Shown: positions 1 through 64,000 of the stretch, piece by piece
Numbering within the stretch: position 1 is the first letter of the stretch
How the letters are laid out: the number at the start of each line of letters is the position of its first letter
NCBI GenBank assembly: GCA_022561055.1
Contig: JADFRY010000001.1
Coordinates: 57,025 to 121,024, forward strand
From: Nanobdellota archaeon
Lineage (GTDB): Archaea > Nanobdellota > Nanobdellia > Pacearchaeales > GW2011-AR1
DNA: 64,000 nt
Reading direction: 5' to 3'
Made by a program: the position numbers and the translations under genes
The notes under the pieces: model-generated
What the model was told of the DNA's origin: nothing
What the model saw: the letters and a program-made list of their open reading frames with translations, nothing else
Databases searched by the model: none

Positions 1-1083
1 ATTTTAGGGTGCTCTATTTTTTTGGATAAAAGACGGTTGAGAAATAAGAGTGCTTTTTTGAATTCTTCTGATTTTACTAAGACTTGAACGCCTTTACTCT
101 TTTTTTCTTCTGCTTGTTTTACAATTCCTTGGAGATATTCTTTTAATCCAGAGAGGGTTTGGGTTTCCAGGAGTTCTATGGCATGAGAGATTTTAATTGC
201 TTGAGCGCAGAGAGACATTCCTGCGAGAACGTTAAAGTTTCTTTGAGATGCTCGGGCCGCTAGTTTTCCTTGGAGTTGGAGAAGAGTTATTTTATTTGCG
301 GGGCCGAAAAGGAGTTTTCTAGATTTTAGTTGCTCTACTTTTTTGTTGAAGATTGTTTTCAGTAATTCACGGATCTCCATAAATTCAGGAGGGAAAGGAA
401 CTTCTATTTTGTTAAACTCTAGGTTTTGAAGATAGGGTTTTACGTCTTTAGAATCTCGAGAACGGATTTCGACTTCTTCTATTGCGAGGTTTTTACAAAT
501 TTGTTTTACTTTATCTTCCTCAGAGCCAGGAGATGCAGTAAGTCCGAGGATTCTTTGTAGTTCTGGTGGTGTTTGTTGTTTATAGAAAGAAACTACTTTT
601 GTGTAATCATAATTTTTTATGCATCTATGTGCTTCATCGATAACTAGAAGAGAGACGTCCTTTGTGTCATATAGATAATTTTTAAGGTCATTAGCTATAC
701 ATTGTGGTGTAGAGAAGATTACTTCTGCTGTTTGCCATATTTTTTGGCGTTGTTTTGGGGGAACTGCGCCGGTGAAAAGCTGGAGGTCTGCGAATAGCTC
801 TGGGAGTTGTTCTTTGAAACTTTGAAAGTGTTGTTCGACTAAAGGTTTTGTTGGAGCTAAAATTAAAATTTTAGAACCTGGATATTTCTTTAGACGTTCT
901 ATTGTTAACAATAATGCAATGAGAGTTTTACCTATTCCTGTTGGTAAGACCACGAGGGTGTTTTTATCTTTTGCTGTTTCGAAGATAGCTTTCTGATAAT
1001 CTCTCGGCTTGATGTTTAACATTATTATGTGAGAAGATTGATGGATAAAAGGTTTTGGGTTGTGATATTTTTTATAGATCATG
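1..1083 (-). CDS. Hef/FANCM-like superfamily-2 helicase, 5' part of gene (C-terminus lies beyond window start); likely true start at Met 1023
   Basis: Minus-strand translation from ATG at 1083 gives MIYKKYHNPK..MLNIKPRDYQ..TGIGKTLIAL (Walker A) ..LVIDEAHR (DEAH box) ..GLTASPG, followed by helical insertion typical of Hef; ORF runs off window edge. Confidence 0.6.
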
Positions 1084-1112
1084 TTTATAAACTAATTACT
1101 TAATGAATTATT

Positions 1113-1457
1113 ATGGTCAGAAATATTCCTAATATAGACGAAGCTGCCGCGTGCATCATAGCTATGAAAATGAGGGAGCGAGCTATTCCCGATAGAGATT
1201 ATCCAGAAGAATATGGATATGCCGCCGCTATTCTTACTGGTGCTATGGAAAGTAATCATGACGATCCTCTTACGGAAGCAAAAAGAATCCTTCCTGAAAG
1301 AGCTAAAGTTTATTGTAGTTTACTCAAGAGACCATTCAATCCTAAACTTTGTAATAGGATGAGTAGATATATAGAAGACTTTGCTAGGCACCTTTTCTTA
1401 GAATTAGGAAGAACTGATTTATTACAACGATATAAATTAATTGATCCTGACAGTTAA
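1113..1457 (+). CDS. hypothetical protein (114 aa)
   Basis: ORF only; no recognisable motif. Confidence 0.35.
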   Translation: MVRNIPNIDEAAACIIAMKMRERAIPDRDYPEEYGYAAAILTGAMESNHDDPLTEAKRILPERAKVYCSLLKRPFNPKLCNRMSRYIEDFARHLFLELGRTDLLQRYKLIDPDS

Positions 1458-2104
1458 ACTAACAATAAAGCATACCCTACAAAAATTAAGGTTATTATTG
1501 CAAGAGTTGTCCATAAAATACGAGAGCCGAAGAATATTTGAGTTCCGTCTAGTTTTGAGAGTGGGATAAGATTCCAGAAAGCGTAGTAAGCCGCGAATCT
1601 TGACAATGGAGATATGCCAGGAATCCAGTAAGCTATGAATGAAACTATTAGGACAGCAACAATTCCTGCTGCGCCGACAAGAGCATTATGCCATTCAGTC
1701 ATTTCTGTGAAACTGTAAAAACCATGTCTTTTCGCAGCTCTTCTTTTCAAGACGGTTGTTTCGTAAGTCAAGATAGTCATGACTTTTATAGCGCCAATAG
1801 AAAATGCGGTAATGACTAATGGAAGTATAATTCCTAAAGGAATTGGTTTTTCTATATGCCATCCTGGTTTTAGACCAAAGCGAGACCAAAGCAATATTTT
1901 ATGTTCTACTCCTGCATCTAAATGGCTGGCCATTATTCTTTTTCCAAATATATTTGCTGTTATTATAACGAAGGCAAATAACAAAGCCAAACCAATTTTT
2001 ATGATGTTAAAATTAATAATTGAATTAAATCCGACAATGATTGCCAATATAAAAATTGCCAAGATTATATGAAGGATTTCAGATTGTTTCATTTTCGAGT
2101 TCAA
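1454..2104 (-). CDS. polytopic membrane protein, site-2-protease (M50)-like NxxPxxxLDG motif but no HExxH
   Basis: Multiple hydrophobic segments; C-terminal 'NLIPLSKLDGTQIF' resembles S2P LDG motif; HExxH not found. Confidence 0.4.
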   Translation of the reverse strand: MNSKMKQSEILHIILAIFILAIIVGFNSIINFNIIKIGLALLFAFVIITANIFGKRIMASHLDAGVEHKILLWSRFGLKPGWHIEKPIPLGIILPLVITAFSIGAIKVMTILTYETTVLKRRAAKRHGFYSFTEMTEWHNALVGAAGIVAVLIVSFIAYWIPGISPLSRFAAYYAFWNLIPLSKLDGTQIFFGSRILWTTLAIITLIFVGYALLLV

Positions 2105-2158
2105 GAGACTAGAATTATATAAAGATTGTTATGGGTAGAAGTAATGTTTATTAATATG

Positions 2159-2418
2159 TCAAGAATTGCTTTTTGTGTAAACTCCCTACTTTAGTTCCTG
2201 AGAGAATAAAAGCAATTCTTGAGCATGCTCAAGACACCAAGAATTCTGAAAATTGAATTCTTGGATGCGCTCAAGAATCTTTGATTCTTGACGACCAAAC
2301 ACGCCACCTATGTCAAGAATGCTCTAAAGATTTTGCATTCTTGAACACTATCAAGAATCTGAACATGTAAAGATTCTTGAAGCTTTAGTGGGGGGGTTCT
2401 TGACAATTAAAATTAATA
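2159..2418. repeat. array of five hairpins sharing stem TCAAGAAT/ATTCTTGA plus G7 string (intergenic, divergent promoter region)
   Basis: Inverted repeats 2159-2222, 2237-2264, 2271-2291 (TCAAGAATCTTTGATTCTTGA), 2313-2344, 2351-2390; GGGGGGG at 2400-2406 then TTCTTGACAATT. Confidence 0.8.
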
Positions 2419-2534
2419 GTTATAATAGGTTTGGCTATTTGTCAAATAAAACTCATTTTTTCAGGTAACCTCATTTTTCAACATGAGTTTTCGATAAACG
2501 CAAAATATAAATACTGAAAGAGTGATTTTTTAAT

Positions 2535-2834
2535 ATGTTAAGAATAAAGAAGATGAGTGAGGCTGTTGGTAAACATGTTTATACTTCTGATGGTGATTAT
2601 TTTGGCCAAATTGAAGATGTGAATTTATTGGACAATAAAATTGATGGATGGAAAATTAAGCTTTCTGGAGGTTTTATGAATTTGCTTGGAGGTGCGAAAG
2701 GAGTTATCATCCCGCAGCAATTTGTCAGAGCTATTGGAGATATTTTTATTGTGAATAAAGCTTCTTTACCTTTGAGAGATGAAGCGGTTGATTTGGCTGC
2801 ACCAGAGCCCTCTGAAGGTTTTGAAACTAGTTAA
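2535..2834 (+). CDS. PRC-barrel domain protein
   Basis: 99 aa, 'VYTSDGDYFGQIEDVNLLDNKIDGWKI' typical PRC barrel pattern. Confidence 0.5.
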   Translation: MLRIKKMSEAVGKHVYTSDGDYFGQIEDVNLLDNKIDGWKIKLSGGFMNLLGGAKGVIIPQQFVRAIGDIFIVNKASLPLRDEAVDLAAPEPSEGFETS

Positions 2835-2877
2835 AGCTCAGGTTTGAGTTATTAGCAAACTTTAAATAGATTATTGA

Positions 2878-3489
2878 TTGTTTTTGATTATGGCTTTAAA
2901 TGTATTAAATGTTTTTAGTGGGTTAGTGAGTTCAGTGACAGATTTGCCAATTAGGTTTATGCAAGCTGGTCCTGTTGCAGATGGAACGATTTTATCGAGT
3001 CCAATTGTTATTAATGTAATTTTACCATTTCTTTTAGTATTTACTGTCATATTTGCTCTTTTGCAAAAATCTAATATTTTAGGTGAGGGAAGAAGACAAA
3101 TCGATGCTATCGTTTCTTTAGTTATAGCATTAATTGTTGTTTCTTTTGGTTACGCTACTGGTATTATAGTTGTATTAATGCCTTTTTTAGCTGTTGCAGT
3201 TGTTATTATCCTTGTATTTTTGATTTTATATGCAATGGTTTTTCAGGGTGAGGAGTTTAAATTACATAAAGGAGTAAAAATAACTTTAGTTGTTCTTATT
3301 GCGGCTGCAGTTGTTATAGCTGTTTTGGTTTCTACAGGAGCTTGGGATTATATAGAATATGAATTCTTTTATGGCTCTGATAGTTCTGCTATTGTTACTA
3401 ATGTTATCTTTTTGATTATCATTGCTATTGCAGTTATTGCTGTGGTTGTTCCAGGAAAAAGGCGTACTACACCTTCTGAGTCTAAGTAG
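2878..3489 (+). CDS. integral membrane protein (paralog of 4160..4744)
   Basis: N-terminus LPIRFMQAGP..ILPFLLVFTVIFALL aligns with LPVWFMQSYS..ILPFLLIFAVIFGVL of 4160..4744; 5-6 TM segments. Confidence 0.5.
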   Translation: MFLIMALNVLNVFSGLVSSVTDLPIRFMQAGPVADGTILSSPIVINVILPFLLVFTVIFALLQKSNILGEGRRQIDAIVSLVIALIVVSFGYATGIIVVLMPFLAVAVVIILVFLILYAMVFQGEEFKLHKGVKITLVVLIAAAVVIAVLVSTGAWDYIEYEFFYGSDSSAIVTNVIFLIIIAIAVIAVVVPGKRRTTPSESK

Positions 3490-3516
3490 TTTTAGGAAAG
3501 TTTAAATAAGGTTTCT

Positions 3517-4125
3517 TTGCGTAGATTAGAAATGGAAAAGGATATTTTTGAGAAAATATACAAGAAACATTCTAGGTTTTTGAAACATAAAAAAGTCCGC
3601 AGCAATAAGAAGTTAATTATTTGTTTTTCCGGAATTCCTGGTTCTGGAAAGACTAGTCTTGCGAAGATTTTAGAAAAAAGATACAAGGGAGTTAGGATTA
3701 ATAGTCATCGCATAGGTGAGATTATGCAAGAATTAGTAAGCAAAGGAGTTATAAATGAAAATATTGCTGGCAGGAAGCTTCAGGTTGATTATCAAATTTG
3801 GTTATTGGAAGCACATTTATTTACTAATAATTTGATTATTCTAGATAGTGGTATTGATAGGAAATATAATGAAGTGTTTGAGATTGCTAGGAGGAAAGGT
3901 TATGAGATTTTTATTATTAGATTGAATGTTTCTGAAAAAAATCTTAGGAAAAGGATTCTAATAAGAAATAAAGAAAATGCAAGAAATTATTTTAAGAGCT
4001 TTAATAAGTGGAAAAGAGAGTTTAAGGAATTTGGAAAAAAAGTTAACTCTAATATTATTTTAGAGAATGAGGGGGAAGTAGATTTAGTACTCCTTTTTAA
4101 GAAACTTGATAGACTAGCTAGGTAG
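3517..4125 (+). CDS. P-loop NTPase / small kinase-like protein
   Basis: Walker A 'FSGIPGSGKTSLAKIL'; size ~200 aa like nucleotide/gluconate-kinase or zeta-toxin-like kinases. Confidence 0.5.
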   Translation: MRRLEMEKDIFEKIYKKHSRFLKHKKVRSNKKLIICFSGIPGSGKTSLAKILEKRYKGVRINSHRIGEIMQELVSKGVINENIAGRKLQVDYQIWLLEAHLFTNNLIILDSGIDRKYNEVFEIARRKGYEIFIIRLNVSEKNLRKRILIRNKENARNYFKSFNKWKREFKEFGKKVNSNIILENEGEVDLVLLFKKLDRLAR

Positions 4126-4159
4126 AAACATATTTAAATAAGTTTTAGTTGGTTAAGTT

Positions 4160-4744
4160 ATGGTGTTTAATTTAGGGGATTTACCAGTTTGGTTTATGCA
4201 GTCTTATTCTTTTCAACGTGTGATGGATCAGTTGACAGATTTGGGATTATTTGATTTTATCTTGCCTTTCTTATTGATTTTTGCAGTTATTTTCGGGGTT
4301 CTTTCTTATATGAAAATGTTTGGTGATAATAGAGGAGTTAATGTGCTTATTGCTTTGGTTATTGGATTGTTAGCAGTTAGATGGCAGGTTTACACTGATT
4401 TTTTGAATATTATTTCTCCTAAATTGGGAATAGGTTTGGTTATTTTACTAATTTTAGTTATTTTGATTGGATTATTTGTTCCTAAGGGAGCAAAGGCTAC
4501 AGTAGGATGGATTCTTGTTTCAATTGGATTTATCATCTTCTTGGTTATTATGGCTCAGACTTATGAGATTTTGAGTCCAGGTTATGGTGGGGGTTTCCTT
4601 ACTGAGGATCTTGCAGGATATCTTATCCTTGTTGCTTTGTTGGTAGGAGTTGTTGTAGCCGTAGTTGTCGGCGGCGGGTCAAAATCTGGAAAGAGCACTG
4701 GAAAGAAAATAGGAAATATGCTTGAAGGGTTGTGGGAGAGATAA
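4160..4744 (+). CDS. integral membrane protein (paralog of 2878..3489)
   Basis: see 2878..3489; Gly-rich C-terminal tail. Confidence 0.5.
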   Translation: MVFNLGDLPVWFMQSYSFQRVMDQLTDLGLFDFILPFLLIFAVIFGVLSYMKMFGDNRGVNVLIALVIGLLAVRWQVYTDFLNIISPKLGIGLVILLILVILIGLFVPKGAKATVGWILVSIGFIIFLVIMAQTYEILSPGYGGGFLTEDLAGYLILVALLVGVVVAVVVGGGSKSGKSTGKKIGNMLEGLWER

Positions 4745-4821
4745 TTATTTGTTATTATTAGTTTTGCAGTGTTGGTTAGTTATGGTTTAATTAAGTTTGG
4801 GAAGTAGCCTATTTTAGTGAT

Positions 4822-5667
4822 TTATTTCTTTTTCCTGGTTCTTTTTCGTGTTGGAGTTTTATGAGTTGTGTGATGTACTGGTTTATGAATTTGTCTTTTC
4901 ATTTCTGGGAGTAGTTTTGTAAATGATTTTTGAGTTTCAATTAGTTCTTTTTTCATATCTTCAATGTTTATTACATAGTCACCGACTTTTCTCAAGACAG
5001 AGGATTGAAGAGAGCCTATAATTTTTTCAATTCTTTTCAATCTTTCGTCTACAGATTCTATTTTAGATTCTACAGTTGTTTTGAAGTCAAGAACTTTTTC
5101 AAGATGTTTTCGCATGTCTGACATTTTTTCCGAGACTACTTGTTCAGAGATTTCTGTTATTGTGTCAGAGCTTATTCCTGCTGGTTGATATTCATATTCT
5201 GAATAGCCTAATTCTTGCTGAGGATAACCTGGATATTGGGGTGCATATTCTTCTGTTGGGTATTCTTGTGAAGAAGGGATAGGAGAGTATTCTGGAGTTT
5301 CTGATGTTGGTGTTGGGGTTCCCAAATATTCTTGGGTTGGTTGTTGTGGTTGAGATTGCATTATTGATTCTTGCATTCCTGGAATTTCTTTAGTGGCAGG
5401 TTTTATAGTTTGTCCGGTGGTTTGTATTTGGGTCAGTTGTTGTTTTGAGTCAGGGATTGGTATTTCTGCTTGAGGTGTTTGTTGTGCTGTGGGTGCAGGC
5501 ACTTTAGGTTCTGATGCAGGTTCTTCTACTGCAGTTTTAATTTTTGTTTGGGAGAGCGCCTCAGAAATATTTTTGTAAGGTATTCCCTTTTCTCTTAGAT
5601 TTTTTATTATTTCTTCTTCAGAGAGACCTTCCTGTTGCATTCTTTTTACTTCATCAAGCTCGCTCAT
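4822..5667 (-). CDS. coiled-coil protein with N-terminal small helical domain, Pro/Gln-rich linker and C-terminal coiled coil
   Basis: MSELDEVKRMQQEGLSEEEIIKNLREKGIP.. then low-complexity P/Q/T-rich ~130 aa, then heptad-like C-terminal region; basic tail. Confidence 0.4.
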   Translation of the reverse strand: MSELDEVKRMQQEGLSEEEIIKNLREKGIPYKNISEALSQTKIKTAVEEPASEPKVPAPTAQQTPQAEIPIPDSKQQLTQIQTTGQTIKPATKEIPGMQESIMQSQPQQPTQEYLGTPTPTSETPEYSPIPSSQEYPTEEYAPQYPGYPQQELGYSEYEYQPAGISSDTITEISEQVVSEKMSDMRKHLEKVLDFKTTVESKIESVDERLKRIEKIIGSLQSSVLRKVGDYVINIEDMKKELIETQKSFTKLLPEMKRQIHKPVHHTTHKTPTRKRTRKKK

Positions 5668-5669
5668 TT

Positions 5670-6062
5670 TTATCTTTTTATTAATTTAAGGTTTGGTTTG
5701 AACATATCAAATTGTCTTTGTAAAATCATTAGCTCTTCTTTTCTGGCAAATTCAGAGATTTGTTCTGACATTCTTTGAATAAATTCTTTCATTTTAATAT
5801 TTTCTTCTTTTAATTTTAGTATTTCTTTTTTCATTTCTTGCATTTCTCTGAAAGTACTCTCGCGCTCTTCAACTAAGTTTTGTCCAATTAGAAGAGTTCT
5901 GTCTTTCAAGAGTCTTTGCTTCTCTTCAATATCTCTCAATCTTGTGTTTGGGTCTGAGAAATATTGTTGGCTGGCAGGGTATTCTTCTGGCATGGTTATC
6001 ATAGGTGAAAGGAGTTTATAAGATTTCCGAGAAAATCTTAAGCCTTCACTTGTAGAGGACAA
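5670..6062 (-). CDS. coiled-coil protein (130 aa), translationally coupled to 4822..5667
   Basis: Stop at 5670 three nt from downstream start 5667; heptad-rich sequence. Confidence 0.4.
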   Translation of the reverse strand: MSSTSEGLRFSRKSYKLLSPMITMPEEYPASQQYFSDPNTRLRDIEEKQRLLKDRTLLIGQNLVEERESTFREMQEMKKEILKLKEENIKMKEFIQRMSEQISEFARKEELMILQRQFDMFKPNLKLIKR

Positions 6063-6086
6063 GCTTCAGGTTAAAATAGTTTTGTA

Positions 6087-6893
6087 TTACTTGTAGTTTG
6101 TTTTCTTTTTAAATAAATATTCTACGAAGAAGTAAAAAGAAAAAATTCCAAAGCCAAAGGGGATATATCCTAAATAACCGAATAAAGGCATTTCAAAAAT
6201 ATGAAGAAAGTTAATAAACGGTATAGTATAAATCCATTTCACACTAGCCCAAAAATTCCAAAATTCCCATAGAAAGCCAAGAGTGAGGGATGAGATAATA
6301 AGATAAATTATAGATTTTTGTCTTGTTTTTAACATATAAATTATACTCGGTTGTTTATTAGCATAATTTATCGGGTCAAGAATAAAAAACATAAAAATCC
6401 ATATTAAAGGAAAAAAGTATTTTGGCCATATTAGAGGTAATATAAACATTAATGTGCCAAGAATAATAAAGATAAGAAATGTATTTTTAGTTATTTTATC
6501 TTTCGGCGTAGCTTTTTTAAAATTGATATTGAATAATTTGAGTGTCACAAAAAATGCAGGAATAACTGTTGCGAAAGAGATAAATGCGAACAAATCTCCG
6601 TAAGGACCGAAAAATTCTGTTCCGATATAATGCCAATTATTTACTCTAAGATTAACATATTCAAAGATTTTCCAAAACGGAGCAGAAATAATAAACATTC
6701 CAATTAACATCGGCAGATTATTTTTAATAAGGGATTTTCCTTTTATTTTATAAGCCAGAGAATCTATAAATAAAATATATCCAAGCCAAATAATAGGAAA
6801 ATAGAATTTTTCAAATGGCTGTATTTTTAGAAAAAAATTTACTTCGGAGAATATTATTAATAATAATCCAATTATTCCATAGATTTGTATCAT
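6087..6893 (-). CDS. polytopic membrane protein (8 predicted TM, Cys-free)
   Basis: Highly hydrophobic 268 aa, Trp/Phe-rich; no catalytic motif recognised. Confidence 0.4.
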   Translation of the reverse strand: MIQIYGIIGLLLIIFSEVNFFLKIQPFEKFYFPIIWLGYILFIDSLAYKIKGKSLIKNNLPMLIGMFIISAPFWKIFEYVNLRVNNWHYIGTEFFGPYGDLFAFISFATVIPAFFVTLKLFNINFKKATPKDKITKNTFLIFIILGTLMFILPLIWPKYFFPLIWIFMFFILDPINYANKQPSIIYMLKTRQKSIIYLIISSLTLGFLWEFWNFWASVKWIYTIPFINFLHIFEMPLFGYLGYIPFGFGIFSFYFFVEYLFKKKTNYK

Positions 6894-6983
6894 ATAATGG
6901 AACGGACTGTTATGCTTTAAATATCATGAGTTTGGCAATGTCAAGGCGTTTCGCGATAATAGAAATTTATTTAATCTTAATTT

Positions 6984-9293
6984 GTGGTTTATATTCAACT
7001 AAAAGAGGAAAAAATGATTTTTCAGATGAATTCCCCGCTTTATGCTGTCGAAGTAGAAAGAAAAGAAGGTGAGAATCTAATGTATGTTAATTTTTTAGGA
7101 GCTTCCTTTACACCTTCTATTGCTGATTTTCCAGAAGTAATGGCGAGAACAATAGATTTATTAATTGAAAATCCAAATGTTTCTAGGATTATTTTTGTTC
7201 AACAAAGAAATTATCATTATCCCTTTGAGCAAGTTTCTATTTTGAGTGATATTGCACAACTCTATAATTTCTTAATGCGGCAGGAAAGAGTTTTATCAAC
7301 TGAGAAATTAAGTTTGTTAGCTAATGTCAGTGTCGCGCACGGTGAATTAAGTTATTTGATGACCTTATTAAGGCAAGACCCTGTTGCATGTTATCTTGAA
7401 CTAAACAAGAAAATTAAGGGATATGAAGAAGACATAAGTTCTGGTACGGTTGTTGGCGGAGATAGTTCTAGACTCATGAATTATATTAGATTATTGAAAA
7501 GAGTTAAAGGGCTGTTGGAGAATACAAAGTTAATAAAATCTGTTTTAGATGTTATAGATACTTATAGTGCTGGCGATAGGACAGTTTATAAGTCTATTTT
7601 TAGACCAGACATTTTGCCCAATTTTACTTTCACTAGGTTAGTTGCGCAACTGCCGGAGAATGCAGAGTTAATCGACCAATATAAAATTGAGGCGGACAAC
7701 GAGAGCATTACTGTTACAATTCTGAAGAGAAAGGATGATTCAAGATATCTTTATCATATCATGCCGCCGGAATATTCTCTGAACGAAGAGCACCACATGT
7801 TACTGAATTTAGGAAGAAATGTTTTACTCGAGCATGAGCCAAAAGCAGAGGAGTTTACTGACCCAGAAAGAATAAGAGAGGTTTTTTTTAATGTTACTAG
7901 GGATTTATTAAATGAGCTTGCACAAAGTAAAAATATACCTCTTACTTATAGGGAATTAAATAGGTTAGCTAAGATACTTGTTAGGCAGACTATTGGTTTT
8001 GGTTTGATAGAGGTTTTACTAATGGATGATAAATTGCAGGATGTTTTCTTGAATGCGCCGATAGGACAAAATCCTATTTTTGTTAAACATTCTGTTTATG
8101 ATGAGTGTGTCACAAATATTATGCCGAGTTATGAAGATGCTGATTCTTGGGCTGCTAAATTAAGGTTGCAGTCTGGCAGACCTTTGGATGAAGCAAATCC
8201 TGTTTTGGATACAGATTTGGTTTTTGGCAAAGTAAGAGCGAGAGTTGCAGCAATTCAGAGACCTTTGTCACCATATGGTATTGCTTATGCTTTGAGAAGA
8301 CACAGAGACGAGCCATGGACATTACCTTTGTTTATCGACAATAAAATGGTTAATTCTTTTACTTCTGGACTATTAAGTTTTATGATTGACGGATCCAGGA
8401 CTTTGCTTATTGCTGGAACAAGGAGTTCTGGTAAGACTTCATTATTGGGTAGCTTGATGTTGGAGATAATGCCGAAAATTAGGACTATTGTTATTGAGGA
8501 CACTCTCGAGCTTCCAGTTGATTCGTTGAGAAAGATTGGTTATAACATACAAAGAATGAAAGTTAGGAGTGCTTTGCTTGAAACGACTACAGAGGTCGAG
8601 GCTTCTGAGGGTATTAGAGCTAGTTTGCGTTTGGGAGATTCTGCCTTGATTGTTGGTGAGGTGAGAAGCTCAGAAGCAAAAGCTTTGTATGAAGCTATGC
8701 GTGTAGGAGCCTTAGCAAATGTTGTTGCAGGAACGATTCATGGTGCTTCGCCTTATGGAGTTTTCGATAGAGTTGTTAATGATTTAGGAGTGCCTATAAC
8801 GAGTTTTAAGGCGACTGATTTGATTTTAATTGCAAATCCTATAAAAACTCCTGACGGGCTTCATGAACTTAAGAGAGTTGTTCAGCTTACAGAAGTTAGG
8901 AAACAATGGACTAAAGATCCTTTAGAAGAAAAGGGGTTTGTTGATCTTTTGAAGTATAATGTTGAAAAAGACGAATTGGAGCCTACAGATGAGTTGATTA
9001 ATGGAGATTCAGAAGTGATAAAGCAAATTGCAGGCAGTGTTAAGGGGTGGGCTGGGAACTGGGATGCAGTTTATGACAACATAATTTTGAGAGGAAAAAT
9101 AAAACAAGAGATAGTTAATATATCGAGAAAATTGAAAATTCCTGAATTGATGGAAGCCAAATTTGGCTCGTTGTCTAATGATGCTTTTCATAGAATAAGT
9201 GATGAAATTACGAGGGAAGTAGGTTTGCCAATTTCTGAAAGAGTTTTTCCTGAATGGAAAAAGTGGTTTATGGTAAAAGTTAAGAAGAAGTAA
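6984..9293 (+). CDS. type IV pilus / archaellum-family secretion ATPase (FlaI/PilB/VirB11 superfamily) with ~400-aa N-terminal extension
   Basis: Walker A 'GTRSSGKTSLLGS', Asp box 'IVIEDTLEL', 'VGEVRSSEAKAL' His-box region; adjacent platform protein and pilins. Confidence 0.8.
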   Translation: MVYIQLKEEKMIFQMNSPLYAVEVERKEGENLMYVNFLGASFTPSIADFPEVMARTIDLLIENPNVSRIIFVQQRNYHYPFEQVSILSDIAQLYNFLMRQERVLSTEKLSLLANVSVAHGELSYLMTLLRQDPVACYLELNKKIKGYEEDISSGTVVGGDSSRLMNYIRLLKRVKGLLENTKLIKSVLDVIDTYSAGDRTVYKSIFRPDILPNFTFTRLVAQLPENAELIDQYKIEADNESITVTILKRKDDSRYLYHIMPPEYSLNEEHHMLLNLGRNVLLEHEPKAEEFTDPERIREVFFNVTRDLLNELAQSKNIPLTYRELNRLAKILVRQTIGFGLIEVLLMDDKLQDVFLNAPIGQNPIFVKHSVYDECVTNIMPSYEDADSWAAKLRLQSGRPLDEANPVLDTDLVFGKVRARVAAIQRPLSPYGIAYALRRHRDEPWTLPLFIDNKMVNSFTSGLLSFMIDGSRTLLIAGTRSSGKTSLLGSLMLEIMPKIRTIVIEDTLELPVDSLRKIGYNIQRMKVRSALLETTTEVEASEGIRASLRLGDSALIVGEVRSSEAKALYEAMRVGALANVVAGTIHGASPYGVFDRVVNDLGVPITSFKATDLILIANPIKTPDGLHELKRVVQLTEVRKQWTKDPLEEKGFVDLLKYNVEKDELEPTDELINGDSEVIKQIAGSVKGWAGNWDAVYDNIILRGKIKQEIVNISRKLKIPELMEAKFGSLSNDAFHRISDEITREVGLPISERVFPEWKKWFMVKVKKK

Positions 9294-9354
9294 TTTTTAT
9301 ACAGAGAATTGAAAACAATTATTTAATTTAACAATCATATTTAAAACTTTTTTA

Positions 9355-10326
9355 TTACAATCTGACTCTACTAAGCTTATCCATTTCTGTTATAAGCTTT
9401 TTTTCTGTTTCTTTATCAGAAGCACTATGTCCTCCTAGAGTAAAATATAACTTCGAACCTTTGATTCTTTCATGTAATGCATATGCTGATAAAGGACTAC
9501 ATACGCAATCATATCTTCCATGGACTATTGATACGGGTATTTTATTAAGCTTAGGCGCATTTTTTAAAATATAATCCTTGGGTAAGAAACATTTATGAAC
9601 TAAGTAATGAAGTTCGATTGAGGAAAACGCTTCGTATTTGATTTCTTTTAACCATTTTTTAATTTTTTTGTCAGATGGAGAGAGACATGATACTGAAAAC
9701 TCATATTCTGCCCAGGCACGCGTGAACTTTTTACGGGTTTTTTTATTTTTAGCTTTTATCATTTTGTAATAATATTCTTCTATAAGCCTTTTTTTAATAT
9801 ATTTTTTTGGGATTATAGATGTAAATTTTTTCCATGCTTCCGGAAAGATATTTCTAGATTCATAGATAAAATAATCGTTTTCTTGTTTTGATGCTAGGAA
9901 GATTCCTCCTATAACTATGCCTGCTATAGTTTTAGGATAGTTGATTGCATAAACTAACGAGAGAGTAGAGCCCCAGCTTCCTCCAAAGAGAAAGGTTTTT
10001 TTAATTTTAAGATGGTCGAGAAGTTTTTTTATATCTTTAATTAATTTTTGAGTTGTGTTATTTTTTAAAGATGCAAATGGTTTGCTTTTTCCAGATCCTC
10101 TTTGGTCAAAAGTTATAATGTTAAATACTTTCGGATTAAAAAATCTTTTATGTTTTTGGCTAAAACCTCCTCCAGGGCCACCATGGATAAAGAACACTGG
10201 CTTTCCCTTTGGATTACCGCTTAGTTCATAATAAATTTTGTGTCTGTCGCCAACATTAAGATATCCTTTTTTGTAAGTTTTTATATTTTTGTAAACCATA
10301 TTAGCCGGCAATTCCTCCGAGGGCAA
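9355..10326 (-). CDS. pip: proline iminopeptidase-like alpha/beta hydrolase (S33)
   Basis: 'FFIHGGPGGG' and nucleophile elbow 'GGSWGSTL' (GxSxG). Confidence 0.7.
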   Translation of the reverse strand: MPSEELPANMVYKNIKTYKKGYLNVGDRHKIYYELSGNPKGKPVFFIHGGPGGGFSQKHKRFFNPKVFNIITFDQRGSGKSKPFASLKNNTTQKLIKDIKKLLDHLKIKKTFLFGGSWGSTLSLVYAINYPKTIAGIVIGGIFLASKQENDYFIYESRNIFPEAWKKFTSIIPKKYIKKRLIEEYYYKMIKAKNKKTRKKFTRAWAEYEFSVSCLSPSDKKIKKWLKEIKYEAFSSIELHYLVHKCFLPKDYILKNAPKLNKIPVSIVHGRYDCVCSPLSAYALHERIKGSKLYFTLGGHSASDKETEKKLITEMDKLSRVRL

Positions 10327-12457
10327 CTCCTGCTAAGATAGAAAGAGTGAGAATTGATAATAATGCTGTTGCTATGTAAAGTAGGATTCCTCTTTTTAAG
10401 TTTCGGGATAGTTCGTATTTTTCTCTTAGTTTGTCTTTTCCGGCATCTACTGTAACTAATGTTGCTGTCAGTATGAAAATTATTTCAACAATGTAAATTC
10501 CTATCGATACTTGTATGAAATAAGGAGGAATCATTTCTGTTATGTTGAATATATTTGTGATGTTTGCTATTGAGCCGAAGCCTGCTAATTCTTGGCCTCC
10601 TAGTCCTGCGGTTGTCAGGCCTTGTAATCTATTTAGAATCATCGTAATCATCGCTGATAGACCAACTACAATTCCTGCTAGTAAAGGTGCGAGGAAGACC
10701 ATGTTTGATTTCATGTCTGAGACTACTTCTGCCAGTAAATCACGGAGTCTTTCATTGATTTTTTGGATGTTTTTTACATACTCAGAGATTGACATTAGAC
10801 TTCTTGCCGCTATTTGAAGACCTTTTTTAACAGACTCTACTAAAATCCTCATGCTTGTTGCAATTAAGGCAGAAGGATAGTAAATTATTGCGCCTCTTCT
10901 CGGATGGAATATTGCTTTTTCTAAAGACATGCCTCGTTGTTGTATGTTTTGGCTGACTAGACTGAAGAAAGTTTGAGTTCTTTGTCCTTGAGTTAATTGA
11001 GCAATTTTTGAAAATGCGATTTCTGCAGGAGTTCCGTCGCCCAGTCTGTTTCCCAACTGGAATAATGAATTTGTGAATTCACTTTCAAGTTCTATTGTTT
11101 TATTTCTTGCTTTTATCAAGTCTCTGGTTTTCATTTTGTATGTTATTGAGAAAAATAAAGCGATTGATAAGGGGATGAAGAGACTCAGTAAGATTGCTAT
11201 TATTCCAAAAGGTCCTACCACATCGCCGTTTTGTAGTTGTTTAAAGTCAAATATTTTTAAATCTTGAAAAAATGGAAGACCGAGTTCACTGAAAGTATAA
11301 TCGCTTTGCAGGCCTAACGGGCCAGTTATAAAATCTATTTGGAATATGAATGGTAGAAATCCTAAAATTAGTAGAGGTAAGGCTATTGAGAAAGCGACAA
11401 ACCAAGGTTTTCTGGATTTGAATTTATAATATTGTGGATTTAATTCTAAGATTGAAGTTTCGCCGTAACCACCGGGTCTTTTTAGCAAGACTTCCGAAGT
11501 CATGTAAAATACGAGAAATGGTATGATTAAATTGAAGAAGATGAAGATGTGGTGCCATTGTATTAATCCGCCGAGAAGAGTCGATGCCAATGGTAAGAGA
11601 GCAAGACCGAGTGTTGGGAGAATAATTCCGAGCATGTATAAATTTGTTAGAGGACTTCTAATTTCTCTCGAATAACGGAGCATTTTTTCGTAGACGCCAT
11701 CGAGGATTACTTGTAATGCTTTTTCTAAAATCTGCACTCTTCTTGTTTCTGATGGCTCGTAAAGACTCGATTCAATTAAATGGAAGGATTCGATAAATTC
11801 TGGTGCATAATCGCGCCATGTTTCTAAGTAGTTATCGAGAGATTGTTTTATGCTTGAGAATTTGCCGACTTCAACGTCGTAAAATACTTTTTTGAAATCC
11901 AGAGAAAGCGGGGTTGGGAGATGTTGTGAGGCAAAATCTATTGCTCTTTCTAAATTTGAGGTGTGTTTCATATATACTACAAGATATAAGATTGCAGGAA
12001 CCATTTGAGAGGAGGCTTTTAGGCGCCAGGAGTTTGCCAATCTTCGCGGCATTGTATATATATAATAGAAAACAAAGAGGCTTGCTAATATCCCGAGGAA
12101 GGCGAATAAGAGTTGAATTGTTCCGGTGACTAGATATATTGCCATGGTGATTAAAATAATGCCAAAGAAAATTAGCAATAAAGAAAATACTGCGAGAGTT
12201 AGAGCTTGACTCGGAGTGACTTCTAAGTGAGCTATATCCAGATATTTTTGTACTTTTTCTTTTTCTTTTTTTGAGATTTTTATTTTTACTAAGTTTCCTA
12301 AAGTTTGAGCCCATCTTCTATAGCGCGACATTTCTGGAAGCATTTCTTGTTTGAATGTGATATACTCGCGAGAATATCTTTGGTCAGCAGAAGAAGAACG
12401 CATTTCAGTCTCTATTTTTTTACTATATTTTCTGAGAATTTCATCTGTTGTCGGCAT
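10301..12457 (-). CDS. type IV pilus platform membrane protein (FlaJ/TadC/PilC-like, T2SS-F domains)
   Basis: 718 aa, two blocks of TM helices separated by cytoplasmic domains; sits between ATPase and pilin genes. Confidence 0.6.
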   Translation of the reverse strand: MPTTDEILRKYSKKIETEMRSSSADQRYSREYITFKQEMLPEMSRYRRWAQTLGNLVKIKISKKEKEKVQKYLDIAHLEVTPSQALTLAVFSLLLIFFGIILITMAIYLVTGTIQLLFAFLGILASLFVFYYIYTMPRRLANSWRLKASSQMVPAILYLVVYMKHTSNLERAIDFASQHLPTPLSLDFKKVFYDVEVGKFSSIKQSLDNYLETWRDYAPEFIESFHLIESSLYEPSETRRVQILEKALQVILDGVYEKMLRYSREIRSPLTNLYMLGIILPTLGLALLPLASTLLGGLIQWHHIFIFFNLIIPFLVFYMTSEVLLKRPGGYGETSILELNPQYYKFKSRKPWFVAFSIALPLLILGFLPFIFQIDFITGPLGLQSDYTFSELGLPFFQDLKIFDFKQLQNGDVVGPFGIIAILLSLFIPLSIALFFSITYKMKTRDLIKARNKTIELESEFTNSLFQLGNRLGDGTPAEIAFSKIAQLTQGQRTQTFFSLVSQNIQQRGMSLEKAIFHPRRGAIIYYPSALIATSMRILVESVKKGLQIAARSLMSISEYVKNIQKINERLRDLLAEVVSDMKSNMVFLAPLLAGIVVGLSAMITMILNRLQGLTTAGLGGQELAGFGSIANITNIFNITEMIPPYFIQVSIGIYIVEIIFILTATLVTVDAGKDKLREKYELSRNLKRGILLYIATALLSILTLSILAGVALGGIAG

Positions 12458-12597
12458 CTACAAACCTCTTTTTTATTTATTTAGTAATGAAAAGGAAAGT
12501 TATAAAGATTGCTAACGAGTTTTGTTGGAGTTTTATTGGAAATGAATGTTTTGCAGGAATGATTAGATTTATAATAATTGGATTATTTTATTATCAC

Positions 12598-12753
12598 ATG
12601 AAGAAAAAAGGGATAATTGTTGCGCAGAGTATGATTGTTTGGTGGATTCTTGCAATTCTCGGTTTAGTTGTGTTACTTATTTTGTATATGGTTTTTAGTG
12701 GGAAAGGCCAGGAGCTGATTGAGTTTTTTGAGAATGTAAGGAGGTTTAGATGA
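12598..12753 (+). CDS. mini pilin-like protein (51 aa) with class III signal peptide
   Basis: Internal start MKKKG|IIVAQSMIVWWILAILGLVVLLIL inside listed ORF 12448..12753; stop overlaps next gene start (ATGA). Confidence 0.35.
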   Translation: MKKKGIIVAQSMIVWWILAILGLVVLLILYMVFSGKGQELIEFFENVRRFR

Positions 12754-13559
12754 ATAAACGGGCAATTGCAGGAATAGCTGTTGTTAGTATAATTTTAGTG
12801 GCATTTGCGTTGATTTTAGGTACAGTGATTATTTGGAAATCTTATGGTGGTTCTGGAGGTTTTATTAATATATTTAAGATTATTATTCCGAGTTTTGGGG
12901 GAGAGCAGCCGAGGGCTGAAGAAATTGTAATAATACGTTATGGTATTTTAGATGATAATGTGCAGTATTCTGAAGACGGTAGAAACTGGTTTGATTTTCC
13001 AGAATTACTCGTGGTAGATGATAAGGAATTTAAAGGAAAAGATTTAAGACAGGATTTTGAGGGTTATTATTATGGTGAAGGGAGACAGAATGAATTGCCT
13101 GTTGATATAAAACTAAGTCCAAAAGCACAGTCTGAATTTTATCCAAAGAATTTTGAAATTCCCTTTCTTAATGCCGAGATTGAAAGATTTTGCAAAGAAA
13201 AAGATGATATTAGATGTAAGCTTGGTGGTAAGAGTGTGGGTCCTTATTTTGTAAGAGTTCTTTTGAAGAATTATGCTGGAGAAAAACTTACAGATGAAAG
13301 ACCTGGAACAGATTATGGTGATTTTTTAGTAAGCCTTGATGGAAAGATTTTCTTTAGAGAATCCGGTAAGTCTGGTTCTGGAAGGAGTGAGGTTACTAAG
13401 TTAACTGATAGTCATAGGACAATTATTAATGCAGTTAGTAGTTGGAGAGAGAGTGTTTTTGAAAAGCCTATTACTATCTCAGGTTTTGGCGATTTCGAAA
13501 CTGAGAAGATCGATGATTATATTGTGGTAAATTTGAATGAACTGTTTAAGTTAAAATGA
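12750..13559 (+). CDS. pilin-like protein with N-terminal class III signal/TM
   Basis: MNKRAIAG|IAVVSIILVAFALILG then soluble domain. Confidence 0.55.
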   Translation: MNKRAIAGIAVVSIILVAFALILGTVIIWKSYGGSGGFINIFKIIIPSFGGEQPRAEEIVIIRYGILDDNVQYSEDGRNWFDFPELLVVDDKEFKGKDLRQDFEGYYYGEGRQNELPVDIKLSPKAQSEFYPKNFEIPFLNAEIERFCKEKDDIRCKLGGKSVGPYFVRVLLKNYAGEKLTDERPGTDYGDFLVSLDGKIFFRESGKSGSGRSEVTKLTDSHRTIINAVSSWRESVFEKPITISGFGDFETEKIDDYIVVNLNELFKLK

Positions 13560-13668
13560 AAAAAGGTCTAACTGGAGAGTCTATGACTTCAATCTTGGTA
13601 TGGATTATATTTTTTGCTTTAGCTGTGGCTGCAGTTGTTTTTTTGTTGTTGAGGAGACTCGCTTCGTA
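13556..13668 (+). CDS. mini pilin-like protein (37 aa), not in ORF track
   Basis: ATG 13556 overlaps stop of upstream gene (ATGA); MKKG|LTGESMTSILVWIIFFALAVAAVVFLLLRRLAS = canonical archaeal prepilin signal KKG + hydrophobic helix. Confidence 0.45.
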
Positions 13669-13700
13669 ATTGTTATAAACTCTGTATTATTTTAGTTCTT

Positions 13701-14732
13701 ATGGATTTTAGCAAAAAGGGGGAGCTGACATCTACGCAGATTATTGGAATCGTTTTGGCGATAGCTGGTTTCATAGTTGTTTTGATTTTTTTAGCTATTA
13801 TTTTCAAGGATAAGGGAGAAACTAATAGAGAGCTTTGTCTTCTTTCTGTTATTACGAGAGCGACAGCGCCAGATGTATTACAATATAAAATTCCTCTGAA
13901 ATGCACGACTGATAAGATTTGTATGACTAGCAAGCTATTCGGAGGAAAATGTAAGCAATTTGCAGGAGAGGAAAATGTGAGGGTTGTTAAGCTGAAAGGT
14001 AATGTTAAAGAAAAAGCAAGGATTATTGAAAGAGAATCTGCTAATGCGATGTTTGATTGTTGGAGCATGATGGGAGAAGGAAAAGTAGATTTGTTTCATA
14101 ATTTGCCTGAGAAATTTATTGGCAGTTCAGGAGAGCCAACTTGCGTTATTTGCAGTAGGGTAGCAGTGTCGGATGATGTCGATGAATTAATTCTTAAGGA
14201 AGTGGATTTAGGCGAGTATTTAAGAAAAAATCAAGTTCCTGGCTCGAGTTTAACTTACTTACAAACTTTTACTGATAGGAGTGTGAATGCTTATGCTTCT
14301 GAAGAAGGTGTTAATTTTGAGAGTCCGAATGAGAAGAATAAAGCTCCAAAAGAAATTAGGGGTTTAAGTGATAATCAAATTGCTTTTGTTTTTTCGCAGG
14401 TTAAGACTGAGAAGGTTGGAGATGTTTTGACAAGTTTGGGAGGTGCTGTTGTTGGAACCGCATTTGTGATTCCAGGGAATTTGAAAATTGCAAGAGCGCT
14501 TTTTCTTGGTCCCCAAGCTATCGTAACTGTTCTTGTTGTTGGAGGAGTAGCAGCAGCTGTTGGATTTAATGCTTATTCGGGAAGAACAGCTGCGGCTGGC
14601 TATTGCGGAAATTTTGTTAGTAATGTGGAAGAAGGCAAAGTTAGATCTGGATGTTCTTTAGTACAAGCAGTTAATTACAATGTTCAGGATATTAATGCGT
14701 TGTGTCCGAGCAATGTACAGGGAAGTCCTTAG
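13701..14732 (+). CDS. pilin-like surface protein (class III signal peptide), Cys-containing
   Basis: MDFSKKGE|LTSTQIIGIVLAIAGFIVVLIF. Confidence 0.55.
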   Translation: MDFSKKGELTSTQIIGIVLAIAGFIVVLIFLAIIFKDKGETNRELCLLSVITRATAPDVLQYKIPLKCTTDKICMTSKLFGGKCKQFAGEENVRVVKLKGNVKEKARIIERESANAMFDCWSMMGEGKVDLFHNLPEKFIGSSGEPTCVICSRVAVSDDVDELILKEVDLGEYLRKNQVPGSSLTYLQTFTDRSVNAYASEEGVNFESPNEKNKAPKEIRGLSDNQIAFVFSQVKTEKVGDVLTSLGGAVVGTAFVIPGNLKIARALFLGPQAIVTVLVVGGVAAAVGFNAYSGRTAAAGYCGNFVSNVEEGKVRSGCSLVQAVNYNVQDINALCPSNVQGSP

Positions 14733-14737
14733 TTAAG

Positions 14738-15349
14738 ATGAGAAAAAAAGGAATTTTAATAAAAAACGTGATGGCGTTGGTTATCGCAGTCATCGGTCTT
14801 TTGATACTTTCTGTAGTGGTTGTTAGATTATATCAGATTAATGTAAATCAAGAGCAAGAAAATGCACGAAAGACGATTGATAATATTATGGGAAAAATTG
14901 TGCTTTTAGAGGACGGCGAGATAGGAAGGTTTGCGATTCAGGGTTTTAAAGGTTCTAAAAATTGGTATTTGGTTGGATGGGATAAAAGATTTGAAGATAG
15001 GCCTGATAAATGCTTTTTGGACAATTGTATTTGTATTTGTAAGGGGAATACCCCAACTGCTTGTCAAAGTACGGGTTTTTGTAGAAATGTAAAAAATGAG
15101 GAGGTCTTTGTTTATTCTGAATTAGTAGTTTCTGGTGTTCCGCCTGCTGGGGAGATTAGGTATCCGGCATGCATAAGTTTCTTTCCTAGTTTACAAGAGA
15201 TCCAAGTATACAAAAATATTTCTCATTTAACTATCTTCTCAGAGACAGGAGGAAGAGGTTCATGTAAAGTGATAGAAAAAAGAGGTTATTTTCCTCATTA
15301 CAGGTTTCAGTTACCTTTATATTTATTGAATTATTTTCATTTATTATGA
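14738..15349 (+). CDS. pilin-like protein (class III signal peptide), Cys-rich
   Basis: Start moved to MRKKG|ILIKNVMALVIAVIGLLIL (listed ORF starts 14702 inside upstream gene). Confidence 0.55.
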   Translation: MRKKGILIKNVMALVIAVIGLLILSVVVVRLYQINVNQEQENARKTIDNIMGKIVLLEDGEIGRFAIQGFKGSKNWYLVGWDKRFEDRPDKCFLDNCICICKGNTPTACQSTGFCRNVKNEEVFVYSELVVSGVPPAGEIRYPACISFFPSLQEIQVYKNISHLTIFSETGGRGSCKVIEKRGYFPHYRFQLPLYLLNYFHLL

Positions 15350-15789
15350 ACAAAAGAGGAGAAAGCGCAGGAGATAATATTCTTTTCAATAATTTGATTT
15401 ATATGATTTTATTTATCCTATTTTTCTTGGGTATGTTTTATTATGTTTTAGGATTTCAAAATGGAGCTGCTTTATTGGAGGATTTTTATGCAAAAGAAAT
15501 TAGCAGGATGATTAACGCAGCCGAGCTAGGAACAGAAACAGAAGTTTCTTTAGACGTGACAAAGGCCACCGAAATTGCTTTTAAGAAAGGAGTCAGGAGG
15601 AGTGATATTTTTAATTTTGATAATGTCAATAATAAAGTCATAGTAAGTTTGAGACTCAATGGAGGAACCTCCTTTAATTTTTTTAATGATGTCGATGTTG
15701 TAGATTGGGATATTAAATTAGTTTCTGGAGGTATTGAAACGAATAGACTTTATTTTAAAATTGTGGAAAAGCAGAGGGAGTCAGAATAA
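15346..15789 (+). CDS. pilin-like protein (class III signal peptide)
   Basis: MNKRGESAGDN|ILFNNLIYMILFILFFLG; ATGA overlap with upstream stop. Confidence 0.55.
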   Translation: MNKRGESAGDNILFNNLIYMILFILFFLGMFYYVLGFQNGAALLEDFYAKEISRMINAAELGTETEVSLDVTKATEIAFKKGVRRSDIFNFDNVNNKVIVSLRLNGGTSFNFFNDVDVVDWDIKLVSGGIETNRLYFKIVEKQRESE

Positions 15790-15790
15790 A

Positions 15791-16255
15791 ATGAATAGGA
15801 GTATGAATAGAAAGGGAGATGCTGGGGATTCGTTGATGTTTTTTGCATTTTTCTTTTTAATGATTATTATTGGTGGGGGTATATCTTTAGGCTTGTATGC
15901 TTTTTATGGACAAGGCCATGATTTTCGTCAAGCAGAAGCAGATGTTTTAGGAAAGAGAGTCGAGGATTGCTTCATGAAAAATGATTTTTTCGAGGCAGGA
16001 TTTAATGAAACTATTTATAAAAAGTGCGGATTTAATAAAGGAGTTATTGAAAAAGACCATCTTATTTATGTAAGAAATCAAGTGGGAAATGAGTTTTTTA
16101 TCGGCGTTTTGGATTATAAAAATCAGTGTTTTTTTAAAGGTGCTGAAAAAAATAAGAATTTTCCCAGATGTGCGAAGTTCACAATCACAAAGAGCGGACA
16201 AGAATTTGAAGTCATAGTCGGAAGTAATCAAAATTCGAGGAGCATAATATTATGA
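15791..16255 (+). CDS. pilin-like protein (class III signal peptide)
   Basis: Start moved to MNRSMNRKGDAGDS|LMFFAFFFLMIIIGG. Confidence 0.5.
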   Translation: MNRSMNRKGDAGDSLMFFAFFFLMIIIGGGISLGLYAFYGQGHDFRQAEADVLGKRVEDCFMKNDFFEAGFNETIYKKCGFNKGVIEKDHLIYVRNQVGNEFFIGVLDYKNQCFFKGAEKNKNFPRCAKFTITKSGQEFEVIVGSNQNSRSIIL

Positions 16256-16839
16256 GAACTAAAAAAGGACAAATTGGGCAAATTATAACAAGTTTACCAG
16301 TTATAATTTTAGTATTTATTTTAATGCTTGTTTTTGTTATTGTTTCTGCAGCTGTTTTCGGAGTTAAAGGAGATACGGTAAAATCTGAACCTTCTTTGTC
16401 GAGTAGTTTGTTGTTAAAAGAAATTGAGATCGATGGAGAAAATATTTTTGTTTTTGATGCGATTAAGAATTTTGGGGTAATCTATTCTAAAGAAGGAGTT
16501 GAAAAAAAGGATATTTTTGAGAAAGAGCTGATGAAACTTGTTGATGAAAATAAAGATTGTCTCGTTCTGTTTAAGACTGATAAAAGAAAAGATATTTTGA
16601 GTGCGTTAAGAAAAGAGAACTTTTATTCTACGAGTCTTTTTATCATGGAATATATTGATGAAGAGGCAGTGCGTTCTTCTATTTTATCTTGGACTGACGC
16701 AGAGGATAAACTTAGATATCTCGGAAACAAATTTGGTTGGCCAGGTTCATTTAACGAAGTTTCTTATGTAAAAGATGAAAAACGTTTTTTTATTTATTCA
16801 TACTATGGAAGGTGTAAGAATGGAGCTACGAATGAATAA
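16252..16839 (+). CDS. pilin-like protein (class III signal peptide)
   Basis: MRTKKGQ|IGQIITSLPVIILVFILMLVFVIV; ATGA overlap. Confidence 0.6.
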   Translation: MRTKKGQIGQIITSLPVIILVFILMLVFVIVSAAVFGVKGDTVKSEPSLSSSLLLKEIEIDGENIFVFDAIKNFGVIYSKEGVEKKDIFEKELMKLVDENKDCLVLFKTDKRKDILSALRKENFYSTSLFIMEYIDEEAVRSSILSWTDAEDKLRYLGNKFGWPGSFNEVSYVKDEKRFFIYSYYGRCKNGATNE

Positions 16840-17299
16840 AAGAGGCCATATACCGACAATAATGCTTTTTTTTGGAGCTTTGATTTTGGTAATTGTAACT
16901 TTGTTTTCTTTTACTAACGTGAAAAATGAATTAGGAGGAGAGTCAGAGGATTTTAATATTTTAGTTCAGGAGATTGACTTCAAGAAGAAATATATTTCTG
17001 CTGTTTTTGAAAAGATAGTTGAGGAAGCAGTCGAGAGTACAGATAAATTAAAATTTGAGGAAAGTTTTAGTGTGACTTTTGAAAAAATAAGTGATAGAAG
17101 GGATCCGAAGGATGGCAGTTTTGGTAATTTTTTTGGCAGAATAAGAAACGAGAAATATACTATAAATAAGGAAAATGGGATTTATACTTTAACTATAGAA
17201 GATGTTTTTGTTAGCTCTAATGTCGAAAAGAATGAAATGAAAAGAACTTTTCCTCTGTCAATTAGATTTAATAAAGAAGGACTGATACAGAGGAATTGA
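16832..17299 (+). CDS. pilin-like protein (class III signal peptide)
   Basis: Start moved to MNKRGH|IPTIMLFFGALILVIVTLF. Confidence 0.5.
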   Translation: MNKRGHIPTIMLFFGALILVIVTLFSFTNVKNELGGESEDFNILVQEIDFKKKYISAVFEKIVEEAVESTDKLKFEESFSVTFEKISDRRDPKDGSFGNFFGRIRNEKYTINKENGIYTLTIEDVFVSSNVEKNEMKRTFPLSIRFNKEGLIQRN

Positions 17300-17333
17300 T
17301 TTTTGGTTGTTATCAATTCTCTGTCCTTCAACT

Positions 17334-17392
17334 TCAAGAATGCTGACAATTGCATTCTTGACAGCCGTCAAGAATCTTTGATTCTTGAGGGG
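17334..17392. repeat. two TCAAGAAT-stem hairpins followed by GGGG-TCCAAACAAACACGC
   Basis: TCAAGAATGC-TGACAATT-GCATTCTTGA (17334-17361) and TCAAGAATCTTTGATTCTTGA (17368-17388, identical to 2271-2291). Confidence 0.8.
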
Positions 17393-17459
17393 TCCAAACA
17401 AACACGCAAGAACTTTGAGGTTTCATAAGATTTATAAATAAGGGGAGTTTGTTTAGTAT

Positions 17460-18089
17460 ATGTTTGAAAAGAGGTTGAATAAGAAAGGGCAGGAAGGTTT
17501 GACTCTGACCACTTTATTGTTGATAGTTTTAGGAATTGTCGTAGTTGTTGTCATAATTTTGGGAGCGACAGGTATATTTGGAGATATTTTTGGTAAGAGA
17601 GAAGCGTTTCCTAAAGCTTTAGAGGCAGTTACGCAATCGTGTAAACTTGCAGCACAGGTAAGTTTAATTGCAGATTATTGTTATGAGTTTAAGAAAATTA
17701 GCGATAATGAGTATATTAATTGTGAAGATCCGAGGGTTCAGAGTAGTTTGAGTGAGCAAGGGATTATAGTTGGGTTTAGTTGTGAACCTAGTCTTACGAA
17801 GGACGCAAAGAAAGGAGTCTGTTTGGATTTTAGTGCTGCTAAGCAGAAAGAGGTAAGGGTTGGTGGAAGATTCTGTTCTGACATTATAGGAAATGTTAAG
17901 TGTGATGATATTGCTATAGAGGTTCCCAATGATAATCCTAAAACGGATTCACAGTGGAGAGTGCAGGGAGCTTGCATAAAGTTAGGGCCTTCAGATTTAA
18001 ACAAATATGATGATGTAACTTATTTAGTTACTGATTTTACTGGTAGATCCAATGAAAATGATGTTTGTTGTAAGGTTACAGAACTTTAA
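17460..18089 (+). CDS. pilin-like protein (class III signal peptide), Cys-rich C-domain
   Basis: MFEKRLNKKGQ|EGLTLTTLLLIVLGIVVVVVIIL. Confidence 0.6.
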   Translation: MFEKRLNKKGQEGLTLTTLLLIVLGIVVVVVIILGATGIFGDIFGKREAFPKALEAVTQSCKLAAQVSLIADYCYEFKKISDNEYINCEDPRVQSSLSEQGIIVGFSCEPSLTKDAKKGVCLDFSAAKQKEVRVGGRFCSDIIGNVKCDDIAIEVPNDNPKTDSQWRVQGACIKLGPSDLNKYDDVTYLVTDFTGRSNENDVCCKVTEL

Positions 18090-18378
18090 TTTCTTTACAA
18101 ACCAATTTAAACTCTTATTTCTATTTTTATTTCATGGGAAATGATTATGGGTATCCTGAGAGAAGGAAGACTAAGAAAGATAAAAAGATGAAGCGCCGTC
18201 GTAGGGTTTATAAGAAAGGTGGGAAGTTTAGGGTGACAAAGATAAGAGAAGGATCTGAAGATTAGCTCATCCATTAGTTCTTTATTATTGTGTTATCTTT
18301 GAATGTTGGGTTAATGGTAGTAATTAGAGATATTGATTATTAATAACTTTAATAAAGCATTTTTGTTTTAATTGATGT

Positions 18379-19206
18379 ATGGAAGAATATTATTTTTTGT
18401 TTGGGTTAGCTTTTGTTTGGATAGTTTTTGCAGTTGTGCAGGATTTGAGAACAAAAGAAATCTCAAACTGGTTGAATTTTTCTTTGATTGCTTTTGTTTT
18501 GGCTTATAGAGCTTTTTATAGTGTTTTTGTGAAAGATGTTATGTTTTTTGTTTATGGTTTTTTAGGAGTTTTATTATTTGTTGTTTTAGCGTATTCGTTT
18601 TATTATGGAAGGATTTTTGCAGGTGGAGATGCAAAGTTGTTGATGGGTTTGGGAGGTATTTTTCCTTATCAAAATTTTTATGATTATTTATATATTGGTT
18701 TTGGATTTATTTTTTTGCTTTTTACTGTTGGCGCATTTTATTCTTTAACTTACAGCCTTTTTTTAGTTAGTAAGAAAAGGAAAGTTTTTGCCAGAGAATT
18801 TAAGAAGGAGTTTATTAAAATAAAGAATTGGTTTTATTTTGCAATTATTTTAGCAGTTGTTTTCGGTGTGTTTTTTCGGTTTAATGAATTTGGAATTTTT
18901 AGTTTGAGTTTTTTGATTATTATTATTTTACCTTTTTTATATGCTTATGCCAAAGCTGTTGAGGTGGCTTGTATGATTAAACTCATTTCTCCCGGAAAAT
19001 TGAGAGAAGGCGATTGGTTGGAAAAGAATGTAAAAGTTGGGAGGAAAGTGATTAAGAAATCTGTTCATGGTTTGGCTTGGCAAGATATTGATGTATTAAG
19101 AAAAGCTAAGAAAAAAGTTTGGATAAAAGATGGTGTGCCTTTCACACCAGCATTTTTGTTTGCCTTTGTACTTTTTATCTATATTTATTTAAGGTATTTT
19201 GTGTGA
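18379..19206 (+). CDS. prepilin (preflagellin) peptidase, A24 family (PibD/FlaK-like)
   Basis: Polytopic membrane protein with 'VVQDLRTKEI' (first catalytic Asp region) and 'FAGGDAKLLMGLGG' (GGD-x-KL second Asp motif). Confidence 0.7.
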   Translation: MEEYYFLFGLAFVWIVFAVVQDLRTKEISNWLNFSLIAFVLAYRAFYSVFVKDVMFFVYGFLGVLLFVVLAYSFYYGRIFAGGDAKLLMGLGGIFPYQNFYDYLYIGFGFIFLLFTVGAFYSLTYSLFLVSKKRKVFAREFKKEFIKIKNWFYFAIILAVVFGVFFRFNEFGIFSLSFLIIIILPFLYAYAKAVEVACMIKLISPGKLREGDWLEKNVKVGRKVIKKSVHGLAWQDIDVLRKAKKKVWIKDGVPFTPAFLFAFVLFIYIYLRYFV

Positions 19207-19378
19207 TTACCCACCCAACCCGCCCTTTGCTATCATAATATATCCCTTACTATCATATACATCCCTTATTATCACAATACACATTTTGTTATCGCTATTA
19301 TCACAATATTTAGAATGGAGTTATGTAATTAATAGAGGAAGATTTAATATAGAAATTTAATATAGAATAATATAAAAT

Positions 19379-19990
19379 TTAAGGTATTTTTCTTTTTAGT
19401 TTTATTATTTTGGATTTTTCGGTTTTATTTTTTTTAATTTTGATAATTTCTAGTTTTTTCTCTTCTTTTAATTTTTGTAATACTTCTTTTAATTCTTGCT
19501 CATTTGCTTCGTGTCTTGGGGAATTTATGTTAAGAGGTTCGTCGTAAACAGGAATTATATTTATTATTACCTCGTTGAATTTGGATTCTGTTTGGATTTC
19601 TGTGTTTTTTGCTTTTAGTTTTGATATTATTTTTTTAGAAATTTGTTTTGCTAATGTGAAAGCTTGCTCTGGAATTTGGTTTGTGTTTTTGGCTGGTTTT
19701 TTTGGAATAATTATTGTGTGACCTTTTGATATTGGTCTTATATCGAGAACAGCAATTGCGTCGTTATTTTCGTCAATTTTTTTTGAAGGTATATTCCCTT
19801 TTATAATTAGTCTGAAGACTTTTGCATTCTGCATTTGTTTTTGCTGTTGTTTCAACATTAGTTCTAATGCTTCCGCAGACATCGAATCTATTTGTTTTTC
19901 GGCTTGTTGACGTTGTTCTAGAGGAAGATGTTGGATTTGCTCAGAAAGCTGTTTTTTTAGTTCTTCGATTTGGGTGGGTGTGAGTGGCAT
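19379..19990 (-). CDS. HIT-like domain protein with N-terminal coiled-coil/Gln-rich region
   Basis: 'DAIAVLDIRPISKGHTIIIPKK' matches HIT fold substrate region; histidine triad itself degenerate. Confidence 0.35.
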   Translation of the reverse strand: MPLTPTQIEELKKQLSEQIQHLPLEQRQQAEKQIDSMSAEALELMLKQQQKQMQNAKVFRLIIKGNIPSKKIDENNDAIAVLDIRPISKGHTIIIPKKPAKNTNQIPEQAFTLAKQISKKIISKLKAKNTEIQTESKFNEVIINIIPVYDEPLNINSPRHEANEQELKEVLQKLKEEKKLEIIKIKKNKTEKSKIIKLKRKIP

Positions 19991-20059
19991 TTTTAACCAA
20001 AAGCTTTCTTCCCATTTGTATTCGTTATCATTTTTAAAATACTCTCATCCAAAACTATA

Positions 20060-20140
20060 ACTTTGGAAAACCTCAAGAACTTTTAGTTCTTGGGGCCCAG
20101 AAAACTGATAAGTTTTCTGGGTTTGTAGGAGTCAAACCTA
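20060..20140. repeat. twin-hairpin element, copy 1 (paralog of 58343-58425)
   Basis: CTCAAGAAC-TTTTA-GTTCTTGGGG (20074-20092) and CCCAGAAAACT-GATA-AGTTTTCTGGG (20096-20121) then GGAGTCAAACC. Confidence 0.75.
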
Positions 20141-20413
20141 ACCAAAAGCCCTCCGATAATCTTCTATTTTTACAGATGAGACATTTTCTAGTTGATTCAG
20201 TTTTGATTCTATAATATCTGTGGATTTTTCTTCCGGCCAAGCCATTTTTAGCATTATCGCTTTAAGGCCGAAGGCAATTTCTTTTTCTTCGAAAGAAATA
20301 TTTTTTGCCCCTTGTTCTTCCATAGATTGTTTTGCTTTTTGCTCAATTTGTTTGAGATTCGTGTCTGGAGAAGAGGGCATTATTTTTACTATTACTGCTG
20401 CTATTCCCGGCAT
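20138..20413 (-). CDS. ef1b: translation elongation factor aEF-1 beta
   Basis: 91 aa; 'KIMPSSPDTNL..' and 'EEKEIAFGLKAIMLKMAWPE' match aEF-1beta family. Confidence 0.8.
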   Translation of the reverse strand: MPGIAAVIVKIMPSSPDTNLKQIEQKAKQSMEEQGAKNISFEEKEIAFGLKAIMLKMAWPEEKSTDIIESKLNQLENVSSVKIEDYRRAFG

Positions 20414-20531
20414 GATTTTGTGTATATTGGAAAGTTTTTAAAGATATGTTTGGCTTTCCTGTTTATATCTCTTATTGTATATGTCGTTTTTGTATCATAA
20501 TTCTTTTAAATGGCGGACGTTTTTGAGTGTT

Positions 20532-21425
20532 ATGGATAATTATGATAAGTTGGTTGAGAGGATTTCTAAGTCGTCGGGGATTTCTTTGGAAGAAATTGAG
20601 AGGAAGATTGAGGCTAAGCGTGCGAAACTTTCTGGTTTGATTTCGAAAGAAGGGGCTGCACAAATAGTTGCAGCCGAGTTGGGAATTAGTTTTGATAATG
20701 AAAGATTGAAGATTTCTGAGCTGGTCCATGGGATGAAGAGGATTAATGTTGTCGGTCAGGTAACTAAAATCTTTCCTGTCAGGGAGTTTAATAAAAACGG
20801 AAGAGAAGGAAAAATAGGAAGTTTTCTTTTTGGGGACGATACGTCCAATGTGAGAGTTGTTTTGTGGGATATTAATCATATAGGACTAATAGAAAAGGGA
20901 GAGTTAAAAGAAGGAGATTTTTTTGAGATAACCAATGCTAGTGTTAGGAATGGGGAAATACATTTATCTGGTTTTTCAGATATTAAGTCTAGCAATGAGA
21001 AAATTGAAAATGTTAGAAGAGATAGAGTATTTTCTTTTGGAAAATTAAAAGATGCAAGCCCTGGCCAGAGAATGAGTGTGAGGGCCGTGATAGTTCAAGT
21101 TTTTGAGCCAAAATATTTTAGTCCTAAACAGGAAGGAAGTGAAGAAAAAACCAGAGCTTTGTTGAATTTAGTCTTAGACGATGGAACCGAAACAATTAGG
21201 GCTGTTTTATTCGGGGAGCAGATTAATAAATTAAATCTGACAGATGAAGAGATTTTTTCTTTGGAAAAGTTTAATGAAAAAAAAACAGGTTTGTTAGGTG
21301 AAGAGAAATTCTTTTCAGGGAATTTCAGGACAAATACTTTTTTTAATAATTTAGAAATGGCTATTGAAGAGGTTAAGGATATTGAGGTTGATGAGTTGGT
21401 TAAGGAATTAGAGGCTAAGGCATAG
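20532..21425 (+). CDS. rpa: replication protein A (ssDNA-binding, OB folds)
   Basis: N-terminus MDNYDKLVERISKSSGISLEEIERKIEAK..GAAQIVAAELGI typical archaeal RPA; two OB-like blocks; start moved to Met 20532. Confidence 0.6.
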   Translation: MDNYDKLVERISKSSGISLEEIERKIEAKRAKLSGLISKEGAAQIVAAELGISFDNERLKISELVHGMKRINVVGQVTKIFPVREFNKNGREGKIGSFLFGDDTSNVRVVLWDINHIGLIEKGELKEGDFFEITNASVRNGEIHLSGFSDIKSSNEKIENVRRDRVFSFGKLKDASPGQRMSVRAVIVQVFEPKYFSPKQEGSEEKTRALLNLVLDDGTETIRAVLFGEQINKLNLTDEEIFSLEKFNEKKTGLLGEEKFFSGNFRTNTFFNNLEMAIEEVKDIEVDELVKELEAKA

Positions 21426-21478
21426 ATTTATATTTTCTTTTTTCTTTTTGTTAAACTCTTAAATTTGAGGAAATTCCA

Positions 21479-21928
21479 ATGTTAATGAAAACCCATCTTG
21501 TGATAGGTGCTTTTGCTGTAGTTTTTTTCCTGCCTTATGTTAGTCATAAACTTATTTTTGTTCCTGTTGTTTTGATAGCGAGCCTTTTGCCAGATATAGA
21601 TTCTGGTTTTTCTACTCTTGGCAGGAGAAAAATTTTTAGGCCTTTACAGTTTTTGACTAAACATAGAGGGATTATCCATAGTTTTACTTTTTGCATCGCG
21701 GTTTCTGTTTTGCTTGCTTTTTACTTTCCACTCATAGCTTTTCCTTTCTTCTTAGGCTATGCTTTGCATTTACTCGCTGATTCTTGGACTATTGAGGGAA
21801 TAAGACCATTTTGGCCCTTGAAAGATATTTCCCGCGGAAAGATTAGAGTCGGCGGCACCATGGAGGAGACTGTTTTTATTGTTTTTATTATTCTGGACGC
21901 TATATTTTTGATTTTTTTGTTTATTTAG
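21479..21928 (+). CDS. membrane-bound metal-dependent hydrolase-like protein (DUF457/YdjM-like)
   Basis: 4 TM, conserved His-rich pattern HLVIGA..HRGIIHSFT..HLLADS. Confidence 0.4.
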   Translation: MLMKTHLVIGAFAVVFFLPYVSHKLIFVPVVLIASLLPDIDSGFSTLGRRKIFRPLQFLTKHRGIIHSFTFCIAVSVLLAFYFPLIAFPFFLGYALHLLADSWTIEGIRPFWPLKDISRGKIRVGGTMEETVFIVFIILDAIFLIFLFI

Positions 21929-21961
21929 TATATCCTCAAGCACTAAAATATTTATAAATCA

Positions 21962-22957
21962 ATGACTTGTTTGAATATTATGGCAAAGGAGAAAGAAGAG
22001 AAGGGAGAGAAAGAATACAAATTGACTGATATTCCTGGGATAGGCCCTGGTATTGCCGTGAAATTAGAAGCTTCCGGGATTTATGATTTAATGGGGCTTG
22101 CGGTTATATCTCCGAGTGACTTGGCAGAGTTAGCAGGAGTTGGTACGGCTGTTGCACGAAAGGCGATACAAGCGGCAAGAGGGATGATGAAGCTTGGGTT
22201 TACTGATGGAGCTGAATTTGACAGGAAGAGAAAAGATATAATTTATATTACGACTGGCAGTAAGAATTTTAATGATCTTCTTGGGGGAAAGGGTATTGAA
22301 TCGAAGTCTATGACAGAGGCTTATGGAGCGTTTGGGTCTGGCAAAACACAGCTTGGTTTAACATTAGCAGTTAATGTACAACTGCCTAAAGATAAGGGAG
22401 GAGCAAATGGAAAGGCAGTTTATGTTGATACTGAGGGAACTTTTAGACCCGATAGGATTAGGCAGATTGCAGAAGGAATCGGTGCCAATCCTGAAAAAGT
22501 TTTGAAAAATATTTTAATTGCTAGAGCATTTAACTCAGACCATCAGATTTTATTGATTGATAAAATAACTGAATTAATTAAAAACGGTGAGCCAATAAAA
22601 TTGGTCGTGATAGATTCTTTGACAGCTCATTTTAGAGCAGAGTTTTCTGGCAGAGGACAGTTAGCAGACAGGCAACAGAGATTGAATAGATATTTGCATC
22701 AGTTAATGAAATTAGCAGAGCAGCATAATTTAGCAGTTTATGTTACGAATCAGGTTATGTCAAATCCTGCAATGATGTTTGGAGACCCGACGACTGCTAT
22801 AGGTGGGCATATAGTTGGTCATGCTTCAACTTATAGAATTTATTTGAGGAGAGGAAAAGCTGGGAGCAGGGTTGCGAAGATGATAGATAGTCCGAATTTG
22901 CCTGAGAATGAAGCCCAGTTTTTTGTGACAGGAGCAGGTATTAGGGATGAGGGCTGA
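21962..22957 (+). CDS. radA: DNA repair and recombination protein RadA
   Basis: HhH 'LTDIPGIGPGIAVKLEASGI', Walker A 'GAFGSGKTQ', 'VYVDTEGTFRPDRI', 'LVVIDSLTAHFRAEF'. Confidence 0.9.
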   Translation: MTCLNIMAKEKEEKGEKEYKLTDIPGIGPGIAVKLEASGIYDLMGLAVISPSDLAELAGVGTAVARKAIQAARGMMKLGFTDGAEFDRKRKDIIYITTGSKNFNDLLGGKGIESKSMTEAYGAFGSGKTQLGLTLAVNVQLPKDKGGANGKAVYVDTEGTFRPDRIRQIAEGIGANPEKVLKNILIARAFNSDHQILLIDKITELIKNGEPIKLVVIDSLTAHFRAEFSGRGQLADRQQRLNRYLHQLMKLAEQHNLAVYVTNQVMSNPAMMFGDPTTAIGGHIVGHASTYRIYLRRGKAGSRVAKMIDSPNLPENEAQFFVTGAGIRDEG

Positions 22958-23082
22958 TGTCCCCACGGAGAATTGAACTCCGGTCTTAACCTATTCGCGA
23001 GTTCACTTCTTATGGTAGAGTTCATTACTAAAATGAGCTCCCTCACCGCAAGGTTATGTTCTATCCACTAAACTATGGGGAC
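22958..23082 (-). tRNA. tRNA-Arg (anticodon GCG) with ~53-nt intron at 37/38
   Basis: GTCCCCATAGTTTAGTGGATAGAACA-TAACC-TTGCGG..[intron]..A-GGTTA-AGAC-CGGAGTTCAATTCTCCG-TGGGGAC-A; acceptor and T arm canonical. Confidence 0.75.
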
Positions 23083-23289
23083 TTACAACCCTTAGGATAA
23101 AAAAAATTAGAATATAAATGTTTTTAATTAATTATTCTGATTTTGTCTCTTTACTTAGTAGACTTCTTCTCATGTCCAAATATCTTTCTCTTGCGCCTTC
23201 CACTATTCTATCCATTAGATCATATGCTGTTTGATGGTCTTGTGTTAGTTTTGGCCCTTCTTCTACTTTTAGAACTTTGGCTAAACCCG

Positions 23290-23559
23290 CTAGTGCCCAT
23301 ATAATTTAACATCCTCTTTTTTTATTCCTTGGTTTAGGGTAACAGGAATCATTAACTCTCTTCTTGTCTGTTCAGAGAAAAGGCCACATTCCTTTGCTCG
23401 GATGCTATAAAATTCTCTAATTCCTTGAATAGCTTTTGTTATTTTTCCTCTTTCTGATAAGGGATCTATTTCTTTTCCTTTAAATTTGAGAATTCTTTCT
23501 ACTTCACTTAAGGTTTCTAATGCTTTTGTGTAAAGTTTTCCTCTTTCTTTTTCATTCAT
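23290..23559 (-). CDS. hypothetical small protein (89 aa), co-oriented and adjacent to ndk
   Basis: ORF; helical, Lys/Glu-rich; family not recognised. Confidence 0.35.
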   Translation of the reverse strand: MNEKERGKLYTKALETLSEVERILKFKGKEIDPLSERGKITKAIQGIREFYSIRAKECGLFSEQTRRELMIPVTLNQGIKKEDVKLYGH

Positions 23560-23561
23560 TG

Positions 23562-24128
23562 TTAAAAGTGTTTGTCTAGTTCTTTTTGGTAGTCGTGTAG
23601 TTCTTCTGGTTTAAACCAGAGAGATATCTCTCTTTCCGCGGTTTTTGGAGAGTCTGATGCGTGTATAAGGTTTCTTAGAACTCTTTTATTTTTATCAGAT
23701 AGTTCATAGGATTCTGTCATTGCGAAGTCTCCACGGATTGTCCCTGGTGGGGATTGTCTTGGTTCTGTTGTTCCGACAATTTTTCTTACAATTTCTATTG
23801 CATGAGGTCCTTCGGCAACTATTGCAATGATAGGACCTTCCCTCAAGAAGTTAATATTCCAGGATTGTATTAGTGAGCCGAATTCCATATGGTTTTTATG
23901 CGGGAAAGGCTTTCCTTCTCTTTCATGGGTTTTTTTTGTTGTTTCAAATGATTTTCTAGCCCATTCTTCGTCTAAGGTATAATGGTTTCTTGCTAGATCC
24001 TCGTTTGCCCACACCATTTTCATTCCAATTACTTTTAATCCAATGTTTTCAATGCGAGTTAGTATTTTTCCTATGAGGCTGCGGACCACTCCATCATGTT
24101 TTATTAGGATGAGGGTTTTTTCTTGCAT
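23562..24128 (-). CDS. ndk: nucleoside diphosphate kinase (with ~35-aa internal insertion)
   Basis: 'LILIKHDGV', 'NLIHASDS' active-site His motif, 'GTIRGDFA'. Confidence 0.85.
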   Translation of the reverse strand: MQEKTLILIKHDGVVRSLIGKILTRIENIGLKVIGMKMVWANEDLARNHYTLDEEWARKSFETTKKTHEREGKPFPHKNHMEFGSLIQSWNINFLREGPIIAIVAEGPHAIEIVRKIVGTTEPRQSPPGTIRGDFAMTESYELSDKNKRVLRNLIHASDSPKTAEREISLWFKPEELHDYQKELDKHF

Positions 24129-24246
24129 TAGGTATTTTAGAAAAAATCTGTTTATAAATATATATATATAATCTTTAGGACAAGTGCTGGTGTTATCTAT
24201 TGCTTATTTGCTAAATTATTAAAAAGTCGCCCCTTCTCAATTAGTT

Positions 24247-25473
24247 ATGGAAGTTATTGCTGATTTACAAATTCATTCTAAGTATGCGCGGGCGACTTCT
24301 AGTAATTTGAGCATTGACAACTTGGAAAAATACGGAAGGATGAAGGGTCTTGATTTAATGGGTGTCGGTGATTTTCAACACCCCTTACATAGGAAAGAAA
24401 TTGACGAAAAGCTGACAGAGGACGATAAAGGAATTTTAAGAACGAAGAATGGTTTTGCATTTTTATGGCAGACAGAAGTCAGCCTTATGTATGGTCAAGG
24501 AGGAAAAAGAAGAGCTGTTCATTTGTTAATTTTTGCTCCTAATACAAAACTTGCTGATGAGATTACTAAATATCTGGGAAGTAAAGGTCGTTTGGATTAT
24601 GATGGAAGGCCAATTTTTGGTATGTCATGTAGGGACCTTGTGAAAGATTTGAAAGAGATAGATGATAAAATAGAGATTATTCCTGCACATTGTATGACGC
24701 CTTGGTTTGGACTGTATGGAAGTAAGAGCGGGTTTGATTCTTTGGCTGAGTGTTTTCAAGATCAAGTAGATAAAATTTATGCGATTGAGTCAGGAATGAG
24801 TGCTGATCCTGGAATGCTTTGGAGGTTTGAAGAAGTTGCGAGCGGAAAGGTAAATGTGGTTAGCTTTAGTGATGCGCATAGTTTCTGGCCTTGGCGTATT
24901 GGTCGGGAAGCTACAATTTTTGAAATTCCTGATTTGAGTTATGATAATATTATCAAAGCAATAAGGACTGGTGAGGGTTTAAAAGCCACTATTGAAACGC
25001 CGCCTGCTTACGGCAAATATCATTGGGATGGACATAGAAATTGTAATTTTTCATGTTCACCTTCTGAGAGTAAGAAGTTGAATGGAATTTGTCCGAAATG
25101 CAATAAGCCACTGACGATTGGTGTTGATTATAGAGTTGAGGAAATTGCAAAAGAGCCAGAGGGATATAAACCAGAAAATGCTAAACATTATTATTTGTTG
25201 TTGCCATTGCATGAGCTGATTGCTTTGCATTTTGGTACATCTTTGAGTTCAAAGAAATCTTGGGAGATTTACAATTTTTTGATTAATGATTTTGATAATG
25301 AGTTTAATATTTTGTTGAATATTAGTAATGAAGAAATGATTAGAAAAAAAGTTGATGAGAAACTTGTTGAATTAATTTTATTGAATAGAGAAGGGCGATT
25401 GGAAGTCAAGCCTGGTTATGATGGGGAATATGGTGTCGTGCAACTTCCTGAGAAACAGAAGAAGTTGTTTTAG
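24247..25473 (+). CDS. PHP-domain nuclease, EndoQ-like (TIGR00375 family) with C-terminal Zn ribbon
   Basis: 'ADLQIHSKYARA' PHP His pair at N-terminus, 'FSDAHS', C-terminal 'CPKCNKPL'. Confidence 0.45.
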   Translation: MEVIADLQIHSKYARATSSNLSIDNLEKYGRMKGLDLMGVGDFQHPLHRKEIDEKLTEDDKGILRTKNGFAFLWQTEVSLMYGQGGKRRAVHLLIFAPNTKLADEITKYLGSKGRLDYDGRPIFGMSCRDLVKDLKEIDDKIEIIPAHCMTPWFGLYGSKSGFDSLAECFQDQVDKIYAIESGMSADPGMLWRFEEVASGKVNVVSFSDAHSFWPWRIGREATIFEIPDLSYDNIIKAIRTGEGLKATIETPPAYGKYHWDGHRNCNFSCSPSESKKLNGICPKCNKPLTIGVDYRVEEIAKEPEGYKPENAKHYYLLLPLHELIALHFGTSLSSKKSWEIYNFLINDFDNEFNILLNISNEEMIRKKVDEKLVELILLNREGRLEVKPGYDGEYGVVQLPEKQKKLF

Positions 25474-25596
25474 TTTTTAGGAGCATCTCTGATTTTGATG
25501 AATTTATAATGTGCTTCTTCTGTTTTTTCATTATTAATGGTTTTTTTCAAAGTGTAGATTTTCTTTTTGTTTTTTAGATAAAAGCGGAGTTTCATT

Positions 25597-26430
25597 TTAT
25601 TTTGTTTGTTTATGAAGATCTTTTTTAATTTTTGTTCCGATTAGTTCGAAAACTGCGTAGGGTATTATGACCAGGGCTATCCAGCCTAGGAATAACACCA
25701 TTATAGGTATTTCTAAGAAAGTTATGCTTTGGAAGGGGAAGTTCATATATTGCCATTCTTTTGCAAAAATATTTGGAAATTCATGAATGATCCCTTGTGT
25801 ATATGCAACAACGAGAATTAAAATCCCATATTTTAGAGATTTTGTTACAAATCTCTCTAACAGGTTGTCTTCCTTTACCCTTAGAATTAACTGATTAACT
25901 AAACCGTATCCTCCCCACACTACAAAGAAATAAATAAAAAAACCTTTGAAGGGTATATTCAGTGTGAGCGAGATTATGAGTCCTATTAAGCCTGTAATAA
26001 AAATCACTTTTGTAATAGATAGTGAGCGTTGGTGAGCCCACCTTCTTGCCCTTGGCTTTTCAATAAATATAGATTCTAAGAGGGCAAAAGAATAAACCAT
26101 TGTTAATCCACCCAAAGGATAGATGAATAAGTATAGGATTATGTAGTTGATTAGCGTATAACTTGGGTAGCTCCATAGTTTTGTGACCCATATTCCTAGT
26201 ATGAGGTCTGCAATAATCCCTAAGATAAAAAAAGCAAGGTAGATATTTAAAAAATATCTAAAATTAATTAATTCTTTTTTGTTAATTATTCTGAAAGTTC
26301 CTTTCAACATTAAGAAGATTCCGAGTAATAAAAATAAATAGAATTTATTGTAGTGGTAAATGAAAGCCATGATATTCGCTACAAAAAAAACAATAAATCC
26401 CAAGACTATCTGAATGACGGCTTTTTTCAT
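25597..26430 (-). CDS. polytopic membrane protein
   Basis: ~9 hydrophobic segments; no motif recognised. Confidence 0.4.
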   Translation of the reverse strand: MKKAVIQIVLGFIVFFVANIMAFIYHYNKFYLFLLLGIFLMLKGTFRIINKKELINFRYFLNIYLAFFILGIIADLILGIWVTKLWSYPSYTLINYIILYLFIYPLGGLTMVYSFALLESIFIEKPRARRWAHQRSLSITKVIFITGLIGLIISLTLNIPFKGFFIYFFVVWGGYGLVNQLILRVKEDNLLERFVTKSLKYGILILVVAYTQGIIHEFPNIFAKEWQYMNFPFQSITFLEIPIMVLFLGWIALVIIPYAVFELIGTKIKKDLHKQTK

Positions 26431-26445
26431 TTAAACTCTTTATAT

Positions 26446-27171
26446 TTATTTTACTTCCAATTGAACTTTGAGTTTTTTAGCTTTTTCTTTTATTTCTTCT
26501 AGAACTTTTTCCATGATAGAGTTTGCTATTTTGTAATCCTTTGCTTTTACTAATATTGAGAATTTTGAGGAACCCAGATATCTTATTTCTGCTTTATCTG
26601 TTTTTAATATTTTTTTTATGTCATCAAGTCCAGATTCTGAATTTGTTTTTAATTTTATTATTTCTTTTACTTCTTTTTCTTTATAGTGCTTTACAGAAAA
26701 GAATATTTTTTTTAGTTCTTCTAGTTTAGATTTAGGCACGAATTTTTTAATAATTTCAATAGTTTTGGGAGATTCACGGACCTCCTCTACGAAGTCTGCT
26801 AATTCATATTTCTCCTTTATTTTTTCTAATATATCAGGAGTTTTTTCTTTTAGGATTGGTTTTATCATGTTCGTTAGAATTTTTTCTTTTTTGTATCTTT
26901 CTAATACCTCTTTTCTTTCTTTGGCCGTTACTCTACGCAAACTTAATTCGATATTTCCTGGTTTTATTCTCAATACTTTACAAACAATTTTTTTGTTGGG
27001 AACTACGAAGTCTCTTATATTTCTTATTCTTCCAGGAGAGACTTCTGAGAAAATCATGTTTCCTTGTCCATTTTCTTCTATTTCTAAAAATACAGTAGTG
27101 CCCTCTACTCTTTTCACGGTGCATAAAACAACGTCGTCTTCTTTTAAGTTTAAAGGATTTTCAGATTCCAT
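26446..27171 (-). CDS. eif2a: translation initiation factor aIF-2 alpha subunit
   Basis: S1 domain 'DDVVLCTVKRVEGTTVFLEI', 'ELSLRRVTAKERKEV'. Confidence 0.8.
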   Translation of the reverse strand: MESENPLNLKEDDVVLCTVKRVEGTTVFLEIEENGQGNMIFSEVSPGRIRNIRDFVVPNKKIVCKVLRIKPGNIELSLRRVTAKERKEVLERYKKEKILTNMIKPILKEKTPDILEKIKEKYELADFVEEVRESPKTIEIIKKFVPKSKLEELKKIFFSVKHYKEKEVKEIIKLKTNSESGLDDIKKILKTDKAEIRYLGSSKFSILVKAKDYKIANSIMEKVLEEIKEKAKKLKVQLEVK

Positions 27172-27205
27172 ATTATACTGGTAATTAGATGATTTTTAAA
27201 TATAA

Positions 27206-28015
27206 CTAGGAGGTCCCAGACCTCTTTGAACATAAAAAGAAACCCCTTTTCATGTTATCTGTAAAGTATCCTGTTTGTTTGATTTCGTCTTCTACTTTTT
27301 GTTTTATTACTTCCATTGCATGAGTCCATTCTTTTTCAGATGAGGGATTAAAGAAATTCTTGATTGAATTTAGCGTCTCCATATATATTTTTGAATCTTT
27401 TATTATTATTTCTCTTTCATAGATGAATGTATTATCTACTCTGAATACTTTTTCTAGCTGTCTTTTTCCGTTTCTTAAATTGAATTTAGAGCTGAATTTT
27501 GGGAAGGGTTCTGACTTTATTATTTTTTCTACTTCTTTTCTGAATTTTTTGTGTTTTGCTCTGTTTTCTTGGCTACTTGTGGAGATTATTAATTTTCCTT
27601 CAATTTTGAGTACTCTGTTCCATTCATGTAGCGTTTTTTGTATATTTGGCATGTGATATAACATGAAAAATGCTATTATTATATCAATTGATTTATCAGG
27701 GAAAGATAGCTTATCGGCTCCCCCAACTATGAATTCAATTCCTTCTTGCTTATTTTTGTGGAACATTTTTTCATTTGTGTCTAAACCAGCTAATTTTCCT
27801 TTGTGCCCGCTTGCTTTTATGTGCGAGAGAAAATTTCCGTCTCCGCAACCAATATCTAAGATAGTCTCATTTCCTTTTAGATCTAATTTGTTAATTGCTT
27901 CTTGAATTAGATTGGTTTTTGGTGAGGTGTATTCGTAAATATTCCATCTTGCTTTTACCTTTTCAGGAGTTGAATATTGGTCTTTTAATTGAGATTTTTC
28001 AAGTGTTGAACTCAT
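27206..28015 (-). CDS. class I SAM-dependent methyltransferase
   Basis: Motif I 'ILDIGCGDGNF', motif post-I 'LAGLD'. Confidence 0.7.
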   Translation of the reverse strand: MSSTLEKSQLKDQYSTPEKVKARWNIYEYTSPKTNLIQEAINKLDLKGNETILDIGCGDGNFLSHIKASGHKGKLAGLDTNEKMFHKNKQEGIEFIVGGADKLSFPDKSIDIIIAFFMLYHMPNIQKTLHEWNRVLKIEGKLIISTSSQENRAKHKKFRKEVEKIIKSEPFPKFSSKFNLRNGKRQLEKVFRVDNTFIYEREIIIKDSKIYMETLNSIKNFFNPSSEKEWTHAMEVIKQKVEDEIKQTGYFTDNMKRGFFLCSKRSGTS

Positions 28016-28191
28016 TATATTACTCTTTTTATTTGAGCTTTTATCTTAGCTTTGCCTCCCCTTGGTTTGATTAGGAGTTTATTACACGAGCGACATTTGA
28101 CTCTTATAGAAGCTTTGCCAAATGTTATTTGTAGATAGTTACATCTAGGACATTTTATTTTTATGAACTTACTTTCTATTGTTTTTATCAT
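28015..28191 (-). CDS. rps27e: ribosomal protein S27e (58 aa), not in ORF track
   Basis: Minus-strand ORF MIKTIESKFIKIKCPRCNYLQITFGKASIRVKCRSCNKLLIKPRGGKAKIKAQIKRVI; C4 zinc ribbon CPxC..CxxC and 'PRGGKAK' signature; TAATG overlap with downstream methyltransferase start. Confidence 0.8.
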   Translation of the reverse strand: MIKTIESKFIKIKCPRCNYLQITFGKASIRVKCRSCNKLLIKPRGGKAKIKAQIKRVI

Positions 28192-28215
28192 AGAATTCTG
28201 TAAGTAAACAGTTTT

Positions 28216-29535
28216 TTAAACCTTTATAAGCTCTACGTCAAGAATGTTTTTTAGGTTGTCTATGAAATCTTGTTCTTGGTCTTTTTGAATAATGCAGCCG
28301 GCTGCGTTTGGGTGTCCTCCTACTTCTCCAGATAGAGGCATGACTGCTCTGGCCAGGATTTCTCTTACGTTTCTTCCATTTCTGCCTGCTACTCTCGCCG
28401 ACACTTTTATTTTAGTTGTATCACAGTCAGCCATTGTTATAATAATCATTCCCTTTGGACACGAGGGCGAGAAGGACATTATCGATGCTATTGTTCCTAT
28501 CATTGTATCTTTTATTTTGTCTTGAGCATTAATTATTGTATAGTTTTTTCCTGATATTTTTTTCATTTGTGAAATTCGTCCGAGTGCCGATGATAGGCTT
28601 TGTCTGTATTTCGTGTATACTTTTTCTGCGTCTTTTTTTAACTTTTTATTTCCTAAGCAAAAGCCGAGAGATAATTCTGGGTAGTCCATTCTGCTGCATG
28701 CGTTTATCATTGCAGATAATTCTCTTGCATCTTCTATTCTATTGAAGAATTTTGTTAAGTATATGTTTCCTATAATTTCAGAATGATATTTTTCTCCGGA
28801 TTTTTTTAACATTATGGCTGTTAGGAGGGAGGACATTTCTTTTTCCGTTAGTTCTGCCAGAGATTTGAAACTCTTTGGCCCTCTTTCTATTCCTGACTCT
28901 CTTAATATTTCCAGGACACCCTTGAATGAACCAGTTACTCCTGGTATATGAAAGCCTAAAGAATTTTCTAGTACCCTGTCTAAAGGTCTCGTTGCTGGGT
29001 AGAGCAGAATCCCTTTCTTTATTAGAACTTCTGCATCTTTTAGTATTTTATCATAGATTTTTCCTATGTTTTTTTCTAAGACGTCTCCTATCATTCCAAT
29101 GACTGCGAGATTTGCCAAGTCTTTATTTTGTTCAGATAATTCGCGAGCAAATAAGTAGCAAAGAGCAGAAGAAGATATATTTTCTTCTTTGAAAAGTACC
29201 GGGTTGATTATTGTTATGTTAGAAGGAATTGATTGCATAATTTCGTGATGGTCTAAAATAAATATTTCTGTATTTTTTTTCTCTAGGTAGGGTAAACTTC
29301 CTGAAGCAAGGTCTAGAAAGATTAGTACATGGTTTTCTGGTAGATTTTCTATGAATTCCTTTTCAAGATTTTTAACTATTTGTAAAGAAAATTTTTTGTT
29401 CCATCTTTGCAACGCTCTTGAAAAAATAGCTGCTGAAGTAATGCCATCGGTGTCGTTGTGGCTGATTATTTTTATTGGTTTTTCTTTTGATAGTGTGTTG
29501 ATTTTTTCAATTAGTTCTTTTATTGCTTTTTGCAT
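28216..29535 (-). CDS. DHH-family phosphoesterase (RecJ/GAN-like or nanoRNase-like) with DHHA1 domain
   Basis: 'IISHNDTDGITSAAI', 'ILDHHE', C-terminal 'GGHPNAAG'. Confidence 0.7.
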   Translation of the reverse strand: MQKAIKELIEKINTLSKEKPIKIISHNDTDGITSAAIFSRALQRWNKKFSLQIVKNLEKEFIENLPENHVLIFLDLASGSLPYLEKKNTEIFILDHHEIMQSIPSNITIINPVLFKEENISSSALCYLFARELSEQNKDLANLAVIGMIGDVLEKNIGKIYDKILKDAEVLIKKGILLYPATRPLDRVLENSLGFHIPGVTGSFKGVLEILRESGIERGPKSFKSLAELTEKEMSSLLTAIMLKKSGEKYHSEIIGNIYLTKFFNRIEDARELSAMINACSRMDYPELSLGFCLGNKKLKKDAEKVYTKYRQSLSSALGRISQMKKISGKNYTIINAQDKIKDTMIGTIASIMSFSPSCPKGMIIITMADCDTTKIKVSARVAGRNGRNVREILARAVMPLSGEVGGHPNAAGCIIQKDQEQDFIDNLKNILDVELIKV

Positions 29536-29598
29536 CCTATAAACTTGATTGTCTTTATGAAGTATAAGACAACAATCTAAACCTCTTTTAAGTAATTA

Positions 29599-29934
29599 TT
29601 ATTTATTTGCTAACTTTTTTAATTTATTGAGTCTTGCTGTATATTTTACAAGCGACCTTTTGCTTGTGTAGTCATGTTTGTTTTTCTCAAGGTGTTTTCT
29701 TAGGGCAATTATTTTTTTGTTTGCGTTATTGTATTCACTATCTTCCCATAAACCAGCCCTTTCTAATATTTTTTTAGTTTTTGTGCCGAATATTTTGACT
29801 TTTGGTATTCCGTGTTGGTCTCTTATTATGAGTCCGATTTTTTCTGGAGGGGTGCCTTTTTTTGCTAATTCAATTATTTCTTTCTCTATTTCTTCTGGTT
29901 TTGTCTTTACCCAATCTGTTTTTTGTTGCTGCAT
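29599..29934 (-). CDS. rps15: ribosomal protein S15 (uS15/S13e family), short form
   Basis: 'IIALRKHLEKNKHDYTSKRSLVKYTARLNKLKKL' matches uS15 C-terminal signature. Confidence 0.65.
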   Translation of the reverse strand: MQQQKTDWVKTKPEEIEKEIIELAKKGTPPEKIGLIIRDQHGIPKVKIFGTKTKKILERAGLWEDSEYNNANKKIIALRKHLEKNKHDYTSKRSLVKYTARLNKLKKLANK

Positions 29935-29986
29935 GTTTAAGAGTGTTGTGGTGAAGGTTTAAAAAGATAACTGCAAGGGTTTTTTC

Positions 29987-30511
29987 ATGGAAGAAGTTAG
30001 GAGTGGAATTTTTAGGCTGGAAGATGGAATTGTAAATCCTAGTGAGAAGCAGTTGGTAGTAGTACATCCTTGGTATGAAGATAATCATGGGAGTAGGAGC
30101 AAGGATTATTTATTGAATATTGAGAGATTGCTTAATGATTATGATGGGCAGGTTATTGTTTTGGAAGAGGATAGAAATTTAGAGTCTACAGTGGAGAGAT
30201 TTTTGGGATTTGATAGAACAGATGGAAGATATTTTGTCTTTACGGAGGAGGATGACGCGGAATCGGCAGATGATATCGCTTCGGAAGAATTTGAATTGAT
30301 AAATACGGATTGGGAAGAACTTGCGGATTTTATCAGGCCAATGGGAAAGGAAGTAAGATATGCCGGAGGATTTTTCTGGGGAAATGTTAAGCCTCATCCT
30401 GCCATTGCCGAAGCAACATGGAGAAATCATAATGGATGTTTGGGTAATGCATATGAAGAGCTCAAGAGTAGAGGAATAACTGGAGAAGCGGTTCCAGGTT
30501 GTGTGTTTTGA
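29987..30511 (+). CDS. hypothetical protein (174 aa)
   Basis: ORF only. Confidence 0.35.
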   Translation: MEEVRSGIFRLEDGIVNPSEKQLVVVHPWYEDNHGSRSKDYLLNIERLLNDYDGQVIVLEEDRNLESTVERFLGFDRTDGRYFVFTEEDDAESADDIASEEFELINTDWEELADFIRPMGKEVRYAGGFFWGNVKPHPAIAEATWRNHNGCLGNAYEELKSRGITGEAVPGCVF

Positions 30512-30518
30512 GAAATCC

Positions 30519-30526
30519 TTATAAAG
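30519..30526 (+). promoter_or_regulatory. TATA box (TTATAAAG) ~25-30 nt upstream of tRNA-Gln
   Basis: AT-rich TATA-like octamer at expected archaeal promoter distance. Confidence 0.45.
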
Positions 30527-30548
30527 CTAGTTTTTTATCATGAAATAT

Positions 30549-30621
30549 AGCCCTATAGTCTAGTGGTCAAGGACGCGGCCCCTTGGAGGCCGAAACCCCG
30601 GTTCGAATCCGGGTGGGGCTA
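30549..30621 (+). tRNA. tRNA-Gln (anticodon TTG); C at position 33; alternative reading Pro-TGG not excluded
   Basis: AGCCCTA..TGGGGCT acceptor with A1:U72 (archaeal Gln hallmark), T arm CCCGG-TTCGAAT-CCGGG, anticodon stem CGGCC/GGCCG, loop CCTTGGA. Confidence 0.65.
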
Positions 30622-30650
30622 TTTTTATAAACTCTTTTTTCTTATAATAA

Positions 30651-30865
30651 GTATGGTAATGGCGTACGGCTCTAAGAGGGTTGGCGATATTAGGAATGAA
30701 CCCTCTTATCGGGATCCCAGTAGGGTTTTGTTTGGTTTAAGAATGGATCGAGTTATAGACCAACTTGAGGAGGATGGTCGCCGGAGGATAGAGCAGGGTT
30801 TAGAGGATGTTGATGGAGCAAAGAGGAAGACATATAAGATTTTAGGTTTGAGGGTTGTTATTTAA
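30651..30865 (+). CDS. questionable small ORF (71 aa) in locally GC-rich block with atypical codons; may instead be structured RNA
   Basis: Listed ORF 30563..30865 overlaps tRNA; trimmed to Met 30651; codons CGG/CGC/CCC rare elsewhere in window. Confidence 0.25.
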
Positions 30866-31578
30866 TATTGCGTTTTATATCTTCCTCGAGATTCTACTTT
30901 TTTTAATCTAACTAGGACTTGGGAGTAATTTTTTGAGCTTTTGTAGCCTTGCAGGATTGCCTTAAAGCAGGCTTCATGGATTTTAGAGTGTTTTGCTTCT
31001 AACGCCTGAGAGATTAGATGTAGGTCGACGGCTTTGTCTTCGATTCTATCGCTATGGAATCCTAAACCGAAGTCGATGAAGAATACATTTGGTATTTTGG
31101 AATTGGAACTAACCCTCCCACCCATCCCTTTGTTATCTATTAAACTACTGTCTTTGTTATGGGATAATTTGGATTTGTGTTGATTTGAGGGACTTGATGT
31201 AGAAGAGAGAATCATATTACTAGTAGTTAAATCTCCATGGATGATTCCGGCATCGTGTAGTTTTGCGATGTTTTTTCCGATTTGTTTAGAGACCGCTATT
31301 TTATTTGGTAGTTTGTCGAGGTGTTTCGAGAGTTTTTTGCCTGATATGAAATCCATTGTTATTTCAAAATTGTCTGAGCCTAAGATTTTAGGAGAGGGAA
31401 TAATAGATGATATTTTTTTTAGTATTTTAGTTTCTGAGCGAGTTCTTCTAGTTCTTAACTTTTTATCTAGTTCTGGATGGCGGTAGCCTTTTTCTACGCG
31501 AGTTTTTAGGACTTTGTTTCCTATTTTAGAGATTACGGCTTCTGCGCCTCGGGCGATGATTTTACTTTTAAGACTCAT
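30862..31578 (-). CDS. bud32: KEOPS complex kinase Bud32 (with Ser-rich insertion)
   Basis: 'IARGAEAVI', 'YRHPELDKKLRTRRTRSE', 'IIHGDLTTSNMIL', 'FFIDFGLG'. Confidence 0.8.
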   Translation of the reverse strand: MSLKSKIIARGAEAVISKIGNKVLKTRVEKGYRHPELDKKLRTRRTRSETKILKKISSIIPSPKILGSDNFEITMDFISGKKLSKHLDKLPNKIAVSKQIGKNIAKLHDAGIIHGDLTTSNMILSSTSSPSNQHKSKLSHNKDSSLIDNKGMGGRVSSNSKIPNVFFIDFGLGFHSDRIEDKAVDLHLISQALEAKHSKIHEACFKAILQGYKSSKNYSQVLVRLKKVESRGRYKTQY

Positions 31579-31616
31579 AATTTATTTACAATAATAATGT
31601 TTTTAAAGCTATTACA

Positions 31617-32240
31617 GTGTTCTTTTTTATGAAATTTGATCCTGTTTTGGAAGCAGAACGTGTTAAGAGGCTTAATGATTTAGTCGGGGGCGTTGAGAAC
31701 TATGATATTTTTGTTAGTACTGATGTAGATTCTTATAGCGAAGTGAGAGCTAAGTCAGGATTATTTGATGCATTGGAAAATTTATGTGAGGAGTTAGGAC
31801 ATAAACCTTTCATGCCCCATCATTTTGCTTTTGATGATAATGGAAGAGAAACTTTGGAGGCTAGGGACTTATATGTTTTAGTTAATGAGCTAATGGTTCC
31901 TAAATGCGATTTGTTTCTTGGTTATTTAGGTATTATGTCTACAGGAGTTGGCATGATGGTTGGGAAAGCTATGTTAGAGAGGAAAGATATTATATTTTTT
32001 CATGAAAAAGGAAATAAGTTAGAAACAGTTTCAGATGTCAGAAAACTGGTCAGAGGAACTTCTATGGATTCATTGACAGATCCAGAAATTCTTAATAGTC
32101 CACGTATTTTTTACCATCATGATCACCCACATGGGCCATTGATTCCATATCCTCATTTGAGAGGGGTTGTTAGATTTGATGGTGTTAGTGAATGTGTTGA
32201 TAAACTTAGGGTAGAGATAAAGAGATACGCTGAGGGATGA
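31617..32240 (+). CDS. hypothetical protein, possibly nucleoside 2-deoxyribosyltransferase-like / SLOG-like Rossmann fold
   Basis: 'YDIFVSTDVD' first strand, 'LGIMSTGVGMMVGKAMLERKDIIFF' resembles NDT-family C-terminal motif but lacks Glu nucleophile. Confidence 0.3.
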   Translation: MFFFMKFDPVLEAERVKRLNDLVGGVENYDIFVSTDVDSYSEVRAKSGLFDALENLCEELGHKPFMPHHFAFDDNGRETLEARDLYVLVNELMVPKCDLFLGYLGIMSTGVGMMVGKAMLERKDIIFFHEKGNKLETVSDVRKLVRGTSMDSLTDPEILNSPRIFYHHDHPHGPLIPYPHLRGVVRFDGVSECVDKLRVEIKRYAEG

Positions 32241-32321
32241 GTTTTAAGGGTTTTTGGGGAAGGTATTTAACTCAGAAATTGCTTTGTTAGTGAGAGCTTG
32301 AATGCTTTTCTGGTTTAGATA

Positions 32322-32639
32322 TCATGCTGCTAACCTATCCATTTTTCTTAGTGGGCGGATATTATAGCCAACTCTTGAAGAGGCATAGGCATCTGTTTTG
32401 CATTCGTCTATTAATCCTTGTGCATGTCCGCTTTCGTGATGATAGACAAATTGTCGGTCGTGTTCTGAGATATCACTTGCAACATAGATTGTATGAGTGA
32501 TTGAATCATACATTCCTAAGACTCCTGGCGGGAGTTGAGAAGAAGGGACTTCTATTATTTTAGCTCCAGAGTTATAATCTATTTCTAGTTTTCTTTCTAA
32601 TTCAGAGGGTGTTTCTGTATTGTGAGGTCTTTGTTTCAT
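32322..32639 (-). CDS. minimal zinc metallopeptidase-like protein (HExxH)
   Basis: 105 aa; 'VYHHESGHAQGLIDE' = HExxH + downstream Glu. Confidence 0.45.
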   Translation of the reverse strand: MKQRPHNTETPSELERKLEIDYNSGAKIIEVPSSQLPPGVLGMYDSITHTIYVASDISEHDRQFVYHHESGHAQGLIDECKTDAYASSRVGYNIRPLRKMDRLAA

Positions 32640-32714
32640 TAAACTAAGAGATGAGTAGAGGTTAAAAGGGTTTTGGGAAGTATGGTGGCTAAAGCTTAAA
32701 TACTTGAGAGAGGA

Positions 32715-33449
32715 TTGGGTTTTATGGAAATTTTATTTATAGACGAATCCGAATTTAATAAAAAAATGAAAAAAGACTGCTTTATACTTGGAGGGGTTTC
32801 TATTGCGGAAGAAAATTTGATAAATTTTGAGCAAAAAATAGATTCCTTGAAGTCTGAGCTAAAGGTTAAGAATCTCAAAGAATTTAGAGACACAACCAAG
32901 ATAAAAAGGAAAGAAAAACTTAAAATAACTGAGACAATAGTTTCTATATTGAAGGAGTGTAATGTTTCAGTATCCTCCGTTATTTTTGGAGATTTAGAGG
33001 AAAATTACTGGGAAAATTATTCTAACGCTTTATATTTCATATTGGAAAGATTTTTCCTTAGACTTCATAGAAATAAACAGTTTGGATTAGTAATATGTGA
33101 CTCTCTTTCTAAGGAAAGAGAGTTTCTAATAGCTTCAAAAATGATTTTAGAGATAAAAAATTGTAATGTGATTTTGAAAGGGGATGATAAGGGTAAAATG
33201 AGCGCTCACGTTTATCCTTCAATTTTATTCCAAATGGACGAGTTCTGTAATGCGTTGCAAGTTGCAGATCTTATTTGCTCATCTTTACAGTTAGCTGTTA
33301 GAGAGTTTAAGGCTAGCAATCCTGGAATTACTATAAAAGGTAACGAGCATGTTTTGAAAGAACTCAGTCCTTATTTAGAGTTATATTACCCTCTTTTTGA
33401 GAAGGGTCCCTTTGGCATAAGGGGTTGGGGAATAAAAGTTTGGGATTAA
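32715..33449 (+). CDS. DUF3800-like protein
   Basis: N-terminal 'ILFIDESEF' matches the (I/L)YIDESG signature of DUF3800. Confidence 0.45.
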   Translation: MGFMEILFIDESEFNKKMKKDCFILGGVSIAEENLINFEQKIDSLKSELKVKNLKEFRDTTKIKRKEKLKITETIVSILKECNVSVSSVIFGDLEENYWENYSNALYFILERFFLRLHRNKQFGLVICDSLSKEREFLIASKMILEIKNCNVILKGDDKGKMSAHVYPSILFQMDEFCNALQVADLICSSLQLAVREFKASNPGITIKGNEHVLKELSPYLELYYPLFEKGPFGIRGWGIKVWD

Positions 33450-33460
33450 CTATTTTCTTC

Positions 33461-34822
33461 CTAGAACCCTCTCTTCATCTTCTTCCCGCCGAGCTTCTTG
33501 GCCATTTTCATAAGAGTTTTTTGGTCTATTTTTCCTTCCGCCATGTCGCTTTGCGATTTAACCATTTCTTGAATCATTTTGTATTGTTTAAGCATCATTC
33601 TAATTTCACTAGTTGTCGTTCCGGAACCCTTTGCAATTCTTTGTATCCTTGCTGTTTGTTTTTCTAATAGCTCGGGGTCGTTTTTTTCTTCTTCAGTCAT
33701 TGATTGTTTTATATAATCCCATCTTTTTAGTTTGTCCAAGTCAGTTTTTGCAGATTCGGGCACTTTAATTTTTCCTAAGCCTGGTATCATGGACATTATC
33801 TTATCTATACTTCCTATATCCCCCATACCTTTTGCTTGCTCTATGAAATCTTCTAAGTTTAATTTGCCTTCTTCCAGTCTTTTTTGAGTTTCTTCTAGTT
33901 TTTTAGGGTCTGCTGCGGATTTTACTTTTTCGATAAGTGATTCCAAGTCTCCCATGCCGAGAAGACGCGATAGGAATGAATTCGGATTAAAATGTTCTAG
34001 GTCTACTGGCTTTTCTCCTGTTCCTATGAAGACGACCGGAACTTTAATTTCGGCGCAAGCTGTTAAAGCTCCCCCGGCTTTCGCCGTGGAGTCCATTCTC
34101 GTTATGATTACGCCGGTTATTTTTACAGCTTCTTTGAAAGTTTCTGCCTGGGTTTTCGCAGCCTGACCTATGTCTGCAGGCATTACGAGGAAAGTTTCTG
34201 TTGGATCGACTATGCGAGAAATTGATTTTATTTCGGTAATTAAGTCTTTGTTGAGAGCATCTCTTCCTGCAGTATCGACGAGGACGAGATTATATTTTGA
34301 TGTTTCTTTTTCATATTTTTTCCATATTTTTAAAGGGTCTTTTTCTTTCGAGTCTATGAAAGCAGGTATATTTAGTTTGTCGCATAACTGTTTTAATTGT
34401 TCTGAGGCTGCGGGCCTGTGAACGTCTAGACCAACGGCGCAGACTTTCTTTCCTCTTTTACTATAATATAGAGCTAGCTTCGAGATCGTTGTGGTTTTTC
34501 CTGCTCCATAGAGTCCGAGCATCAAGAAGACATTTCTTTTTCCTAGTTTGATTTGTTTTTCTTCTCCTAAAATTGTTAGTAGTTCGTTGTGGAGGAGTTT
34601 GATTATATGCTCTTTTTTTTCAATTCCTTTAATCCTTTCATCTAAAGCTGCTTTTTTTATTTTATTAGAGAGATCCAGGACTAATTGGACATTGACGTCT
34701 GCTTCTATCAACGCTCTTTGCAAGTCTTTTACGATTGAGTCTACGAGGTTTTTGTCTAGAAAGATAGCATTCGCTATTTTGTCTGTTGCTTTTTTTAACG
34801 CGTTTGATAGTTTGTCTAACAT
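33461..34822 (-). CDS. srp54: signal recognition particle protein SRP54
   Basis: 'LGLYGAGKTTTISKLA', 'LVDTAGR', Met-rich M domain 'MGDIGSIDKIMSMIPG'. Confidence 0.9.
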   Translation of the reverse strand: MLDKLSNALKKATDKIANAIFLDKNLVDSIVKDLQRALIEADVNVQLVLDLSNKIKKAALDERIKGIEKKEHIIKLLHNELLTILGEEKQIKLGKRNVFLMLGLYGAGKTTTISKLALYYSKRGKKVCAVGLDVHRPAASEQLKQLCDKLNIPAFIDSKEKDPLKIWKKYEKETSKYNLVLVDTAGRDALNKDLITEIKSISRIVDPTETFLVMPADIGQAAKTQAETFKEAVKITGVIITRMDSTAKAGGALTACAEIKVPVVFIGTGEKPVDLEHFNPNSFLSRLLGMGDLESLIEKVKSAADPKKLEETQKRLEEGKLNLEDFIEQAKGMGDIGSIDKIMSMIPGLGKIKVPESAKTDLDKLKRWDYIKQSMTEEEKNDPELLEKQTARIQRIAKGSGTTTSEIRMMLKQYKMIQEMVKSQSDMAEGKIDQKTLMKMAKKLGGKKMKRGF

Positions 34823-34875
34823 GAAAAAGAGAGAAAAAGAGGAGTATTAAAGGTTTTCCCTAAATGCAATTTGAA

Positions 34876-35508
34876 TTATTTGTCGTTTTCGTTAGGAGTT
34901 GGATTGTATATAGATTCTAATCTAGCTTTTCTTTTATCTATTAGCTCTTGTCTCGTAGTTTCAGTTTGATCGGTTAATTCTGATAGGCCTGATTCTGTTA
35001 TTCTGTCGAATGGAACATATTCGCTTGTTGGTGTTTGAATATAAGGATGTTTTGTGCCGTCGCTTCTTTCGACTAAGACTCCTCTGTCGTTAGGGGTTTC
35101 GAATGGAATTAATCGAGTTTCTCTTCCACTATGATATCCAATTGTAATGCCGAAAATTATTGTTCCATAGACAGCTAATCCTGAAACAGCTCCGATCATA
35201 GGATTACGAGGACGTAGATGATGAGCACCACCAGCACCAGCAACAATAGCATTACCAACACCAACAGCACCAACAGCAGCAGCAGCACCAACAATAGCAG
35301 CACCAACAATAGCACCAGTACCAGCACCAGTACCAGCAACAGCACCAGCAGCATAAACAACAATAACACCAACAGCAGCACCAACAGCACCAACAGCACC
35401 AACAGCAGCACCAACAGCAGCAGTACCAGCAGCAACCTTAAGACCACCCTCCATATCATGTTTGTTAGTAGTGTCTTGAATTTCTTGGTCTGTTTTTTCT
35501 TCTGGCAT
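34876..35508 (-). CDS. Ala/Val/Gly-repeat membrane-like protein with unique N- and C-terminal segments
   Basis: ~115 aa of AGV repeats encoded by CAC/CAG/CAA-rich microsatellite, flanked by non-repetitive sequence. Confidence 0.4.
   Translation of the reverse strand: MPEEKTDQEIQDTTNKHDMEGGLKVAAGTAAVGAAVGAVGAVGAAVGVIVVYAAGAVAGTGAGTGAIVGAAIVGAAAAVGAVGVGNAIVAGAGGAHHLRPRNPMIGAVSGLAVYGTIIFGITIGYHSGRETRLIPFETPNDRGVLVERSDGTKHPYIQTPTSEYVPFDRITESGLSELTDQTETTRQELIDKRKARLESIYNPTPNENDK
35215..35450. repeat. imperfect trinucleotide microsatellite (CAC CAG CAA CAG ...) inside CDS
   Basis: accagcaccagcaacaatagc..caccaacagcagcaccaacagcagcag tract visible in sequence. Confidence 0.8.
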
Positions 35509-35650
35509 GGTTTTTTAGATTTAGGGGAGTTTATAAAGTTTTCTATTGATGTAATTGTGTAGTGGTGTTTTATTTTTAAAAGAGGATGGTAATAAAGTTA
35601 TGGTTTAGTGCAGTAAGGTTTATTAAGGGATTTTTGTTTTATGAGTTATT

Positions 35651-36028
35651 ATGGTAGGTGATCATGATATTGGATGTCCTATTTCTATTCACGAAGCAGT
35701 CTATACTGGTAGCTATGTTTGTTTTAGGGATGGTAATCGAAATTTAAGTATTCCTGTAAATGATTGTTCTCTTGAATATCTGTCTCCTGTTTCTTCTAGT
35801 TATTTTGACCATGCTAGTGGCGCATTTAGAGATAGAACTTATCCTGAAGCACGTGCTATTGCGATTGAAAGAGGAGCAAGTATTATAGCTAGGTCACCCC
35901 GGGGAGGTCCAACACCGAGTGGGAATTATCCTTTGTTTAAATGGGTTGATAGAGAGACTGAAAGTGCTGTTGAAGAAAGAGAGCCATTTGAAGAGCGGGT
36001 GCCTGTAGAGGTTTTCGCTTTAGCTTAG
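35651..36028 (+). CDS. hypothetical protein (125 aa)
   Basis: ORF only; 3' end overlaps ftsY 3' end. Confidence 0.3.
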   Translation: MVGDHDIGCPISIHEAVYTGSYVCFRDGNRNLSIPVNDCSLEYLSPVSSSYFDHASGAFRDRTYPEARAIAIERGASIIARSPRGGPTPSGNYPLFKWVDRETESAVEEREPFEERVPVEVFALA

Positions 36029-37027
36029 ACCCAAGTTCTTAAGGACTTCTGCTTTCTTGAAATCTTTTAAATCATTCATTCCCTGGCCAGTGCCTAAGAA
36101 GAAGATTGGTTTTTGAGTTATGTAAGAAACTGATAAAGCAGTTCCGCCTTTTTCATCTACATCTGCTTTGCTTAAGATTATACCGTCTATTCCGACAGCT
36201 TTATCAAATGTGCGGGCTTGTTCTGTCGCATCATTTCCCGTGATTGACTCTCCGACGAAGATTTTTAAATCAGGTTTGGAGACGCGAATTATTTTTTCCA
36301 TTTGTTTTAAGAGATTTTCTTTAGTATACATACGGCCTGCAGTATCTATGAGAACACATTTGATATGATTTTTTTCTGCATATTTTTTAGCATCGAATGC
36401 AACTGCTGCCGGGTCAGAACCATATTGATGTTTTATGACTTTTATTTTGAGATTAGTTGCGTGTTTTTCGAGTTGTTCTATAGAGGCTGCTCTGAATGTG
36501 TCTGATGCTGCCAAGACGCAAGAAATTTTTTCTTGTTTTAATTTGTAGGCAAGTTTTGCCATAGATGTTGTTTTTCCAGAACCGTTGATACCGAAGAAAA
36601 TTATTGTAAATGGATTTTTAGAAGAATTTTTTATTTGTTTTATTAAGTCTGGAGGCTCTATCAATACATTCGATATAGATTCTTTTAAGCTGTTGGTAAT
36701 TGTTTGTTCTATGTCTCCTTTTTTTGTTTCTATTCCTACGAGGTCTTTTGTTAAATCTTGGCGAATTTTGTCGACTACTTCTAGAGCCACATTGTTTTCT
36801 AAGAGAATTATCTCGAGGTCCTCAAAAATTAAGTCAATATGCTCTTGTGTTAAGGTTATTGTTTTTAATTTTATGGAGAGCTTTGCAAAAAGGCTTTTTT
36901 TCTCTGGCTCTATGAGTATTTTCTTTTTTTCTTTTTTCGGCTTTTCGCTAGGTTTTTTCTTTTCTGGCTTTTCTTTTTCTGATTTACCGAGCCAGGAGCT
37001 GAGTTTTTCTCTTAAGGATTTAAACAT
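36020..37027 (-). CDS. ftsY: signal recognition particle receptor FtsY
   Basis: 'FFGINGSGKTTSMAKLA', 'LIDTAGR', 'ILSKADVDEKGG'. Confidence 0.9.
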   Translation of the reverse strand: MFKSLREKLSSWLGKSEKEKPEKKKPSEKPKKEKKKILIEPEKKSLFAKLSIKLKTITLTQEHIDLIFEDLEIILLENNVALEVVDKIRQDLTKDLVGIETKKGDIEQTITNSLKESISNVLIEPPDLIKQIKNSSKNPFTIIFFGINGSGKTTSMAKLAYKLKQEKISCVLAASDTFRAASIEQLEKHATNLKIKVIKHQYGSDPAAVAFDAKKYAEKNHIKCVLIDTAGRMYTKENLLKQMEKIIRVSKPDLKIFVGESITGNDATEQARTFDKAVGIDGIILSKADVDEKGGTALSVSYITQKPIFFLGTGQGMNDLKDFKKAEVLKNLGLS

Positions 37028-37138
37028 GTTTTTATGAAGAGAGAGAAGGTTTTAAAAGATGTTGTTTTTTTACCCCTTCAAAGTATTTATGCTTTTTACA
37101 CTAACAAACTTTATTAAGTTAAACATGTTCTGAATGGC

Positions 37139-38392
37139 ATGAAAGGAATTTTTGTTGTTCTTGAAGGTGTTGCAGACGAGCCGTGCCAGAGTTTGGGGCA
37201 TATTACTCCTTTGCAGGCTGCTAAGACTCCAAATTTAGACCATTTAGCTAAGAAAAGTAGGATTGATTATTGTTATCCGGTTAAGGAAGGAGCTGTACCT
37301 GAATCGTCGAGTGCAATTGTTTCTTTGTTAGGGTATGATTCTAATTTTGCTCCGCGAGGGCCTTTAGAAGCAAGTGGCGCAGGAATTAAAATTGCTAGAG
37401 GAGATTTAGCTGTTAGGACTAATTTCGGAACGATTGACGGTTTGAGTAATAAGAATTTGCTTGATAGAAGGGCTGGCAGGACTTTAACAGGAAAGGAGAC
37501 GCAGATTTTAGCTAAAGCAATTAATGAAAAAGTAAAGTTACCTTTTAAATTTGAGTTTTATCCTACCTTACATCATAGAGGGGTTTTGGTTTTCAGGGGA
37601 GGGTTTTCAGATAATATTACTAATATTGACCAGAGTTATGGGCGAGGAGTTGCAAATTTGAATTCGACAGGGAAAGTCATTTTTTCAAAACCGATGGATG
37701 ATGAAGACGATAGTAAACTGGCTGCTGATTTGCTTAACAGATTTGCACGAGAGAGTCATGAGGTTTTGGATAAACATCCTTTAAATTTTAACAGGGCTAA
37801 GAAAGGAATGTATTCAGCTAATTTTATACTTTGTAGAGATGCTGGTAATGAGCCGATTCAATTTAAGAAACTTAGAGGAAGATGGAGAGCTCTTGTTTAT
37901 GCCCCTTTAGAAATAGGAATTGCTCAAGCTGCGAAAATGGACGTGTTTAAATTTTCCTATCCAAAAATGAAAGGAACCGATGTATATTCAAATCTTTATT
38001 CTGGGTTGAGGAAGGCGATTAAACACGCAATTAAAATGATAAAAAAGAGCAAGGACAAGTATGATTATTTTTATGTTCATTTTAAAGAGACTGATGTTCC
38101 TGGGCACGACAATAGGCCCTTGGATAAAGTAAAGATGATTGAATTGATTGATAAAAGATTTTTATCGTATTTGAGAAGATGTGTGGAAAAGAGTGGTTCT
38201 AAGCTAGTTATTACTGCAGACCATATTACTTCTTGTAGATTGAAATCACATTCTTCTGGTCCTGTTCCTGTTTTGTTTTATTCTCCTGAGGATGTTGAAG
38301 AGCAAGAGCAGAGGTTTACCGAGGAGCAAGGAATGAAAGGTAGAAAAATTATGGGCAGGAAGTTGTTAGAGAAGACATTATTTTCTAAGTGA
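37139..38392 (+). CDS. apgM: 2,3-bisphosphoglycerate-independent phosphoglycerate mutase, archaeal type
   Basis: 'FVVLEGVADEPC', 'HFKETDVPGHD', 'ITADHIT' metal-binding motifs of ApgM family. Confidence 0.75.
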   Translation: MKGIFVVLEGVADEPCQSLGHITPLQAAKTPNLDHLAKKSRIDYCYPVKEGAVPESSSAIVSLLGYDSNFAPRGPLEASGAGIKIARGDLAVRTNFGTIDGLSNKNLLDRRAGRTLTGKETQILAKAINEKVKLPFKFEFYPTLHHRGVLVFRGGFSDNITNIDQSYGRGVANLNSTGKVIFSKPMDDEDDSKLAADLLNRFARESHEVLDKHPLNFNRAKKGMYSANFILCRDAGNEPIQFKKLRGRWRALVYAPLEIGIAQAAKMDVFKFSYPKMKGTDVYSNLYSGLRKAIKHAIKMIKKSKDKYDYFYVHFKETDVPGHDNRPLDKVKMIELIDKRFLSYLRRCVEKSGSKLVITADHITSCRLKSHSSGPVPVLFYSPEDVEEQEQRFTEEQGMKGRKIMGRKLLEKTLFSK

Positions 38393-38497
38393 TTTTGGAG
38401 GAAAAGCATACAACTTTAGAAAGGGATTAGCATATTAGATTGTGCTTCATTCCTTCATCATAATAATAATTATAAACTTATTTTAGAGATTCTAGTT

Positions 38498-39055
38498 ATG
38501 TTGAGTTATAATGACCTATTTGAATATTTGCGGAAAGAGAAGTATAGTGAACAGTTACAGCCAGTTCCTAAGAATATTATTACGCAGTTTTCTGAGTATT
38601 TGAAAGAGAAAAAGAAGCAGTTTTCTTCTAGCGAGAGTGATATTTTTACTGACGATATGTTGAGGGAAAAGAAGCAATTTGAAAATGCTATTGTCATATT
38701 TAAGGAATTGATGTTGAGGCGTAAGAAAAAAATTCTGAATTTAGTTTTTGTTGCTGCTGAGACTGGAATTATGAAGAGGGATTTTACAGATATGCTTTCT
38801 TTTGAGCAGGAATTATTTGAGAAACTTGTGAAATCTGTGGAAGAAGGGGAAAATAAAATGAACGAGCTTTTAAATGGGAAAATGTTGAAGAGTGAGAATA
38901 AATTTATTATTATGAAAGAGAGTGTTGAGAATTTTGTTGGTATGTCTGGGGAAATTATAGGACCGTTTAACAAAGGGGAGTTAGTTAATATTGATTTTAA
39001 AATTGCAGATATTTTAGTTTCTGGTAAAAAAGCGATGTTTGTCGATGAGGAGTGA
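38498..39055 (+). CDS. GINS subunit-like protein (Gins51/Gins15 family candidate)
   Basis: N-terminal 'LFEYLRKEKYSEQLQPVPKNIITQFSEYL' resembles archaeal GINS A-domain. Confidence 0.35.
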   Translation: MLSYNDLFEYLRKEKYSEQLQPVPKNIITQFSEYLKEKKKQFSSSESDIFTDDMLREKKQFENAIVIFKELMLRRKKKILNLVFVAAETGIMKRDFTDMLSFEQELFEKLVKSVEEGENKMNELLNGKMLKSENKFIIMKESVENFVGMSGEIIGPFNKGELVNIDFKIADILVSGKKAMFVDEE

Positions 39056-39146
39056 AAATAACTATATTTATAAATTAAACTCCTTTGATGATTAATGGTA
39101 AAGTGGTTGGAGAATATTGCTATTGCGATGAGTTATTTGGAGGTAA

Positions 39147-40274
39147 TTGTTGATGAGAGGAAATTTAGTTAAAAAAGGAATTATATCTGTTTTTTTGGTT
39201 GTATTTATAATATACTTTATTCCAGGGGTAATTGCACCTTGTCCTGTAATTGTGGCTCCTCCACAAAAATTTATTGATCTTGATGATAATAATCGCGCAT
39301 TAATAGTTTTTAATGAAAAAGAAAATAAAGAAATTACAGTTATTGAACCAACTTTTCATGGAAATGCTCAAGATTTTGGAATGATAATTCCATTTCCTGA
39401 TAGACCAGAACTATCAGAAGCTGATGAAAATCTTTTTAATGAGCTTGAAGATTTAACAAATCCAATTATTGCTGGAGAGCTTGGCATTACCTCAACTGGT
39501 AGTAGTTTTAAAGATGTGGAGATTATTGAAGTGAAAGATGTTGGAGATTTTACAGCCACGGTTTTGACAGCTGAAAATACACTCGGTTTAATAAAATGGT
39601 TGAATGATAATAACTATGCCTTTCGGACAGGCGATATTGAGAATTTGGAATATTATGTAGATGAAGGAGGGTACTTTTTTGTTGTTTTAAAAGTAAATGT
39701 AGAAAAAGCAAAAGTAGATGAGAATGGAAATATTAATGGAAGACTTAGTCCAATTGAGTTCAGCTATAATTCTGATAAACCAATGTTGCGTATTAGAGTT
39801 ATGAGAAGCGATATGGAAGGTATGGGAGTCACACTTTATACACTTTCTGATTCACCATATTATGTTCCTGGAACAAAAATACTGTTTAGTAGGAAGCTGA
39901 CAGAATTTGATTTTGATGTGGCACCTACTTTAAAAAAATATGCTGTTTCTGGTGATTGGTTACTTAGAAGCGATATTAGATTTGATCCTCCAAATATAGA
40001 AAAAGATTCTTTCTTAAAAAAAGGAAATAATAATTTAATTATTGAGAGTCCTGATAAATTCAAAATTGTTGATCCTCATTTATTAACTAAAGAAAGAGGG
40101 ATATTGATTGCCAATGGTCCTATTTTATATCTTGAGGAAGAGGAAATAGGAGATTATTTCGATTATCTTAAAAGGGAAAAGTATGGGTTAATGGTCTTCT
40201 TGAATGGTCTTCTTTTTGGTATAATAATTGTTTTGATAGTTTTATTTATTAGGGGAAAGGATAGATATAAATGA
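39147..40274 (+). CDS. secreted protein with pilin-like N-terminal signal (LVKKG|IISVFLVVF) and C-terminal TM anchor
   Basis: N-terminal KKG + hydrophobic helix; C-terminal 'LLFGIIIVLIVLFIRGKDRYK'. Confidence 0.4.
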   Translation: MLMRGNLVKKGIISVFLVVFIIYFIPGVIAPCPVIVAPPQKFIDLDDNNRALIVFNEKENKEITVIEPTFHGNAQDFGMIIPFPDRPELSEADENLFNELEDLTNPIIAGELGITSTGSSFKDVEIIEVKDVGDFTATVLTAENTLGLIKWLNDNNYAFRTGDIENLEYYVDEGGYFFVVLKVNVEKAKVDENGNINGRLSPIEFSYNSDKPMLRIRVMRSDMEGMGVTLYTLSDSPYYVPGTKILFSRKLTEFDFDVAPTLKKYAVSGDWLLRSDIRFDPPNIEKDSFLKKGNNNLIIESPDKFKIVDPHLLTKERGILIANGPILYLEEEEIGDYFDYLKREKYGLMVFLNGLLFGIIIVLIVLFIRGKDRYK

Positions 40275-40349
40275 GGACTTATTTAATGCAATAGATGACG
40301 CTCTAAATCTTCTTAGTAGGTCCCTCTAACAAGATTTTCAATCTTGATA

Positions 40350-40449
40350 AGCCTGCAGAGGGAGTTGAACCCCCGACCTACTGCTCTCTTTTGAAGCTGA
40401 ATTTTGCTTTCAGTACAAGGCAGCCGCTCTACCACTGAGCTATGCAGGC
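40350..40449 (-). tRNA. tRNA-Thr (anticodon TGT) with 28-nt intron
   Basis: GCCTGCA-TA-GCTC-AGTGGTA-GAGC-G-GCTGC-CTTGTA[intron CTGAAAGCAAAATTCAGCTTCAAAAGAG]A-GCAGT..GGGGG-TTCAACT-CCCTC-TGCAGGC-T. Confidence 0.75.
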
Positions 40450-40494
40450 TTGATGTTATGAGAAAAAACAGGTATAAAAAACTTCTTGCGTGTT

Positions 40495-41136
40495 TTATTT
40501 TTTGTCTTCTTTTTGAGAAGTTTTATCAGAAGACTTTTCTTCTTTTTCTTTGTTGTTTTCTTTATTGGCTTTTTTTAAAGGCTTTTCTATTTTTTCCTTT
40601 ACTTTTATGAATCTAATTTCACATAATGCGAGAGGATATATTTTTTTTATTTTTAATGAGAGTGCTCTTTGCAATTTGTTTGTCATGATTTCAGAGAATA
40701 GTTCTTCGGAGTTTCTTATTCTTATGTAAGTGGTTAAATATTTTCTTGCTGTTTCTCTTATTGTTTTTCTGATTGCGCGCGAGACTTTTTTTCTTGTAAT
40801 CATGAATGGTTTTATTTGGAGTTTGGCATCTTTACATGTTACTTCAAATGAATCTTCAACATAGTCAGTACCACGCCTCATGACTCTTTTTATGTAAGAT
40901 GGCATTAGTTGTAAACTAGTTAAGTCTCCAGTTAGTTTTTCCCCTTTTAGTTTAACTTTTGCTCTTAATTCCAAGCTTTTTCCTCTTAGGCTTTTTGTTA
41001 AATCTAATTTAATTACACAACCTTCTAAATCTTCTGGAGAGTATCCATAGAGATGGATTTTTGTCGCAGTTAATGGTATCTTAACTTCAAAGAATTTTTT
41101 TCTGGCTCCTCTTTTTATTTTCTTTTTTATGACCAT
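40495..41136 (-). CDS. rps3ae: ribosomal protein S3Ae
   Basis: C-terminal 'SLKIKKIYPLALCEIRFIKV' (KKIYPL..EIR signature) and overall basic ~200 aa. Confidence 0.7.
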   Translation of the reverse strand: MVIKKKIKRGARKKFFEVKIPLTATKIHLYGYSPEDLEGCVIKLDLTKSLRGKSLELRAKVKLKGEKLTGDLTSLQLMPSYIKRVMRRGTDYVEDSFEVTCKDAKLQIKPFMITRKKVSRAIRKTIRETARKYLTTYIRIRNSEELFSEIMTNKLQRALSLKIKKIYPLALCEIRFIKVKEKIEKPLKKANKENNKEKEEKSSDKTSQKEDKK

Positions 41137-41137
41137 T

Positions 41138-41470
41138 TTACTTTGCTACTTTTTCTCCGATTTCTATGCGTGAAGTGCGGATTGCTTTTTTAATTCCTTT
41201 TGATTTTTTGCAGACTTTGCACGTGTATAAGATAGTTAGCCTTTTTGTCGATTTTGATTTTCTTTTCCATTTTGATATTGGAGGTCTGCTTCCCCATCTT
41301 CCTTTATTTCCATAACCTGAACGCACCCCTCTGGATTTGGCTCTTTTCATTGAACCCCATGATAATGGGTGTGCTGCAGAACGAGATTTCTGCTTTGCTA
41401 CGCTAATTTTTTGTCGAGTCATTAAGCGACAATACGGACAGTATCTATTTACTTCTGTTGGAAATTTCAT
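41138..41470 (-). CDS. rpl44e: ribosomal protein L44e
   Basis: 'MKFPTEVNRYCPYCRLMTRQKI' and C-terminal 'YTCKVCKKSKG' zinc ribbon; listed ORF extends 20 aa upstream to 41530. Confidence 0.65.
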   Translation of the reverse strand: MKFPTEVNRYCPYCRLMTRQKISVAKQKSRSAAHPLSWGSMKRAKSRGVRSGYGNKGRWGSRPPISKWKRKSKSTKRLTILYTCKVCKKSKGIKKAIRTSRIEIGEKVAK

Positions 41471-41714
41471 GAATTCACTCTGTTCATTTCTGATGTCCTC
41501 ACAATCTTTTAGGATTGCTAAGGGTTTCATAAATTATGGTGAGAGAATTTGGTTTAAAAAGTTATTGTTGATAGTTAGGTTTAATTTAAAGAATTATGTA
41601 GTAAATTCTTGAGATTATTTTTAGTTTATTATAGATAAATATTAAAAAGGGTGGAAATGTTTATAAAGAAATAAATATTATTTATCTATAATATATTTAT
41701 CATAAAGAGGAAAT

Positions 41715-43736
41715 ATGAATAAACAAGCAAAGAATGCGTTGTTGGGTGTTTTGATATTTGGAGTAACTTTATCTATTTTATTTTTGATGAGTTTTGTTTT
41801 AGCTGATTTTGCTAGTTGGTCAGCTGTTGCAGACGAAGGAAATATTACAACATTTAATGAAGATACACCTACTCTTTTAAACTTCACTGTAAATAATACA
41901 GGCACAGCCCACAATATTACATCGGTTAATATTACTCTTCCCACTAGTAGTTTGTCATTCAGCGATGGTTTTTTAATGAATCTTATTGCAACAGGTAATG
42001 TGCATTTAATAGTTAACACTTCATTTGATGTTTCAACTGCAAGTGCAAATTGGTCAAATAATACTAATGAGGGTTTTGGGGACCTTATTCCAAATTTAAC
42101 AAGTGCGGAATTCCAAATTAATATTTCTGGCACAGCTCCGGGTAAATATAATATTAGCGTTAAGATAACAGATGATGCTGGCGCCCAAACAGAGCGTAAT
42201 TTAACTATTCATGTAAATGACACAACTACACCATATTCAGTTACTTTTATGCCAACAAGTCCTGCTCAAACTGCAAATCTTTCAGTGAGAGAGGTTACAA
42301 TTAATGTTTCAGCGAATGATACGCACAGCGGGATTGGATCATTTAATATATCTTTATATCTTACAAATGAAAGTTCTACTGCTAATGGTGCAGCAAATTC
42401 AAGCATAATACATTCTGGAGGAGCTTTAAATGATACAGGGTATGTAAATTTCTCTGGGTCTCATTTAGTAGATGGGTTTTATATAATTAATATAACGAGT
42501 ATCAATGATAATCCTGATCTTATAAATTTAGGAACCAATAACACAAATTCTACAGGAGTTCAAAGGAATATAACTATAGATGCGACTCCTCCAACTACTG
42601 TTATTTTTAACTCTGACACAGATTCTGGAAATTTCTCAAAAAGAGAAGTTATAATTAATGCTTCTGCTAATGCAACTTACACAGGTATAGATACATTCAA
42701 CATATCCTTATACCTAACTAATGGAAGCAGTGTTGCAAATACAAGCATGGTAGAAGCTAATCATGCTCTTAACGCTTCAGGATATGTGAACTTCTCGGGA
42801 AGCCATTTAGTAGATGGGTTTTATTTGATAAATGTAACAGGAATTAATGATACTGCAAATAATGTTAATGTAACAGGAGTTCAACTAAATATCACAATAG
42901 ATACAGTAGCCCCATCAATTACTTTAGCTAAATCAAGCAGTTCTGATAAAAATAAACTAGTTATAGATATTGCAATAACTGATTCAACTAGCGGGGTTAA
43001 TGGAATAGCCTGTACTGCAACTGGAGGAGGCACAGGAAACATAGCTATTGGAGGGGGTTCTGACACCAGCCAGACAGCTACTCAAGAAGGGTTAAGCTGT
43101 AGTAGTTCTAATGTTTATACGATAAAATGTAAAGACCACGCTGGAAATACAGGAAGCAAAGAAGGAACATTTAGTACGGATAGTTGCAGTGGTGGTGGAA
43201 GTCCTGGCGGTAGCGGACCTGGCCCTGGAGGCTCTGAGTGGATAACTACTTTTATTGAAGATGATGAACCACTTGAGACAAGAGGAAGTATTACTAAAGA
43301 ATTAGCTGAAAGACATAGAGTTAAGATTAATGTGGTTGGAGTAGTACATTATATAGGTATTATAGCCGATGGATTAACTGGAACTAGTGCAACAATACAA
43401 GTTTCATCTAGTCATGAGCAAGAATCAACATTAAATATTGGAGAAACAGCAAAGGTTGATGTAAGTGATCCTATTGATAACGTGTATGACTTAAGTATTA
43501 CATTAAACTCAATTGAGAGTAATAAAGCATCTGTTACTGTTTTACCACTACAAGAATCATATCAAGCAGGAGAGCCATCGATAACACCATCTCCGCCAGA
43601 GGAGGAAGAAGAGATTGTTCCTGGAGAATTAGCTGGAGCAGCTAGAAGCTTGGCTTGGCTATGGATCTTAATCGTAGTTATTGGGATAGTAGTTGTAGTT
43701 TGGGTTGTTGTTAGAAAGAGGCAAAAAGCTGGATAA
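41715..43736 (+). CDS. surface (S-layer-like) glycoprotein paralog 1: signal peptide, N-x-S/T-rich, C-terminal TM anchor
   Basis: Signal MNKQAKNALLGVLIFGVTLSILFLMSFVLA; >40 NxS/T sequons; C-terminal 'LAWLWILIVVIGIVVVVWVVVRKRQ'. Confidence 0.6.
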   Translation: MNKQAKNALLGVLIFGVTLSILFLMSFVLADFASWSAVADEGNITTFNEDTPTLLNFTVNNTGTAHNITSVNITLPTSSLSFSDGFLMNLIATGNVHLIVNTSFDVSTASANWSNNTNEGFGDLIPNLTSAEFQINISGTAPGKYNISVKITDDAGAQTERNLTIHVNDTTTPYSVTFMPTSPAQTANLSVREVTINVSANDTHSGIGSFNISLYLTNESSTANGAANSSIIHSGGALNDTGYVNFSGSHLVDGFYIINITSINDNPDLINLGTNNTNSTGVQRNITIDATPPTTVIFNSDTDSGNFSKREVIINASANATYTGIDTFNISLYLTNGSSVANTSMVEANHALNASGYVNFSGSHLVDGFYLINVTGINDTANNVNVTGVQLNITIDTVAPSITLAKSSSSDKNKLVIDIAITDSTSGVNGIACTATGGGTGNIAIGGGSDTSQTATQEGLSCSSSNVYTIKCKDHAGNTGSKEGTFSTDSCSGGGSPGGSGPGPGGSEWITTFIEDDEPLETRGSITKELAERHRVKINVVGVVHYIGIIADGLTGTSATIQVSSSHEQESTLNIGETAKVDVSDPIDNVYDLSITLNSIESNKASVTVLPLQESYQAGEPSITPSPPEEEEEIVPGELAGAARSLAWLWILIVVIGIVVVVWVVVRKRQKAG

Positions 43737-43939
43737 GAGTTTTATTAATATATTAAAATACCAATAGATAAATTGGATTTGGAACAACAAGAATCAAAAA
43801 CTTTTTGGAAATATAAAGATTGTATTGCTGCATAATGGAGTAAAGAAAGATTTATAAATAAAAGATTTCTAATTACTATTATAAACATTAGGAATAAAAG
43901 AGGATCAAACGATTGATGATACATACAAAAAAATTAGTG

Positions 43940-45649
43940 ATGAATAAACAAGCAAAGAATGCGTTGTTGGGTGTTTTGATATTTGGAGTAACTTTATCTA
44001 TTTTATTTTTGATGAGTTTTGTTTTAGCTGTTCATCAAGTTTCCTTTGAGGATTGGAGAGCAGATGTAGATATTTCCGCTTTCGGCATAGATGAAGATAC
44101 TTATGTAGTGATTAATGTAACAGTTAATGATACGGACACTGGCTCTTTGGCCAACATAACGCAGGTAAACATCACTTTCCCTGCCGGGTTTATAATCGCT
44201 TCAACTTTTGACCTTAATTCAAATAATACTGATGCCGTAGCTGTAAATACTAAGACAGTTGGAATTAGTTTCACTAATACAACTCTTGGTGGAAGGTTTG
44301 TCTTTAGTTGGGAGAACCTTACTGGAGGAGTAATACAGAATTCAACTAGCTTAACTCACTTTTTGTTTAACGTGACCTCTGCTAAACCTGGCAAGTTTAA
44401 CATTACTGTTAGAACACTGAATTTCTCGACTTTCATAGAGACTAACCTTACTATTGTAATCAATGATACAACTATTCCAGCTAACAAAACATTTGAAAGT
44501 GCTCGTTCGTTTGGTGCAGGCTCTAACAATTCTCTAAATCACATATCTATTAACCTTAGTGTTGGAGATAATGCTTTTGCAGATACTGTGAGGTTCTTCT
44601 TGTGGAACTCTACTAATGATGTTATAAATCAAACTAATATTACTGTTGATGGGAGAGGAAGATTTGCTTGGATTAACATTTCCACAGTATCAGACAACAG
44701 TTCTCAAGGTATTAGTGACGGCACTTATAGAATAAATGCAACTGCAAACGACACTACCGGAAATGACAATGTAACTAGTGTGAACGGCGTTTCTAGAACA
44801 ATAATTATAGATACAGTAGCCCCAGAAATTACTTTAACTAAATCAAGCAGTTCTGATAAGAATAAACTAGTTATAGATATTGCAATAACTGATTCAACTA
44901 GCGGGGTTAATGGAATAGCCTGTACTGCAACTGGAGGAGGCACAGGAAACATAGCTATTGGAGGGGGTTCTGACACCAGCCAGACAGCTACTCAAGAAGG
45001 GTTAAGCTGTAGTAGTTCTAATGTTTATACGATAAAATGTAAAGACCACGCTGGAAATACAGGAAGCAAAGAAGGAACATTTAGTACGGATAGTTGCAGT
45101 GGTGGTGGAAGTCCTGGCGGTAGCGGACCTGGCCCTGGAGGCTCTCAGTGGATAACTACTTTTATTGAAGATGATGAACCACTTGAGACAAGAGGAAGTA
45201 TTACTAAAGAATTAGCTGAAAGACATAGAGTTAAGATTAATGTGGTTGGAGTAGTACATTATGTAGGTATTCTAGCTGATGGATTAACTGGAACTAGTGT
45301 AACAATACAAGTTTCATCTAGTCACGAGCAAGAATCAACATTAAATATTGGAGAAACAGCAAAGGTTGATGTAAGTGATCCTATTGATAACGTATATGAC
45401 TTAAGTGTTACATTAAACTCAATTGAGAGTAATAAAGCATCTATTACTATTTTACCAATACAAGAATCATATACTCTTGAAGAGGAAGAAGCAGCACCAG
45501 AAGAGGTGGAAGAAGGACCTCCTGCCCTTGGTCCTGAAGAATTAGCTGCTGCACCTAGAAGCTTGGCTTGGCTATGGATATTAATCGTAGTTATTGGGAT
45601 AGTAGTTGTAGTTTGGGTTGTTGTTAGAAAGAGGCAAGTAGCTAAATAA
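43940..45649 (+). CDS. surface glycoprotein paralog 2 (identical signal peptide and near-identical C-terminal 290 aa to paralog 1)
   Basis: Start moved to ATG 43940 (MNKQAKN..); C-terminal block from TVAP.ITL.KSSSSDKNKLVIDIAITD onward ~95% identical. Confidence 0.6.
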   Translation: MNKQAKNALLGVLIFGVTLSILFLMSFVLAVHQVSFEDWRADVDISAFGIDEDTYVVINVTVNDTDTGSLANITQVNITFPAGFIIASTFDLNSNNTDAVAVNTKTVGISFTNTTLGGRFVFSWENLTGGVIQNSTSLTHFLFNVTSAKPGKFNITVRTLNFSTFIETNLTIVINDTTIPANKTFESARSFGAGSNNSLNHISINLSVGDNAFADTVRFFLWNSTNDVINQTNITVDGRGRFAWINISTVSDNSSQGISDGTYRINATANDTTGNDNVTSVNGVSRTIIIDTVAPEITLTKSSSSDKNKLVIDIAITDSTSGVNGIACTATGGGTGNIAIGGGSDTSQTATQEGLSCSSSNVYTIKCKDHAGNTGSKEGTFSTDSCSGGGSPGGSGPGPGGSQWITTFIEDDEPLETRGSITKELAERHRVKINVVGVVHYVGILADGLTGTSVTIQVSSSHEQESTLNIGETAKVDVSDPIDNVYDLSVTLNSIESNKASITILPIQESYTLEEEEAAPEEVEEGPPALGPEELAAAPRSLAWLWILIVVIGIVVVVWVVVRKRQVAK

Positions 45650-45740
45650 GATATGCGCTAGATAAGTTTGTTATTTGGTTTAAAAAGTTATTGTTAGTAG
45701 TTATGTAAATTATTAAATAGTATGGGATGTTTTTTTCTTT

Positions 45741-46004
45741 ATGAATGAAGTAAGTGATGAAAGGAAAGAGGGTTTTGAGGATGGAAGAAAGTTTAGTGAA
45801 TTATGTAGAAATATTGTTGATTTAGATAGAATGATGGAGGAAGAAGCGCCTGTTTATGGAGAAAGAATTACATTTCTTTTGAGAGATGTTAATGAGTATT
45901 TAAGTCTTGCTCAGAAATATGGGATTGAGGAATCTAGAGAGATGACAAAGATTTTGGTAATAAAGAAAAGGCGCTTTGATTCAAGGGGGAATTCTTCTAA
46001 TTAG
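45741..46004 (+). CDS. hypothetical small protein
   Basis: ORF only. Confidence 0.3.
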   Translation: MNEVSDERKEGFEDGRKFSELCRNIVDLDRMMEEEAPVYGERITFLLRDVNEYLSLAQKYGIEESREMTKILVIKKRRFDSRGNSSN

Positions 46005-46272
46005 TTTTATTTCCTATCGAGAAATTTAGAATGTTTTTTAGGAAATCTGGGATGAACTGTTGGTTGTTAAGGTATCTGAATCCTATGTAAATTAAGAGTA
46101 TTATTATTGCGAATATAATCAAATTTTTCCATTTTATTCCTCTTTTTCTGTGTCGTTGTTGAAAAGAATAACCGCAGTTAGTGCAATATGTATCAGTAAT
46201 TTCTAATATTGCGCCACAGACAGGACAAAACTTGTTCTTTTTATGGGCTCGCCTCTTTTTGAATCTCACCAT
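45997..46272 (-). CDS. zinc-ribbon membrane protein
   Basis: 'CPVCGAIL..CTNCG' then TM helix. Confidence 0.4.
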   Translation of the reverse strand: MVRFKKRRAHKKNKFCPVCGAILEITDTYCTNCGYSFQQRHRKRGIKWKNLIIFAIIILLIYIGFRYLNNQQFIPDFLKNILNFSIGNKTN

Positions 46273-46312
46273 TATTTTAAGAGGCGAGGGATGTTTAAAA
46301 AGATTGGTAAAA

Positions 46313-46320
46313 CTTATATA
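46313..46320 (+). promoter_or_regulatory. TATA box (TTATATAA) ~28 nt upstream of tRNA-Val
   Basis: TATA-like octamer at canonical archaeal distance. Confidence 0.45.
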
Positions 46321-46347
46321 ATTGACGCGTTGTTATTATGTCAATTA

Positions 46348-46418
46348 GGCCTTGTAGTCTAGTGGTAAAATATTCCCTTGACGTGGGAAAGTCCGCAGTT
46401 CAATTCTGCGCAGGGCCA
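46348..46418 (+). tRNA. tRNA-Val (anticodon GAC)
   Basis: GGCCTTG acceptor pairs CAGGGCC; anticodon stem TTCCC/GGGAA loop TTGACGT; T arm CGCAG-TTCAATT-CTGCG. Confidence 0.8.
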
Positions 46419-46675
46419 TTTATCATTTAAGTCTAATTCAATCAGTGGTGGGCTATATTTTCTTAATTTTATAGTCTCTTAGTTACTAACTAACTTACTT
46501 AGTAATTTAGTAAGAAAGATTTATATATATGTACTTGGTTTCTCTATCCGGAGAGGTCTAATGAAGAAATACTTACTTCTGATAGAGGATGAGAAACTTT
46601 GGGTGAAGTTTAAGTCTATTATAAAAAAAGATATTAATACAGAGCTTATTGAGATGATAAGGAAAAAGACTAAAG

Positions 46676-48565
46676 ATGGGGGTAAGAAGAATGATTAGAT
46701 CGTTTTGGAGTAGGAAAGGACAAATTAGTTTTTTTATAATTCTTGCTATTGTAATAGTTGCGGCAGTAGTCATCTTCTTTGCTTTGAGGACAAATATTTT
46801 TGTTACAGGGATTGACCCTGAGTTTGTGCCTATTTATAATTTGTATGGGGAATGTGTGAAGCAGGAAACTGAAAATGCTCTGAATTTGTTAGGGACCCAA
46901 GGAGGCAAGATTGATGTTGGAGAGTATGTTCCTGGAAGTGAGTATGCTCCTTTTTCATCGCATTTGAATTTCTTAGGTTTTCCTATACCTTACTGGTATT
47001 ATGTTTCTGGAAACAATTTAATTAAAGAAAATGTTCCTTCAAGAAATGATATGGAGCAAGAGATTTCAGAGTTTTTAGAAGAGAGAATAAACGAGTGTGA
47101 TTTTAGTAATTTTTATGAGCAGGGATTTTTTATTGAGTTAGATGAAAGTCCAAGAGTTAAAACTAAAATAGAAGATAATAAGGTTAGTGTTGATGTTAGT
47201 GCTAGTGTTGTTGTTTTCAGAGAAGATAAAAGCGCGAGGAAAAATTTGCACCGAGTTGTGGTAGAAAGCAAGATTGGTAAGTTTCACAAAATTGCAAGAG
47301 AGATTTATGACAAGGAAAAAAACGAGGCGTTTTTGGAAGAGTATGCTGTCGATGTTTTAAGACTTTACGCTCCCGTTGACGGTGTTGAAGTTCAGTGCAG
47401 TCCGAAAATTTGGAAGACGCAAGAGGTTGTTAATAATTTACAAGAAGGATTAGAAGCAAACATTAGGGCATTAAAACTTAAAGGAAAATATTATAATTTA
47501 AATGAGAAAGAGGATGAGTATTTTGTAATTGACCATAATGTTGACGAGTCAGTTAATTTTTTATATTTAAGAAATTGGCCAAGTAAAATTGAAATTACTC
47601 CTGCTAATGAGGAATTAATGATTGCAGAACCAATTGGAAACCAACAAGGTTTAGGAATTTTAGGTTTTTGTTATGTTCCTTATCATTTTGTTTACGACGT
47701 AAGCTTTCCTGTTTTGATACAAATACATGATGGATTAGAAATTTTTCAGTTCCCTATTTCTGTGATTATTGATAATAATCTGCCTAGAGAAGCAGAACTT
47801 TTGAGTTTTGCAGAGGAAGAGGATATTGATATATGTAGTTTTAAGGAAGGGAATGTGCAGGTTTATACTTTTGATAGTAATTTGAATCCTGTCGAGGCTG
47901 AAATAAGTTATAAGTGCTTTGATAGTATTTGCAGGCTTGGAGAAACAGAGAGCTCTGGGGGAGATGCTGTTCTTAATACAAATATTCCTTTATGTGTTAA
48001 TGGTTATATAATTGCCAAAGCCGAGGGATTTGTAGAGAAGAAGCAGTTGTTTTCATCCAATTCTGAAATAATTGCCGACGTTATCCTTGATAGAGAATAT
48101 GAAGTTGAGGTTGAATTAAGAGTCGCTGGGAAAGAGAAAAAAAATACAACTGCGATTGTTCATTTTAGCGGAGAAGACGGAACAGCAAGTGTAGTTTTGC
48201 CTGAAAATAATAAAGTTAAGTTGAAAGAAGGGCTATATGATATAGATGTTTTTGTTTATGGAGATTCGAGTGTTGTGATTCCAAGTTCTAGGAAAAGGCA
48301 ATGTTTTGAAGTGTCAAAAGGAGGTTTGTTTAGCTTTTTTGGGGCAACTAAAGAAGAGTGTATTGATATTGAAATCCCTGAAGTAAGAATAGATTACGCG
48401 TTGACAGGAGGAGGAAAAACAAATACTTATATTCTGGAATCTGAGTTGAAAAAAGGCAGAGTGGTTATAGATGTTAGTGAATTGCCTAAACCAAATTCAC
48501 TTGAACAGTTGCAATATAATTACGAAATATTTAATAGTCTAGGAGTTGAGATGGTGTTTATATGA
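46676..48565 (+). CDS. large extracellular protein with pilin-like class III signal (SRKGQ|ISFFIILAIVIV)
   Basis: 629 aa; N-terminal KGQ + hydrophobic helix; ATGA overlap with downstream giant ORF. Confidence 0.5.
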   Translation: MGVRRMIRSFWSRKGQISFFIILAIVIVAAVVIFFALRTNIFVTGIDPEFVPIYNLYGECVKQETENALNLLGTQGGKIDVGEYVPGSEYAPFSSHLNFLGFPIPYWYYVSGNNLIKENVPSRNDMEQEISEFLEERINECDFSNFYEQGFFIELDESPRVKTKIEDNKVSVDVSASVVVFREDKSARKNLHRVVVESKIGKFHKIAREIYDKEKNEAFLEEYAVDVLRLYAPVDGVEVQCSPKIWKTQEVVNNLQEGLEANIRALKLKGKYYNLNEKEDEYFVIDHNVDESVNFLYLRNWPSKIEITPANEELMIAEPIGNQQGLGILGFCYVPYHFVYDVSFPVLIQIHDGLEIFQFPISVIIDNNLPREAELLSFAEEEDIDICSFKEGNVQVYTFDSNLNPVEAEISYKCFDSICRLGETESSGGDAVLNTNIPLCVNGYIIAKAEGFVEKKQLFSSNSEIIADVILDREYEVEVELRVAGKEKKNTTAIVHFSGEDGTASVVLPENNKVKLKEGLYDIDVFVYGDSSVVIPSSRKRQCFEVSKGGLFSFFGATKEECIDIEIPEVRIDYALTGGGKTNTYILESELKKGRVVIDVSELPKPNSLEQLQYNYEIFNSLGVEMVFI

Positions 48566-51500
48566 TAAAGAAAAGGTTTGGAGAATTGTTTTTGGTTGTT
48601 GGAATTTTGATTTTTATAATTGCAGGTTTGGAATTTAGTGTTGCGCAGGTTGGTTCAGGTTATTCTTATTCTGATAAGGAATTTTCTGGGAGTAATAGAG
48701 GCAGTGCAAGTTTTGTCAATTATGGTGCACCTCCTGATTTTCAGAAATATTACTCTTCAGAGGGCAGACTCAGTACTTATTTTCCAGTTTTAGCCGATAG
48801 AGATAGTTGTTTTGCGAGGCAGGATATTTTATTACAAGTTGCTCCTGTCGGTTGTCAGCCAGCTGTTGTAAGAAGCGATTTATTAGCAGAGCAAAATGTT
48901 CCGGTATTTTGTCAGCTTGATGCTATAAAAGTGAATCCTTTGTTAGATATTAAGCAGATAAGGAGTATAAGGTTTAGGGGAGATTACCCTAAGGAAGTTG
49001 TCGGAGTTGGTTTTCATCCTGCGAGAGCTGCTTTGAGGACAAGAGATAAACTTTTAGGCAGTCCATTAATAAATAATATTGGATATGTCGTTGTTGTTTT
49101 GAAGAGAAACCCAAATGAAGAAGAATTGCCGAATTTTATTAATTTTACCTTAAGTGCGAGACTCGATTATTATTCTGGAAATGCTTTAGGAATTGGAAAA
49201 AGTGAGTTTTTGCTTAGGGAAGTTACAGACGCTGAATGGAAGTCTGAAAGGAATAGACAAAGTTTCTTTAAAGGACAATATTTTGCGAGGCTTATCGATG
49301 CAGACCCTAATTTTGCAACTATTGCTATTTATCATGGAGAAAGGAAAATTTCGACAACAAGAGTTCAAAGGGGAAAGTCTTCAGAAGATATTTATGTGCC
49401 TGGCCAATATTGCCAGGTAGCTTTGAAGCTTTCTTATGATGGTTTTGTTTCTGCAGACAAGATTGCTAAGATTCGGATTGATGATGAGATCATTGATGTT
49501 TATCGAGGAAGCAGGTTTCTGAATGGCAAATGTCAAGTAAAAAGTATAAATGGGGATAGTACGAATGGAACCGTAGAAATTTCTTGTGGCGGTTCAAGAT
49601 CATTTACTTTAGGATTACAAGCAAGATTCTTGAAAGTTGGAGACCTTGTTAATTACACGAAAGGAGATAGAGATTTATGGGAGATTACAGAAATTAATGA
49701 AAAGGAGAGACAATATAATATAACAAAATATTCTAATGAAGGTGTAATAGAAAGTAAGGTTGTCAATATTAGTGATGTTTTTCCAGAGGTTTCTGATGTT
49801 TTATTTGAGGCAAGATATACTGGCGAGACAAAAGAATATTTCAAAAAGGCAATTGATAGTTATGAGGAAGTAGTCGATAGTTATGCGCGTGAAAAAAAAT
49901 CTGAGGCACGTGATATTGAAGGAACACCAACTTATGGAGAGCTAGCTTTGGGAAAAGCAATTGAGCTTGCGTCAGATTTTAAGAAAGAAGCAACCGAAGC
50001 CCGTTTAATAGAGAAATTTATTGATGTTTATCCTGACGCCGATAATAGTTCTTTTTATACTAGCAAATTAAATGAATTATATACGAAAGACAGCAGCTTG
50101 GCAGGAACAGTTATCGATATAGACAATGACTTTAAGACAATTAAGTTGCTGGAGATTAGGATTCCTGCGAAAAGGTCGAGTGCCGAGTTTGTTTTAGGTG
50201 TTGAAAGAATAACTTTGCAGAGTGGAGAGAGTCATTCATTTATTAGTATAGGAGATAAAAATGGCTTAGTCATTATTGAAAAGGTAGAGTTTGATAAGGT
50301 TAAGGTAACTTCTTATTGTGGGGAAGATGATAGAGGTAATAGAGAGTGGAGTAAATCAATCAGAATAGGAGAGAGTGAAACTTCTTGCGGGGTTAGTTTG
50401 AGATTGGTCGATGTTAATCTTGAAGAGTTTGCAAGAGTAAAAATTAGCCCTGTCGTTAGAACGACTAGCGAGACTGAGTTTACGGTCGGTGTTGGAATCG
50501 AGAAAAGAGCAATCAAGCTTAGTCCTGACAAGACAAAAGAAAAGATTGAGAATTTGAACAAGAGCATTAAGAAGTGGGAGTCAATTTCAAATAATTTAGG
50601 TGATGTTGTCAGAGGTTTGAAAGGAGCTTGCTTTGCAACTGCCGGAGTTTTAACTGTGAAGAATTTCTTTACAGGATTTAGTGGAGAATCTTTGGCAAGA
50701 CAGAAAGTTATGCGAGGTTCTGACGGCTGGACTGAATGGTGTAAAGATAGACTGAAACCAAGAGGACAGTATGATACTTTAACTCAATGTTATAATGATA
50801 AAGCTTCACAAATAAAAAAAGATGTTGATGCATATGCGAAAGCAATCTCTCAATCAAATAAAAAGATGAAAGCAATTGAGGATGATAGTATAATTTCTAG
50901 TGGAGGATTTTTTGGAGGAGATAGTATTGATATCGATGAAGCTAAGAAAGATTTAGTTAAAGTATTAGAGAGTGAATGTTCGAGTGTTAGTACAGGACTG
51001 GGCGGAGAAAATGGTGATATCGGAAAGTTAATTGCTGGTGTAAAACTAGAAGATTTAGGATATCAACAATTAAGAGACATGTATTTTAATTGTCTTGTCG
51101 TTAAAGGAGGCCAGCTTTCTAGTGGTGGTGTAGGATTGAACAGGGCTAATGAAGACTTGAAGTTAATCGGTGAAAGGATTTTGGAGAGGAAAGAAACTTC
51201 ACAAGTTAGAGAAGGTCTCGGTGAATCATTAAAAAGAACTGGTTTAGAAGGTTTTAGAATTGTGTCTTATGGAGGGGAAAATGCAATAAGAGGCGAGTAT
51301 TATGGGGGGATTTTGAAACCAGGAGATATAAATAATGTTGATATTAATAATAATACACCTGCTCAAGTTATAACTTATGACGGGGATCCTTATCTTATAA
51401 TTTTACAAAAAACTAGTGTGGAGAATTATAGACCAGAGAAGATTTATGCATTGACGCGAGAGAGTAATTATAAAGAGGCCACTCTTGTCGAGGGCGCGCT

Positions 51501-53937
51501 TGCTTCAAAGATTAGGAGAATCCATATTTATAGAAAAATCGATGCTGGTTCTTATAATAATAGATTTGCCAAGGGCGAGGATGTTGTGAGGTATTATGAG
51601 AGAGAGCCATATAAAGGGACGCCGGCAATTGTGCCTATAGATGTTGATGAGGGATGGTATGTTGCAACAAAACAAACATTGCCTGGTTTCGGAAAAATAA
51701 AAGCATTTGAATCGTCAGGAAGACCGGTTAGTTTCTGGGTTTGTAATATCATGCAAGATAAAAAAGTAGGATTTTTCTCTCCTGGTTTTGGCGATGATAA
51801 ATGTGTGCAGTTTAATATGAATACAGGACAGCCTTTGGATAAATTCCCTGGTTTGAGCGAGCGAAAGACAAGACAGTTAGTCGATAGAGCAGTTCAGGCA
51901 TTAGAGGATGCAGCCAAAGAGACAGGGAAGAAAAAGGGAGAGCTTGTTAATATTCTTGGGAGACGTCTTAGTGTTGGAGGTTTTGCTGCGAGTATTCCTG
52001 GAACGCAATGCCAAGATTTTATGAGTCCTGAAGATTGTTTGAAGTTATTTAATGTTTGCGACCCTGTGATATGCCCAAGTTCGAGATGCAATTTGGGTGG
52101 TACATATTATGTTTCAGATGTTATTCAATCTGGCGTCATAGGGAGTGTTTTGTTATGCTTGCCTAATTTTAAAGAAGGTATACTAGTGCCTGTTTGTTTG
52201 ACAGGAATTAAAGCTGGAATCGATGGTTATTTGTCAATTTTGAAATCTCATCAGCAATGTTTGCAAGAGAATTTGGAAACCGGAAGAACAATAGGGATTT
52301 GTGATTTAGTAACTTCTGTTTATACTTGTGAGTTTTTCTGGAGACAGGCGGCGCCAGTCGCAAATGTTTTGTTACCGAAAGCTGTTGAGTTTCTTTACAC
52401 AGGCGGACAAGGACAGGCGAGAGGCGGAGGAGAGTATTTAACTGTTCAGACTGCCTGGGAAAATGCGCAAGACTCTGTTAATTTCTTTACACAAGAATAT
52501 GCAGCTAATTCTTTAGAAGCGTTTAGAGTCAGGTCTATTGCAGAAGCAGGCACAACTTTGTGTAGGGCTTTTGTTTCTGTTAAAGGCCCTAAGTCGTTTG
52601 AAACACTAATTGAGCCAGATTCGCCGCCGCAGTTCCATGCATGGTTTAGTTCAATACCATTTAGCGACGCGACTGTTCCTGCCACGGCTCAGTATAAAGT
52701 ATTTTATCATATTTTTTCAGGGGATGATTCTGGAGTTGCATTTAGCGTTTATTTGAAAGACCCTCCTGAAACTTCATTCTATTACACGACTCCGACGTTA
52801 ATTGTTGCTTCAGGGTTTGCACCGAGAGGACAGTTTGCTACAGAGACGAGAGACTTTACTGCGCCGGAAGGTTATAAGCAGTTATGCGTGAGGATAAATA
52901 ACAAGGAAGAGTGCGGGTTTAAACAAGTATCTTCTAGTTTCGCTCTTAATATTATTAGAGATGAATTTGTGAGTGATGAAATTGAAAGGGGAGATATAAC
53001 AAGAGAGAGTGAATGTATTTCAGGCAAATTGAATGTTGCGGCTTTGTTAAACCCAAATATCCAAGAGGCAGCACAAGAAGCAATTGACCCTGCCGTTTAT
53101 AATAGAGGAGTAGTTAGGATTTGTGCGACTGATAATCCAGGAAAGGGAACAGAGCCAGAGAGGTTTGTGGATGCTGGTTATTGCGATGACCAGAGAGTAA
53201 GATGCTGGGTCGATATGAATAGTGTTGAAAGAGCTCTTACAGTTGATAATATTGGAGAAAAAGAAAAAACTATAGAAAAATTAGAAGCAAGGCAGAAAGA
53301 GCTTTTGCAAGAAGGAAAGGAAAAAGAGTTTTATAGTGAGACGAAAGCTAGTGAGGTTAGTGAAAGGTTAAGAAGAGAGAAACTTTTCAGAGTCAGCAAG
53401 GATAATGTCGAAGGTAGAATTGATGAGATTGATAATGATTTAGAAAAAGTATTTTTTAATTATCAGAGGGCAGAGTTTCTTTTGTTGAAAGGAGATGTTT
53501 ATGCTAAGGTTGCTAAGAATTTATTGACAAAATTGCAGGGAGTTTTGGAGATAGATCCTTCTGGGGGAGTCGAGGATAAAAAAGAAAAAGAAGAAAATAT
53601 AGAATTGCTTTTTTCTGAGAGATTTAGTCTTAGAAATAGTGAAGATGATTTAATTATACGTTATAAAAAGTATCAGGATAGTACATTAGATAATACAGAG
53701 CTATTTGTTCCTAAGGATACTAAAGTTTTGGTTTATAAGACTAAGAATAATGTTGTTGCAGATTTGAGTAGAACAATTGATTTTTCTGGAAAAGGGGAGT
53801 CTGTCATAGCTGTGAAAGAAAATTCGATGTATTTACGGATTTTGGATGATTTTGATTTAGTTAGGTTAGACAATGCGAAGATTTTATTTAGCGAAGATGG
53901 TAGTCTTAGCCTAAAGTTTGATGGTTCTGGTAACTAA
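48562..53937 (+). CDS. giant extracellular/cell-surface protein (1791 aa), N-terminal signal-anchor, Cys-rich segment, C-terminal coiled coil
   Basis: Uninterrupted 5.4-kb ORF; N-terminal 'LFLVVGILIFIIAGLEF'; 'CDPVICPSSRCNLGG' Cys cluster. Confidence 0.6.
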   Translation: MIKKRFGELFLVVGILIFIIAGLEFSVAQVGSGYSYSDKEFSGSNRGSASFVNYGAPPDFQKYYSSEGRLSTYFPVLADRDSCFARQDILLQVAPVGCQPAVVRSDLLAEQNVPVFCQLDAIKVNPLLDIKQIRSIRFRGDYPKEVVGVGFHPARAALRTRDKLLGSPLINNIGYVVVVLKRNPNEEELPNFINFTLSARLDYYSGNALGIGKSEFLLREVTDAEWKSERNRQSFFKGQYFARLIDADPNFATIAIYHGERKISTTRVQRGKSSEDIYVPGQYCQVALKLSYDGFVSADKIAKIRIDDEIIDVYRGSRFLNGKCQVKSINGDSTNGTVEISCGGSRSFTLGLQARFLKVGDLVNYTKGDRDLWEITEINEKERQYNITKYSNEGVIESKVVNISDVFPEVSDVLFEARYTGETKEYFKKAIDSYEEVVDSYAREKKSEARDIEGTPTYGELALGKAIELASDFKKEATEARLIEKFIDVYPDADNSSFYTSKLNELYTKDSSLAGTVIDIDNDFKTIKLLEIRIPAKRSSAEFVLGVERITLQSGESHSFISIGDKNGLVIIEKVEFDKVKVTSYCGEDDRGNREWSKSIRIGESETSCGVSLRLVDVNLEEFARVKISPVVRTTSETEFTVGVGIEKRAIKLSPDKTKEKIENLNKSIKKWESISNNLGDVVRGLKGACFATAGVLTVKNFFTGFSGESLARQKVMRGSDGWTEWCKDRLKPRGQYDTLTQCYNDKASQIKKDVDAYAKAISQSNKKMKAIEDDSIISSGGFFGGDSIDIDEAKKDLVKVLESECSSVSTGLGGENGDIGKLIAGVKLEDLGYQQLRDMYFNCLVVKGGQLSSGGVGLNRANEDLKLIGERILERKETSQVREGLGESLKRTGLEGFRIVSYGGENAIRGEYYGGILKPGDINNVDINNNTPAQVITYDGDPYLIILQKTSVENYRPEKIYALTRESNYKEATLVEGALASKIRRIHIYRKIDAGSYNNRFAKGEDVVRYYEREPYKGTPAIVPIDVDEGWYVATKQTLPGFGKIKAFESSGRPVSFWVCNIMQDKKVGFFSPGFGDDKCVQFNMNTGQPLDKFPGLSERKTRQLVDRAVQALEDAAKETGKKKGELVNILGRRLSVGGFAASIPGTQCQDFMSPEDCLKLFNVCDPVICPSSRCNLGGTYYVSDVIQSGVIGSVLLCLPNFKEGILVPVCLTGIKAGIDGYLSILKSHQQCLQENLETGRTIGICDLVTSVYTCEFFWRQAAPVANVLLPKAVEFLYTGGQGQARGGGEYLTVQTAWENAQDSVNFFTQEYAANSLEAFRVRSIAEAGTTLCRAFVSVKGPKSFETLIEPDSPPQFHAWFSSIPFSDATVPATAQYKVFYHIFSGDDSGVAFSVYLKDPPETSFYYTTPTLIVASGFAPRGQFATETRDFTAPEGYKQLCVRINNKEECGFKQVSSSFALNIIRDEFVSDEIERGDITRESECISGKLNVAALLNPNIQEAAQEAIDPAVYNRGVVRICATDNPGKGTEPERFVDAGYCDDQRVRCWVDMNSVERALTVDNIGEKEKTIEKLEARQKELLQEGKEKEFYSETKASEVSERLRREKLFRVSKDNVEGRIDEIDNDLEKVFFNYQRAEFLLLKGDVYAKVAKNLLTKLQGVLEIDPSGGVEDKKEKEENIELLFSERFSLRNSEDDLIIRYKKYQDSTLDNTELFVPKDTKVLVYKTKNNVVADLSRTIDFSGKGESVIAVKENSMYLRILDDFDLVRLDNAKILFSEDGSLSLKFDGSGN

Positions 53938-54043
53938 TGAGTGCGGGGACTAAGTTTTATAGCGGAAGTTAAAAGCGGGGAGAATTGTCTGGGTTTTTTT
54001 GTTTAGGAAATAAATATAAATAACTCTAAGTTAAAGGTTTGAT

Positions 54044-54931
54044 ATGGATATAAGAAAAATAGGCGTTCATAACGGGTATTTTCATGCTGATGATGTTTTT
54101 GCAGTAGCAGTACTAAAATTAATTTATCCCAAAGCGAAAGTTGTTCGAAGTAGGGACCTGGGTATTTTAAAAAAATGTGATGTTCGTATTGACGTTGGTA
54201 TGAAGTATGATCCTAAAAAAGGAGATTTTGATCACCACCAAGGAAATATGAAAGAATCAAGGGAGAATGGAGTTCCCTATGCTTCGTTCGGTTTAGTATG
54301 GAAACATTTTGGAAAAAAACTTGTAGGTAACAACGAAGTCTGGGAGTATATTGACAAAAGATTTGTTCAACCAATTGATGCAAATGATACCGGTCACAAT
54401 ATATATGAGGCACAGATTGATCCACATACTACTTCAAAGGTCGTTGATGTGTTTAATCCTAGCTGGTTACAACAAGACGAAAAATTATATGATGAAGGGT
54501 TTTTTGAGATCTTACCCTTTGCTATGACACTTGTACAAAAAGAAATACAAAAAGCGGATGGAATCGTGAAGGCAAGAAGCATAGTTAGAGAAAAAATAAA
54601 AGAACAGGATGCAGAAAAGAAAGGTTTTTTATTTTTAGAAAAACATATTCCATGGAAAGAAGTTGTTATTAATGAGACAAGTGATGTCAAATATGTTGTT
54701 TCTTATCATGAAGGATATAGCACATGGGGTGTTGAAGCAGTTCGAAAAGAATTAGTCAGCTTTGAGAATCGAAAAGATTTACCCAAAGAGTGGGGTGGAT
54801 TAGCAAATGAAAAACTTGCCAGCGTTACTGGAATCAAAGATGCAGTGTTTTGTCATAAATCCCTTTTCGTTATTTCGGCGCGAAGTAAGGAAAGCGCTCT
54901 AAAATTAGTAAAAAAAGCCTTAAAAGACTAA
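54044..54931 (+). CDS. MYG1/UPF0160 family metal-dependent hydrolase
   Basis: 'GVHNGYFHADDVFAVAVL' and 'GDFDHHQG' signature. Confidence 0.6.
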   Translation: MDIRKIGVHNGYFHADDVFAVAVLKLIYPKAKVVRSRDLGILKKCDVRIDVGMKYDPKKGDFDHHQGNMKESRENGVPYASFGLVWKHFGKKLVGNNEVWEYIDKRFVQPIDANDTGHNIYEAQIDPHTTSKVVDVFNPSWLQQDEKLYDEGFFEILPFAMTLVQKEIQKADGIVKARSIVREKIKEQDAEKKGFLFLEKHIPWKEVVINETSDVKYVVSYHEGYSTWGVEAVRKELVSFENRKDLPKEWGGLANEKLASVTGIKDAVFCHKSLFVISARSKESALKLVKKALKD

Positions 54932-55128
54932 ATAATCACACGATTATTTATTTCAAAGATCGTACCGCATTACCCCCCATAGTTAAAAGCGGTCTGAGTG
55001 CGGGGACTAGGATCCTAAATACAAACTTTTTAGAAAAAAGTTTCTATGAGTTCAAAAACTATACTTGGAACTTCGTTCTTATTAGCAAGCTACAAAATAG
55101 TCCAGCAATATTGCTTTGCAATATTGAA

Positions 55129-55213
55129 TGCGGGAACTAGGATTCGAACCTAGGTAGGCACTAAGCACACTGCGGCCTAAACGCAGCCCGTTTGACCACT
55201 CCGGCATCCCCGC
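55129..55213 (-). tRNA. tRNA-Leu (anticodon TAG), class II long variable arm
   Basis: GCGGGGA..TTCCCGC acceptor, anticodon stem CTGCG/CGCAG loop TTTAGGC, variable arm ~15 nt, T arm CTAGG-TTCGAAT-CCTAG. Confidence 0.8.
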
Positions 55214-55256
55214 CTGCTTAGAAATAGAATTGAAATTGGAGTTATAAGCGTTTTGG

Positions 55257-55898
55257 TTATCCTTTAACTATGCTTTTAATAAAACCCAAACTAATTCGTT
55301 CAGGTCTAGTAGTGCTACCTAGTTTGTTATATTTTAGAGTCATATTTGCTTCAAAATATCCTTCTAAGGTATTTTCACAAACTATTGTAAATTCAGTATT
55401 TATGTTTGGCTCCATCATTTTGTTGAAATCTTTTTTACCACAATTAGTTATCTCAATGTTTTTTAACTCTAGATCTCCTTCTCCTGCTTGCACCACCTCA
55501 AGAGTTATTTGATTTTTACTTACAGTAAAGGCATTAACATAGAAAGGCGGACCTATGACTGCTAGATTTCCGAAAAGTTTTCCATTTTTACTGATGAATG
55601 GATATCCTTCTAGCATTTCTCCTTTTTTATTGATTATTGCTGTTAGTTCTTTTGAAACTCCAACAGTACATACAATTTCCCAATAATTTCCATCTAGATT
55701 AGGTATTTTAGTTATTGTTGAGTTTGAAGGGTCTTCACATGTTTCATAGAGGGAGTTTAATTCTCTCGGCTCTGATTCAATATATTCTTGAACGTCAGAT
55801 ATTTCTTCCAGGTTAGTTGAGCCAGTTAATAGGAAATAACCTACGACACCTAAAATTAGTAATAGAATAATAACAAAAATGATTATCACCTTTTCCAT
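55257..55898 (-). CDS. secreted hypothetical protein with N-terminal signal anchor
   Basis: 'IIIFVIILLLILGVVGYFLL' then soluble domain. Confidence 0.4.
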   Translation of the reverse strand: MEKVIIIFVIILLLILGVVGYFLLTGSTNLEEISDVQEYIESEPRELNSLYETCEDPSNSTITKIPNLDGNYWEIVCTVGVSKELTAIINKKGEMLEGYPFISKNGKLFGNLAVIGPPFYVNAFTVSKNQITLEVVQAGEGDLELKNIEITNCGKKDFNKMMEPNINTEFTIVCENTLEGYFEANMTLKYNKLGSTTRPERISLGFIKSIVKG

Positions 55899-55933
55899 TA
55901 TTTAGAAATGTGAAGAGAATATTTAAGGTTTTC

Positions 55934-56866
55934 TTAGGAGGTCTTAGCCTTTCCTTTTGCCTCTATCTCTTTGAGCTTATCTTCAATTTCTAACTTTTCT
56001 ATGAGTTCTTTGTACCTGTTTCTGATTGTGACTTCTGTTATTCCTGCGACATCTGCGACTTCTCTCTGGGTTTTCTTTTCACTGTTAAGGAGGGCAGCAA
56101 CATATAGAGCGGCAGCCGCAATTCCAGCAGGACCTCTCCCTGATGTTAGTTCTGAAACGTCTGCTTTTTTTAATATTCTAAGGGCTTCATTTTGGGCTTT
56201 TGGAGATAGATGCAAGATTGAAGAGAACCTTGAGATGTAGTCTTTTGGTGAAGATGGTTTTACTTTTATTCCGAGTTTTCTTATGATAAACCTGTATGTT
56301 CTGCCAATTTCTTTTCTTGGAACGTCAGATGCTGTAGCGATTTCATCTAGAGTTCTTGGGATATTGTATGAACGACAAGCTGCGTAGATGCAAGCAGCAA
56401 TAACAGATTCCATTGAGCGTCCTCGGACAAGACCTCTTTGCAAAACAAAGTTGTAGACTCTGGCAGATTCATCTCTTACGACAGAAGGCAAGTTGAGGAA
56501 AGAGGCGACTCTTCTTAATTCAGCCATTGCAAGTCTTAAGTTTCTTTCTATTGATGTAGAGACTCTTTCTTGCCATTTTTTTAGTCTTAGAAATTTGCGA
56601 GTTTGACCAGATTCTAATTTGTAAATATCAGAGATTTCGCCGACGTTTGTTGTGAGTCCCTTATCAAATTTTTGTATTGATAGTGGTGCTCCGCCGCGTC
56701 CTTTTTTTTCATTTTTGTCAAATTGGCCACCACCTTCTTGGCCAGTGTCAACCATTTTTTCTTCAATAAGAAGACCGCATTCATTACAGATTATTTCGCC
56801 CCTTTGCTCATCGTGAGTAAGATGTATGCTTTCGCATTCCGGGCATCTTTTTATATAGTCGCTCAT
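55934..56866 (-). CDS. tfb: transcription initiation factor IIB (TFB)
   Basis: N-terminal Zn ribbon 'CPECES..CNECG', two cyclin-fold repeats, C-terminal HTH. Confidence 0.9.
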   Translation of the reverse strand: MSDYIKRCPECESIHLTHDEQRGEIICNECGLLIEEKMVDTGQEGGGQFDKNEKKGRGGAPLSIQKFDKGLTTNVGEISDIYKLESGQTRKFLRLKKWQERVSTSIERNLRLAMAELRRVASFLNLPSVVRDESARVYNFVLQRGLVRGRSMESVIAACIYAACRSYNIPRTLDEIATASDVPRKEIGRTYRFIIRKLGIKVKPSSPKDYISRFSSILHLSPKAQNEALRILKKADVSELTSGRGPAGIAAAALYVAALLNSEKKTQREVADVAGITEVTIRNRYKELIEKLEIEDKLKEIEAKGKAKTS

Positions 56867-56964
56867 TTTCTATACATCTAATAGAAAGCTTTATAAATCT
56901 TTTCTTTTTCTGAGTATTTAAATCTTTCGTTTTAGAATTTTATTGATGTAACCAGGGAGGCACA

Positions 56965-57924
56965 TTAATAACTAGGAAGGCACATTAATTCGCCGGTAAA
57001 ACAAGAAGTGCAAGTTTGTTTGCTTTCTTGATCTTCAATATATTCACAATAAGAAGAGTCTTTTTTTATTATTGCTAGATTTCTGTAACAATCTGCTGAT
57101 ATAATCCCTGTAGTTATTTGTTCACATAGTTCTGGGTTTTCAGTCTTTTTTGCTATGAATCCTACACATATTTCTTGACTTTCTTTATATTTTAGTTCTT
57201 TACATTCCTCTACATTGAGTTTTCTTTTTGCTGTTATCTCACTTCTTTGGACTCTTTCTAAGTCTAGGTAGCAGGCCATTTGATCGATCTCCGTATTATT
57301 ATGGCAGTAAGATGGTCCAGCTAAGAGTATACTTACTTTTTTTGTGCAAAATGTTTTTTCTCTTTCATTATTTATCTTATAACAAAGATCGATTTCATGA
57401 GACCTCAAGGCTACTAAGAGATAACAACCGTCTTTTCTACCAGTATATTCTATTAATTCACATATCTCTGGATCTTCTAAATGTCGTGCTATGTGTTGGT
57501 AGCATATTTCTTTTAATGCATAAGGGTCATGTTCTAGTCCATCTTCTATTTTGTTGCAAGCACGATAATCTCTTGTCTTTTTTCCTATTTCTTCATAACA
57601 GAGGGATTGAGAACCAATTTTAAGCTGTTCACATTTCTTTAGATCTTGAGAGTTGATAGCAGAGTATATTTTACAGAGCTCTATCGACCATTGATCTTCA
57701 GAAAAGCCTTCACACTCTTCGAAAGAAATTTGGAGATCCTCAGAATCTATTGTTTCTAGATAACAAATTTCTTTTTCTCCAAGAGGCAGGGAATTACATT
57801 CAGCTTCTAGGTATTCAGATGCCGAATTGCTTATACCTATATTGTTGCTGATTAGAAAGAAAGATGTTAATCCTATGGCTAACAATCCCACTAATACTAG
57901 GATAATTATTAGTATACCTTTCAT
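56965..57924 (-). CDS. secreted cysteine-rich tandem-repeat protein
   Basis: Signal anchor then ~10 repeats of ~28 aa with spacing C..ICY/CY..I..D pattern. Confidence 0.45.
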   Translation of the reverse strand: MKGILIIILVLVGLLAIGLTSFFLISNNIGISNSASEYLEAECNSLPLGEKEICYLETIDSEDLQISFEECEGFSEDQWSIELCKIYSAINSQDLKKCEQLKIGSQSLCYEEIGKKTRDYRACNKIEDGLEHDPYALKEICYQHIARHLEDPEICELIEYTGRKDGCYLLVALRSHEIDLCYKINNEREKTFCTKKVSILLAGPSYCHNNTEIDQMACYLDLERVQRSEITAKRKLNVEECKELKYKESQEICVGFIAKKTENPELCEQITTGIISADCYRNLAIIKKDSSYCEYIEDQESKQTCTSCFTGELMCLPSY

Positions 57925-57972
57925 TAGTTTGTTTTAGAGTGAGAGGTATTTAATAGTTGATAGTTGAGCTTT

Positions 57973-58332
57973 TTATTCTATCAAAACAGCATTCACGCAA
58001 CCTTCTCTCGAAGGGCGGTTTGTTATTGTTGCTTTGCCCATGGAAGTTTCAATTAGAACTCCCTTTATTAATCTATTTTGTCTGGCAAGGAATTTATTCT
58101 GGGGGGTTTCAAGAACTTTTTTTATTTCAGCTTTTTTCATGCCTTCAGAGGCAGCCACATTTACGATATTTGTGCTGAGTAAGATTGTTTTTTTTGTTCC
58201 CCCTTTAACTCTGATTGTTTTTCTTTTTAGTTCACCGAGTACGACTATCTTTTCTTGACTGGTTTTTTCATAAAACTTTTTCTTTCTATTTGCGTGATAT
58301 TTTCCGCCAGTAATTTTTCTTCCTTTATTCAT
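57973..58332 (-). CDS. rps8e: ribosomal protein S8e
   Basis: 'MNKGRKITGGK' and C-terminal 'GCVNAVLIE'; listed ORF uses upstream TTG at 58356. Confidence 0.7.
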   Translation of the reverse strand: MNKGRKITGGKYHANRKKKFYEKTSQEKIVVLGELKRKTIRVKGGTKKTILLSTNIVNVAASEGMKKAEIKKVLETPQNKFLARQNRLIKGVLIETSMGKATITNRPSREGCVNAVLIE

Positions 58333-58342
58333 TTTACAACCT

Positions 58343-58425
58343 TTCAAAAACCTCAAGAATTTTTAATTCTTGGGGCCCAGAAAACTTATTAGTTTTCTAG
58401 GGGTTCTAGGAGTCCAAACGGATCC
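58343..58425. repeat. twin-hairpin element, copy 2 (paralog of 20060-20140), immediately upstream of rps8e
   Basis: CTCAAGAAT-TTTTA-ATTCTTGGGG and CCCAGAAAACT-TATT-AGTTTTCTAGGGG then GGAGTCCAAAC. Confidence 0.75.
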
Positions 58426-58547
58426 TTTACCTTTACAATCTTTCAAAAATTTGGTTTATATAGTTTTTGTTTTAATAAAATCTTTGTTAAGTTTGCATAA
58501 CAACAATCTACAACAATGTTTAAATACTCTAAATCTAAAAAGCACAT

Positions 58548-58784
58548 ATGGGAAATGGAATAGAGAGACCACTTGATCTTTTGAATGCGTCTAAAGGCAA
58601 GGAAGTTATTATTCAACTGAAGAACGATAAGCAATTCGTCGGTATTTTAAAGGCATTTGATATTCATATAAATGTTGTTCTGGATAATACAAAAGAGATG
58701 ATTAATGGAGAAGTAAAGAAAAGTTTTGGCCTGACATTTTTGAGAGGAGATACTATTATATTTATTTCTCCTTCTTCAACTTAA
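58548..58784 (+). CDS. Sm-like archaeal protein (LSm)
   Basis: 'PLDLLNASKGKEVIIQLKNDKQFVGILKAFDIHINVVL' Sm1/Sm2 motifs. Confidence 0.8.
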   Translation: MGNGIERPLDLLNASKGKEVIIQLKNDKQFVGILKAFDIHINVVLDNTKEMINGEVKKSFGLTFLRGDTIIFISPSST

Positions 58785-58847
58785 TTAGAAAGTTAGAGCT
58801 TCGCAAGAAATCTGTTTGTTTTAGTCGACAATAAATTGGTATTTGTT

Positions 58848-59744
58848 TTAAACAATTATTTTATCAAAATCTTTTGCAACATGGGTGGCTTTGAAAACCT
58901 TTTTTGCTTCGTCTAGGATAAGTTTTGTGTTATGTTCATTTTTGTGAGAGAGGTGGGTAAGAATTAATTTTTTAACTTTTGCTTTTTTTGCGATTGTTGC
59001 TGCTTGTTTTGCTGTTAAGTGACAGTATTCCCTTGCTTTTTCTTCTTCTTTTGATGAGTAGCTTGATTCACATATTAAAATATCAGAATTTTTAGCTAGT
59101 TTTATAGAGTTGTTACTCATTGCGCTGTCTAAGACAAATGTTATTTTCTTTCCTTTTTGTAAATATGTCATGTTTTTAGCTTTGAGCTTTTTACCTTTGA
59201 AGGTTACATCTTTGCCTTGTTGCAGTTTTCCTAATAGCGGAGAACTTGGAAGTTTTAGTTTTTTTAGAATGTCTTTGCGTAAGCGTAATTTGTCTTTTAT
59301 TATTAAAGCGTATGCATTGGTTGGCATTTTGTGTGGCACAGGTTTTGTTTCAATTAGGAATTCTTTTTCATCTATTAGTATTCCAGAAGAAACTTCATGG
59401 ATTTCTGGGTTTATTCTAAATTTTCCATATATTTTTTCAAGTAACCTAATTTTTTCTTTTGTTCCTTTTGGACCATAGATATATAATGTTTTTGAGTAAT
59501 CAGACATATCCAGTGTTTTTAAAAGGCCTGGAATACCTAAGGCATGGTCTGCGTGCCAGTGGGTTAATAAAATTCTGGTTAGTTTGCAGGGATTTAGTTT
59601 TGCAATTTTGAATTGTCTTTGGGTTCCTTCACCGCAGTCAATTAATATGTTTTCAGCGCCATAGTTAATTAAAATTGCAGTATGATTTCTTTTAGCAGTT
59701 GGTATTGCACTTCCAGTTCCGAGGAAAGTTATTTCTATCTTCAT
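58848..59744 (-). CDS. rnz: ribonuclease Z (tRNA 3' processing, metallo-beta-lactamase fold)
   Basis: 'ILLTHWHADHALGIPGLL' HxHxDH motif, ~300 aa. Confidence 0.8.
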   Translation of the reverse strand: MKIEITFLGTGSAIPTAKRNHTAILINYGAENILIDCGEGTQRQFKIAKLNPCKLTRILLTHWHADHALGIPGLLKTLDMSDYSKTLYIYGPKGTKEKIRLLEKIYGKFRINPEIHEVSSGILIDEKEFLIETKPVPHKMPTNAYALIIKDKLRLRKDILKKLKLPSSPLLGKLQQGKDVTFKGKKLKAKNMTYLQKGKKITFVLDSAMSNNSIKLAKNSDILICESSYSSKEEEKAREYCHLTAKQAATIAKKAKVKKLILTHLSHKNEHNTKLILDEAKKVFKATHVAKDFDKIIV

Positions 59745-59963
59745 GTTTTTTTATATGAAAGTTGTTTTATATAAGTTATTGTGAGTCTTATTAATCTAAA
59801 AAATAGATTTTTAGAATAAAGTAATTATTTTAGGTAATATTATAATATTTTATAAATCCATAGTATGAAAGAAGTTTATTATGTGTAGGAGGGTTTTATT
59901 ACTTGTTGGTTTATTGGGCTTGAATTAAGCAATCTTTATAAAATATAGTCTTTTTAATGTATC

Positions 59964-62567
59964 ATGCATAAAAAAAAGGTGATTCAGTTTTTTGTTTTAT
60001 TGTTTGTTTTTGCAGGTTTGTTAGCCATGACTCAATTTTCATATTTTGAGGGCATCGGTATTACTGGGTTTGCTATTTTTGAGGATTTTGGGAATAGTTT
60101 TAATAACGGCACCTTTGAGAACACAGTATATAATGGTTCTTCAGTGGTTTTATCTGGAAGTAATTTGAGTGGAAATTATACTAGTCAGGTTTTTGATGCT
60201 ACACAACTTGCGACTTGGAATAATATTAGTTTGGTTAGGAAGATTCCTAAATTTGATTATTTATATGTTTTTGATAATGATAAAGATGTATGGAGATCAT
60301 CTGACGATGGAACTAGTTGGGTTGAAATAAACAATAGTTATTTTTCTTTAGATATATATGGAATAACGTCAACTTCAGATGGGTTGTTTGTAATTAAAAA
60401 GGATGGGCAAGTTCATAAATCAACAGATTCTGGTGTTACATGGTCATTAGTAAACAGTGGAGATATAACTCAAGAGCCAAGAGGATTAACTTCTGACTCG
60501 AGTGATAATTTATATGTCGTTGCTAAATCTAAACAAATATATCAGTCGATAAATGCAGGAGCAAGTTGGACGTTAGTAAATAATTCTTATACGGTTACGA
60601 ATAATGCTAATCAGTATGGGATTGGAGAAGAATTAGTAAAAACTAATTTAACTTATCAATATAGGAATTGTTCTTTGGCTAATTGTGGCGGTGAAAGTTT
60701 TATCGGTCCCGACGGCACCGGAGATAGTTTTTTTACAGAGACGGTTAGGGACATTAGTTTGACAAGTCAGTATTTTCAGTATAAAGTTTATTTTAGTAGT
60801 GATTCCCCTGATGTTTCTCCTTATTTAGAAAGTGTGACTATTGATTATTCTTTATTGAGTTCTGGAAATGCAACTGTTCCGACAGTTAATATAGATTATC
60901 CTTCATATAGCTCAACATACGGTGATAATGAAAGCTTAACATTAAACTTTTCTGTTATTTCTGATAATTTGGATTCATGTTGGTATACTTTAAATAATGG
61001 TGAAACAAATGAAACAATAGTTAATTGTGAGAATACAACTTTTAGTGTTGCTGAAGATGGAGTTTATAATATTTCTGTTTATGCTAATGAAACTGTTTTA
61101 GGCTTAGAGGGTTCTGATAGTTTGCTATTTTATGTGAACATCGGAAAACCTAGTGTTCATCTTACGTCTCCCCAGCATAATTATTATATTAATGCAACAG
61201 AAGTTAATTTTATTTATATTCCGTCTTCTGGTGTGGCTTTAGATAGATGTAAGCTCTGGGGAGATTTTACTAGTAATTATTCTTTAAATCAAACAAATTC
61301 AAATGTTATTTCTGGAGAGCAAAGTTCTTTCATATTGAATTTAAGTGAAGGTACTTATTTATGGGCTATTTATTGCTCAGATAATATAAATTCAGCTATT
61401 ACTGGCAACAGGACTCTTATAGTAGATATTACTCCTCCTGTAGTTGATATTACTGAACCAACAGGCACATATTCTAGTTTTGACATACCTCTCGATTTCG
61501 ATGTTAATGATTCTAGCCCTGTCGGACCGTGTGTTTATAATATTAGTGCTTCAGGAAGCGGGGTTAGTATAGAGATTATTATAATTGATCCTCAATGTGA
61601 TGATGAGATTATTAGTGTAATAACTGTAGCGACTGATTATGATTTGACTTTGACAGCAGATGATTCAGCAGGAAATTCTGGTTCTGACCAAACTAGTTTT
61701 TCAGTTTCTGGCGGAGGTTCTAGCGGTGGAGGTTCTAGCAGTAGTGGAGGTTCTCCAGGTTTAACAGGTCCTGCAGAAATTAGTTTTTCTGAATTAGGGG
61801 AAATTAATATGAGAAGAGGGCAGAGTGAATTTATTGCACTAGAAGTTTTAAATTCAGGCTCTAGATTTTTAAATAATTGTAAGCTTTTGGCAGAAGGTAT
61901 TATGGAAAGTTGGGTTTCTAACAAGCAAGTTGAATCTTTGAGTTCAGGACAAAAAGTAGAATATATATTCAGTTTGAACGTGCCTGTTGATGTCGAGCCA
62001 GGAAAATATTCTTCTATTCTTACAGTTAGTTGTAATGAAGTTAGTGTTAGTACTTCCTTGAACGTAAATGTTATTGTAGGAGATTTTGATTTTGTTGTTT
62101 TGAGTTCTCAGAAAGAGGGAACTAAACTTATTGTTAGTTATAGTTTGGAAGAACTTTTTGGAAAAGATCAAGATATAACTTTGAGTTATAAATTAGTTAA
62201 CGCTAATGAATTTGTTTTACTTGAAGGAGAAGAAGTTATTTTTATTGAAGCAGGGAAGAAGAGTAATTTGAAACTTAGCTTTGAACTTCCAAAGAATGCA
62301 GTTGGAGAGCTAAAGTTAATTATGTCTGCTTCTAACGGGAGAGAGAATATTGTTATTGAGCAAGATGTTATTTTAGAGGCTGGAAGGGGTTTAGCTGGTT
62401 TCGTAATCTCGGAAGCTAATCGAAGGACGCTTTCTATTGCAGCCATTGCTATATTTGTTTTATTGTCTTTGTATTTTGTTTTGAAGTTTATTTATAAACA
62501 TCATGAAAGGATAACTAAGCATGGAGAGAGAGGAAGGCACTTTATTAAAATTAAATTGAAGGAGTAA
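59964..62567 (+). CDS. large surface glycoprotein (867 aa) with signal peptide, NxS/T-rich, Gly/Ser linker, C-terminal TM anchor
   Basis: Signal 'VIQFFVLLFVFAGLLA', many sequons, 'GGGSSGGGSSSSGGSPG', C-terminal 'IAAIAIFVLLSLYFVLKFIY'. Confidence 0.55.
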   Translation: MHKKKVIQFFVLLFVFAGLLAMTQFSYFEGIGITGFAIFEDFGNSFNNGTFENTVYNGSSVVLSGSNLSGNYTSQVFDATQLATWNNISLVRKIPKFDYLYVFDNDKDVWRSSDDGTSWVEINNSYFSLDIYGITSTSDGLFVIKKDGQVHKSTDSGVTWSLVNSGDITQEPRGLTSDSSDNLYVVAKSKQIYQSINAGASWTLVNNSYTVTNNANQYGIGEELVKTNLTYQYRNCSLANCGGESFIGPDGTGDSFFTETVRDISLTSQYFQYKVYFSSDSPDVSPYLESVTIDYSLLSSGNATVPTVNIDYPSYSSTYGDNESLTLNFSVISDNLDSCWYTLNNGETNETIVNCENTTFSVAEDGVYNISVYANETVLGLEGSDSLLFYVNIGKPSVHLTSPQHNYYINATEVNFIYIPSSGVALDRCKLWGDFTSNYSLNQTNSNVISGEQSSFILNLSEGTYLWAIYCSDNINSAITGNRTLIVDITPPVVDITEPTGTYSSFDIPLDFDVNDSSPVGPCVYNISASGSGVSIEIIIIDPQCDDEIISVITVATDYDLTLTADDSAGNSGSDQTSFSVSGGGSSGGGSSSSGGSPGLTGPAEISFSELGEINMRRGQSEFIALEVLNSGSRFLNNCKLLAEGIMESWVSNKQVESLSSGQKVEYIFSLNVPVDVEPGKYSSILTVSCNEVSVSTSLNVNVIVGDFDFVVLSSQKEGTKLIVSYSLEELFGKDQDITLSYKLVNANEFVLLEGEEVIFIEAGKKSNLKLSFELPKNAVGELKLIMSASNGRENIVIEQDVILEAGRGLAGFVISEANRRTLSIAAIAIFVLLSLYFVLKFIYKHHERITKHGERGRHFIKIKLKE

Positions 62568-62600
62568 ATTTAAATAATGAGTTTATGTATTTTTTATTAT

Positions 62601-62699
62601 GCTCCCGTAGCTCAGTCTGGATAGAGCAACAGACTTCTAATATTGTGCTTTGTAAAGGGAGAAATCTGTGGGTCGCAGGTTCAAATCCTGTCGGGGGCA
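62601..62699 (+). tRNA. tRNA-Arg (anticodon TCT) with ~25-nt intron
   Basis: GCTCCCG-TA-GCTC-AGTCTGGATA-GAGC-A-ACAGA-CTTCTA[intron]A-TCTGT..GCAGG-TTCAAAT-CCTGT-CGGGGGC-A. Confidence 0.75.
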
Positions 62700-62760
62700 T
62701 TTTTGTAGAAATATATATTCCTAAATCTTTAAAAGTCTTTAAGATGTTGATATATTTCAT

Positions 62761-62832
62761 GCGCGGGTAGCCAAGTGGTAAGGCAGGGGCCTGCAGAGCC
62801 TCGATGCGAGGGTTCGAATCCCTCTCCGCGCT
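62761..62832 (+). tRNA. tRNA-Cys (anticodon GCA), discriminator U73
   Basis: GCGCGGG acceptor, anticodon stem GGGGC/GCCTC loop CTGCAGA, T arm GAGGG-TTCGAAT-CCCTC, 3' ..CCGCGC-T. Confidence 0.8.
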
Positions 62833-63005
62833 TTTTCTAGATTCGAACAGTTTGGGGGGTTTGAATCATCAGAGAATTGAAGATTCTCTGAGCCTCTTCG
62901 TGCTCTCTGGGCGCTTTGGAGTCCCTGTAAAATACCATATTTCTAAACAGGAAAATGCTCTAAAATAGAATATTAGAAAAAGTCCGTTTAATCTATTTAA
63001 TCGCT

Positions 63006-63980
63006 TTATTTTTTAGCAATAATAGCTGTATGTGGTCCTAGTAAAGGTAAAATTCTGATGTCTTTGAAGTTGCATTCTGTAAGCCACGCTTTAATTTCTT
63101 CCTCGGTGTATGAAGAACCTTTAGTTTCTAAAAACATTACTAGAGAAAACAATGCTGGAAAAACCGGACTTGTTTTATCTGAATTTAGTAAAAATTCATT
63201 AATTATAATTAAACCATCTTGTGGTAAGATGTCATAGATTTTCTTAAGCAATTCTTTACACTCTGTAACGCTATGTGAATGTAAAATTTGTGATAGCAGT
63301 ACAATATCAAAACCTTGCAGAAGTTCGTCTTCCAAATAATCACCAGACAGAGTATTAATTCTAGATTTATCTCCTAACTTTTGTATATATTCATTTGCCA
63401 CTTCACATACTTTTGGCAATTCGAGAATAGTTGCTTTTAGATTTTTGTTTTTGTTAGTGAGTATTATAGAATATGCTCCAGAACCACCACCAAGATCTAA
63501 TAAATTTTTATAACTTGATAAATCTAATTCTTCAGATAACACATTTGCCGGATCTAGTGCACTATTATGCATAGCTCTCGTAAAAATAGGATCTTCAAAA
63601 TTTACTCTTGTGTGCTCTAGCGGTTCACCCTTCAGTATGCTTTCCTTAAGATGATCCCAGTTCTTATCTAATTTGTCGCACAGGAGTATATAATCTCCAT
63701 AAAAACTAGGGCTTTCTTTTACCAACAATTTTTCAGATGAGGGAGTATTCTTATAAATCTCTCCTTCTTTTTCAAGAAAACCAAGAGCCACACAAGCGTT
63801 AAGCAGCCTCTCGATAGGTTTAATATTGGTATTCAATTCTTCTGCTATTTTTTGTACAGTATCTATCCCTTTTTGGATTTTTGCAAATATTTCTAATTCT
63901 ACTGCAACAACAAGAGTCTTTCTAGTCCATGTATTAGTAGTTATATTTAGTAACGAATCTTTTGACAATTCTTTAGACAT
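63006..63980 (-). CDS. O-methyltransferase (class I SAM MTase with N-terminal winged-helix dimerisation domain)
   Basis: 'LLDLGGGSGAYSIIL' motif I, 'DIVLLSQILH' ; N-terminal HTH-like dimerisation region. Confidence 0.7.
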   Translation of the reverse strand: MSKELSKDSLLNITTNTWTRKTLVVAVELEIFAKIQKGIDTVQKIAEELNTNIKPIERLLNACVALGFLEKEGEIYKNTPSSEKLLVKESPSFYGDYILLCDKLDKNWDHLKESILKGEPLEHTRVNFEDPIFTRAMHNSALDPANVLSEELDLSSYKNLLDLGGGSGAYSIILTNKNKNLKATILELPKVCEVANEYIQKLGDKSRINTLSGDYLEDELLQGFDIVLLSQILHSHSVTECKELLKKIYDILPQDGLIIINEFLLNSDKTSPVFPALFSLVMFLETKGSSYTEEEIKAWLTECNFKDIRILPLLGPHTAIIAKK

Positions 63981-64000
63981 GCTATTTAATATATCTCATT

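Follow-up and report, generated by a model that had tools for sequence, protein, structure and literature searches.

Window positions 7014-19206 of an archaeal genome (the window is the whole 64,000-nucleotide stretch of DNA analysed here) carry a type IV pilus-like gene cluster. In this Pacearchaeota-type DPANN archaeon, the cluster probably encodes a type IV (pilus-like) filament-assembly machine that is used for attachment and not for swimming. It comprises genes for a secretion ATPase, a polytopic membrane protein, ten ORFs with class III signals, and an A24 prepilin peptidase; the pilin-like ORFs are consecutive and co-oriented, and all four classes of component lie at the expected coordinates. 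An earlier note on this DNA had described a complete archaeal type IV pilus system. That interpretation is supported, with the ATPase, the class III proteins and the peptidase verified directly and the platform protein indirectly. The descriptions "unusually long", for the pilin array, and "N-terminally extended", for the ATPase, have to be toned down, since both features are the norm in the lineage.

The ATPase and the prepilin peptidase

The ATPase gene lies on the + strand at 7014..9293. Its ORF spans 6984-9293, giving the 769 aa reported earlier, but the likeliest true start is the ATG at 7014, which yields a 759-aa protein identical to the NCBI protein model. The protein belongs to the VirB11/GspE/FlaI superfamily (PF00437, 48.2 bits against a cut-off of 24.9), and its best NCBIfam match is the FlaI model, positions 94-501 of which align with ORF residues 295-712 (769-aa numbering) at 125.5 bits, against an equivalog cut-off of 550. 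The best PDB match is afGspE of Archaeoglobus (2OAP; E 4e-28, query 217-625 versus chain 27-412), in whose alignment the SGKT, IEDT, GEVR and TIH motifs are visible. CpaF is the second-best PDB relative, and FlaI also aligns, less closely than these two. The assignment to the FlaI/PilB family thus holds, and the identity of the ATPase can be regarded as established.

The ATPase had been described as about 400 aa longer than typical. The excess is about 250 aa relative to its solved archaeal relatives afGspE (511 aa) and FlaI (513 aa), and ~190-215 aa of it form a conserved N-terminal extension (roughly nt 7014-7660), about half the claimed size. A structure model of the first 224 aa (pLDDT 80.9), as the earlier note had proposed, finds no match among PDB folds (best E 0.38). 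Such extensions have been described before in archaea, where they mark particular subsystems (bioRxiv 10.64898/2026.04.22.720090). Homologues of the ATPase in the lineage are 750-760 aa long; JGI labels some of them "archaeal flagellar protein FlaI".

The A24 prepilin/preflagellin peptidase, of the PibD/FlaK type (275 aa; 18379..19206, + strand), is likewise established, as anticipated from its GGD motif. It scores 43.5 bits against PF01478 (cut-off 26.5), and both catalytic aspartates, D22 and the GGD84 of an AGGD84AKLL motif, are present. The NCBIfam FlaK model (E 2.4e-9) covers only the N-terminal 100 residues, beyond which there is an extra C-terminal region, and gives 37.1 bits against an equivalog cut-off of 330.

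Having FlaI as the best NCBIfam match of the ATPase, a FlaK match for the peptidase and the JGI label on some homologues would suit a reduced archaellum, that is, a rotary motility filament. The archaellum (ArlI/ArlJ/ArlB) indeed shares with this locus a homologous ATPase, platform and peptidase as well as class III signals on its subunits. We nevertheless consider this explanation extremely improbable. The FlaI and FlaK scores fall far under their equivalog cut-offs, the ATPase has nearer PDB relatives in afGspE and CpaF than in FlaI, and archaellum ATPases are minimal, with no additional N-terminal domains (bioRxiv 10.64898/2026.04.22.720090), whereas the ATPase here has extra domains. Archaellin and FlaF/G (ArlF/G) families match nothing among the ten class III proteins at E <= 1; neither they nor the ArlH (FlaH), ArlCDE (FlaCDE) and ArlX-like (FlaX) families occur in the locus or its flanks, or in relatives as far as precomputed Pfam annotation shows. 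This bears out the earlier statement that archaellum accessory genes are missing. These components, a set of seven that includes archaellin, FlaF/G/H and FlaCDE/FlaX-type proteins, are universal in archaellum-bearing archaea (PMC4858521).

The platform protein

The candidate platform is a divergent T2SSF/TadC/FlaJ-like polytopic membrane protein of 718 aa, encoded at 10301..12457 on the - strand, opposite to the ATPase gene. Between the two lies an unrelated prolyl aminopeptidase gene (9355-10326, - strand; TIGR01249, 321 bits), and at the present locus ATPase and platform are transcribed separately. Of the three profiles that the earlier note had proposed as a check, PF00437 and PF01478 are reached by the ATPase and the peptidase, but PF00482 is not reached by the platform protein, which has no match above threshold in Pfam or NCBIfam; the note had named this outcome as one that would refute its reading.

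This failure is offset by transitive homology through members of the platform family. Among close homologues, 8/68 reach PF00482, borderline (best 7.5e-6, residues 471-582 in P0080). Among distant members, 33/70 do so (best 1.1e-15), and in these 70 the only other recurrent family is the related Spore_III_AB. EpsF tops the PDB matches of the family profile, at E 0.089. An AF2 model of the protein (pLDDT 80.9, pTM 0.77) matches the cytoplasmic domains of EpsF/OutF locally (Foldseek probability 0.98-1.00, TM 0.70-0.73), and Foldseek E-values for the whole model are poor. The 718-aa protein thus appears to be a T2SSF relative, recognisable as such only through transitive and structural evidence. 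The FlaJ/TadC-like assignment made earlier stands in this indirect form and not by a profile match of the protein's own.

The pilin-like array

A motif scan (M..[KR][GA], then a run of hydrophobic residues) finds nine consecutive + strand ORFs, and a tenth lies under the length filter of the scan. The "about ten" co-oriented class III genes are therefore present, but two of them encode just 51 and 37 aa and are micro-ORFs. The first of these, p1 (12598..12753, + strand, as are all that follow), begins MKKKG/IIVAQS (the slash marks the putative cleavage site) and heads the pilin operon. It is followed by p2 (269 aa, 12750..13559, MNKRA/IAGIAVV), the second micro-ORF p2b (37 aa, 13556..13669, MKKG/LTGESMTSILVWIIFF...RRLAS), which escapes usual ORF length filters, and the cysteine-rich p3 (343 aa, 13701..14732, ..KKG/ELTSTQIIG). 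Next are p4 (203 aa, 14738..15349, MRKKG/ILIKNV), p5 (147 aa, 15346..15789, MNKRG/ESAGDN), p6 (154 aa, 15791..16255, MNRSMNRKG/DAGDSLMFF), p7 (195 aa, 16252..16839, MRTKKG/QIGQII), p8 (155 aa, 16832..17299, MNKRG/HIPTIM), and a second cysteine-rich protein, p9 (209 aa, 17460..18089, ..NKKG/QEGLTLTTLLL). Four ATGA overlaps, a feature the earlier note had mentioned, can be read directly (p1/p2, p2/p2b, p4/p5 and p6/p7) and point to translational coupling; p7/p8 overlap by 8 nt. A 160-nt gap 5' of p9 holds a TATA-like TTTATAAATA box, which makes p9 a candidate for a separately transcribed major subunit.

It is conceivable that these N-termini are ordinary membrane anchors or Sec signals, and that the array consists of ten unrelated membrane proteins beside a secretion ATPase. 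None of the ten matches a known pilin family, and an AT-rich, lysine-rich proteome raises the background of KG and RG. In addition, the spacing from motif to hydrophobic core is atypical in several of the proteins (6-12 polar residues separate the putative cleavage site from the hydrophobic stretch in p4, p5, p6 and p2b); under what we take to be the FlaFind pattern, strictly applied, about half of the ten N-termini would pass. Even so, this alternative is very unlikely. Counted on window ORFs of >=100 aa, the motif occurs in 8/10 within 12440-18100 and in 5/79 outside, a ~13-fold enrichment (Fisher p = 7e-7). In related genomes it is retained (positions -2, -1, +1) in 316/360 orthologous ORFs, despite identity that falls to 25-45% elsewhere. 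Likeness among the proteins is confined to the N-terminal helix, a pattern typical of type IV pilins, and the platform and A24 peptidase genes flank the array here and in related loci.

Conservation of the locus

The platform gene is found in at least 587 species-level genomes of Pacearchaeota/Woesearchaeota/Nanoarchaeota. An A24 homologue is present in 50/82 related loci, and in 31 of these 50, which have both platform and A24 matches, the layout is window-like: platform, 6-10 class III ORFs, and an A24 gene that ends the same-strand array. In distant relatives the operon is fully collinear, in the order ATPase-platform-pilins-A24. The synteny comparison with related DPANN genomes that the earlier note had proposed thus shows a conserved locus, and lineage-wide conservation is established along with the signal motifs and the operon structure. 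Judged from these sequence comparisons, an ATPase of this length and this number of pilin-like genes are the lineage norm, so that neither the array nor the ATPase extension, which is itself confirmed, is unusual.

Conservation differs among the pilin-like proteins. The best conserved is p3, found in 66/82 loci with the motif kept in 59/66 orthologues; p5, p6 and p4 occur in 61/82, 59/82 and 51/82 loci, respectively. Occurrence is lower for p9 (33/82; motif in 33/33, Q at +1 in 19), p8 (28/82), and p2 and p7, which vary between relatives (19/82 and 14/82). The micro-ORFs are also conserved: a class III ORF of 47-56 aa, the p1 counterpart, heads the array in most window-like loci, with [KR][GA] kept in 28/29 p1 orthologues found by BLAST, and a 33-50 aa counterpart of p2b lies directly upstream of the p3 gene in 41/45 related loci, 34 of those 41 having K/R-G/A (hand count).

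Relationship to known systems

Among the closest known systems are the "dark matter" type IV pili islands of DPANN archaea, of which Makarova, Wolf & Koonin 2019 (PMC6393860, Fig. 2A) give examples only; these islands contain FlaI, TadC and signal-bearing dark-matter proteins and are interpreted as coding for diverse pilins. The present locus has the same FlaI-like ATPase, TadC, and run of signal-bearing proteins with no detectable similarity; since such islands were predicted in 2019, it belongs to an already known kind. What is added to that work is the anatomy of the Pacearchaeota-lineage locus with its two layouts, the division of the pilins into a conserved and a variable set, the presence of micro-ORFs, and evidence for the T2SSF ancestry of the platform.

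The "clade 2 / system 2" euryarchaeal type IV pili, a class used by Makarova et al. 2016 (PMC4858521) and Sivabalasarma & Albers 2026 (bioRxiv 10.64898/2026.04.22.720090) and exemplified by the PilB/PilC loci of Haloferax volcanii, are reported to include a few nanoarchaeal ATPases. They resemble the locus in having one platform gene, an N-terminally extended ATPase, several co-encoded pilins, variable-length, duplication-prone minor pilins, and no archaellum accessories, and the nearest solved relative of the ATPase, afGspE, is a further likeness. Unlike them, the locus has a platform too divergent for PF00482, pilins with no known family, two conserved signal-bearing micro-ORFs, and an A24 peptidase gene within it. 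The Methanococcus maripaludis Epd pilus and bacterial Tad-Flp pili (system 1) resemble the locus in being large co-transcribed gene sets rich in minor pilins, in encoding a dedicated prepilin peptidase within the set, and, through CpaF, in having a near relative of the ATPase. There is no globular domain in the major pilin of that system, which would make p1 and p2b its analogues; the Flp family itself has no match among the ten class III proteins. System 1 is, however, defined by two platform genes, whereas the locus has a single one, a long N-terminal extension on its ATPase, and a peptidase that fits FlaK over only part of its length.

Proposed filament assembly and function

We infer that the signals are cleaved, that the subunits polymerise, and that one of them serves as the major subunit. 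In the proposed mechanism, the ten small-to-medium proteins would insert into the membrane via their class III signals, and the A24 aspartyl peptidase would cut after [KR][GA], taking off the short basic leader. A hexameric FlaI/GspE-type ATPase would dock on the TadC/FlaJ-like platform at the platform's cytoplasmic domains and, driven by ATP, raise the mature subunits from the membrane and polymerise them, by way of their hydrophobic N-terminal helices, into a filament on the cell surface. There is no single obvious major pilin; candidates are p9, preceded by a promoter-like stretch of its own, and p1, a protein lacking any globular domain. As minor pilins, the conserved p3-p6 may start the fibre or sit at its tip, and the variable p2, p7, p8 and p9 may give each lineage its own specificity for surfaces or hosts.

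An array with many genes of minor-pilin type but lacking a clear major pilin could also mean that only a short pseudopilus or piston is built, as in type II secretion, competence DNA uptake or the Sulfolobus bindosome, and that it works in uptake, secretion or surface display. It has been proposed that SPIII-bearing binding proteins confer functions on the type IV filament (TFF) machines of archaea (bioRxiv 10.64898/2026.04.22.720090), organisms of minimal metabolism rely on scavenging (PMC7906910), and two other class III-like proteins of the window, at 46691-48565 (624 aa) and 39153-40274 (DUF2330), are possible substrates in trans. This reading is unlikely. The NCBIfam bindosome ATPase model BasE reaches 52.6 bits where its cut-off is 1000, a family search of the ten class III proteins finds no substrate-binding-protein domain, and the annotated flanks have no ComEC- or DprA-like gene. 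Moreover, images of ultrasmall cells from groundwater show pili, though the cells were not assigned to Pacearchaeota (PMC7906910).

A filament used for attachment to surfaces or host cells, and not for swimming, is plausible given these imaged pili together with the enrichment of Pacearchaeota in host-attached size fractions (PMC7906910). For Pacearchaeota-type DPANN archaea, the cluster is ordinary, standard equipment.

Organization of the locus

The locus opens with an ATPase gene (7014-9293, + strand, 759 aa). It is followed on the opposite strand by a prolyl aminopeptidase gene (9355-10326, - strand; TIGR01249, 321 bits), which is unrelated to the pilus system, and by the gene for the candidate platform protein (10301-12457, - strand, 718 aa), whose 3' end shares 26 nt with the aminopeptidase gene. 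The array of pilin-like genes is transcribed divergently from the platform gene and consists, all on the + strand, of p1 (12598-12753, 51 aa), p2 (12750-13559, 269 aa), p2b (13556-13669, 37 aa), p3 (13701-14732, 343 aa), p4 (14738-15349, 203 aa), p5 (15346-15789, 147 aa), p6 (15791-16255, 154 aa), p7 (16252-16839, 195 aa), p8 (16832-17299, 155 aa), and p9 (17460-18089, 209 aa). The gene for an A24 (PF01478) prepilin peptidase (18379-19206, + strand) closes the locus. The reading of this stretch as a complete archaeal type IV pilus system, proposed in the earlier note, proves essentially correct: the locus is real, with the ATPase, the class III signal ORFs, and the peptidase matched directly and the platform protein reached through a chain of homology.

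Four pairs of genes overlap by ATGA (p1/p2, p2/p2b, p4/p5, and p6/p7), and p7 and p8 share 8 nt. Gaps of ~30 to 290 nt lie upstream of the genes for p3, p9, and the peptidase; between the platform gene and p1 the distance is ~140 nt. As read from the sequence, an A/T-rich, TATA-like box is present ~20-35 nt 5' of each start codon that follows a gap; in a genome that is itself AT-rich, these boxes weakly suggest four or five transcription units. The GC content of the window is ~0.34. The ATPase, the platform protein, and the product of one upstream gene share 100% identity with proteins encoded in an NCBI metagenome-assembled genome named "Nanoarchaeota archaeon" (IIA87_00400, IIA87_00425), and the closest relatives bear the labels Pacearchaeota, Woesearchaeota or Nanoarchaeota.

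An Rfam scan of the window matched tRNAs alone. Four of the seven matches span 85-125 nt [22958-23082 (-), 40350-40449 (-), 62601-62699 (+), and 55129-55213 (-)] and cover the whole 71-position model, which suggests that they are intron-containing tRNA genes.

The ATPase and its N-terminal extension

The ATPase belongs to the secretion family, as had been proposed: it scores 48.2 bits against the T2SS-E model PF00437 (cut-off 24.9) and aligns, among PDB sequences, to afGspE (E = 4e-28), CpaF, and FlaI. In the alignment with afGspE the motifs SGKT, IEDT, GEVR, and TIH fall into register, so that Walker A, Asp box, Walker B, and His box are all present. A GTG at 6984, which would lengthen the ORF to 769 aa, is an artefact; the NCBI gene model and all homologues begin at the ATG that yields 759 aa. 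Homology to afGspE and FlaI (511 and 513 aa, respectively) runs from residue ~217 to residue ~625, and position 94 of the NCBIfam FlaI model aligns with residue 295 of the 769-aa ORF. The excess over afGspE and FlaI is ~250 aa, not the "about 400 aa" of the earlier note; ~190-215 aa of this lie at the N-terminus and the remainder within the C-terminal part. An N-terminal extension does exist, and it is conserved (59-78% identity within the sampled family), but the length of the ATPase is a norm of the lineage, since all 120 homologues among the matches listed have lengths of ~740-810 aa (mostly 750-760).

The predicted model of this N-domain (pLDDT 80.9) shows a small alpha/beta unit and, after it, a helical bundle; a Foldseek search of the PDB with this model returned no credible match (best E 0.38, probability 0.57). 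In a 2026 survey, extra N-terminal ATPase domains are reported to be specific to individual subsystems among the archaeal type IV filament systems and are proposed to dock accessory proteins (bioRxiv 10.64898/2026.04.22.720090).

The platform protein

The earlier note had made its T2SS-F claim for the platform protein depend on an HMM hit. The direct search fails: the protein has no Pfam or NCBIfam match, even at E = 10, and a profile of its close homologues finds no T2SSF match among PDB sequences. However, PF00482 is reached by relatives at two distances. Among close homologues (65-78% identical), 8 of 68 match it, with E-values as low as 7.5e-6, in the C-terminal cytoplasmic region (residues 471-582 of homologue P0080). 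When a family profile was run against 1.84 billion representative proteins, it returned 1179 relatives. When 70 of the more distant ones were sampled (E 1e-75 to 1e-110, ~25% identity, most aligned across most of the profile), 33 matched PF00482, the best at 1.1e-15. The sole other recurrent family among these 70 was Spore_III_AB, which we take to be GspF-like itself.

The AlphaFold (AF2) model of the platform protein (pLDDT 80.9, pTM 0.77) is all-helical and polytopic, with two cytoplasmic helical bundles, and it locally matches the cytoplasmic domains of EpsF and OutF (Foldseek probability 0.98-1.00, target-normalised TM 0.70-0.73, rmsd ~3 Å). A broader family profile also places EpsF on top among PDB sequences, weakly (E 0.089). 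Comparison of the N- and C-terminal halves by hhalign gave no significant internal repeat of the T2SSF type in an alignment of low diversity (Neff 1.7). The reading as a platform protein is thus supported by four independent lines (PF00482 in close homologues, PF00482 in distant ones, the model, and the EpsF profile match) together with synteny, as the gene adjoins the pilin operon in every relative. Consequently, the 718-aa protein is regarded as a divergent platform of the TadC/FlaJ type on the strength of this homology chain, the local model match, and synteny, rather than a curated threshold. The gene is single, with no paralogue within the window.

Class III signal proteins and the A24 peptidase

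All ten ORFs of the array carry a class III motif: a short basic leader, [KR][GA], and a hydrophobic N-terminal helix. Such a motif might arise by chance, but it is found in 8 of the 10 ORFs of at least 100 aa in the cluster and in 5 of 79 in the rest of the window (p = 7e-7), and across 82 related loci 316 of 360 orthologues retain K/R at -2, G/A at -1, and the hydrophobic stretch; enrichment and conservation together reject chance. The mature parts of these orthologues have diverged to 25-45% identity, and the ten proteins resemble one another in their N-terminal helices only, as is typical of type IV pilins. Nine of them gave only noise against Pfam at E <= 1. By their predicted class III signals the ten are putative filament subunits. 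The number given in the earlier note, "about 10", is exact if the 37-aa p2b is counted, but is nine otherwise.

The p2b ORF (13556-13669, + strand) encodes the 37-aa MKKGLTGESMTSILVWIIFFALAVAAVVFLLLRRLAS, with a class III-like leader, and its ATG overlaps the preceding stop codon (ATGA). It falls below ordinary length filters (40-60 aa). In 41 of 45 related loci, a counterpart of 33-50 aa lies immediately 5' of the p3 gene. Both p1 (51 aa) and p2b (37 aa) are of Flp/EpdE-like size and conserved, with a class III-like leader and no Flp family match; as a candidate major subunit, p1 would resemble the Flp/EpdE pilins in lacking a globular domain. Another small ORF, of 43 aa and extremely basic (MGNDYGYPERRKTKKDKKMKRRRRVYKKGGKFRVTKIREGSED), lies at 18134-18265 (+), between the p9 and peptidase genes, and a related locus, L002, has an annotated 47-aa gene at this position.

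The A24 peptidase is as described from the sequence: it scores 43.5 bits against PF01478 (cut-off 26.5), and its two catalytic Asp residues can be read as D22 and as D84 of the GGD84AKL motif, which conforms to GGD-x-KL.

Similar N-termini occur outside the locus. A 624-aa protein (46691-48565, +) with no Pfam match has a good class III-like N-terminus, ..SRKG|QISFFIILAIVIVAAVVIFF; it is possibly a pilus-associated adhesin, or some other A24 substrate, encoded away from the locus. Three further ORFs with [KR][GA] and a hydrophobic stretch, at 39153-40274 (+; a DUF2330 protein, E 4e-27), 56965-57924 (-), and 25597-26430 (-), the last two without a Pfam match, may be true class III substrates or background.

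Relationship to known filament systems

An archaellum is rejected, as the earlier note had argued, since all its accessory genes are absent from the DNA covered: no archaellin or FlaF/G family is present among the class III proteins (E <= 1), and no KaiC-like ArlH, ArlCDE or ArlX was found in the genes flanking the locus or in the precomputed Pfam annotation of related loci. The FlaI and FlaK equivalog scores of the ATPase and the peptidase are also far under their cut-offs. A bindosome (Bas) is rejected as well, because the ATPase scores 52.6 bits against the BasE model, whose cut-off is 1000, and no substrate-binding domain was found in the class III proteins of the cluster. Two platform genes, TadB and TadC-like, are the defining feature of system 1 (Epd/Tad-like; bioRxiv 10.64898/2026.04.22.720090), whereas the window, like the related loci examined gene by gene, has one, a fused gene of 718 aa, and so does not fit this system.

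The locus instead resembles the euryarchaeal system 2 / clade 2 loci, which have a single platform gene, an N-extended ATPase, and diverse pilins of their own (PMC4858521; bioRxiv 10.64898/2026.04.22.720090). A single platform gene and an N-terminally extended ATPase, which mark system 2, are both found here; for the clade 2 branch, assigned by arCOGs and with the arCOG02911 minor pilin as a marker of its loci, the sole sign is the indirect one that afGspE is the best PDB relative of the ATPase. The locus reveals no new kind of system. Even in DPANN archaea the kind was already known, since "dark matter" islands with FlaI, TadC, and signal-bearing proteins read as pilins were described by Makarova and colleagues in 2019 (PMC6393860).

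Conservation and layout

In a scan of one genome per GTDB species, the platform gene was found in at least 587 genomes, and all 80 loci listed are labelled Pacearchaeota, Woesearchaeota, Nanoarchaeota/Nanoarchaeia, Parvarchaeum or plain "archaeon". The conservation of the locus is high for genomes that evolve this fast. The locus is ordinary for its lineage. A layout like that of the window, in which an inverted platform gene diverges from a pilin operon of 6-10 class III ORFs (usually opening with an ORF of 47-56 aa) and an A24 gene closes the locus, is present in 31 of the 50 loci having both platform and A24 matches. The array does hold ten ORFs but, contrary to the earlier note, it is not unusually long among related loci with 6-10.

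In more distant relatives (59-67% platform identity), the ATPase, platform, pilin, and A24 genes lie collinearly on one strand, which is the canonical operon form; the A24 gene is inverted in one exception among those mapped gene by gene. Loci of the collinear type are L021, L036, L053, L059, L063, L064, L067, L072, and L078, compared against L003 and L013. The platform gene of the window, like that of its closer relatives, lies inverted, which implies a single inversion event within the locus.

The pilins differ in how often they recur. Across the 82 related loci, p3 was detected in 66, p5 in 61, p6 in 59, and p4 in 51, and less frequently p9 (33), p1 (29), p8 (28), p2 (19), and p7 (14), counts in which very short ORFs are under-detected by BLAST. 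They separate a conserved core set (p3-p6) from a variable set (p2, p7-p9). The prolyl aminopeptidase gene occupies its position in only 4 of the 82 loci; it is therefore an incidental insertion and is rejected as a component of the system. In L001, an integrase and a complete type I restriction-modification system (two HsdM, HsdS, and HsdR; 13061-21391 of an 886-kb contig) lie directly 3' of the ATPase gene, and this island parts it from the remaining pilus locus.

Neighboring genes

Two coiled-coil proteins are encoded on the - strand upstream of the ATPase gene: up281 (4822-5667, 281 aa), with a P/Q-rich linker and, at its N-terminus, a small helical domain, and up130 (5670-6062, 130 aa). 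In 52 of 59 testable related loci, a homologue of up281 is encoded divergently, no more than 1.5 kb from the ATPase gene; in 46 of 59, a homologue of up130 lies adjacent in divergent orientation, at most 600 nt away. This linkage is as tight as that of the ATPase and platform genes, between which 43 of 67 gaps do not exceed 500 nt. Searches of the PDB and Pfam with either protein gave only generic coiled-coil noise. Nearly all homologues lack a Pfam domain (PF08004 was assigned to three, an assignment not reproduced at E <= 0.1), and some are labelled "MerR regulator" by JGI. The pair, linked to the system by synteny only, could be a regulator or accessory of it, or inherited synteny.

The gene between this pair and that of the ATPase (6087-6893, -) encodes a multi-pass membrane protein of 268 aa, which has no Pfam match and is without a counterpart throughout the 82 related loci. 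Farther upstream, at 2535-4744 (+), a PRC-barrel protein gene (2535-2834, PF05239) is followed by two genes for membrane proteins (2878-3489 and 4160-4744), which look paralogous, have the motif ILPFLL[VI]F in common, and are separated by the gene of an AAA/zeta-toxin-like kinase (3517-4125). In L001 and L002, a PRC gene and then three uncharacterised genes of similar size are also present upstream of the ATPase gene.

Proposed function and significance

Together, the family memberships, motifs, and operon organization of the locus are those of a type IV filament system, and a standard filament cycle is their best-supported explanation. The subunits would insert into the membrane, the A24 peptidase would cleave the leader after [KR][GA], and the ATPase-platform complex would pull out and polymerise the cleaved subunits. 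Two proteins, p9 and p1, are candidates for the major subunit. The p9 gene is preceded by an upstream region of its own that contains a TATA-like box, and the motif is retained in all 33 detected orthologues of p9, 19 of which have Q at +1; p1 is encoded by the first gene of the operon and is conserved in size, with no globular domain.

We infer that the filament would serve in attachment. This role fits the enrichment of Pacearchaeota in the >2.5 µm, host-attached size fraction and the pili-like appendages seen on ultrasmall cells, in images that are not assigned to the lineage of the window (PMC7906910). That the locus instead builds a pseudopilus acting in uptake or display seems improbable. 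Another arrangement, within an attachment filament and to our minds also something of a long shot, is that the filament consists mainly of p1 or p2b (predicted mature sizes, ~46 and ~33 aa), with the eight larger proteins as minor pilins for host contact, and that the lineage-specific N-domain of the ATPase docks the coiled-coil proteins encoded at 4822-5667 and 5670-6062. If this were true, p1 or p2b would be among the smallest type IV filament subunits proposed, the filament would represent an archaeal equivalent of pili of the Flp/EpdE type, which lack globular domains, and the N-domain and the coiled-coil pair would form a previously undescribed cytoplasmic accessory module.

We know of no cultivated member of the Pacearchaeota and of no attachment apparatus known from them. 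Automated annotation labels the platform protein and all of the pilins "hypothetical". What is new is the anatomy of the locus across its lineage, the two micro-ORFs, which gene callers can miss, the evidence that a platform family overlooked by Pfam is related to T2SSF, and an ATPase N-domain without a fold match in the PDB. With conserved (p3-p6) and variable (p2, p7-p9) subunits now separated, proteomics, cryo-ET, and assays of heterologous processing have concrete targets. Few DPANN archaea are as reduced in metabolism or as strongly attached to hosts as the Pacearchaeota (PMC7906910). With its ATPase and platform protein 60-83% identical across hundreds of species, the locus is the obvious candidate for the source of the appendages seen by cryo-TEM.

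Follow-up and report, generated by a model that had tools for sequence, protein, structure and literature searches.

Repeats built from short hairpins and dispersed between genes have been described in several systems. The REP/BIME elements of bacteria are small stem-loops outside genes, constant in the stem and variable in the loop, which occur in multiple copies in UTRs and spacers and form mosaic arrays with short linkers; REPs are usually species-specific and are associated with a Y1 transposase (RAYT), whose gene they typically flank. BOX elements of Streptococcus pneumoniae combine terminal and variable internal hairpin modules (boxA-boxB(n)-boxC) and, together with ERIC and Correia/NEMIS elements, are characterized by strong predicted secondary structure, intergenic dispersal, and the lack of coding capacity. 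MITEs are also non-coding and multi-copy, with terminal inverted repeats, target-site duplications, unique flanks, and presence or absence at orthologous sites. In organelles, repetitive hairpin elements, palindromic GC clusters, and double-hairpin elements are self-complementary modules that proliferate in intergenic and intronic DNA, show nesting, and exist as loop and orientation variants. As for archaea, a survey of prokaryotic MITEs places a Woesearchaeal genome among those with the highest archaeal MITE densities, 105 per Mb (PMC11602168).

We analysed a 64-kb stretch of archaeal DNA (34% GC; hereafter the window), in which several hairpins lie upstream of a pilin gene (locus B). Our results indicate that locus B is probably a copy of an interspersed repeat, modular in build and rich in hairpins, whose family is found in DPANN archaea of the Woesearchaeota/Pacearchaeota type; the copy was inserted in a lineage-specific manner, and the element would spread at the DNA level. 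No published description of this family was found in the searchable literature, and on the best reading it may be likened to REP/BIME, BOX, or MITE as a family of interspersed hairpin repeats.

The family shares with REP/BIME elements all the structural properties given above, including the clustering of extragenic palindromes: all copies in the window are intergenic, and arrays are present at 2151-2411 and in the related loci L006, L018, and L039 (loci from other genomes are given by L numbers). In contrast to REP/BIME elements, it has no GTAG/CGTC 5' tag (the flanks of 33 copies read ..RYGC before the initial TCA and CA/GY after the final TGA), its stems are AT-rich, its hosts are archaeal, and one identical hairpin is found across many species and orders. 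Neither a transposase nor a RAYT was found next to any copy examined, either in the 8-kb pieces from other genomes or in the 64-kb window. The modular build, predicted structure, and dispersal of BOX, ERIC, and Correia/NEMIS elements are shared as well, and the array at locus A of the window and that in L073 have Correia-like terminal inverted repeats (14 nt in locus A), whereas L012-type and Pacearchaeota units have none; the sequences are unrelated to those elements, and neither a TA nor any other target duplication was found. Where paralogous copies were aligned, their boundaries showed no consistent target-site duplication, and the flanks were AT-rich. With MITEs the family has in common the lack of coding sequence, a size of 50-640 nt, multiple copies with unique flanks, presence or absence at orthologous sites, and TG...CA-type inverted termini (TGTCAAGAA...TTCTTGACA) around several arrays, but internally the DPANN unit is made up of separate small hairpins set in an array and does not form a single long foldback. 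No related autonomous IS was seen in the fetched loci. The pattern used for an autonomous partner (TGTCAAG..CTTGACA, 0.7-2.5 kb apart) demanded TGTCAAGAAA/TGTCAAGGAA and was hence blind to the TGTCAAGAAT termini of the window, which makes this particular search uninformative. The organelle elements resemble the DPANN modules in all the respects named above but differ in hosts and sequences.

Locus B is composed of the following features.

17300..17415, no strand: whole element of locus B, about 115 nt of extra DNA from the TGA of the last minor-pilin-like gene (17297-17299) to the BRE/TATA of the pilin gene
17287..17324, no strand: hairpin B0, ACAGAGGAATTGAT / ATCAATTCTCTGT, with a 1-nt bulge
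17334..17361, no strand: hairpin B1, TCAAGAATGC-TGACAATT-GCATTCTTGA, with a 10-bp stem that is the same as that at 2313-2344
17368..17388, no strand: hairpin B2, the 21-mer TCAAGAATC-TTT-GATTCTTGA, extendable to CCG...GGG (17365-17391)
17389..17407, plus strand: flank block GGGGTCCAAACAAACACGC, common to 2292-2304 (CGACCAAACACGC), 58409-58419 (GGAGTCCAAAC), and the GGTCCAAAGCACGA blocks of Pacearchaeota units
17424..17459, plus strand: pilin promoter ..CATAAG-ATTTATAAATAA, about 20 nt, then the ATG; conserved, outside the element, and setting its right-hand limit

Hairpins B1 and B2, which the earlier note on this DNA had reported, lie 72-126 nt 5' of the ATG at 17460, and the 21-mer of B2 (TCAAGAATCTTTGATTCTTGA) is an exact match to 2271-2291 within the array positioned at about 2.2 kb (2151-2411; the "2.2-kb array" of that note refers to its position and not to its length). 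The note had also pointed to a parallel between the flanks of the two copies. This parallel was borne out: CCAA-N0-4-ACACGC occurs only twice in the 64 kb (0.14 expected), in both cases 3-5 nt past a copy of the 21-mer, and the two copies thus have a downstream flank in common. The flank block GGGGTCCAAACAAACACGC is a version of GGTCCAAAGCACGA. On the other hand, the TGACAATT string, which had been listed as a further feature common to both loci, is present in 3 copies against 4.2 expected, and its recurrence is a chance similarity. As a whole, locus B resembles locus D of the window (see below) minus the second hairpin (...ATTCTTGAGGGG followed by TCCAAAC). In hairpin B0, the upstream gene provides the 5' arm with its last four codons and stop codon, and an inverted copy of this arm inside the inserted DNA forms the 3' arm; this arrangement suggests a local inverted duplication by template switching.

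A pilin gene had been proposed at 17460, and its product is plausible as a type IV pilin of archaea, with a class III signal peptide (MFEKRLNKKG followed by QEGLTLTTLLLIV...). Six ORFs that share the N-terminal motif precede the gene; a prepilin peptidase gene (PF01478) comes next, and a T2SSE ATPase gene lies nearby, upstream. The TATA-like ATTTATAAATAA noticed earlier upstream of this gene is real and is conserved in the orthologues. The half-sites TCAAGAAT/ATTCTTGA of the hairpins are placed 43-97 nt upstream of it. As for whether the hairpins lie in the 5' UTR or upstream of the TATA, a question raised in the earlier note, the sequence places them 5' of the conserved TATA and therefore outside the pilin 5' UTR. 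The element at locus B is probably no part of the ancestral pilin promoter.

A search with the prepilin peptidase gave 45 metagenome loci for comparison. The gene order was syntenic in more than 20 of them (up174 orthologue, pilin, peptidase, HIT on the minus strand, EF-1beta on the minus strand, and OB-fold protein). In all loci covering the junction, the up174 stop codon is followed within 0-20 nt by ..AAG(G/A)TTTATAAATAA, and the pilin ATG comes about 20 nt later; the promoter motif and its spacing are shared by L037, L041, L042, L048, L053, L055, L063, L069, L070, and L080-L084. Between up174 and the pilin gene there are 22-65 nt in the relatives and 160 nt in the window, of which the promoter alone is common to both. 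The five contigs with the closest pilin homologues (L080-L084) have a short, hairpin-free gap like the other orthologues. Thus the same promoter is retained while the gaps are shorter by the hairpin-bearing DNA, and locus B is therefore an insertion of about 115 nt between the stop codon and the BRE/TATA; this insertion is defined at the level of the gap and is undated, since the nearest relatives have at most 66% pilin identity and offer no empty site at the nucleotide level. The earlier note had considered two origins for the shared sequences, namely a conserved regulatory module and common descent as a mobile or duplicated element. Comparison of the orthologous loci speaks against the former for the pilin gene, because about 20 syntenic orthologues keep the BRE/TATA directly after the stop codon, and none of them has hairpins at the pilin promoter.

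Locus C of the window, which lies directly 3' of the EF-1beta stop codon, gives a similar picture. The gap between EF-1beta and HIT is 147 nt in the window versus 5-70 nt in most orthologues (others hold extra genes), and by this comparison of gaps locus C is likewise an insertion. Relatives have arrays at other positions (L039, L073, L066, and L063). In L039, a run of about 640 nt with about 17 different short hairpins (5815-6450) occupies the peptidase-HIT spacer, where the gap is about 100 nt in 19 other loci. The terminus of the L039 array (..GGTGCATCG-T-run-GAT) is the same as that of Pacearchaeota units, and the ends of the L073 array are TGTCAAGAAC...AATTCTTGACA. The peptidase-HIT spacer of the window contains short tandem direct repeats at 19230-19281 (period 19, CTATCATAATACATCCCTTA, 2.7 copies) and at 19329-19382 (period 13, TTAATATAGAAAT, 4.3 copies).

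Other units of the family are present in the source genome at 2.2 kb, 20.07 kb, and 58.35 kb, and further hairpins are found beside tRNA genes.

2151..2411, no strand: locus A, 261-nt composite array of five hairpins with inverted termini TTAAT(A)TGTCAAGAA / TTCTTGACAATTAA; hairpins at 2159-2222, 2237-2264, 2271-2291 (the 21-mer), 2313-2344, and 2351-2380
20058..20137, no strand: locus C, two hairpins, 20071-20095 (CCTCAAGAAC..GTTCTTGGGG) and 20096-20121 (CCCAGAAAACT..AGTTTTCTGGG), then GGAGTCAAAC
58338..58420, no strand: locus D, paralogue of locus C, with hairpins at 58351-58375 and 58376-58402, then GGAGTCCAAAC
62869..62891, no strand: TCA...TGA-class hairpin TCAGAGAAT-TGAAG-ATTCTCTGA, about 35 nt past tRNA-Cys, with a G6 run before it and TTTGGAGTCC after it
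40329-40349: hairpin CAAGATT-GAAA-ATCTTG, adjoining the tRNA at 40350 on its 3' side and similar to the hairpin at 62869-62891
55106-55126: hairpin CAATATTGC-TTT-GCAATATTG, 3' of a tRNA gene

Locus A is located between two divergent promoters, outside both mRNAs, and its predicted folding is far more stable than that of shuffled sequences (z = -8.9 on the plus strand and -6.7 on the minus strand). It is 94% identical over 72 nt to L030 and L034 and 93% identical over 61 nt to L007, and the genes flanking the arrays in L007, L030, and L034 show no similarity to the neighbours of locus A. Loci C and D, which were absent from the earlier note, have in common a module of about 80 nt (CCTCAAGAAY-loop-RTTCTTGGGG, CCCAGAAAACT-loop-AGTTTTCT(A)GGG, and GGAGTC(C)AAAC), and a compensatory change of C-G to T-A distinguishes them. 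Locus D lies between the start of rpS8e (58333, minus strand) and the promoter of the Sm gene, and is probably within the 5' UTR of S8e. Perfect hairpins are thus found directly or shortly 3' of three tRNA genes in the window, and those after two of them belong to the TCA...TGA class. Rfam matches of 99-125 nt mark three tRNA genes at 22958-23082, 40350-40449, and 62601-62699 that ARAGORN missed; as these matches are longer than a tRNA, we read the genes as containing introns.

The exact 21-mer was found in 33 stretches of GTDB species-representative genomes, against 0.3-1.8 expected, with up to four copies per genome; these loci were ascertained by the 21-mer sequence itself, and the pieces of the other genomes are at most 11 kb long compared with 64 kb for the window. 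Thirty-one of the 33 stretches are from DPANN MAGs labelled Woesearchaeota, Pacearchaeota, or Nanoarchaeota, three of these carrying a Methanosarcinales label. Viral contigs gave no match to the 21-mer. The multi-copy dispersal in 31 DPANN genomes, the sharing of the 21-mer together with its flank, and the presence of two more loci in the window support the common descent proposed for the two copies noticed first.

In the loci found in this way, the 21-mer is nearly always one module among different hairpins in an array. The hairpins of an array all begin with TCA and end with TGA (TCAGAAAC, TCATAAATGC, TCAAGGAT, TCAAAGA, and others) and are joined by linkers of about 6 nt of the RYGC type; recurrent blocks are ATGTCAAGGAACTTGAC, AAACTCC...GGAGTT, and GCATCCAAAGCACGA...CATCGTGCTTTTGAT, and also GGTCCAAA..CACG. 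The base of the module stem is conserved (TCAAGAA.../...TTCTTGA, and relatives such as TCAGAAAC), whereas the inner stem and the loop vary. The modules are assembled in discrete units of 50-640 nt, with several units per genome at unrelated sites. In CAYWQI01, a unit of about 215 nt is present on four contigs with sharp boundaries and unrelated flanks, and one of the copies is without a block of 48 nt that comprises two hairpins. At least four units with the same termini and differing numbers of hairpin modules were found in the Pacearchaeote CAXNIJ01. In one Pacearchaeota genome (JAGVXD01), L008 and L026 hold the same unit of about 200 nt and differ only by a 47-nt indel of two hairpins and by loop inversions. 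Entire hairpin modules are thus gained or lost, and the loops of a unit can be inverted. In the case of L008 and L026, both TCA..TGA loops are flipped (ttt/aaa and tttgct/agcaaa), and the loop of a third hairpin is unchanged.

The neighbours of the arrays are unrelated housekeeping genes (among them those for MutS2-like, Kef, aIF5B, DnaG, and RPA-like proteins). In L033 the array is directly 3' of a tRNA gene, and in L021 (NYZR01000021, Pacearchaeota ARS50) it lies inside the intron of tRNA-Val (tRNA match 113-280). This intron of about 97 nt consists wholly of four hairpins of the TCA...TGA family, including the exact 21-mer, which is transcribed with an AAA loop.

It is unusual for a purely selfish repeat to retain exactly the same hairpin of 21 nt in lineages that have diverged so deeply, and this may point to a conserved function or to a conserved factor with which the hairpin interacts. 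Tentatively, the TCA...TGA modules may be the substrate of a protein conserved in Woesearchaeota and Pacearchaeota, either an enzyme or a binding protein, that is specific for hairpins, and would then represent a new class of archaeal mobile or regulatory elements; we regard this as possible though doubtful. Candidates for such a factor would be a single-strand transposase, a nuclease, or an RNA-binding factor. The arrays would grow by nesting of new hairpins into the loops of existing TCAAGAA stems, and individual loops would flip. Such a factor would explain why at least 31 lineages at the species level retain the exact hairpin of 21 nt while its surroundings are reshuffled.

Alternatively, the modules may be functional RNA structures, either UTR elements (5' or 3' stem-loops) with a role in transcript stability, termination, or insulation, or genes for small RNAs present in multiple copies, and their dispersal would then be due to selection for that function and not to selfish spread. 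Consistent with this, the predicted folding is very stable (z of -4 to -9), the 21-mer is strongly conserved, and hairpins occur directly after tRNAs and stop codons. With respect to the neighbouring gene, the 21-mer has a preferred orientation (22 of 29, P = 0.004, the loci not being independent), which suggests some strand-specific, possibly RNA-level, selection. A start codon on the same strand follows many copies at a distance of 30-100 nt, and the L012-type unit has a TATA-like box and a T-run at its end. However, both orientations with respect to transcription are found (antisense in L021 and L033 versus L003 and L011), locus A lies outside both neighbouring mRNAs, and the hairpins are absent from orthologous sites. 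The canonical hairpins at A and B lack a T-run, and the copies have no promoter at a fixed distance: when conserved promoter and terminator signals were looked for around the units, TATA-like strings occurred upstream at no fixed distance. Imperfect hairpins contain G-T (G-U) and A-C mismatches at similar frequencies (23 vs 25) and give no RNA-strand signal. Rfam gave only tRNAs, both in the window at gathering and permissive thresholds and in 18 array-bearing loci at gathering thresholds, so that no Rfam family corresponds to the modules. As the main explanation we consider functional RNA unlikely, but it overlaps with the insertion of a repeat element, since a mobile element can be domesticated. 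The orientation bias, the proximity to start codons, and the conservation of the 21-mer leave open a possible role at the RNA level or in protein binding.

Several known elements were also considered and rejected. An intrinsic terminator does not fit the hairpins, because no T-run follows B1, B2, or those of locus A, and because A and D are in divergent regions without a 3' end; a sigma-70/terminator scan returned only artefacts, i.e., alternative pairings between neighbouring arms. A CRISPR array and other Rfam RNAs (HEARO/omega RNAs and riboswitches) gave no covariance-model match, and inspection by eye for hammerhead, C/D-box, H/ACA, K-turn, and BHB motifs gave no consistent cores. A replication origin (ORB) at array A was dismissed because its modules recur at numerous unrelated loci and also within the intron of a tRNA gene. 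The loop orientation (TTT vs AAA) tracks neither local GC skew nor local AT skew (11/31 and 18/31). Strand asymmetry is strong and uniform across the whole window (1-64000), with all 8-kb bins showing a GC skew between +0.11 and +0.30 and with T > A, independently of gene orientation.

We examined the stem with a test anchored on the 6-mer arms CAAGAA/TTCTTG alone, using 20 non-redundant pairs at most 20 nt apart. The next inward bases were complementary in 17 of the 20 pairs (P = 1e-7), and at least 2 bp were formed in 13 of the 20 (P = 8e-11). At least eight inner-stem sequences are in use (tc/ga, ttc/gaa, tgc/gca, tct/aga, tac/gta, and others). Since the bases past the conserved TCAAGAA arms vary and yet remain complementary, hairpin formation itself is maintained. 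The spacing between the half-sites is also variable, from 3 to 34 nt, and variable spacing combined with a complementary inner stem is the mark of a single-strand structure or of a palindrome-generating process and not of a duplex operator. It is thus very unlikely that the palindromes are operators of a dimeric transcription factor acting on the pilin gene and on the genes at the other loci. The inverted, conserved, and promoter-proximal intergenic position of TCAAGAAT/ATTCTTGA would suit such a factor, but a spacer of 3-34 nt with complementary ends is needless for a protein that binds duplex DNA, the neighbouring genes have no common function, and some copies are in a tRNA intron or after tRNAs. 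The proposal had already been largely refuted by the lack of sites at about 20 orthologous pilin promoters.

The 8-mer TCAAGAAT occurs 19 times in the 64 kb against 6.8 +/- 2.3 expected, and the entire excess is in hairpins or inverted pairs; outside hairpins, the isolated 8-mer is at background (7 vs 6.8 expected). The earlier note had named a restriction or methylation hot-spot as an outcome that would overturn common descent, which does not apply here because the isolated arms are at background frequency. The same count bears on the proposal that the hairpins are sequences similar to DNA uptake signals (DUS) and are read by the adjacent type IV pilus machinery. Neisseria DUS often occur as inverted pairs, and the hairpins also offer a short conserved word in inverted intergenic pairs, common to related species and adjoining a pilus locus. 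Nevertheless, this is highly improbable, since single 8-mers are not enriched, the inner stem covaries, many modules use other words (TCAGAAAC and TCATAAATGC), and the position beside pilus genes is not conserved. A chance palindrome or a restriction/methylation hot-spot, for which nothing speaks beyond the AT-rich composition, has virtually no probability left and is already refuted by the seven occurrences of CAAGAAT-N0-30-ATTCTTG in the window against 0.09 expected, by the 31 DPANN genomes with the 21-mer against fewer than two expected, and by the shared flanks.

For the interspersed repeat that we favour, the element would spread or duplicate as DNA into permissive non-coding sites such as spacers, UTRs, and a tRNA intron. 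This could be brought about by an enzyme that acts in trans and recognises the conserved base of the stem, or by template switching driven by the hairpins. The latter would also account for the loop inversions, the indels of modules, and the inverted arm of B0 that copies the end of the adjacent gene. If locus B is transcribed, this would be only as part of the minor-pilin operon upstream of it, at the 3' tail. As a putative secondary effect, the stem-loops there could stabilise or protect the 3' end of this transcript or insulate it from the pilin promoter.

Elsewhere in the window, tandem paralogues at 41715-43736 and 43913-45649 are probable surface proteins in a cassette-like layout. Their N-terminal signal regions are identical, the C-terminal parts of about 280 residues are near-identical, and the middles are divergent (Ig-like, with a weak Big_3_3 match). 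The region at 48562-53937 is an ORF of 1791 aa without a Pfam match.

The hairpins of locus B should not be taken as pilin regulation. They belong to a modular family of hairpin repeats shared by the small, streamlined genomes of DPANN archaea, in which it occupies spacers, UTRs, and even tRNA introns and reaches up to 640 nt in one relative. Arrays of this kind can be mistaken in annotation for regulatory sites, small RNA genes, or origins. The same 21-nt hairpin is present in at least two named candidate phyla, Woesearchaeota and Pacearchaeota, as given by the genome labels. This pattern points to either a mobilisation machinery or a conserved host factor, and the 21-mer provides a sequence handle for finding either. 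The repeat element could also serve to mark strains for typing and to trace the exchange of DNA among uncultivated DPANN lineages.

Follow-up and report, generated by a model that had tools for sequence, protein, structure and literature searches.

A twin-hairpin element in a DPANN archaeon is probably the core of a modular, non-autonomous palindromic repeat

A short element composed of two adjacent hairpins occurs twice in the 64,000-nt stretch of Nanobdellota DNA analyzed here (the window). We suggest that this twin hairpin is probably the core of a non-coding, non-autonomous selfish palindromic repeat of Nanoarchaeota (DPANN), and not a gene with a dedicated function for the host. In relatives, the sites of both window copies are empty, and in the window a direct duplication of the target flanks each copy; the element itself is modular, its twin-hairpin core being joined to a tail that comes from a dispersed hairpin module. 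The empty sites and duplications, the reuse of the module, and the nesting and clustering of units argue for a modular, non-autonomous selfish repeat, as do the occurrence of the module in in-frame protein loops, its colonization of intron bodies and its orientation along the G-rich strand. The original prediction had offered a small non-coding RNA, a terminator-like or processing element and a miniature repeat element as options; the evidence supports the last, in that further copies exist and the hairpins are kept by compensatory changes.

Sequence and fold of the two copies

The element was located in the window as it had been described, and so was a second, similar copy (Table 1). A repeat search of the window (family D8) gave 89% identity between the copies across 61 nt, and a MAFFT alignment gave 82% identity over 120 aligned columns. 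The 18-mer at the junction in the core, CTTGGGGCCCAGAAAACT, occurs exactly 2 times in the window, compared with 0.09 occurrences expected. Both copies consist of two directly adjacent hairpins in ~80 bases, with an 11-bp stem each: CCUCAAGAAYU/ARUUCUUGGGG in hairpin 1, whose U.G pair forms on the + strand only, and CCCAGAAAACU/AGUUUUCUGGG in hairpin 2. Stems of 7 and 11 bp had been predicted. The second length was correct, the stem being perfect in copy 1 and interrupted by one bulged A in copy 2, whereas the first stem proved longer, with 8 perfect pairs (CAAGAACT/AGTTCTTG) or 11 bp with one + strand U.G pair counted.

When folded, both copies are far more stable than shuffled sequences. The minimum free energies of the + strand are -35.5 (copy 1) and -30.4 kcal/mol (copy 2), with z-scores of -5.0 and -4.0, and 0 of 200 shuffles were equally stable. 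The - strand folds nearly as well (z = -4.8 and -3.6). The differences between the copies had been placed in the loops or, as compensatory changes, in the stems. This holds for 2 loop changes in hairpin 2 and for a single genuinely compensatory change in stem 1 (C-G to U-A), but there are also 1 bulge insertion and several changes in the tail. Compensation in the stems therefore comes down to one pair when just the two window copies are compared.

When the whole window was searched with Rfam 15 at gathering thresholds, only tRNAs were returned and no family was found at either copy; E-value scans of both loci yielded no match with E < 1 and none that approached a gathering score. ARAGORN detected no tRNA and no tmRNA at the two loci. 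A reading of GGTTTGACTCC on the - strand as a tRNA or split tRNA was likewise without support from ARAGORN or Rfam and was rejected.

Table 1. Positions of the two twin-hairpin copies, their insertion sites and related hairpins in the window
Feature	Position	Strand	Description
Copy 1, element as originally described	20068-20137	+	sequence located in window
Copy 1, hairpin 1	20071-20095	+	CCTCAAGAACT / AGTTCTTGGGG, 11 bp including one U.G, loop TTT
Copy 1, hairpin 2	20096-20121	+	CCCAGAAAACT / AGTTTTCTGGG, 11 bp, loop GATA
Copy 1, tail TTTGTAGGAGTCAAACC	20122-20138	+	equivalent to 3' half of widespread hairpin module
Copy 1, inserted segment	20005-20138	+	134 nt between two 11-bp target repeats
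Copy 1, extra 5' part	20005-20054	+	TATA-like TTTTTAAAATA at about 20032-20042
Copy 1, arm-like CTATAAC	20055-20061	+	precedes twin hairpin and tail
Copy 1, target-site duplication TAACCAAAAGC, HIT-proximal	19994-20004		retains ancestral ef1b-end/HIT-start junction GCTTTTGGTTAA-AA-ATG (GGTTAA-AA-ATG)
Copy 1, target-site duplication, ef1b-proximal	20139-20149		last ef1b codons
Copy 2, element	58348-58420	+	second copy in window
Copy 2, hairpin 1	58351-58375	+	part of the 72-nt inserted segment
Copy 2, hairpin 2	58376-58402	+	one bulged A
Copy 2, tail GTTCTAGGAGTCCAAACGGA	58403-58422	+	its 16-mer identical to module copies in other genomes
Copy 2, inserted segment	58351-58422	+	72 nt, between direct repeats of about 27-30 nt
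Copy 2, direct repeat, S8e-proximal	58321-58350		native S8e 5' UTR, start codon and first codons; working leader
Copy 2, direct repeat, promoter-proximal	58423-58449		decayed duplicate of ancestral S8e leader, ATG lost
Conserved S8e promoter TTTGGTTTATATAG	about 58452-58465		adjoins promoter-proximal repeat
Type A twin hairpin, sibling	17334-17405	+	covariance model 30 bits; repeat family D11
Cluster of five consecutive hairpins	2159-2380	+	includes type A unit 2237-2305

Both copies are insertions

Copy 1 is located between ef1b (20138-20413, - strand) and a HIT gene (19379-19990, - strand). This gene context is as originally claimed, the flanking genes carrying EF1_GNE and HIT domains, both on the - strand. 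In three relatives (L191, L192 and L193), whose EF-1-beta proteins are 84, 81 and 74% identical to that of the window, the distance from the ef1b stop to the HIT start is 1, 0 and 30 nt, compared with 147 nt in the window, and the junction reads ..GCTTTYGGTTAA(A)ATG... The repeats that flank copy 1 match at 11/11 positions, a score reached by 0 of 1000 shuffles. At present, the ef1b stop codon is TAG (20138-20140). Since ef1b and HIT abut in the relatives, the element broke an operon junction and is foreign to the operon, and the suggestion of a processing element inside an operon was wrong as to origin. The insertion would have split or uncoupled the formerly abutting pair, left ef1b followed by two hairpins and TTTT on the - strand, and brought a TATA-like box to ~45 nt before HIT. 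A possible origin of the extra 49 nt of copy 1 as a carried-along piece of S8e 5' coding sequence was rejected, as the alignment was no better than those of shuffles (176/1000).

Copy 2 is located between the S8e gene (start 58332, - strand) and an Sm gene (58548, + strand). The score of its flanking repeats was reached by 1 of 500 shuffles. As read from the alignment, the S8e 5' UTR is homologous to those of L010 and L009. In the relative L010, the Sm-S8e spacer is just 84 nt, the element is absent and the promoter lies directly ahead of the start. The S8e and EF-1-beta proteins of the window have 100% identical counterparts that NCBI assigns to a "Nanoarchaeota archaeon" MAG, and the second-best S8e match is only 77% identical to the window S8e. 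Insertion of copy 2 would have moved the S8e promoter ~120 nt away from the start codon, and S8e would then be read through a leader of ~100 nt with two stable hairpins, or from a new start site.

Terminal inverted repeats are absent from the ends of both inserted segments (TTTCTTCCC.. / ..GAGTCAAACC for 20005-20138 and CCTCAAGAAT.. / ..CCAAACGGA for 58351-58422), and the unequal duplications (11 vs 27-30 bp) are a poor fit to a classical cut-and-paste enzyme.

Related hairpins elsewhere in the window

The further copies and relatives that had been anticipated were found both in the window and in other contigs. The hairpin stem CAAGAA..TTCTTG has 7 occurrences in the window, compared with 0.18 expected. 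A sibling of the twin hairpin, which we call type A, is built of TCAAGAATGC..GCATTCTTGA, a linker CAGCCG, TCAAGAATC ttt GATTCTTGA and the tail GGGGTCCAAACAAACACGC. It sits in a lineage-specific insertion of ~145 nt (about 17275-17421), the spacers of relatives being 31 nt. This insertion carries three hairpins and has taken the place of the final codons of the gene upstream (16775-17299), whose protein now terminates in inserted DNA. The ancestral gene end ATTTCATAAGCTTTATAAATA persists 3' of the insertion as a remnant (17422-17441), in which TTTCATAAGATTTATAAATA represents the ancestral stop and promoter. Here, flanking repeats were not observed.

A second type A unit (2237-2305) is 85% identical to that at 17334-17405 and has the same tail, ..CCAAACA(AA)CACGC (family D11). 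It belongs to the cluster of five hairpins (Table 1), which is situated in a divergent 430-nt spacer. All hairpins of this cluster share the closing sequences TCAAGAAT/ATTCTTGA and differ in their inner stems, which are nevertheless complementary; in one of them, a 15-bp stem encloses a 34-nt loop. Rfam gave no match in the cluster. A replication origin at this position was also considered and rejected, as the cumulative GC skew is monotonic across the window.

Copies in the source genome were counted over the window plus about 17 kb of flanks. A scan of a collection with one genome per species, in which the source species is absent, gave 5 hits to the 18-mer core with dissimilar flanks, which are chance matches. 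A degenerate hairpin-1 pattern had 52 hits in viral contigs, all in unrelated coding regions of phage families. Other repeated sequence in the window comprises a tandem repeat within an ORF, with periods of 9-15 nt (35178-35470), and two neighboring paralogous genes that have stretches of 92-100% identity in common (41715-45651).

Twin hairpins in other contigs and covariation

The training set of the covariance model consisted of the two window copies and two sequences found by a regular expression (L072 722-770 and L120 731-780). As had been anticipated, the model detected members beyond this set, and these have compensatory changes. A match in L128 (7442-7492; 48 bits, E about 6e-9) has other stem sequences, and L072 3318-3369, L125 2882-2929 and window 17366-17421 were also found. 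In an alignment of 8 members, 89% of cells are paired, both sides have changed in 8/20 pairs, and the covariation score is 0.38 compared with 0.19 in shuffles (0/500 shuffles reach 0.38), values that lean towards structure because the alignment was fitted to the model. Covariation is convincing only once homologs from other genomes join the two window copies. As judged by eye, the wobble of hairpin 1 is a T.G pair of the + strand, and that of hairpin 2 in L072 and L120 is a G.U pair of the - strand, reading C.A on the + strand. Wobble pairs therefore favor neither strand consistently.

The twin hairpin of L072 is a 47-nt insertion inside an Rfam hit to RT-16 RNA (699-957, - strand; 63 bits vs a gathering score of 50). 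RT-16 is a motif class that occurs near reverse-transcriptase genes (PMC5737381). In the same 4-kb contig, a tRNA-Lys with a module-bearing intron adjoins an ORF (1917-3317, - strand) that, judged by eye from its translation, is tyrosine-recombinase-like, and the contig may be an integrated element. Another hairpin, CCGATGCAGARCATCRGGGTATTGA, is conserved beside the twin hairpins of L120 (about 790-825) and L125 (about 2835-2865), on opposite sides in these unrelated contigs, and may be part of an unrecognized structured RNA.

The outer module is dispersed among genomes

The window copies carry the tail TTSTAGGAGTC(C)AAAC, which represents the 3' half of a hairpin module of 35-45 nt. Based on relatives and the flanking contig, the unit is CTACAAC-YTTT-loop-AAAR-GTTCTAG-GAGTC(C)AAA, with the form CTACAACCTTT-loop-AAAGGTTCTAGGAGTCCAAA. 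Copy 2 and the module have the exact 16-mer GTTCTAGGAGTCCAAA in common, and metagenome contigs scanned with this exact 16-mer gave at least 120 matching loci. Among the matches listed, ~38 loci are genuine, having the full unit including the 5' arm CTACAACCTTT, which was not selected for. These full-unit loci have 30-42% G+C, and conservation among module copies does not extend to the bases 5' of CTAC. A picture in which both window copies are a module with a twin hairpin in its loop was weakened, since the left arm of copy 2 is native S8e leader; it is fully valid only for copy 1. The very high conservation of the module across genomes could alternatively point to a sequence-specific function, for example as a protein or RNA binding site.

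Among the matches listed, 13 module sites form the body of introns in tRNA genes, beside the anticodon; the tRNAs include Ser, Thr, Lys, Leu, Asp, His and others. Forward modules start at, or a few nt from, the predicted 5' splice site, and reverse modules abut the 3' splice site with their CTACAAC end. Proper hBHBh' motifs were present in 3/3 module-bearing introns examined (L135, L140 and L183), and the anticodon complement of the BHB comes from the tRNA-specific 3' part of the intron, not from the module. A tRNA-Val gene is followed directly by four tandem 39-nt modules (L122 2683-2840, with the same sequence in L124). Each of these units ends with ..GGAGTCCAAAGAACTAC, and CTAC is the end of one and the start of the next. 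Module copies also occur immediately after stop codons and before start codons.

Three intron-containing tRNAs in the window (22958-23082, - strand; 40350-40449, - strand; 62601-62699, + strand) were found only by the Rfam model and were missed by default ARAGORN; their introns are without the module. The tRNA at 62601 has a 23-nt intron. Its apparent counterpart in L182, identified by visual comparison of the anticodon loops and called tRNA-Ser by ARAGORN, contains a module-bearing intron of 48 nt. Just past the right end of the window, a plain module (L065 5571-5604, - strand) fills the 34-nt intergenic gap from the stop of an ASCH-domain gene to the start of an aminoacyl-tRNA synthetase gene, and its AGGAG, 7 nt upstream of the ATG, resembles a ribosome-binding site.

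In-frame modules were found in Kae1/TsaD, a GatC-like protein, the linker of an E2 acyltransferase and one further protein, all in the same frame, encoding ..TTF.KGSRSP... The GatC-like protein is 85-87 aa long with the module (L086, L097, L105 and L112) and 77 aa without it (L187 and L189). For three filled GatC proteins the nearest relative is empty, with 92, 75 and 84% identity outside the insert, whereas filled proteins are only 60-68% identical to each other. Thus, there has been repeated gain or repeated precise loss at one site, and either way this indicates mobility. At the DNA level, ~35 nt of nearly invariant module replace ~11 nt, and no target duplication was detected at the GatC site.

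Orientation follows the G-rich strand

The forward strand of the module is the G-rich strand by GC skew in 26/27 loci of at least 2 kb, and by GC3 skew in 29/31 loci (p about 5e-7, with some loci being duplicates). On the module strand, co-oriented ORFs have a skew of +0.30 and anti-oriented ORFs one of -0.03, so that about +0.14 can be assigned to a replication-type component once the effect of the coding strand is subtracted. It should be noted that 69% of ORF bases are co-oriented with the module, so the orientation bias is partly confounded with gene orientation. All family members of the window, and one further member just outside it (L065), are on the G-rich strand, independent of the direction of neighboring genes. 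The window has 34% G+C, and the skew of its + strand is +0.33 in + genes, +0.05 in - genes and +0.16 outside ORFs; it is positive in every 4-kb bin (+0.05 to +0.38), including the regions of - genes. The monotonic cumulative skew indicates that neither an origin nor a terminus is present in the window.

A possible mode of spread

If the twin hairpin is the core of a selfish repeat, its modules would be copied to new sites at the DNA level or via a nucleic-acid intermediate, and a trans-acting activity would perform the copying. The hairpins would be required by this process or be its product, which would explain the compensatory upkeep of the stems without a consistent RNA strand. The process might be strand-specific and replication-coupled, acting on hairpin-forming DNA, and modules would persist where the harm is small, such as in spacers, UTRs, intron bodies and protein loops. 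For the family, no link to a transposase, recombinase or reverse transcriptase emerged, and no transposase domain was present among the Pfam-annotated genes of the loci that cover the window.

Alternative explanations

Each of four alternatives explains fewer observations than the selfish-repeat reading. The copies might be paralogous genes for a structured small RNA, trans-acting or protein-binding and transcribed from the + strand. The two-hairpin fold is stable, the hairpins are maintained by compensatory change across genomes, the U.G pair of stem 1 is functional on the + strand only, and, as far as the sequence can be read, a TATA-like TTTTTAAAATA lies ~25-35 nt upstream of copy 1 on the + strand; the L072 twin hairpin is also located just 3' of a TATA-like box and 5' of tRNA-Lys. 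However, an Rfam match is absent, the upstream sequences of the copies have no convincing common promoter, and the contexts are mixed (antisense to flanking genes, within another RNA, and in spacers). Compensation had originally been taken as a sign of a selected RNA, but the sites of relatives are empty and the copies are lineage-specific insertions flanked by target duplications. The wobbles favor no strand, with hairpin 2 of L072 and L120 wobbling, by eye, on the opposite one, the orientation tracks the G-rich strand and not the flanking genes, and the related outer module also occurs in-frame within protein genes. We consider a small RNA gene unlikely.

A cis-acting RNA element on the - strand, possibly co-opted after insertion, appears somewhat more doubtful. 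It would serve as a 3'-end, terminator or stabilizer hairpin of ef1b and as a leader or attenuator of S8e. On this strand, copy 1 begins at the ef1b stop and ends with hairpin 1 and TTTT(CC), copy 2 ends with hairpin 1 and TTTTT, 16 nt ahead of the S8e start, and the fold is good, as given above. Bacterial REP-type repeats can act as terminator, stabilizer or leader elements. Yet a terminator scan, which looked for a G+C-rich hairpin immediately ahead of a T-run on the transcribed strand, gave 0 sites at both copies, the T-runs after hairpin 1 (TTTT in copy 1, TTTTT in copy 2), which were seen by eye, falling short of its criterion, and this speaks against the intrinsic-terminator-like option of the original prediction as well. 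In addition, a C.A mismatch occurs in stem 1 on the - strand, efficient termination at copy 2 would block expression of S8e, no logic is common to the 3'-end and 5'-leader contexts, and the relatives manage without the element.

Spread via an RNA intermediate and a reverse transcriptase, in a SINE-like, target-primed manner, would give duplications of variable length, such as the 11 and 27-30 bp observed, and one homologous twin hairpin lies within the RT-16 hit. But neither the window nor L072 showed a reverse-transcriptase gene, the elements are without an A-rich 3' tail, their orientation tracks replication-type skew and not transcription, and the lone RT-16 association could be an accident of insertion, which makes this route very unlikely.

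Finally, excision of the window copies as intron-like elements by the archaeal splicing endonuclease is very improbable: although the related module is the body of canonical BHB tRNA introns, with its splice-site positions at the 5' (forward) or 3' (reverse) edge, and archaeal endonucleases process mRNAs and rRNAs too (PMC4090602), a BHB search that recovers the tRNA-intron motifs gave only weak, G.U-rich candidates at the window copies, none of them a bracketing hBHBh' motif, the tRNA BHB is built by the tRNA-specific 3' intron segment, and the module keeps the reading frame in protein genes, as if translated.

Comparison with known repeats

The nearest analogues of the selfish repeat proposed here are REP/BIME repeats, Rickettsia palindromic elements (RPE) and MITE/PATE elements, and it matches none of them in full. 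RPE are short palindromic repeats that occur in intergenic DNA, in RNA genes and in-frame in protein genes; the conserved peptide that they add to the proteins is located in loops that tolerate it (PMC10969869). The outer module is similar in adding ..TTF.KGSRSP.. to Kae1, GatC-like and E2 proteins. Such in-frame insertion into unrelated genes is seen for the outer module in other genomes, but not for the window copies, which are intergenic. Further differences are the archaeal host, the unit of 35-45 nt compared with about 100-150 bp in RPE, and the role of the module as the body of tRNA introns.

REP/BIME are bacterial repeats mobilized by RAYT transposases. Our elements resemble them as imperfect palindromes of 20-40 nt in spacers, forming clustered hairpin mosaics (window 2159-2380), and as extragenic palindromes they recur in the twin hairpins at 17334, 20071 and 58351. 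Stems are maintained while the inner sequence varies, and by analogy an incidental stabilization or termination of transcripts would be possible. However, no RAYT or Y1 transposase gene is present in the annotated loci, the window insertions have target duplications, and their orientation is uniform with respect to the G-rich strand, not alternating. To our knowledge, single-strand HUH transposition makes no target duplications.

Like MITEs, the elements are small, multicopy, structured and non-autonomous, show presence/absence polymorphism between relatives, and are dispersed with both filled and empty sites. Unlike MITEs, the window units have neither terminal inverted repeats nor a duplication of fixed length (11 vs about 27-30 bp), and no partner IS was found for either a MITE or a PATE relationship. 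PATEs are derivatives of IS200/IS605 elements described in archaea that have subterminal hairpins and are oriented according to the replication strand. Orientation of this kind is also found here (26/27 and 29/31 loci, and all window members), and the strand bias makes an IS200/IS605-type mechanism attractive. We know of no IS200/IS605 element that produces a target duplication, and PATEs insert without duplication 3' of a fixed tetra- or pentanucleotide, whereas here duplications are present and the bases 5' of CTAC are variable. The target duplications contradict this mechanism, and it was rejected.

Within archaea, a review (PMC4090602) that covers Fujishima et al. 2010 describes near-identical BHB introns in different tRNA isoacceptors of Thermoproteales and takes them to imply DNA-level spread by an unknown mechanism. 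The module is similar in recurring in tRNA introns of many isoacceptors, but it is not confined to tRNAs, being present in protein genes, spacers and trailers as well, and it belongs to a DPANN lineage. Its presence outside tRNAs suggests a general mobile module that colonizes pre-existing introns, and not movement of the introns themselves.

Significance

In a limited collection of the literature, no DPANN palindromic repeat or conserved intron module was described. It is possible, although we propose it only tentatively, that the window elements represent an undescribed class of mobile hairpin modules, oriented by the replication strand, which enter the same sites repeatedly, in spacers, in protein loops and at the 5' edge of BHB tRNA introns.

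For annotation, we recommend labeling the element as a repeat or insertion and not as a small RNA gene, and its insertion accounts for the difference of the ef1b-HIT and S8e promoter regions from those of relatives. One module of 35-45 nt, strongly oriented and recurrently gained at one site, is common to tRNA introns, coding insertions and intergenic repeats of DPANN archaea. It provides a testable handle on how archaeal tRNA introns gain and exchange sequence, and it bears on the tolerance of selfish DNA in very small genomes. If the elements do form an undescribed mobile class, whose movement would depend on an enzyme or on template switching at forks, this class would supply the vehicle long sought for "tRNA intron transposition" and intron growth in archaea.

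Follow-up and report, generated by a model that had tools for sequence, protein, structure and literature searches.

Two tandem genes for predicted surface glycoproteins of a Nanobdellota archaeon: a mosaic of identity islands probably due to gene conversion

How do two adjacent genes come to be nearly identical at both ends and widely diverged between them? The question is raised by a tandem pair, here called genes A and B, found in a window of 64,000 nt from the genome of a Nanobdellota archaeon. The pair encodes presumed surface proteins of the DPANN archaea, a class that comprises prime candidates for host recognition and attachment and of which almost none is characterised.

Layout and putative expression signals of the gene pair

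ORF calls in the window confirmed the two tandem, same-strand reading frames of the preliminary description, and all gene and domain coordinates below refer to the plus strand. Gene A (41715-43736; NCBI IIA87_00645) encodes 673 aa and matches protein P0001 at 100%. Gene B (43913-45649; NCBI IIA87_00650) encodes 569 aa from the ATG at 43940, which it shares with gene A, or 577-578 aa from the alternative starts ATG 43916 or TTG 43913. Translation probably begins at one of these upstream codons, 24-27 nt before the shared ATG, since the GAGG motif of gene B points there and the NCBI annotation has 577 aa.

Domain bounds were set from the ORFs, the family alignment and domain HMM matches, and for A also from an AF2 model. 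In both proteins a signal peptide precedes D1 and D2, which are Ig-like and rich in sequons. D3, an Ig domain containing Cys, comes next, and D4, an acidic linker and a TM segment complete the chain. In gene A, the signal peptide (41715-41804) is followed by D1 (41805-42218), D2a (42219-42584), its internal duplicate D2b (42585-42902), D3 (42903-43178), a Gly/Ser linker (43179-43235), the D4 stalk (43236-43532), the acidic linker (43533-43637) and the TM helix with a basic tail (43638-43733). In gene B, the order is signal peptide (43940-44029), D1 (44030-44467), D2 (44468-44815), D3 (44816-45091), Gly/Ser linker (45092-45148), D4 (45149-45445), acidic linker (45446-45553) and TM with tail (45554-45646). 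The greater length of gene A is due to the extra copy of D2 (internal copies 57% alike in aa, 67% in nt). All 14 of the 14 family-invariant columns are kept in both proteins.

These features predict that A and B are secreted, membrane-anchored surface glycoproteins. The AF2 model of A is composed of all-β Ig-like modules, with helices at residues 3-28 (signal) and 646-672 (TM). N-x-S/T sequons number 37 in A (14.0 ± 3.1 expected) and 24 in B (9.4 ± 2.6 expected); all of them lie in D1/D2 and the shared module has none. A search for AglB, a check proposed at the outset, found no such gene in the window (all ORFs of at least 400 aa scanned). The family profile matched SiiE BIg and FN3 domains, and Foldseek with the whole model retrieved only generic Ig/FN3 chains. 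Neither protein matched any Pfam or NCBIfam model, including the S-layer families (S_layer_N/C, DUF1608/MSTP), or any PDB S-layer sequence in a profile search. D4 is an uncurated β stalk domain with 4,604 cluster representatives; its best Foldseek match was 3U2G (prob 0.95, TM 0.44, weak E of 0.076), and its sequence profile found nothing in the PDB. The C-terminus, ..RSLAWLWILIVVIGIVVVVWVVVRKRQ, has no PGF motif and matched no NCBIfam CTERM model, so a PGF-CTERM/archaeosortase signal is absent.

Each gene is preceded by its own GAAA-N2-TTTATAAA box with a GAGG motif about 40 nt downstream, a candidate promoter. At the level of motifs, the putative signals of gene A (41654-41710, plus strand) comprise a BRE/TATA-like element at 41654-41667 (GAAATGTTTATAAA) and GAGG at 41707-41710, 4 nt before the ATG; those of gene B (43845-43903, plus strand) comprise the corresponding element at 43845-43858 (GAAAGATTTATAAA) and GAGG at 43900-43903. 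The TATA-to-GAGG spacing is equal in both, and the 203-nt A-B spacer otherwise consists of unique sequence. As each gene is a complete ORF with its own box and GAGG, neither resembles a silent cassette, and the two may well be expressed independently. A scan for sigma-70 promoters and terminators was uninformative, the organism being an archaeon.

The pair is flanked by two direct repeats: R-left (41547-41598; 52 nt with a 23-nt exact core, ATTTGGTTTAAAAAGTTATTGTT), 17 nt upstream of the L44e start, and R-right (45673-45724; 79% identity overall to R-left), 24 nt past the gene B stop. A 30-nt inverted repeat around the TATA element of gene A (41615-41644 / 41676-41705) was considered as an invertible promoter and rejected, as it folds like shuffled sequences (z = -1.29). 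Within about 15 kb the neighbours are housekeeping genes, and no recombinase, integrase, transposase or reverse transcriptase was found among them.

Identity islands, diverged stretches and relatives

The 5' identity island (41715-41805 and 43940-44030, plus strand) comprises 91 nt at 100%. It begins precisely at the gene A ATG, upstream of which the DNA of the two genes is unrelated, and it covers exactly the signal-peptide coding region, ending at the predicted cleavage region (..VLA); the signal peptides are indeed identical, as first described, both genes containing MNKQAKNALLGVLIFGVTLSILFLMSFVLA. The 3' island (42897-43562 and 44807-45472, plus strand, offset 1910) spans D3, the Gly/Ser linker and D4: 666 nt with 15 mismatches (97.7% identity), starting at the conserved inter-domain IDTVAP motif. 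It includes a perfect core of 285 nt at 42951-43235 (permutation P=0.003 for the perfect run), with mismatches kept on either side. The 15 mismatches are mixed transitions and transversions, 5 of them without adenine in either copy; a DGR target was considered and rejected, the mismatches not being adenine-specific and no reverse transcriptase occurring among 30 scanned ORFs.

The TM-anchor island (43642-43724 and 45555-45637, plus strand, offset 1913) comprises 83 nt with 1 mismatch. Between it and the D4 island lies a diverged stretch of acidic linker (43563-43641), which carries an indel and has only about 44% aa identity and a dS of about 0.39 between two near-identical islands. The C-terminal tail is diverged or unrelated, and the DNA beyond both stop codons is unrelated. 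What had been taken for one 3' block of about 750 bp (290 aa) with a handful of substitutions was thus resolved into a 666-nt island, a diverged linker and an 83-nt TM core; its gene B coordinates were about 10 nt off, and the near-identical TM anchor at the end of both genes was borne out.

The contrast between islands and middles extends to synonymous sites. The dS between A and B was 0 in the signal peptide, 0.016 in D3, 0.038 in D4 and 0.045 in the TM segment, versus 1.3-1.5 or not computable (saturated) in D1/D2. Third-codon-position identity was 38-40% (about 39%) in the middles versus 97-100% in the islands, which places the pattern of conserved ends and variable middle far beyond chance; since the identity of the islands reaches synonymous sites, protein-level constraint does not explain it. 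In the shared block dN/dS was about 0.8 (10 nonsynonymous and 4 synonymous codons), a value that gives no hint of strong constraint and fits neutral, homology-driven conversion without adaptive meaning. The middles, earlier called unrelated, proved to be colinear homologues in BLASTP (E 1e-32; 36% across 348 aa, signal peptide included), with the same domain order and 30-42% aa identity (42% in D1, 30-34% in D2).

The segments of the two genes have conflicting relationships. In D1 and D2, A is 52-67% identical to P0003-P0005 of other organisms, far above its 27-37% identity to B; in D3 and D4, the identity of A to B reaches 94-97%, that to the next relative about 50%. The D1 tree grouped A with L001 and L003 (97% bootstrap; 0% for A+B), and at least six relatives in other species are nearer to the D1 of gene B than A is. 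The D4 tree joined A and B with 100% bootstrap. P0003 adjoins glycosyltransferase genes.

Tandem pairs were found in the assemblies of at least seven other species, one of them with the same mosaic. In that case, found in the relative L022, the long orthologues of L021 and L022 are 60% identical in the N-terminal part and 41% at the C-terminus. Between the two paralogues of L022, identity is 69% C-terminally, 68% over the signal peptide and 35% N-terminally. Their DNA aligns over 552 nt at 76%, and a block of 84 nt that combines promoter and 5' sequence stands at 92%. Judged by this comparison of orthologues with paralogues, it is an independent, older case of homogenisation, after speciation. 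Homogenised ends are absent in 6 of 8 tandem pairs of relatives, so the process is not general to the family. Syntenic L013 has a single copy, and the A/B pair sits in an insertion relative to it. No family member was found on IMG/VR viral contigs or PLSDB plasmids; a mobile origin of the pair was rejected for this reason and because no integrase lies near.

Origin of the mosaic

The most satisfactory account, which we consider likely, is that A and B are old paralogues whose ends were homogenised by homology-bounded gene conversion, probably repeated. We infer conversion between A and B, its direction and the number of events from one assembled sequence. According to this account, A and B would be tandem members of a family found throughout DPANN, whose proteins are anchored in the membrane as type I, heavily N-glycosylated and built from Ig-like domains, and their D1-D2 outer halves would derive from two deeply split branches of that family. 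In the signal-peptide region, D3-D4 and the TM segment, one copy would recently have replaced the other by homologous, non-reciprocal recombination between direct repeats, and the tract ends would mark the limits of earlier homology: start codon, signal-peptide end, IDTVAP junction, indel-rich acidic linker and stop codon. The unequal divergence among the islands suggests several conversion events rather than one. As the 5' tract, of only 91 nt, has its left edge right at the A ATG, the account assumes that the earlier signal-peptide sequences were similar enough to recombine. The result would be two independently promoted proteins whose glycosylated heads differ and whose stalk and anchor, free of sequons, are the same.

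The preliminary description had attributed the conserved ends and variable middle to recombination, by gene conversion or by cassette exchange for antigen variation. Gene conversion is favoured by the synonymous-site identity, the tree conflict and the L022 case; cassette exchange found no support, both ORFs being complete with promoter-like motifs of their own, the inverted repeat not being significant, and no recombinase having been found within about 15 kb. Deletion or duplication mediated by the direct repeats, also raised there, is mechanistically possible at A/B.

It is unlikely that gene A was instead duplicated recently as a whole and that D1-D2 of one copy were then swapped for a distant family head, from foreign DNA or a paralogue, at the signal-peptide end and the IDT.AP junction. 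The island edges do match module edges, the pair does lie in an insertion versus L013, and the gene B head is nearer to other species' proteins (45% to P0015, its closest match; D1 distances 0.52-0.56) than to A. However, a copy of the whole gene would have brought along the promoter with the 5'UTR, the acidic linker, and the C-terminal tail with the 3' flank, and these are all diverged or unrelated. No donor above 45% was found in 5.8 billion proteins, in a search of imperfect sensitivity that missed the self-match P0002; the family junctions are too diverged (about 50% aa) for homologous exchange with foreign DNA; and the islands differ in their divergence.

Programmed antigenic or phase variation, with the shared ends as handles of a dedicated switching system like Campylobacter fetus sap or Neisseria pilE/pilS, is quite improbable. 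Conserved handles around the variable exposed part of a probable host-contact protein, in a likely episymbiont, would suit such a system, and 666-nt direct repeats at 97.7% would permit deletion, duplication and hybrids. Nevertheless, programmed variation is unsupported, because silent cassettes were not found (P0001 and P0002 were the sole matches from this genome, and the domain HMMs found nothing in the window besides A and B), neither a recombinase nor a reverse transcriptase lies nearby and the invertible-promoter structure was not significant. In addition, there are two copies only, each full-length with promoter-like and ribosome-binding motifs, and the mismatches lack the adenine specificity of a DGR.

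An assembly artefact, in which strain alleles of one locus were mis-joined in tandem or pooled repeat reads inflated the identity, is in our view unlikely. The sequence does come from a short-read MAG of Nanoarchaeota/Woesearchaeota type, the single assembly of the organism, and the 285-nt perfect repeat is longer than typical k-mers; exact-protein look-ups of P0001 and P0002 for independent assemblies found nothing, and the shared block had no match in metagenome DNA by exact or codon-degenerate scans. Against an artefact stand the unique 203-nt spacer, with its own TATA/GAGG motifs spaced as in gene A, the mismatches that flank the perfect core left and right, and the tandem pairs in other species' assemblies, including the one with the same mosaic. 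Furthermore, the sequences before the two starts and after the two stops differ, unlike those of an allelic mis-join.

Recent tandem duplication followed by very fast selected divergence of the exposed middle, the ends being merely conserved, is effectively refuted: exposed surface domains are often quick to evolve and the middles are still colinear homologues, but synonymous sites are saturated in the middles versus 0-4% in the ends (a contrast that protein-level selection cannot yield), the segment trees conflict, the A head is far closer to other species' heads than to the B head, and in L021/L022 it is the ends, not the middles, that depart from orthology.

Known systems and implications for DPANN surface proteins

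Several known systems share parts of this arrangement. The sap genes of Campylobacter fetus encode S-layer paralogues with a near-identical 5' (N-terminal) attachment block and a differing exposed part, which recombination reshuffles; expression comes from one promoter, carried by an invertible segment and serving one among several silent homologues, so that variation is programmed. A and B likewise combine a near-identical cell-attachment block with a differing exposed part, but they have promoter-like motifs on both genes, their main shared block lies towards the 3' end, and an inversion system was not seen. In Streptococcus pyogenes, the adjacent M-like paralogues emm/mrp/enn have a conserved signal peptide and C-terminal anchor, a variable exposed part and documented intergenic recombination; their products are coiled-coil proteins of a bacterial pathogen, anchored by LPXTG/sortase. 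A and B resemble them in conserved ends and variable exposed part and differ from them in coiled coil and LPXTG/sortase anchor. Archaeal Ig-domain S-layer glycoproteins (e.g. Haloferax volcanii csg) carry a signal peptide, an Ig-like chain, dense N-glycosylation sequons and C-terminal anchoring. The layout of A and B is of this type, without the PGF-CTERM/archaeosortase signal and without sequence homology.

In the lpl cluster of Staphylococcus aureus, which consists of tandem lipoprotein-like paralogues, a highly conserved stretch within the ORFs is the site of homologous recombination; there the central segment is the conserved one, with ends that vary, there are many copies, and multi-strain data reveal actual rearrangements (Tsuru & Kobayashi 2008, PMC2568036). 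A and B are similar to lpl as tandem paralogues for presumed host-interaction surface proteins, with a conserved recombination stretch and incongruent segment trees. They are dissimilar in their reversed layout, in being two copies in one genome, and in encoding archaeal TM-anchored glycoproteins versus bacterial lipoproteins. MSTP-like S-layer proteins have been predicted for DPANN archaea, with MSTP-like folds assigned to those of Nanoarchaeota (bioRxiv 10.1101/2024.05.28.596244). D4 and its weak structural match, the Methanosarcina MSTP/DUF1608 S-layer tile (PDB 3U2G), both present a β-sandwich near the membrane, with a linker and TM helix after it; unlike MSTP, most of A and B is Ig/FN3-like, with no DUF1608 signal at sequence level in Pfam or in the PDB profile search.

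The evolutionary mechanism is a known one, here in a little-studied archaeal group; because it is well known from bacteria and parasites, the value of the locus is descriptive and enabling, not conceptual. The D4 domain, present in thousands of protein clusters, could serve a systematic search for DPANN surface proteins. A selective advantage is possible: both proteins may have to match one envelope or lattice partner, or the cell may gain two ligand or host specificities. A stronger version, which we think improbable, holds that selection keeps the shared segments for two uses, as a common chassis and as handles for recombination, with interchangeable glycosylated heads (for host or ligand recognition) on one stalk that must fit a shared envelope partner; homologous recombination, both inside a strain and from strain to strain, could then shuffle, lose or amplify the heads. 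If true, it would amount to a simple, enzyme-free head swap built on the very widespread D4 anchor.

With gene conversion as the likely origin, the A/B locus offers a clean, datable example of concerted evolution, and L022 provides a second, independent case. Recombination would keep the export signal and the stalk and anchor uniform, and two anciently diverged glycosylated heads persist side by side.

Paired genes and their shared segments

Two same-strand open reading frames were recovered where the preliminary description had placed them: gene A (41715-43736, 673 aa; IIA87_00645) and gene B (43913/43940-45649), which corresponds to IIA87_00650 and is annotated by NCBI with 577 aa. The product of A was 100% identical to hypothetical protein IIA87_00645 of 'MAG: Nanoarchaeota archaeon', which is encoded on a 185-kb contig. 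The reported identity of the signal peptides was confirmed: 91 nt from the ATG of A matched 43940-44030 at 100%, and this island ran from exactly that ATG to the end of the signal peptide, the DNA just upstream being unrelated between the genes.

The near-identity at the 3′ ends was also real, but what had been described as one block is split into islands by a diverged linker. The first island, spanning the stalk domains D3 and D4 (666 nt: 42897-43562 vs 44807-45472), matched except at 15 positions, its 285-nt core being perfect. It is separated by an acidic linker, diverged and with an indel, from the transmembrane (TM) core island (1 mismatch in 83 nt), whose offset is shifted relative to that of D3-D4. 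The middles had been called unrelated; they are in fact colinear, with the same domain order (D1 and D2, the heads) and 30-42% amino acid identity. Gene A carries an internal tandem duplication (D2a 42219-42584 vs D2b 42585-42902; 57% identity in amino acids, 67% in nucleotides), and the D2-type domain is single-copy in P0003 and P0004, the closest relatives of A. Two antisense ORFs, 42881-43066 (-) and 44725-44976 (-) (61 and 83 aa), have nearly the same sequence because both fall in the duplicated block, and are almost certainly not genes.

Both genes have an upstream GAAA-N2-TTTATAAA, with a GAGG motif ~40 nt further downstream. This GAGG precedes the ATG of A by 4 nt and TTG 43913 / ATG 43916 of B by 9-12 nt, so the coding sequence of B probably begins 8-9 codons before the MNKQ that both genes share. 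At the level of motifs, these separate expression signals count against either gene being a silent cassette.

Protein family, domains and predicted glycosylation

The word-indexed protein search returned only 14 homologues; queried with the head of B (262 aa), it gave a best relative 45% identical and missed P0002, the database protein of B and exact container of the query, so that its negatives need caution. A scan of GTDB species representatives gave 68 family loci, nearly all in Woesearchaeota, Pacearchaeota or Nanoarchaeota MAGs and some in Aenigmatarchaeota. From N to C terminus, the family layout is: signal peptide, D1, one to several D2-type Ig-like domains connected by NDTT.P / IDT.AP junctions, the Cys-containing Ig domain D3, a Gly/Ser linker, the ~100-aa β domain D4, an acidic linker, a TM helix and a basic tail. 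In one Woesearchaeota MAG (locus L008), the second tandem family gene is broken by an in-frame stop, with D1 and part of D3 in the first ORF (11169-12089) and the rest of D3 and D4 in the second (12093-12776); the stop marks a pseudogene or is a sequencing error.

The AlphaFold model was an all-β chain flanked by N- and C-terminal helices (pLDDT 66 overall, 75-90 in D3/D4), for which Foldseek matched generic Ig/FN3 chains only; the family profile matched SiiE BIg domains (E 1.7e-6) and an FN3 domain. D4 (43236-43532 / 45149-45445) is represented in neither Pfam nor NCBIfam. Modelled alone, D4 was confidently predicted (pLDDT 87). Among 50%-identity clusters, 4,604 representatives matched it at E ≤ 1e-3, and the stricter cut-off of E ≤ 1e-10 left 2,437; D4 nearly always lay just before the C-terminus or C-terminal TM helix of ~450-2,600-aa proteins. 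It seems to be a widespread, as yet uncurated module for surface anchoring. Its top PDB match, a weak one, was the DUF1608/MSTP domain of the Methanosarcina S-layer protein 3U2G (E 0.076, prob 0.95, TM 0.44), and no sequence-level support for this match was found. A preprint (10.1101/2024.05.28.596244) attributes MSTP-like folds to the S-layer proteins of DPANN phyla, Nanoarchaeota among them. A and B, which may or may not be S-layer proteins, are here named predicted surface glycoproteins.

N-x-S/T sequons were in excess in both genes (A, 37 vs 14 expected; B, 24 vs 9 expected). All 61 lie in the divergent heads (41805-42902 and 44030-44815; 9-11 per 100 aa), and none was found in the shared D3-D4-linker-TM part (42903-43733 and 44816-45646). 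The preliminary description had advised a check for AglB; none was found within ~15 kb of the pair.

Origin of the A-B mosaic

Synonymous divergence between A and B was 0 in the signal peptide, 0.016 in D3, 0.038 in D4 and 0.045 in the TM segment, and was saturated in D1 and D2 (third-position identity 38-40%); this contrast is not explicable by protein-level constraint. D1/D2 of A were 52-67% identical to P0003-P0005, from other organisms, vs 27-37% to B. For D3/D4, identity was 94-97% between A and B and ~50% to the next relative. Neighbour-joining trees agreed: for D1 (65 sequences), bootstrap support was 97% for A with the loci L001 and L003 of other species and 0% for A+B; for D4 (52 sequences), it was 100% for A+B. 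The heads are thus ancient lineages and the ends recent copies, and therefore recombined. Divergence inside the 3′ block was uneven (285-nt perfect run, P=0.003), and this heterogeneity suggests more than one conversion event. The tracts appear to end where family-level homology ends, as homology-dependent conversion predicts.

Recent duplication of the whole gene is disfavoured, since the promoter region, 5′UTR, acidic linker (dS ~0.39), C-terminal tail and 3′ flank are not common to A and B. It is unlikely that the arrangement is an assembly artefact, given a unique A-B spacer that carries expression motifs of its own, dissimilar flanks of A and B, and the recurrence of tandem pairs in other assemblies. 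In the collections searched, the organism was represented by no other assembly or metagenome contig. Of the earlier proposal of gene conversion or cassette exchange, recombination held, and cassette exchange for surface-antigen variation was not supported. Each of four further readings (programmed antigenic variation, a DGR, an invertible promoter, a mobile-element origin) fell short on a test that defines it.

Homogenised ends were found in 2/8 tandem pairs, tandem family genes being present in seven other species and most pairs being uniformly diverged. In the L022 pair, DNA identity was 76% over 552 nt at the 3′ end and 92% over 84 nt across the promoter and 5′ end. An orthologous long and short pair is present in L021. 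The two long proteins were 60% identical in the N-terminal part and 41% at the C-terminus; L022-long matched L022-short at 35% over the N-terminal part, against 68% over the signal peptide and 69% at the C-terminus. Judged by these identities, the L022 pair is an independent textbook example of concerted evolution and predates the event seen in the window.

Locus history and biological meaning

By gene content the DNA is archaeal (GC ~34%), with ribosomal proteins S3Ae, L44e and S8e, GINS51, TFIIB, SRP54/FtsY and three tRNA genes matched by Rfam and missed by ARAGORN: 40350-40449 (-), 62601-62699 (+) and 22958-23082 (-). At 99-125 nt, these tRNA genes presumably contain introns. Housekeeping genes surround the pair, and no recombinase, integrase, transposase or reverse transcriptase was found within ~15 kb. 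Just downstream (46676-53937) are two large secreted/membrane proteins (629 aa and 1,791 aa), function unassigned and both lacking a Pfam match; the start of the 1,791-aa gene overlaps the stop of the 629-aa gene at 48562-48565, and the N-terminus of the 629-aa protein (..SRKGQISFFIILAIVIV) resembles an archaeal class III (pilin-type) signal.

The order in the window is PGM, GINS, DUF2330, tRNA, S3Ae, L44e, A, B, orf87, Zn-ribbon gene, tRNA-Val. In locus L013 of a Woesearchaeota MAG, whose flanking genes are 57-72% identical in amino acids, it is PGM, GINS, a single family gene, intervening genes, S3Ae, L44e, Zn-ribbon gene, tRNA-Val. Because L44e and the Zn-ribbon gene adjoin in L013 (13573-14263), A-B-orf87 is read from gene order as an insertion between them relative to L013. 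Copies of a 52-nt direct repeat with a 23-nt exact core lie on either side of the pair, at 41547-41598 and 45673-45724. A third, weaker copy sits upstream of S8e (58449-58471), and the repeat is therefore read as probably a ribosomal-protein promoter element, the right copy probably being a duplicated L44e-promoter fragment; this suggests that the motif was copied during the insertion. The single L013 family gene (7938-9461) directly follows GINS, its start overlapping the GINS stop; at that site the window has instead the DUF2330 protein with a C-terminal TM helix (39147-40274). The surface-protein locus was relocated or replaced between L013 and the organism of the window.

C. fetus sap and S. 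pyogenes emm-like genes, which join a shared anchor to a variable exposed part, are functional analogues of the pair. Among described systems, the S. aureus lpl cluster of tandem paralogues comes closest: there, homologous recombination acts through a stretch conserved within the genes, and segment trees conflict (PMC2568036), but the layout is reversed in lpl. The pair gives no evidence for a new mechanism; A-B is a real and well-supported instance of an evolutionary process already known, in a lineage that has been little studied. Its study also yielded the family architecture, the D4 domain and a strict split between heads predicted to be glycosylated and a sequon-free stalk.
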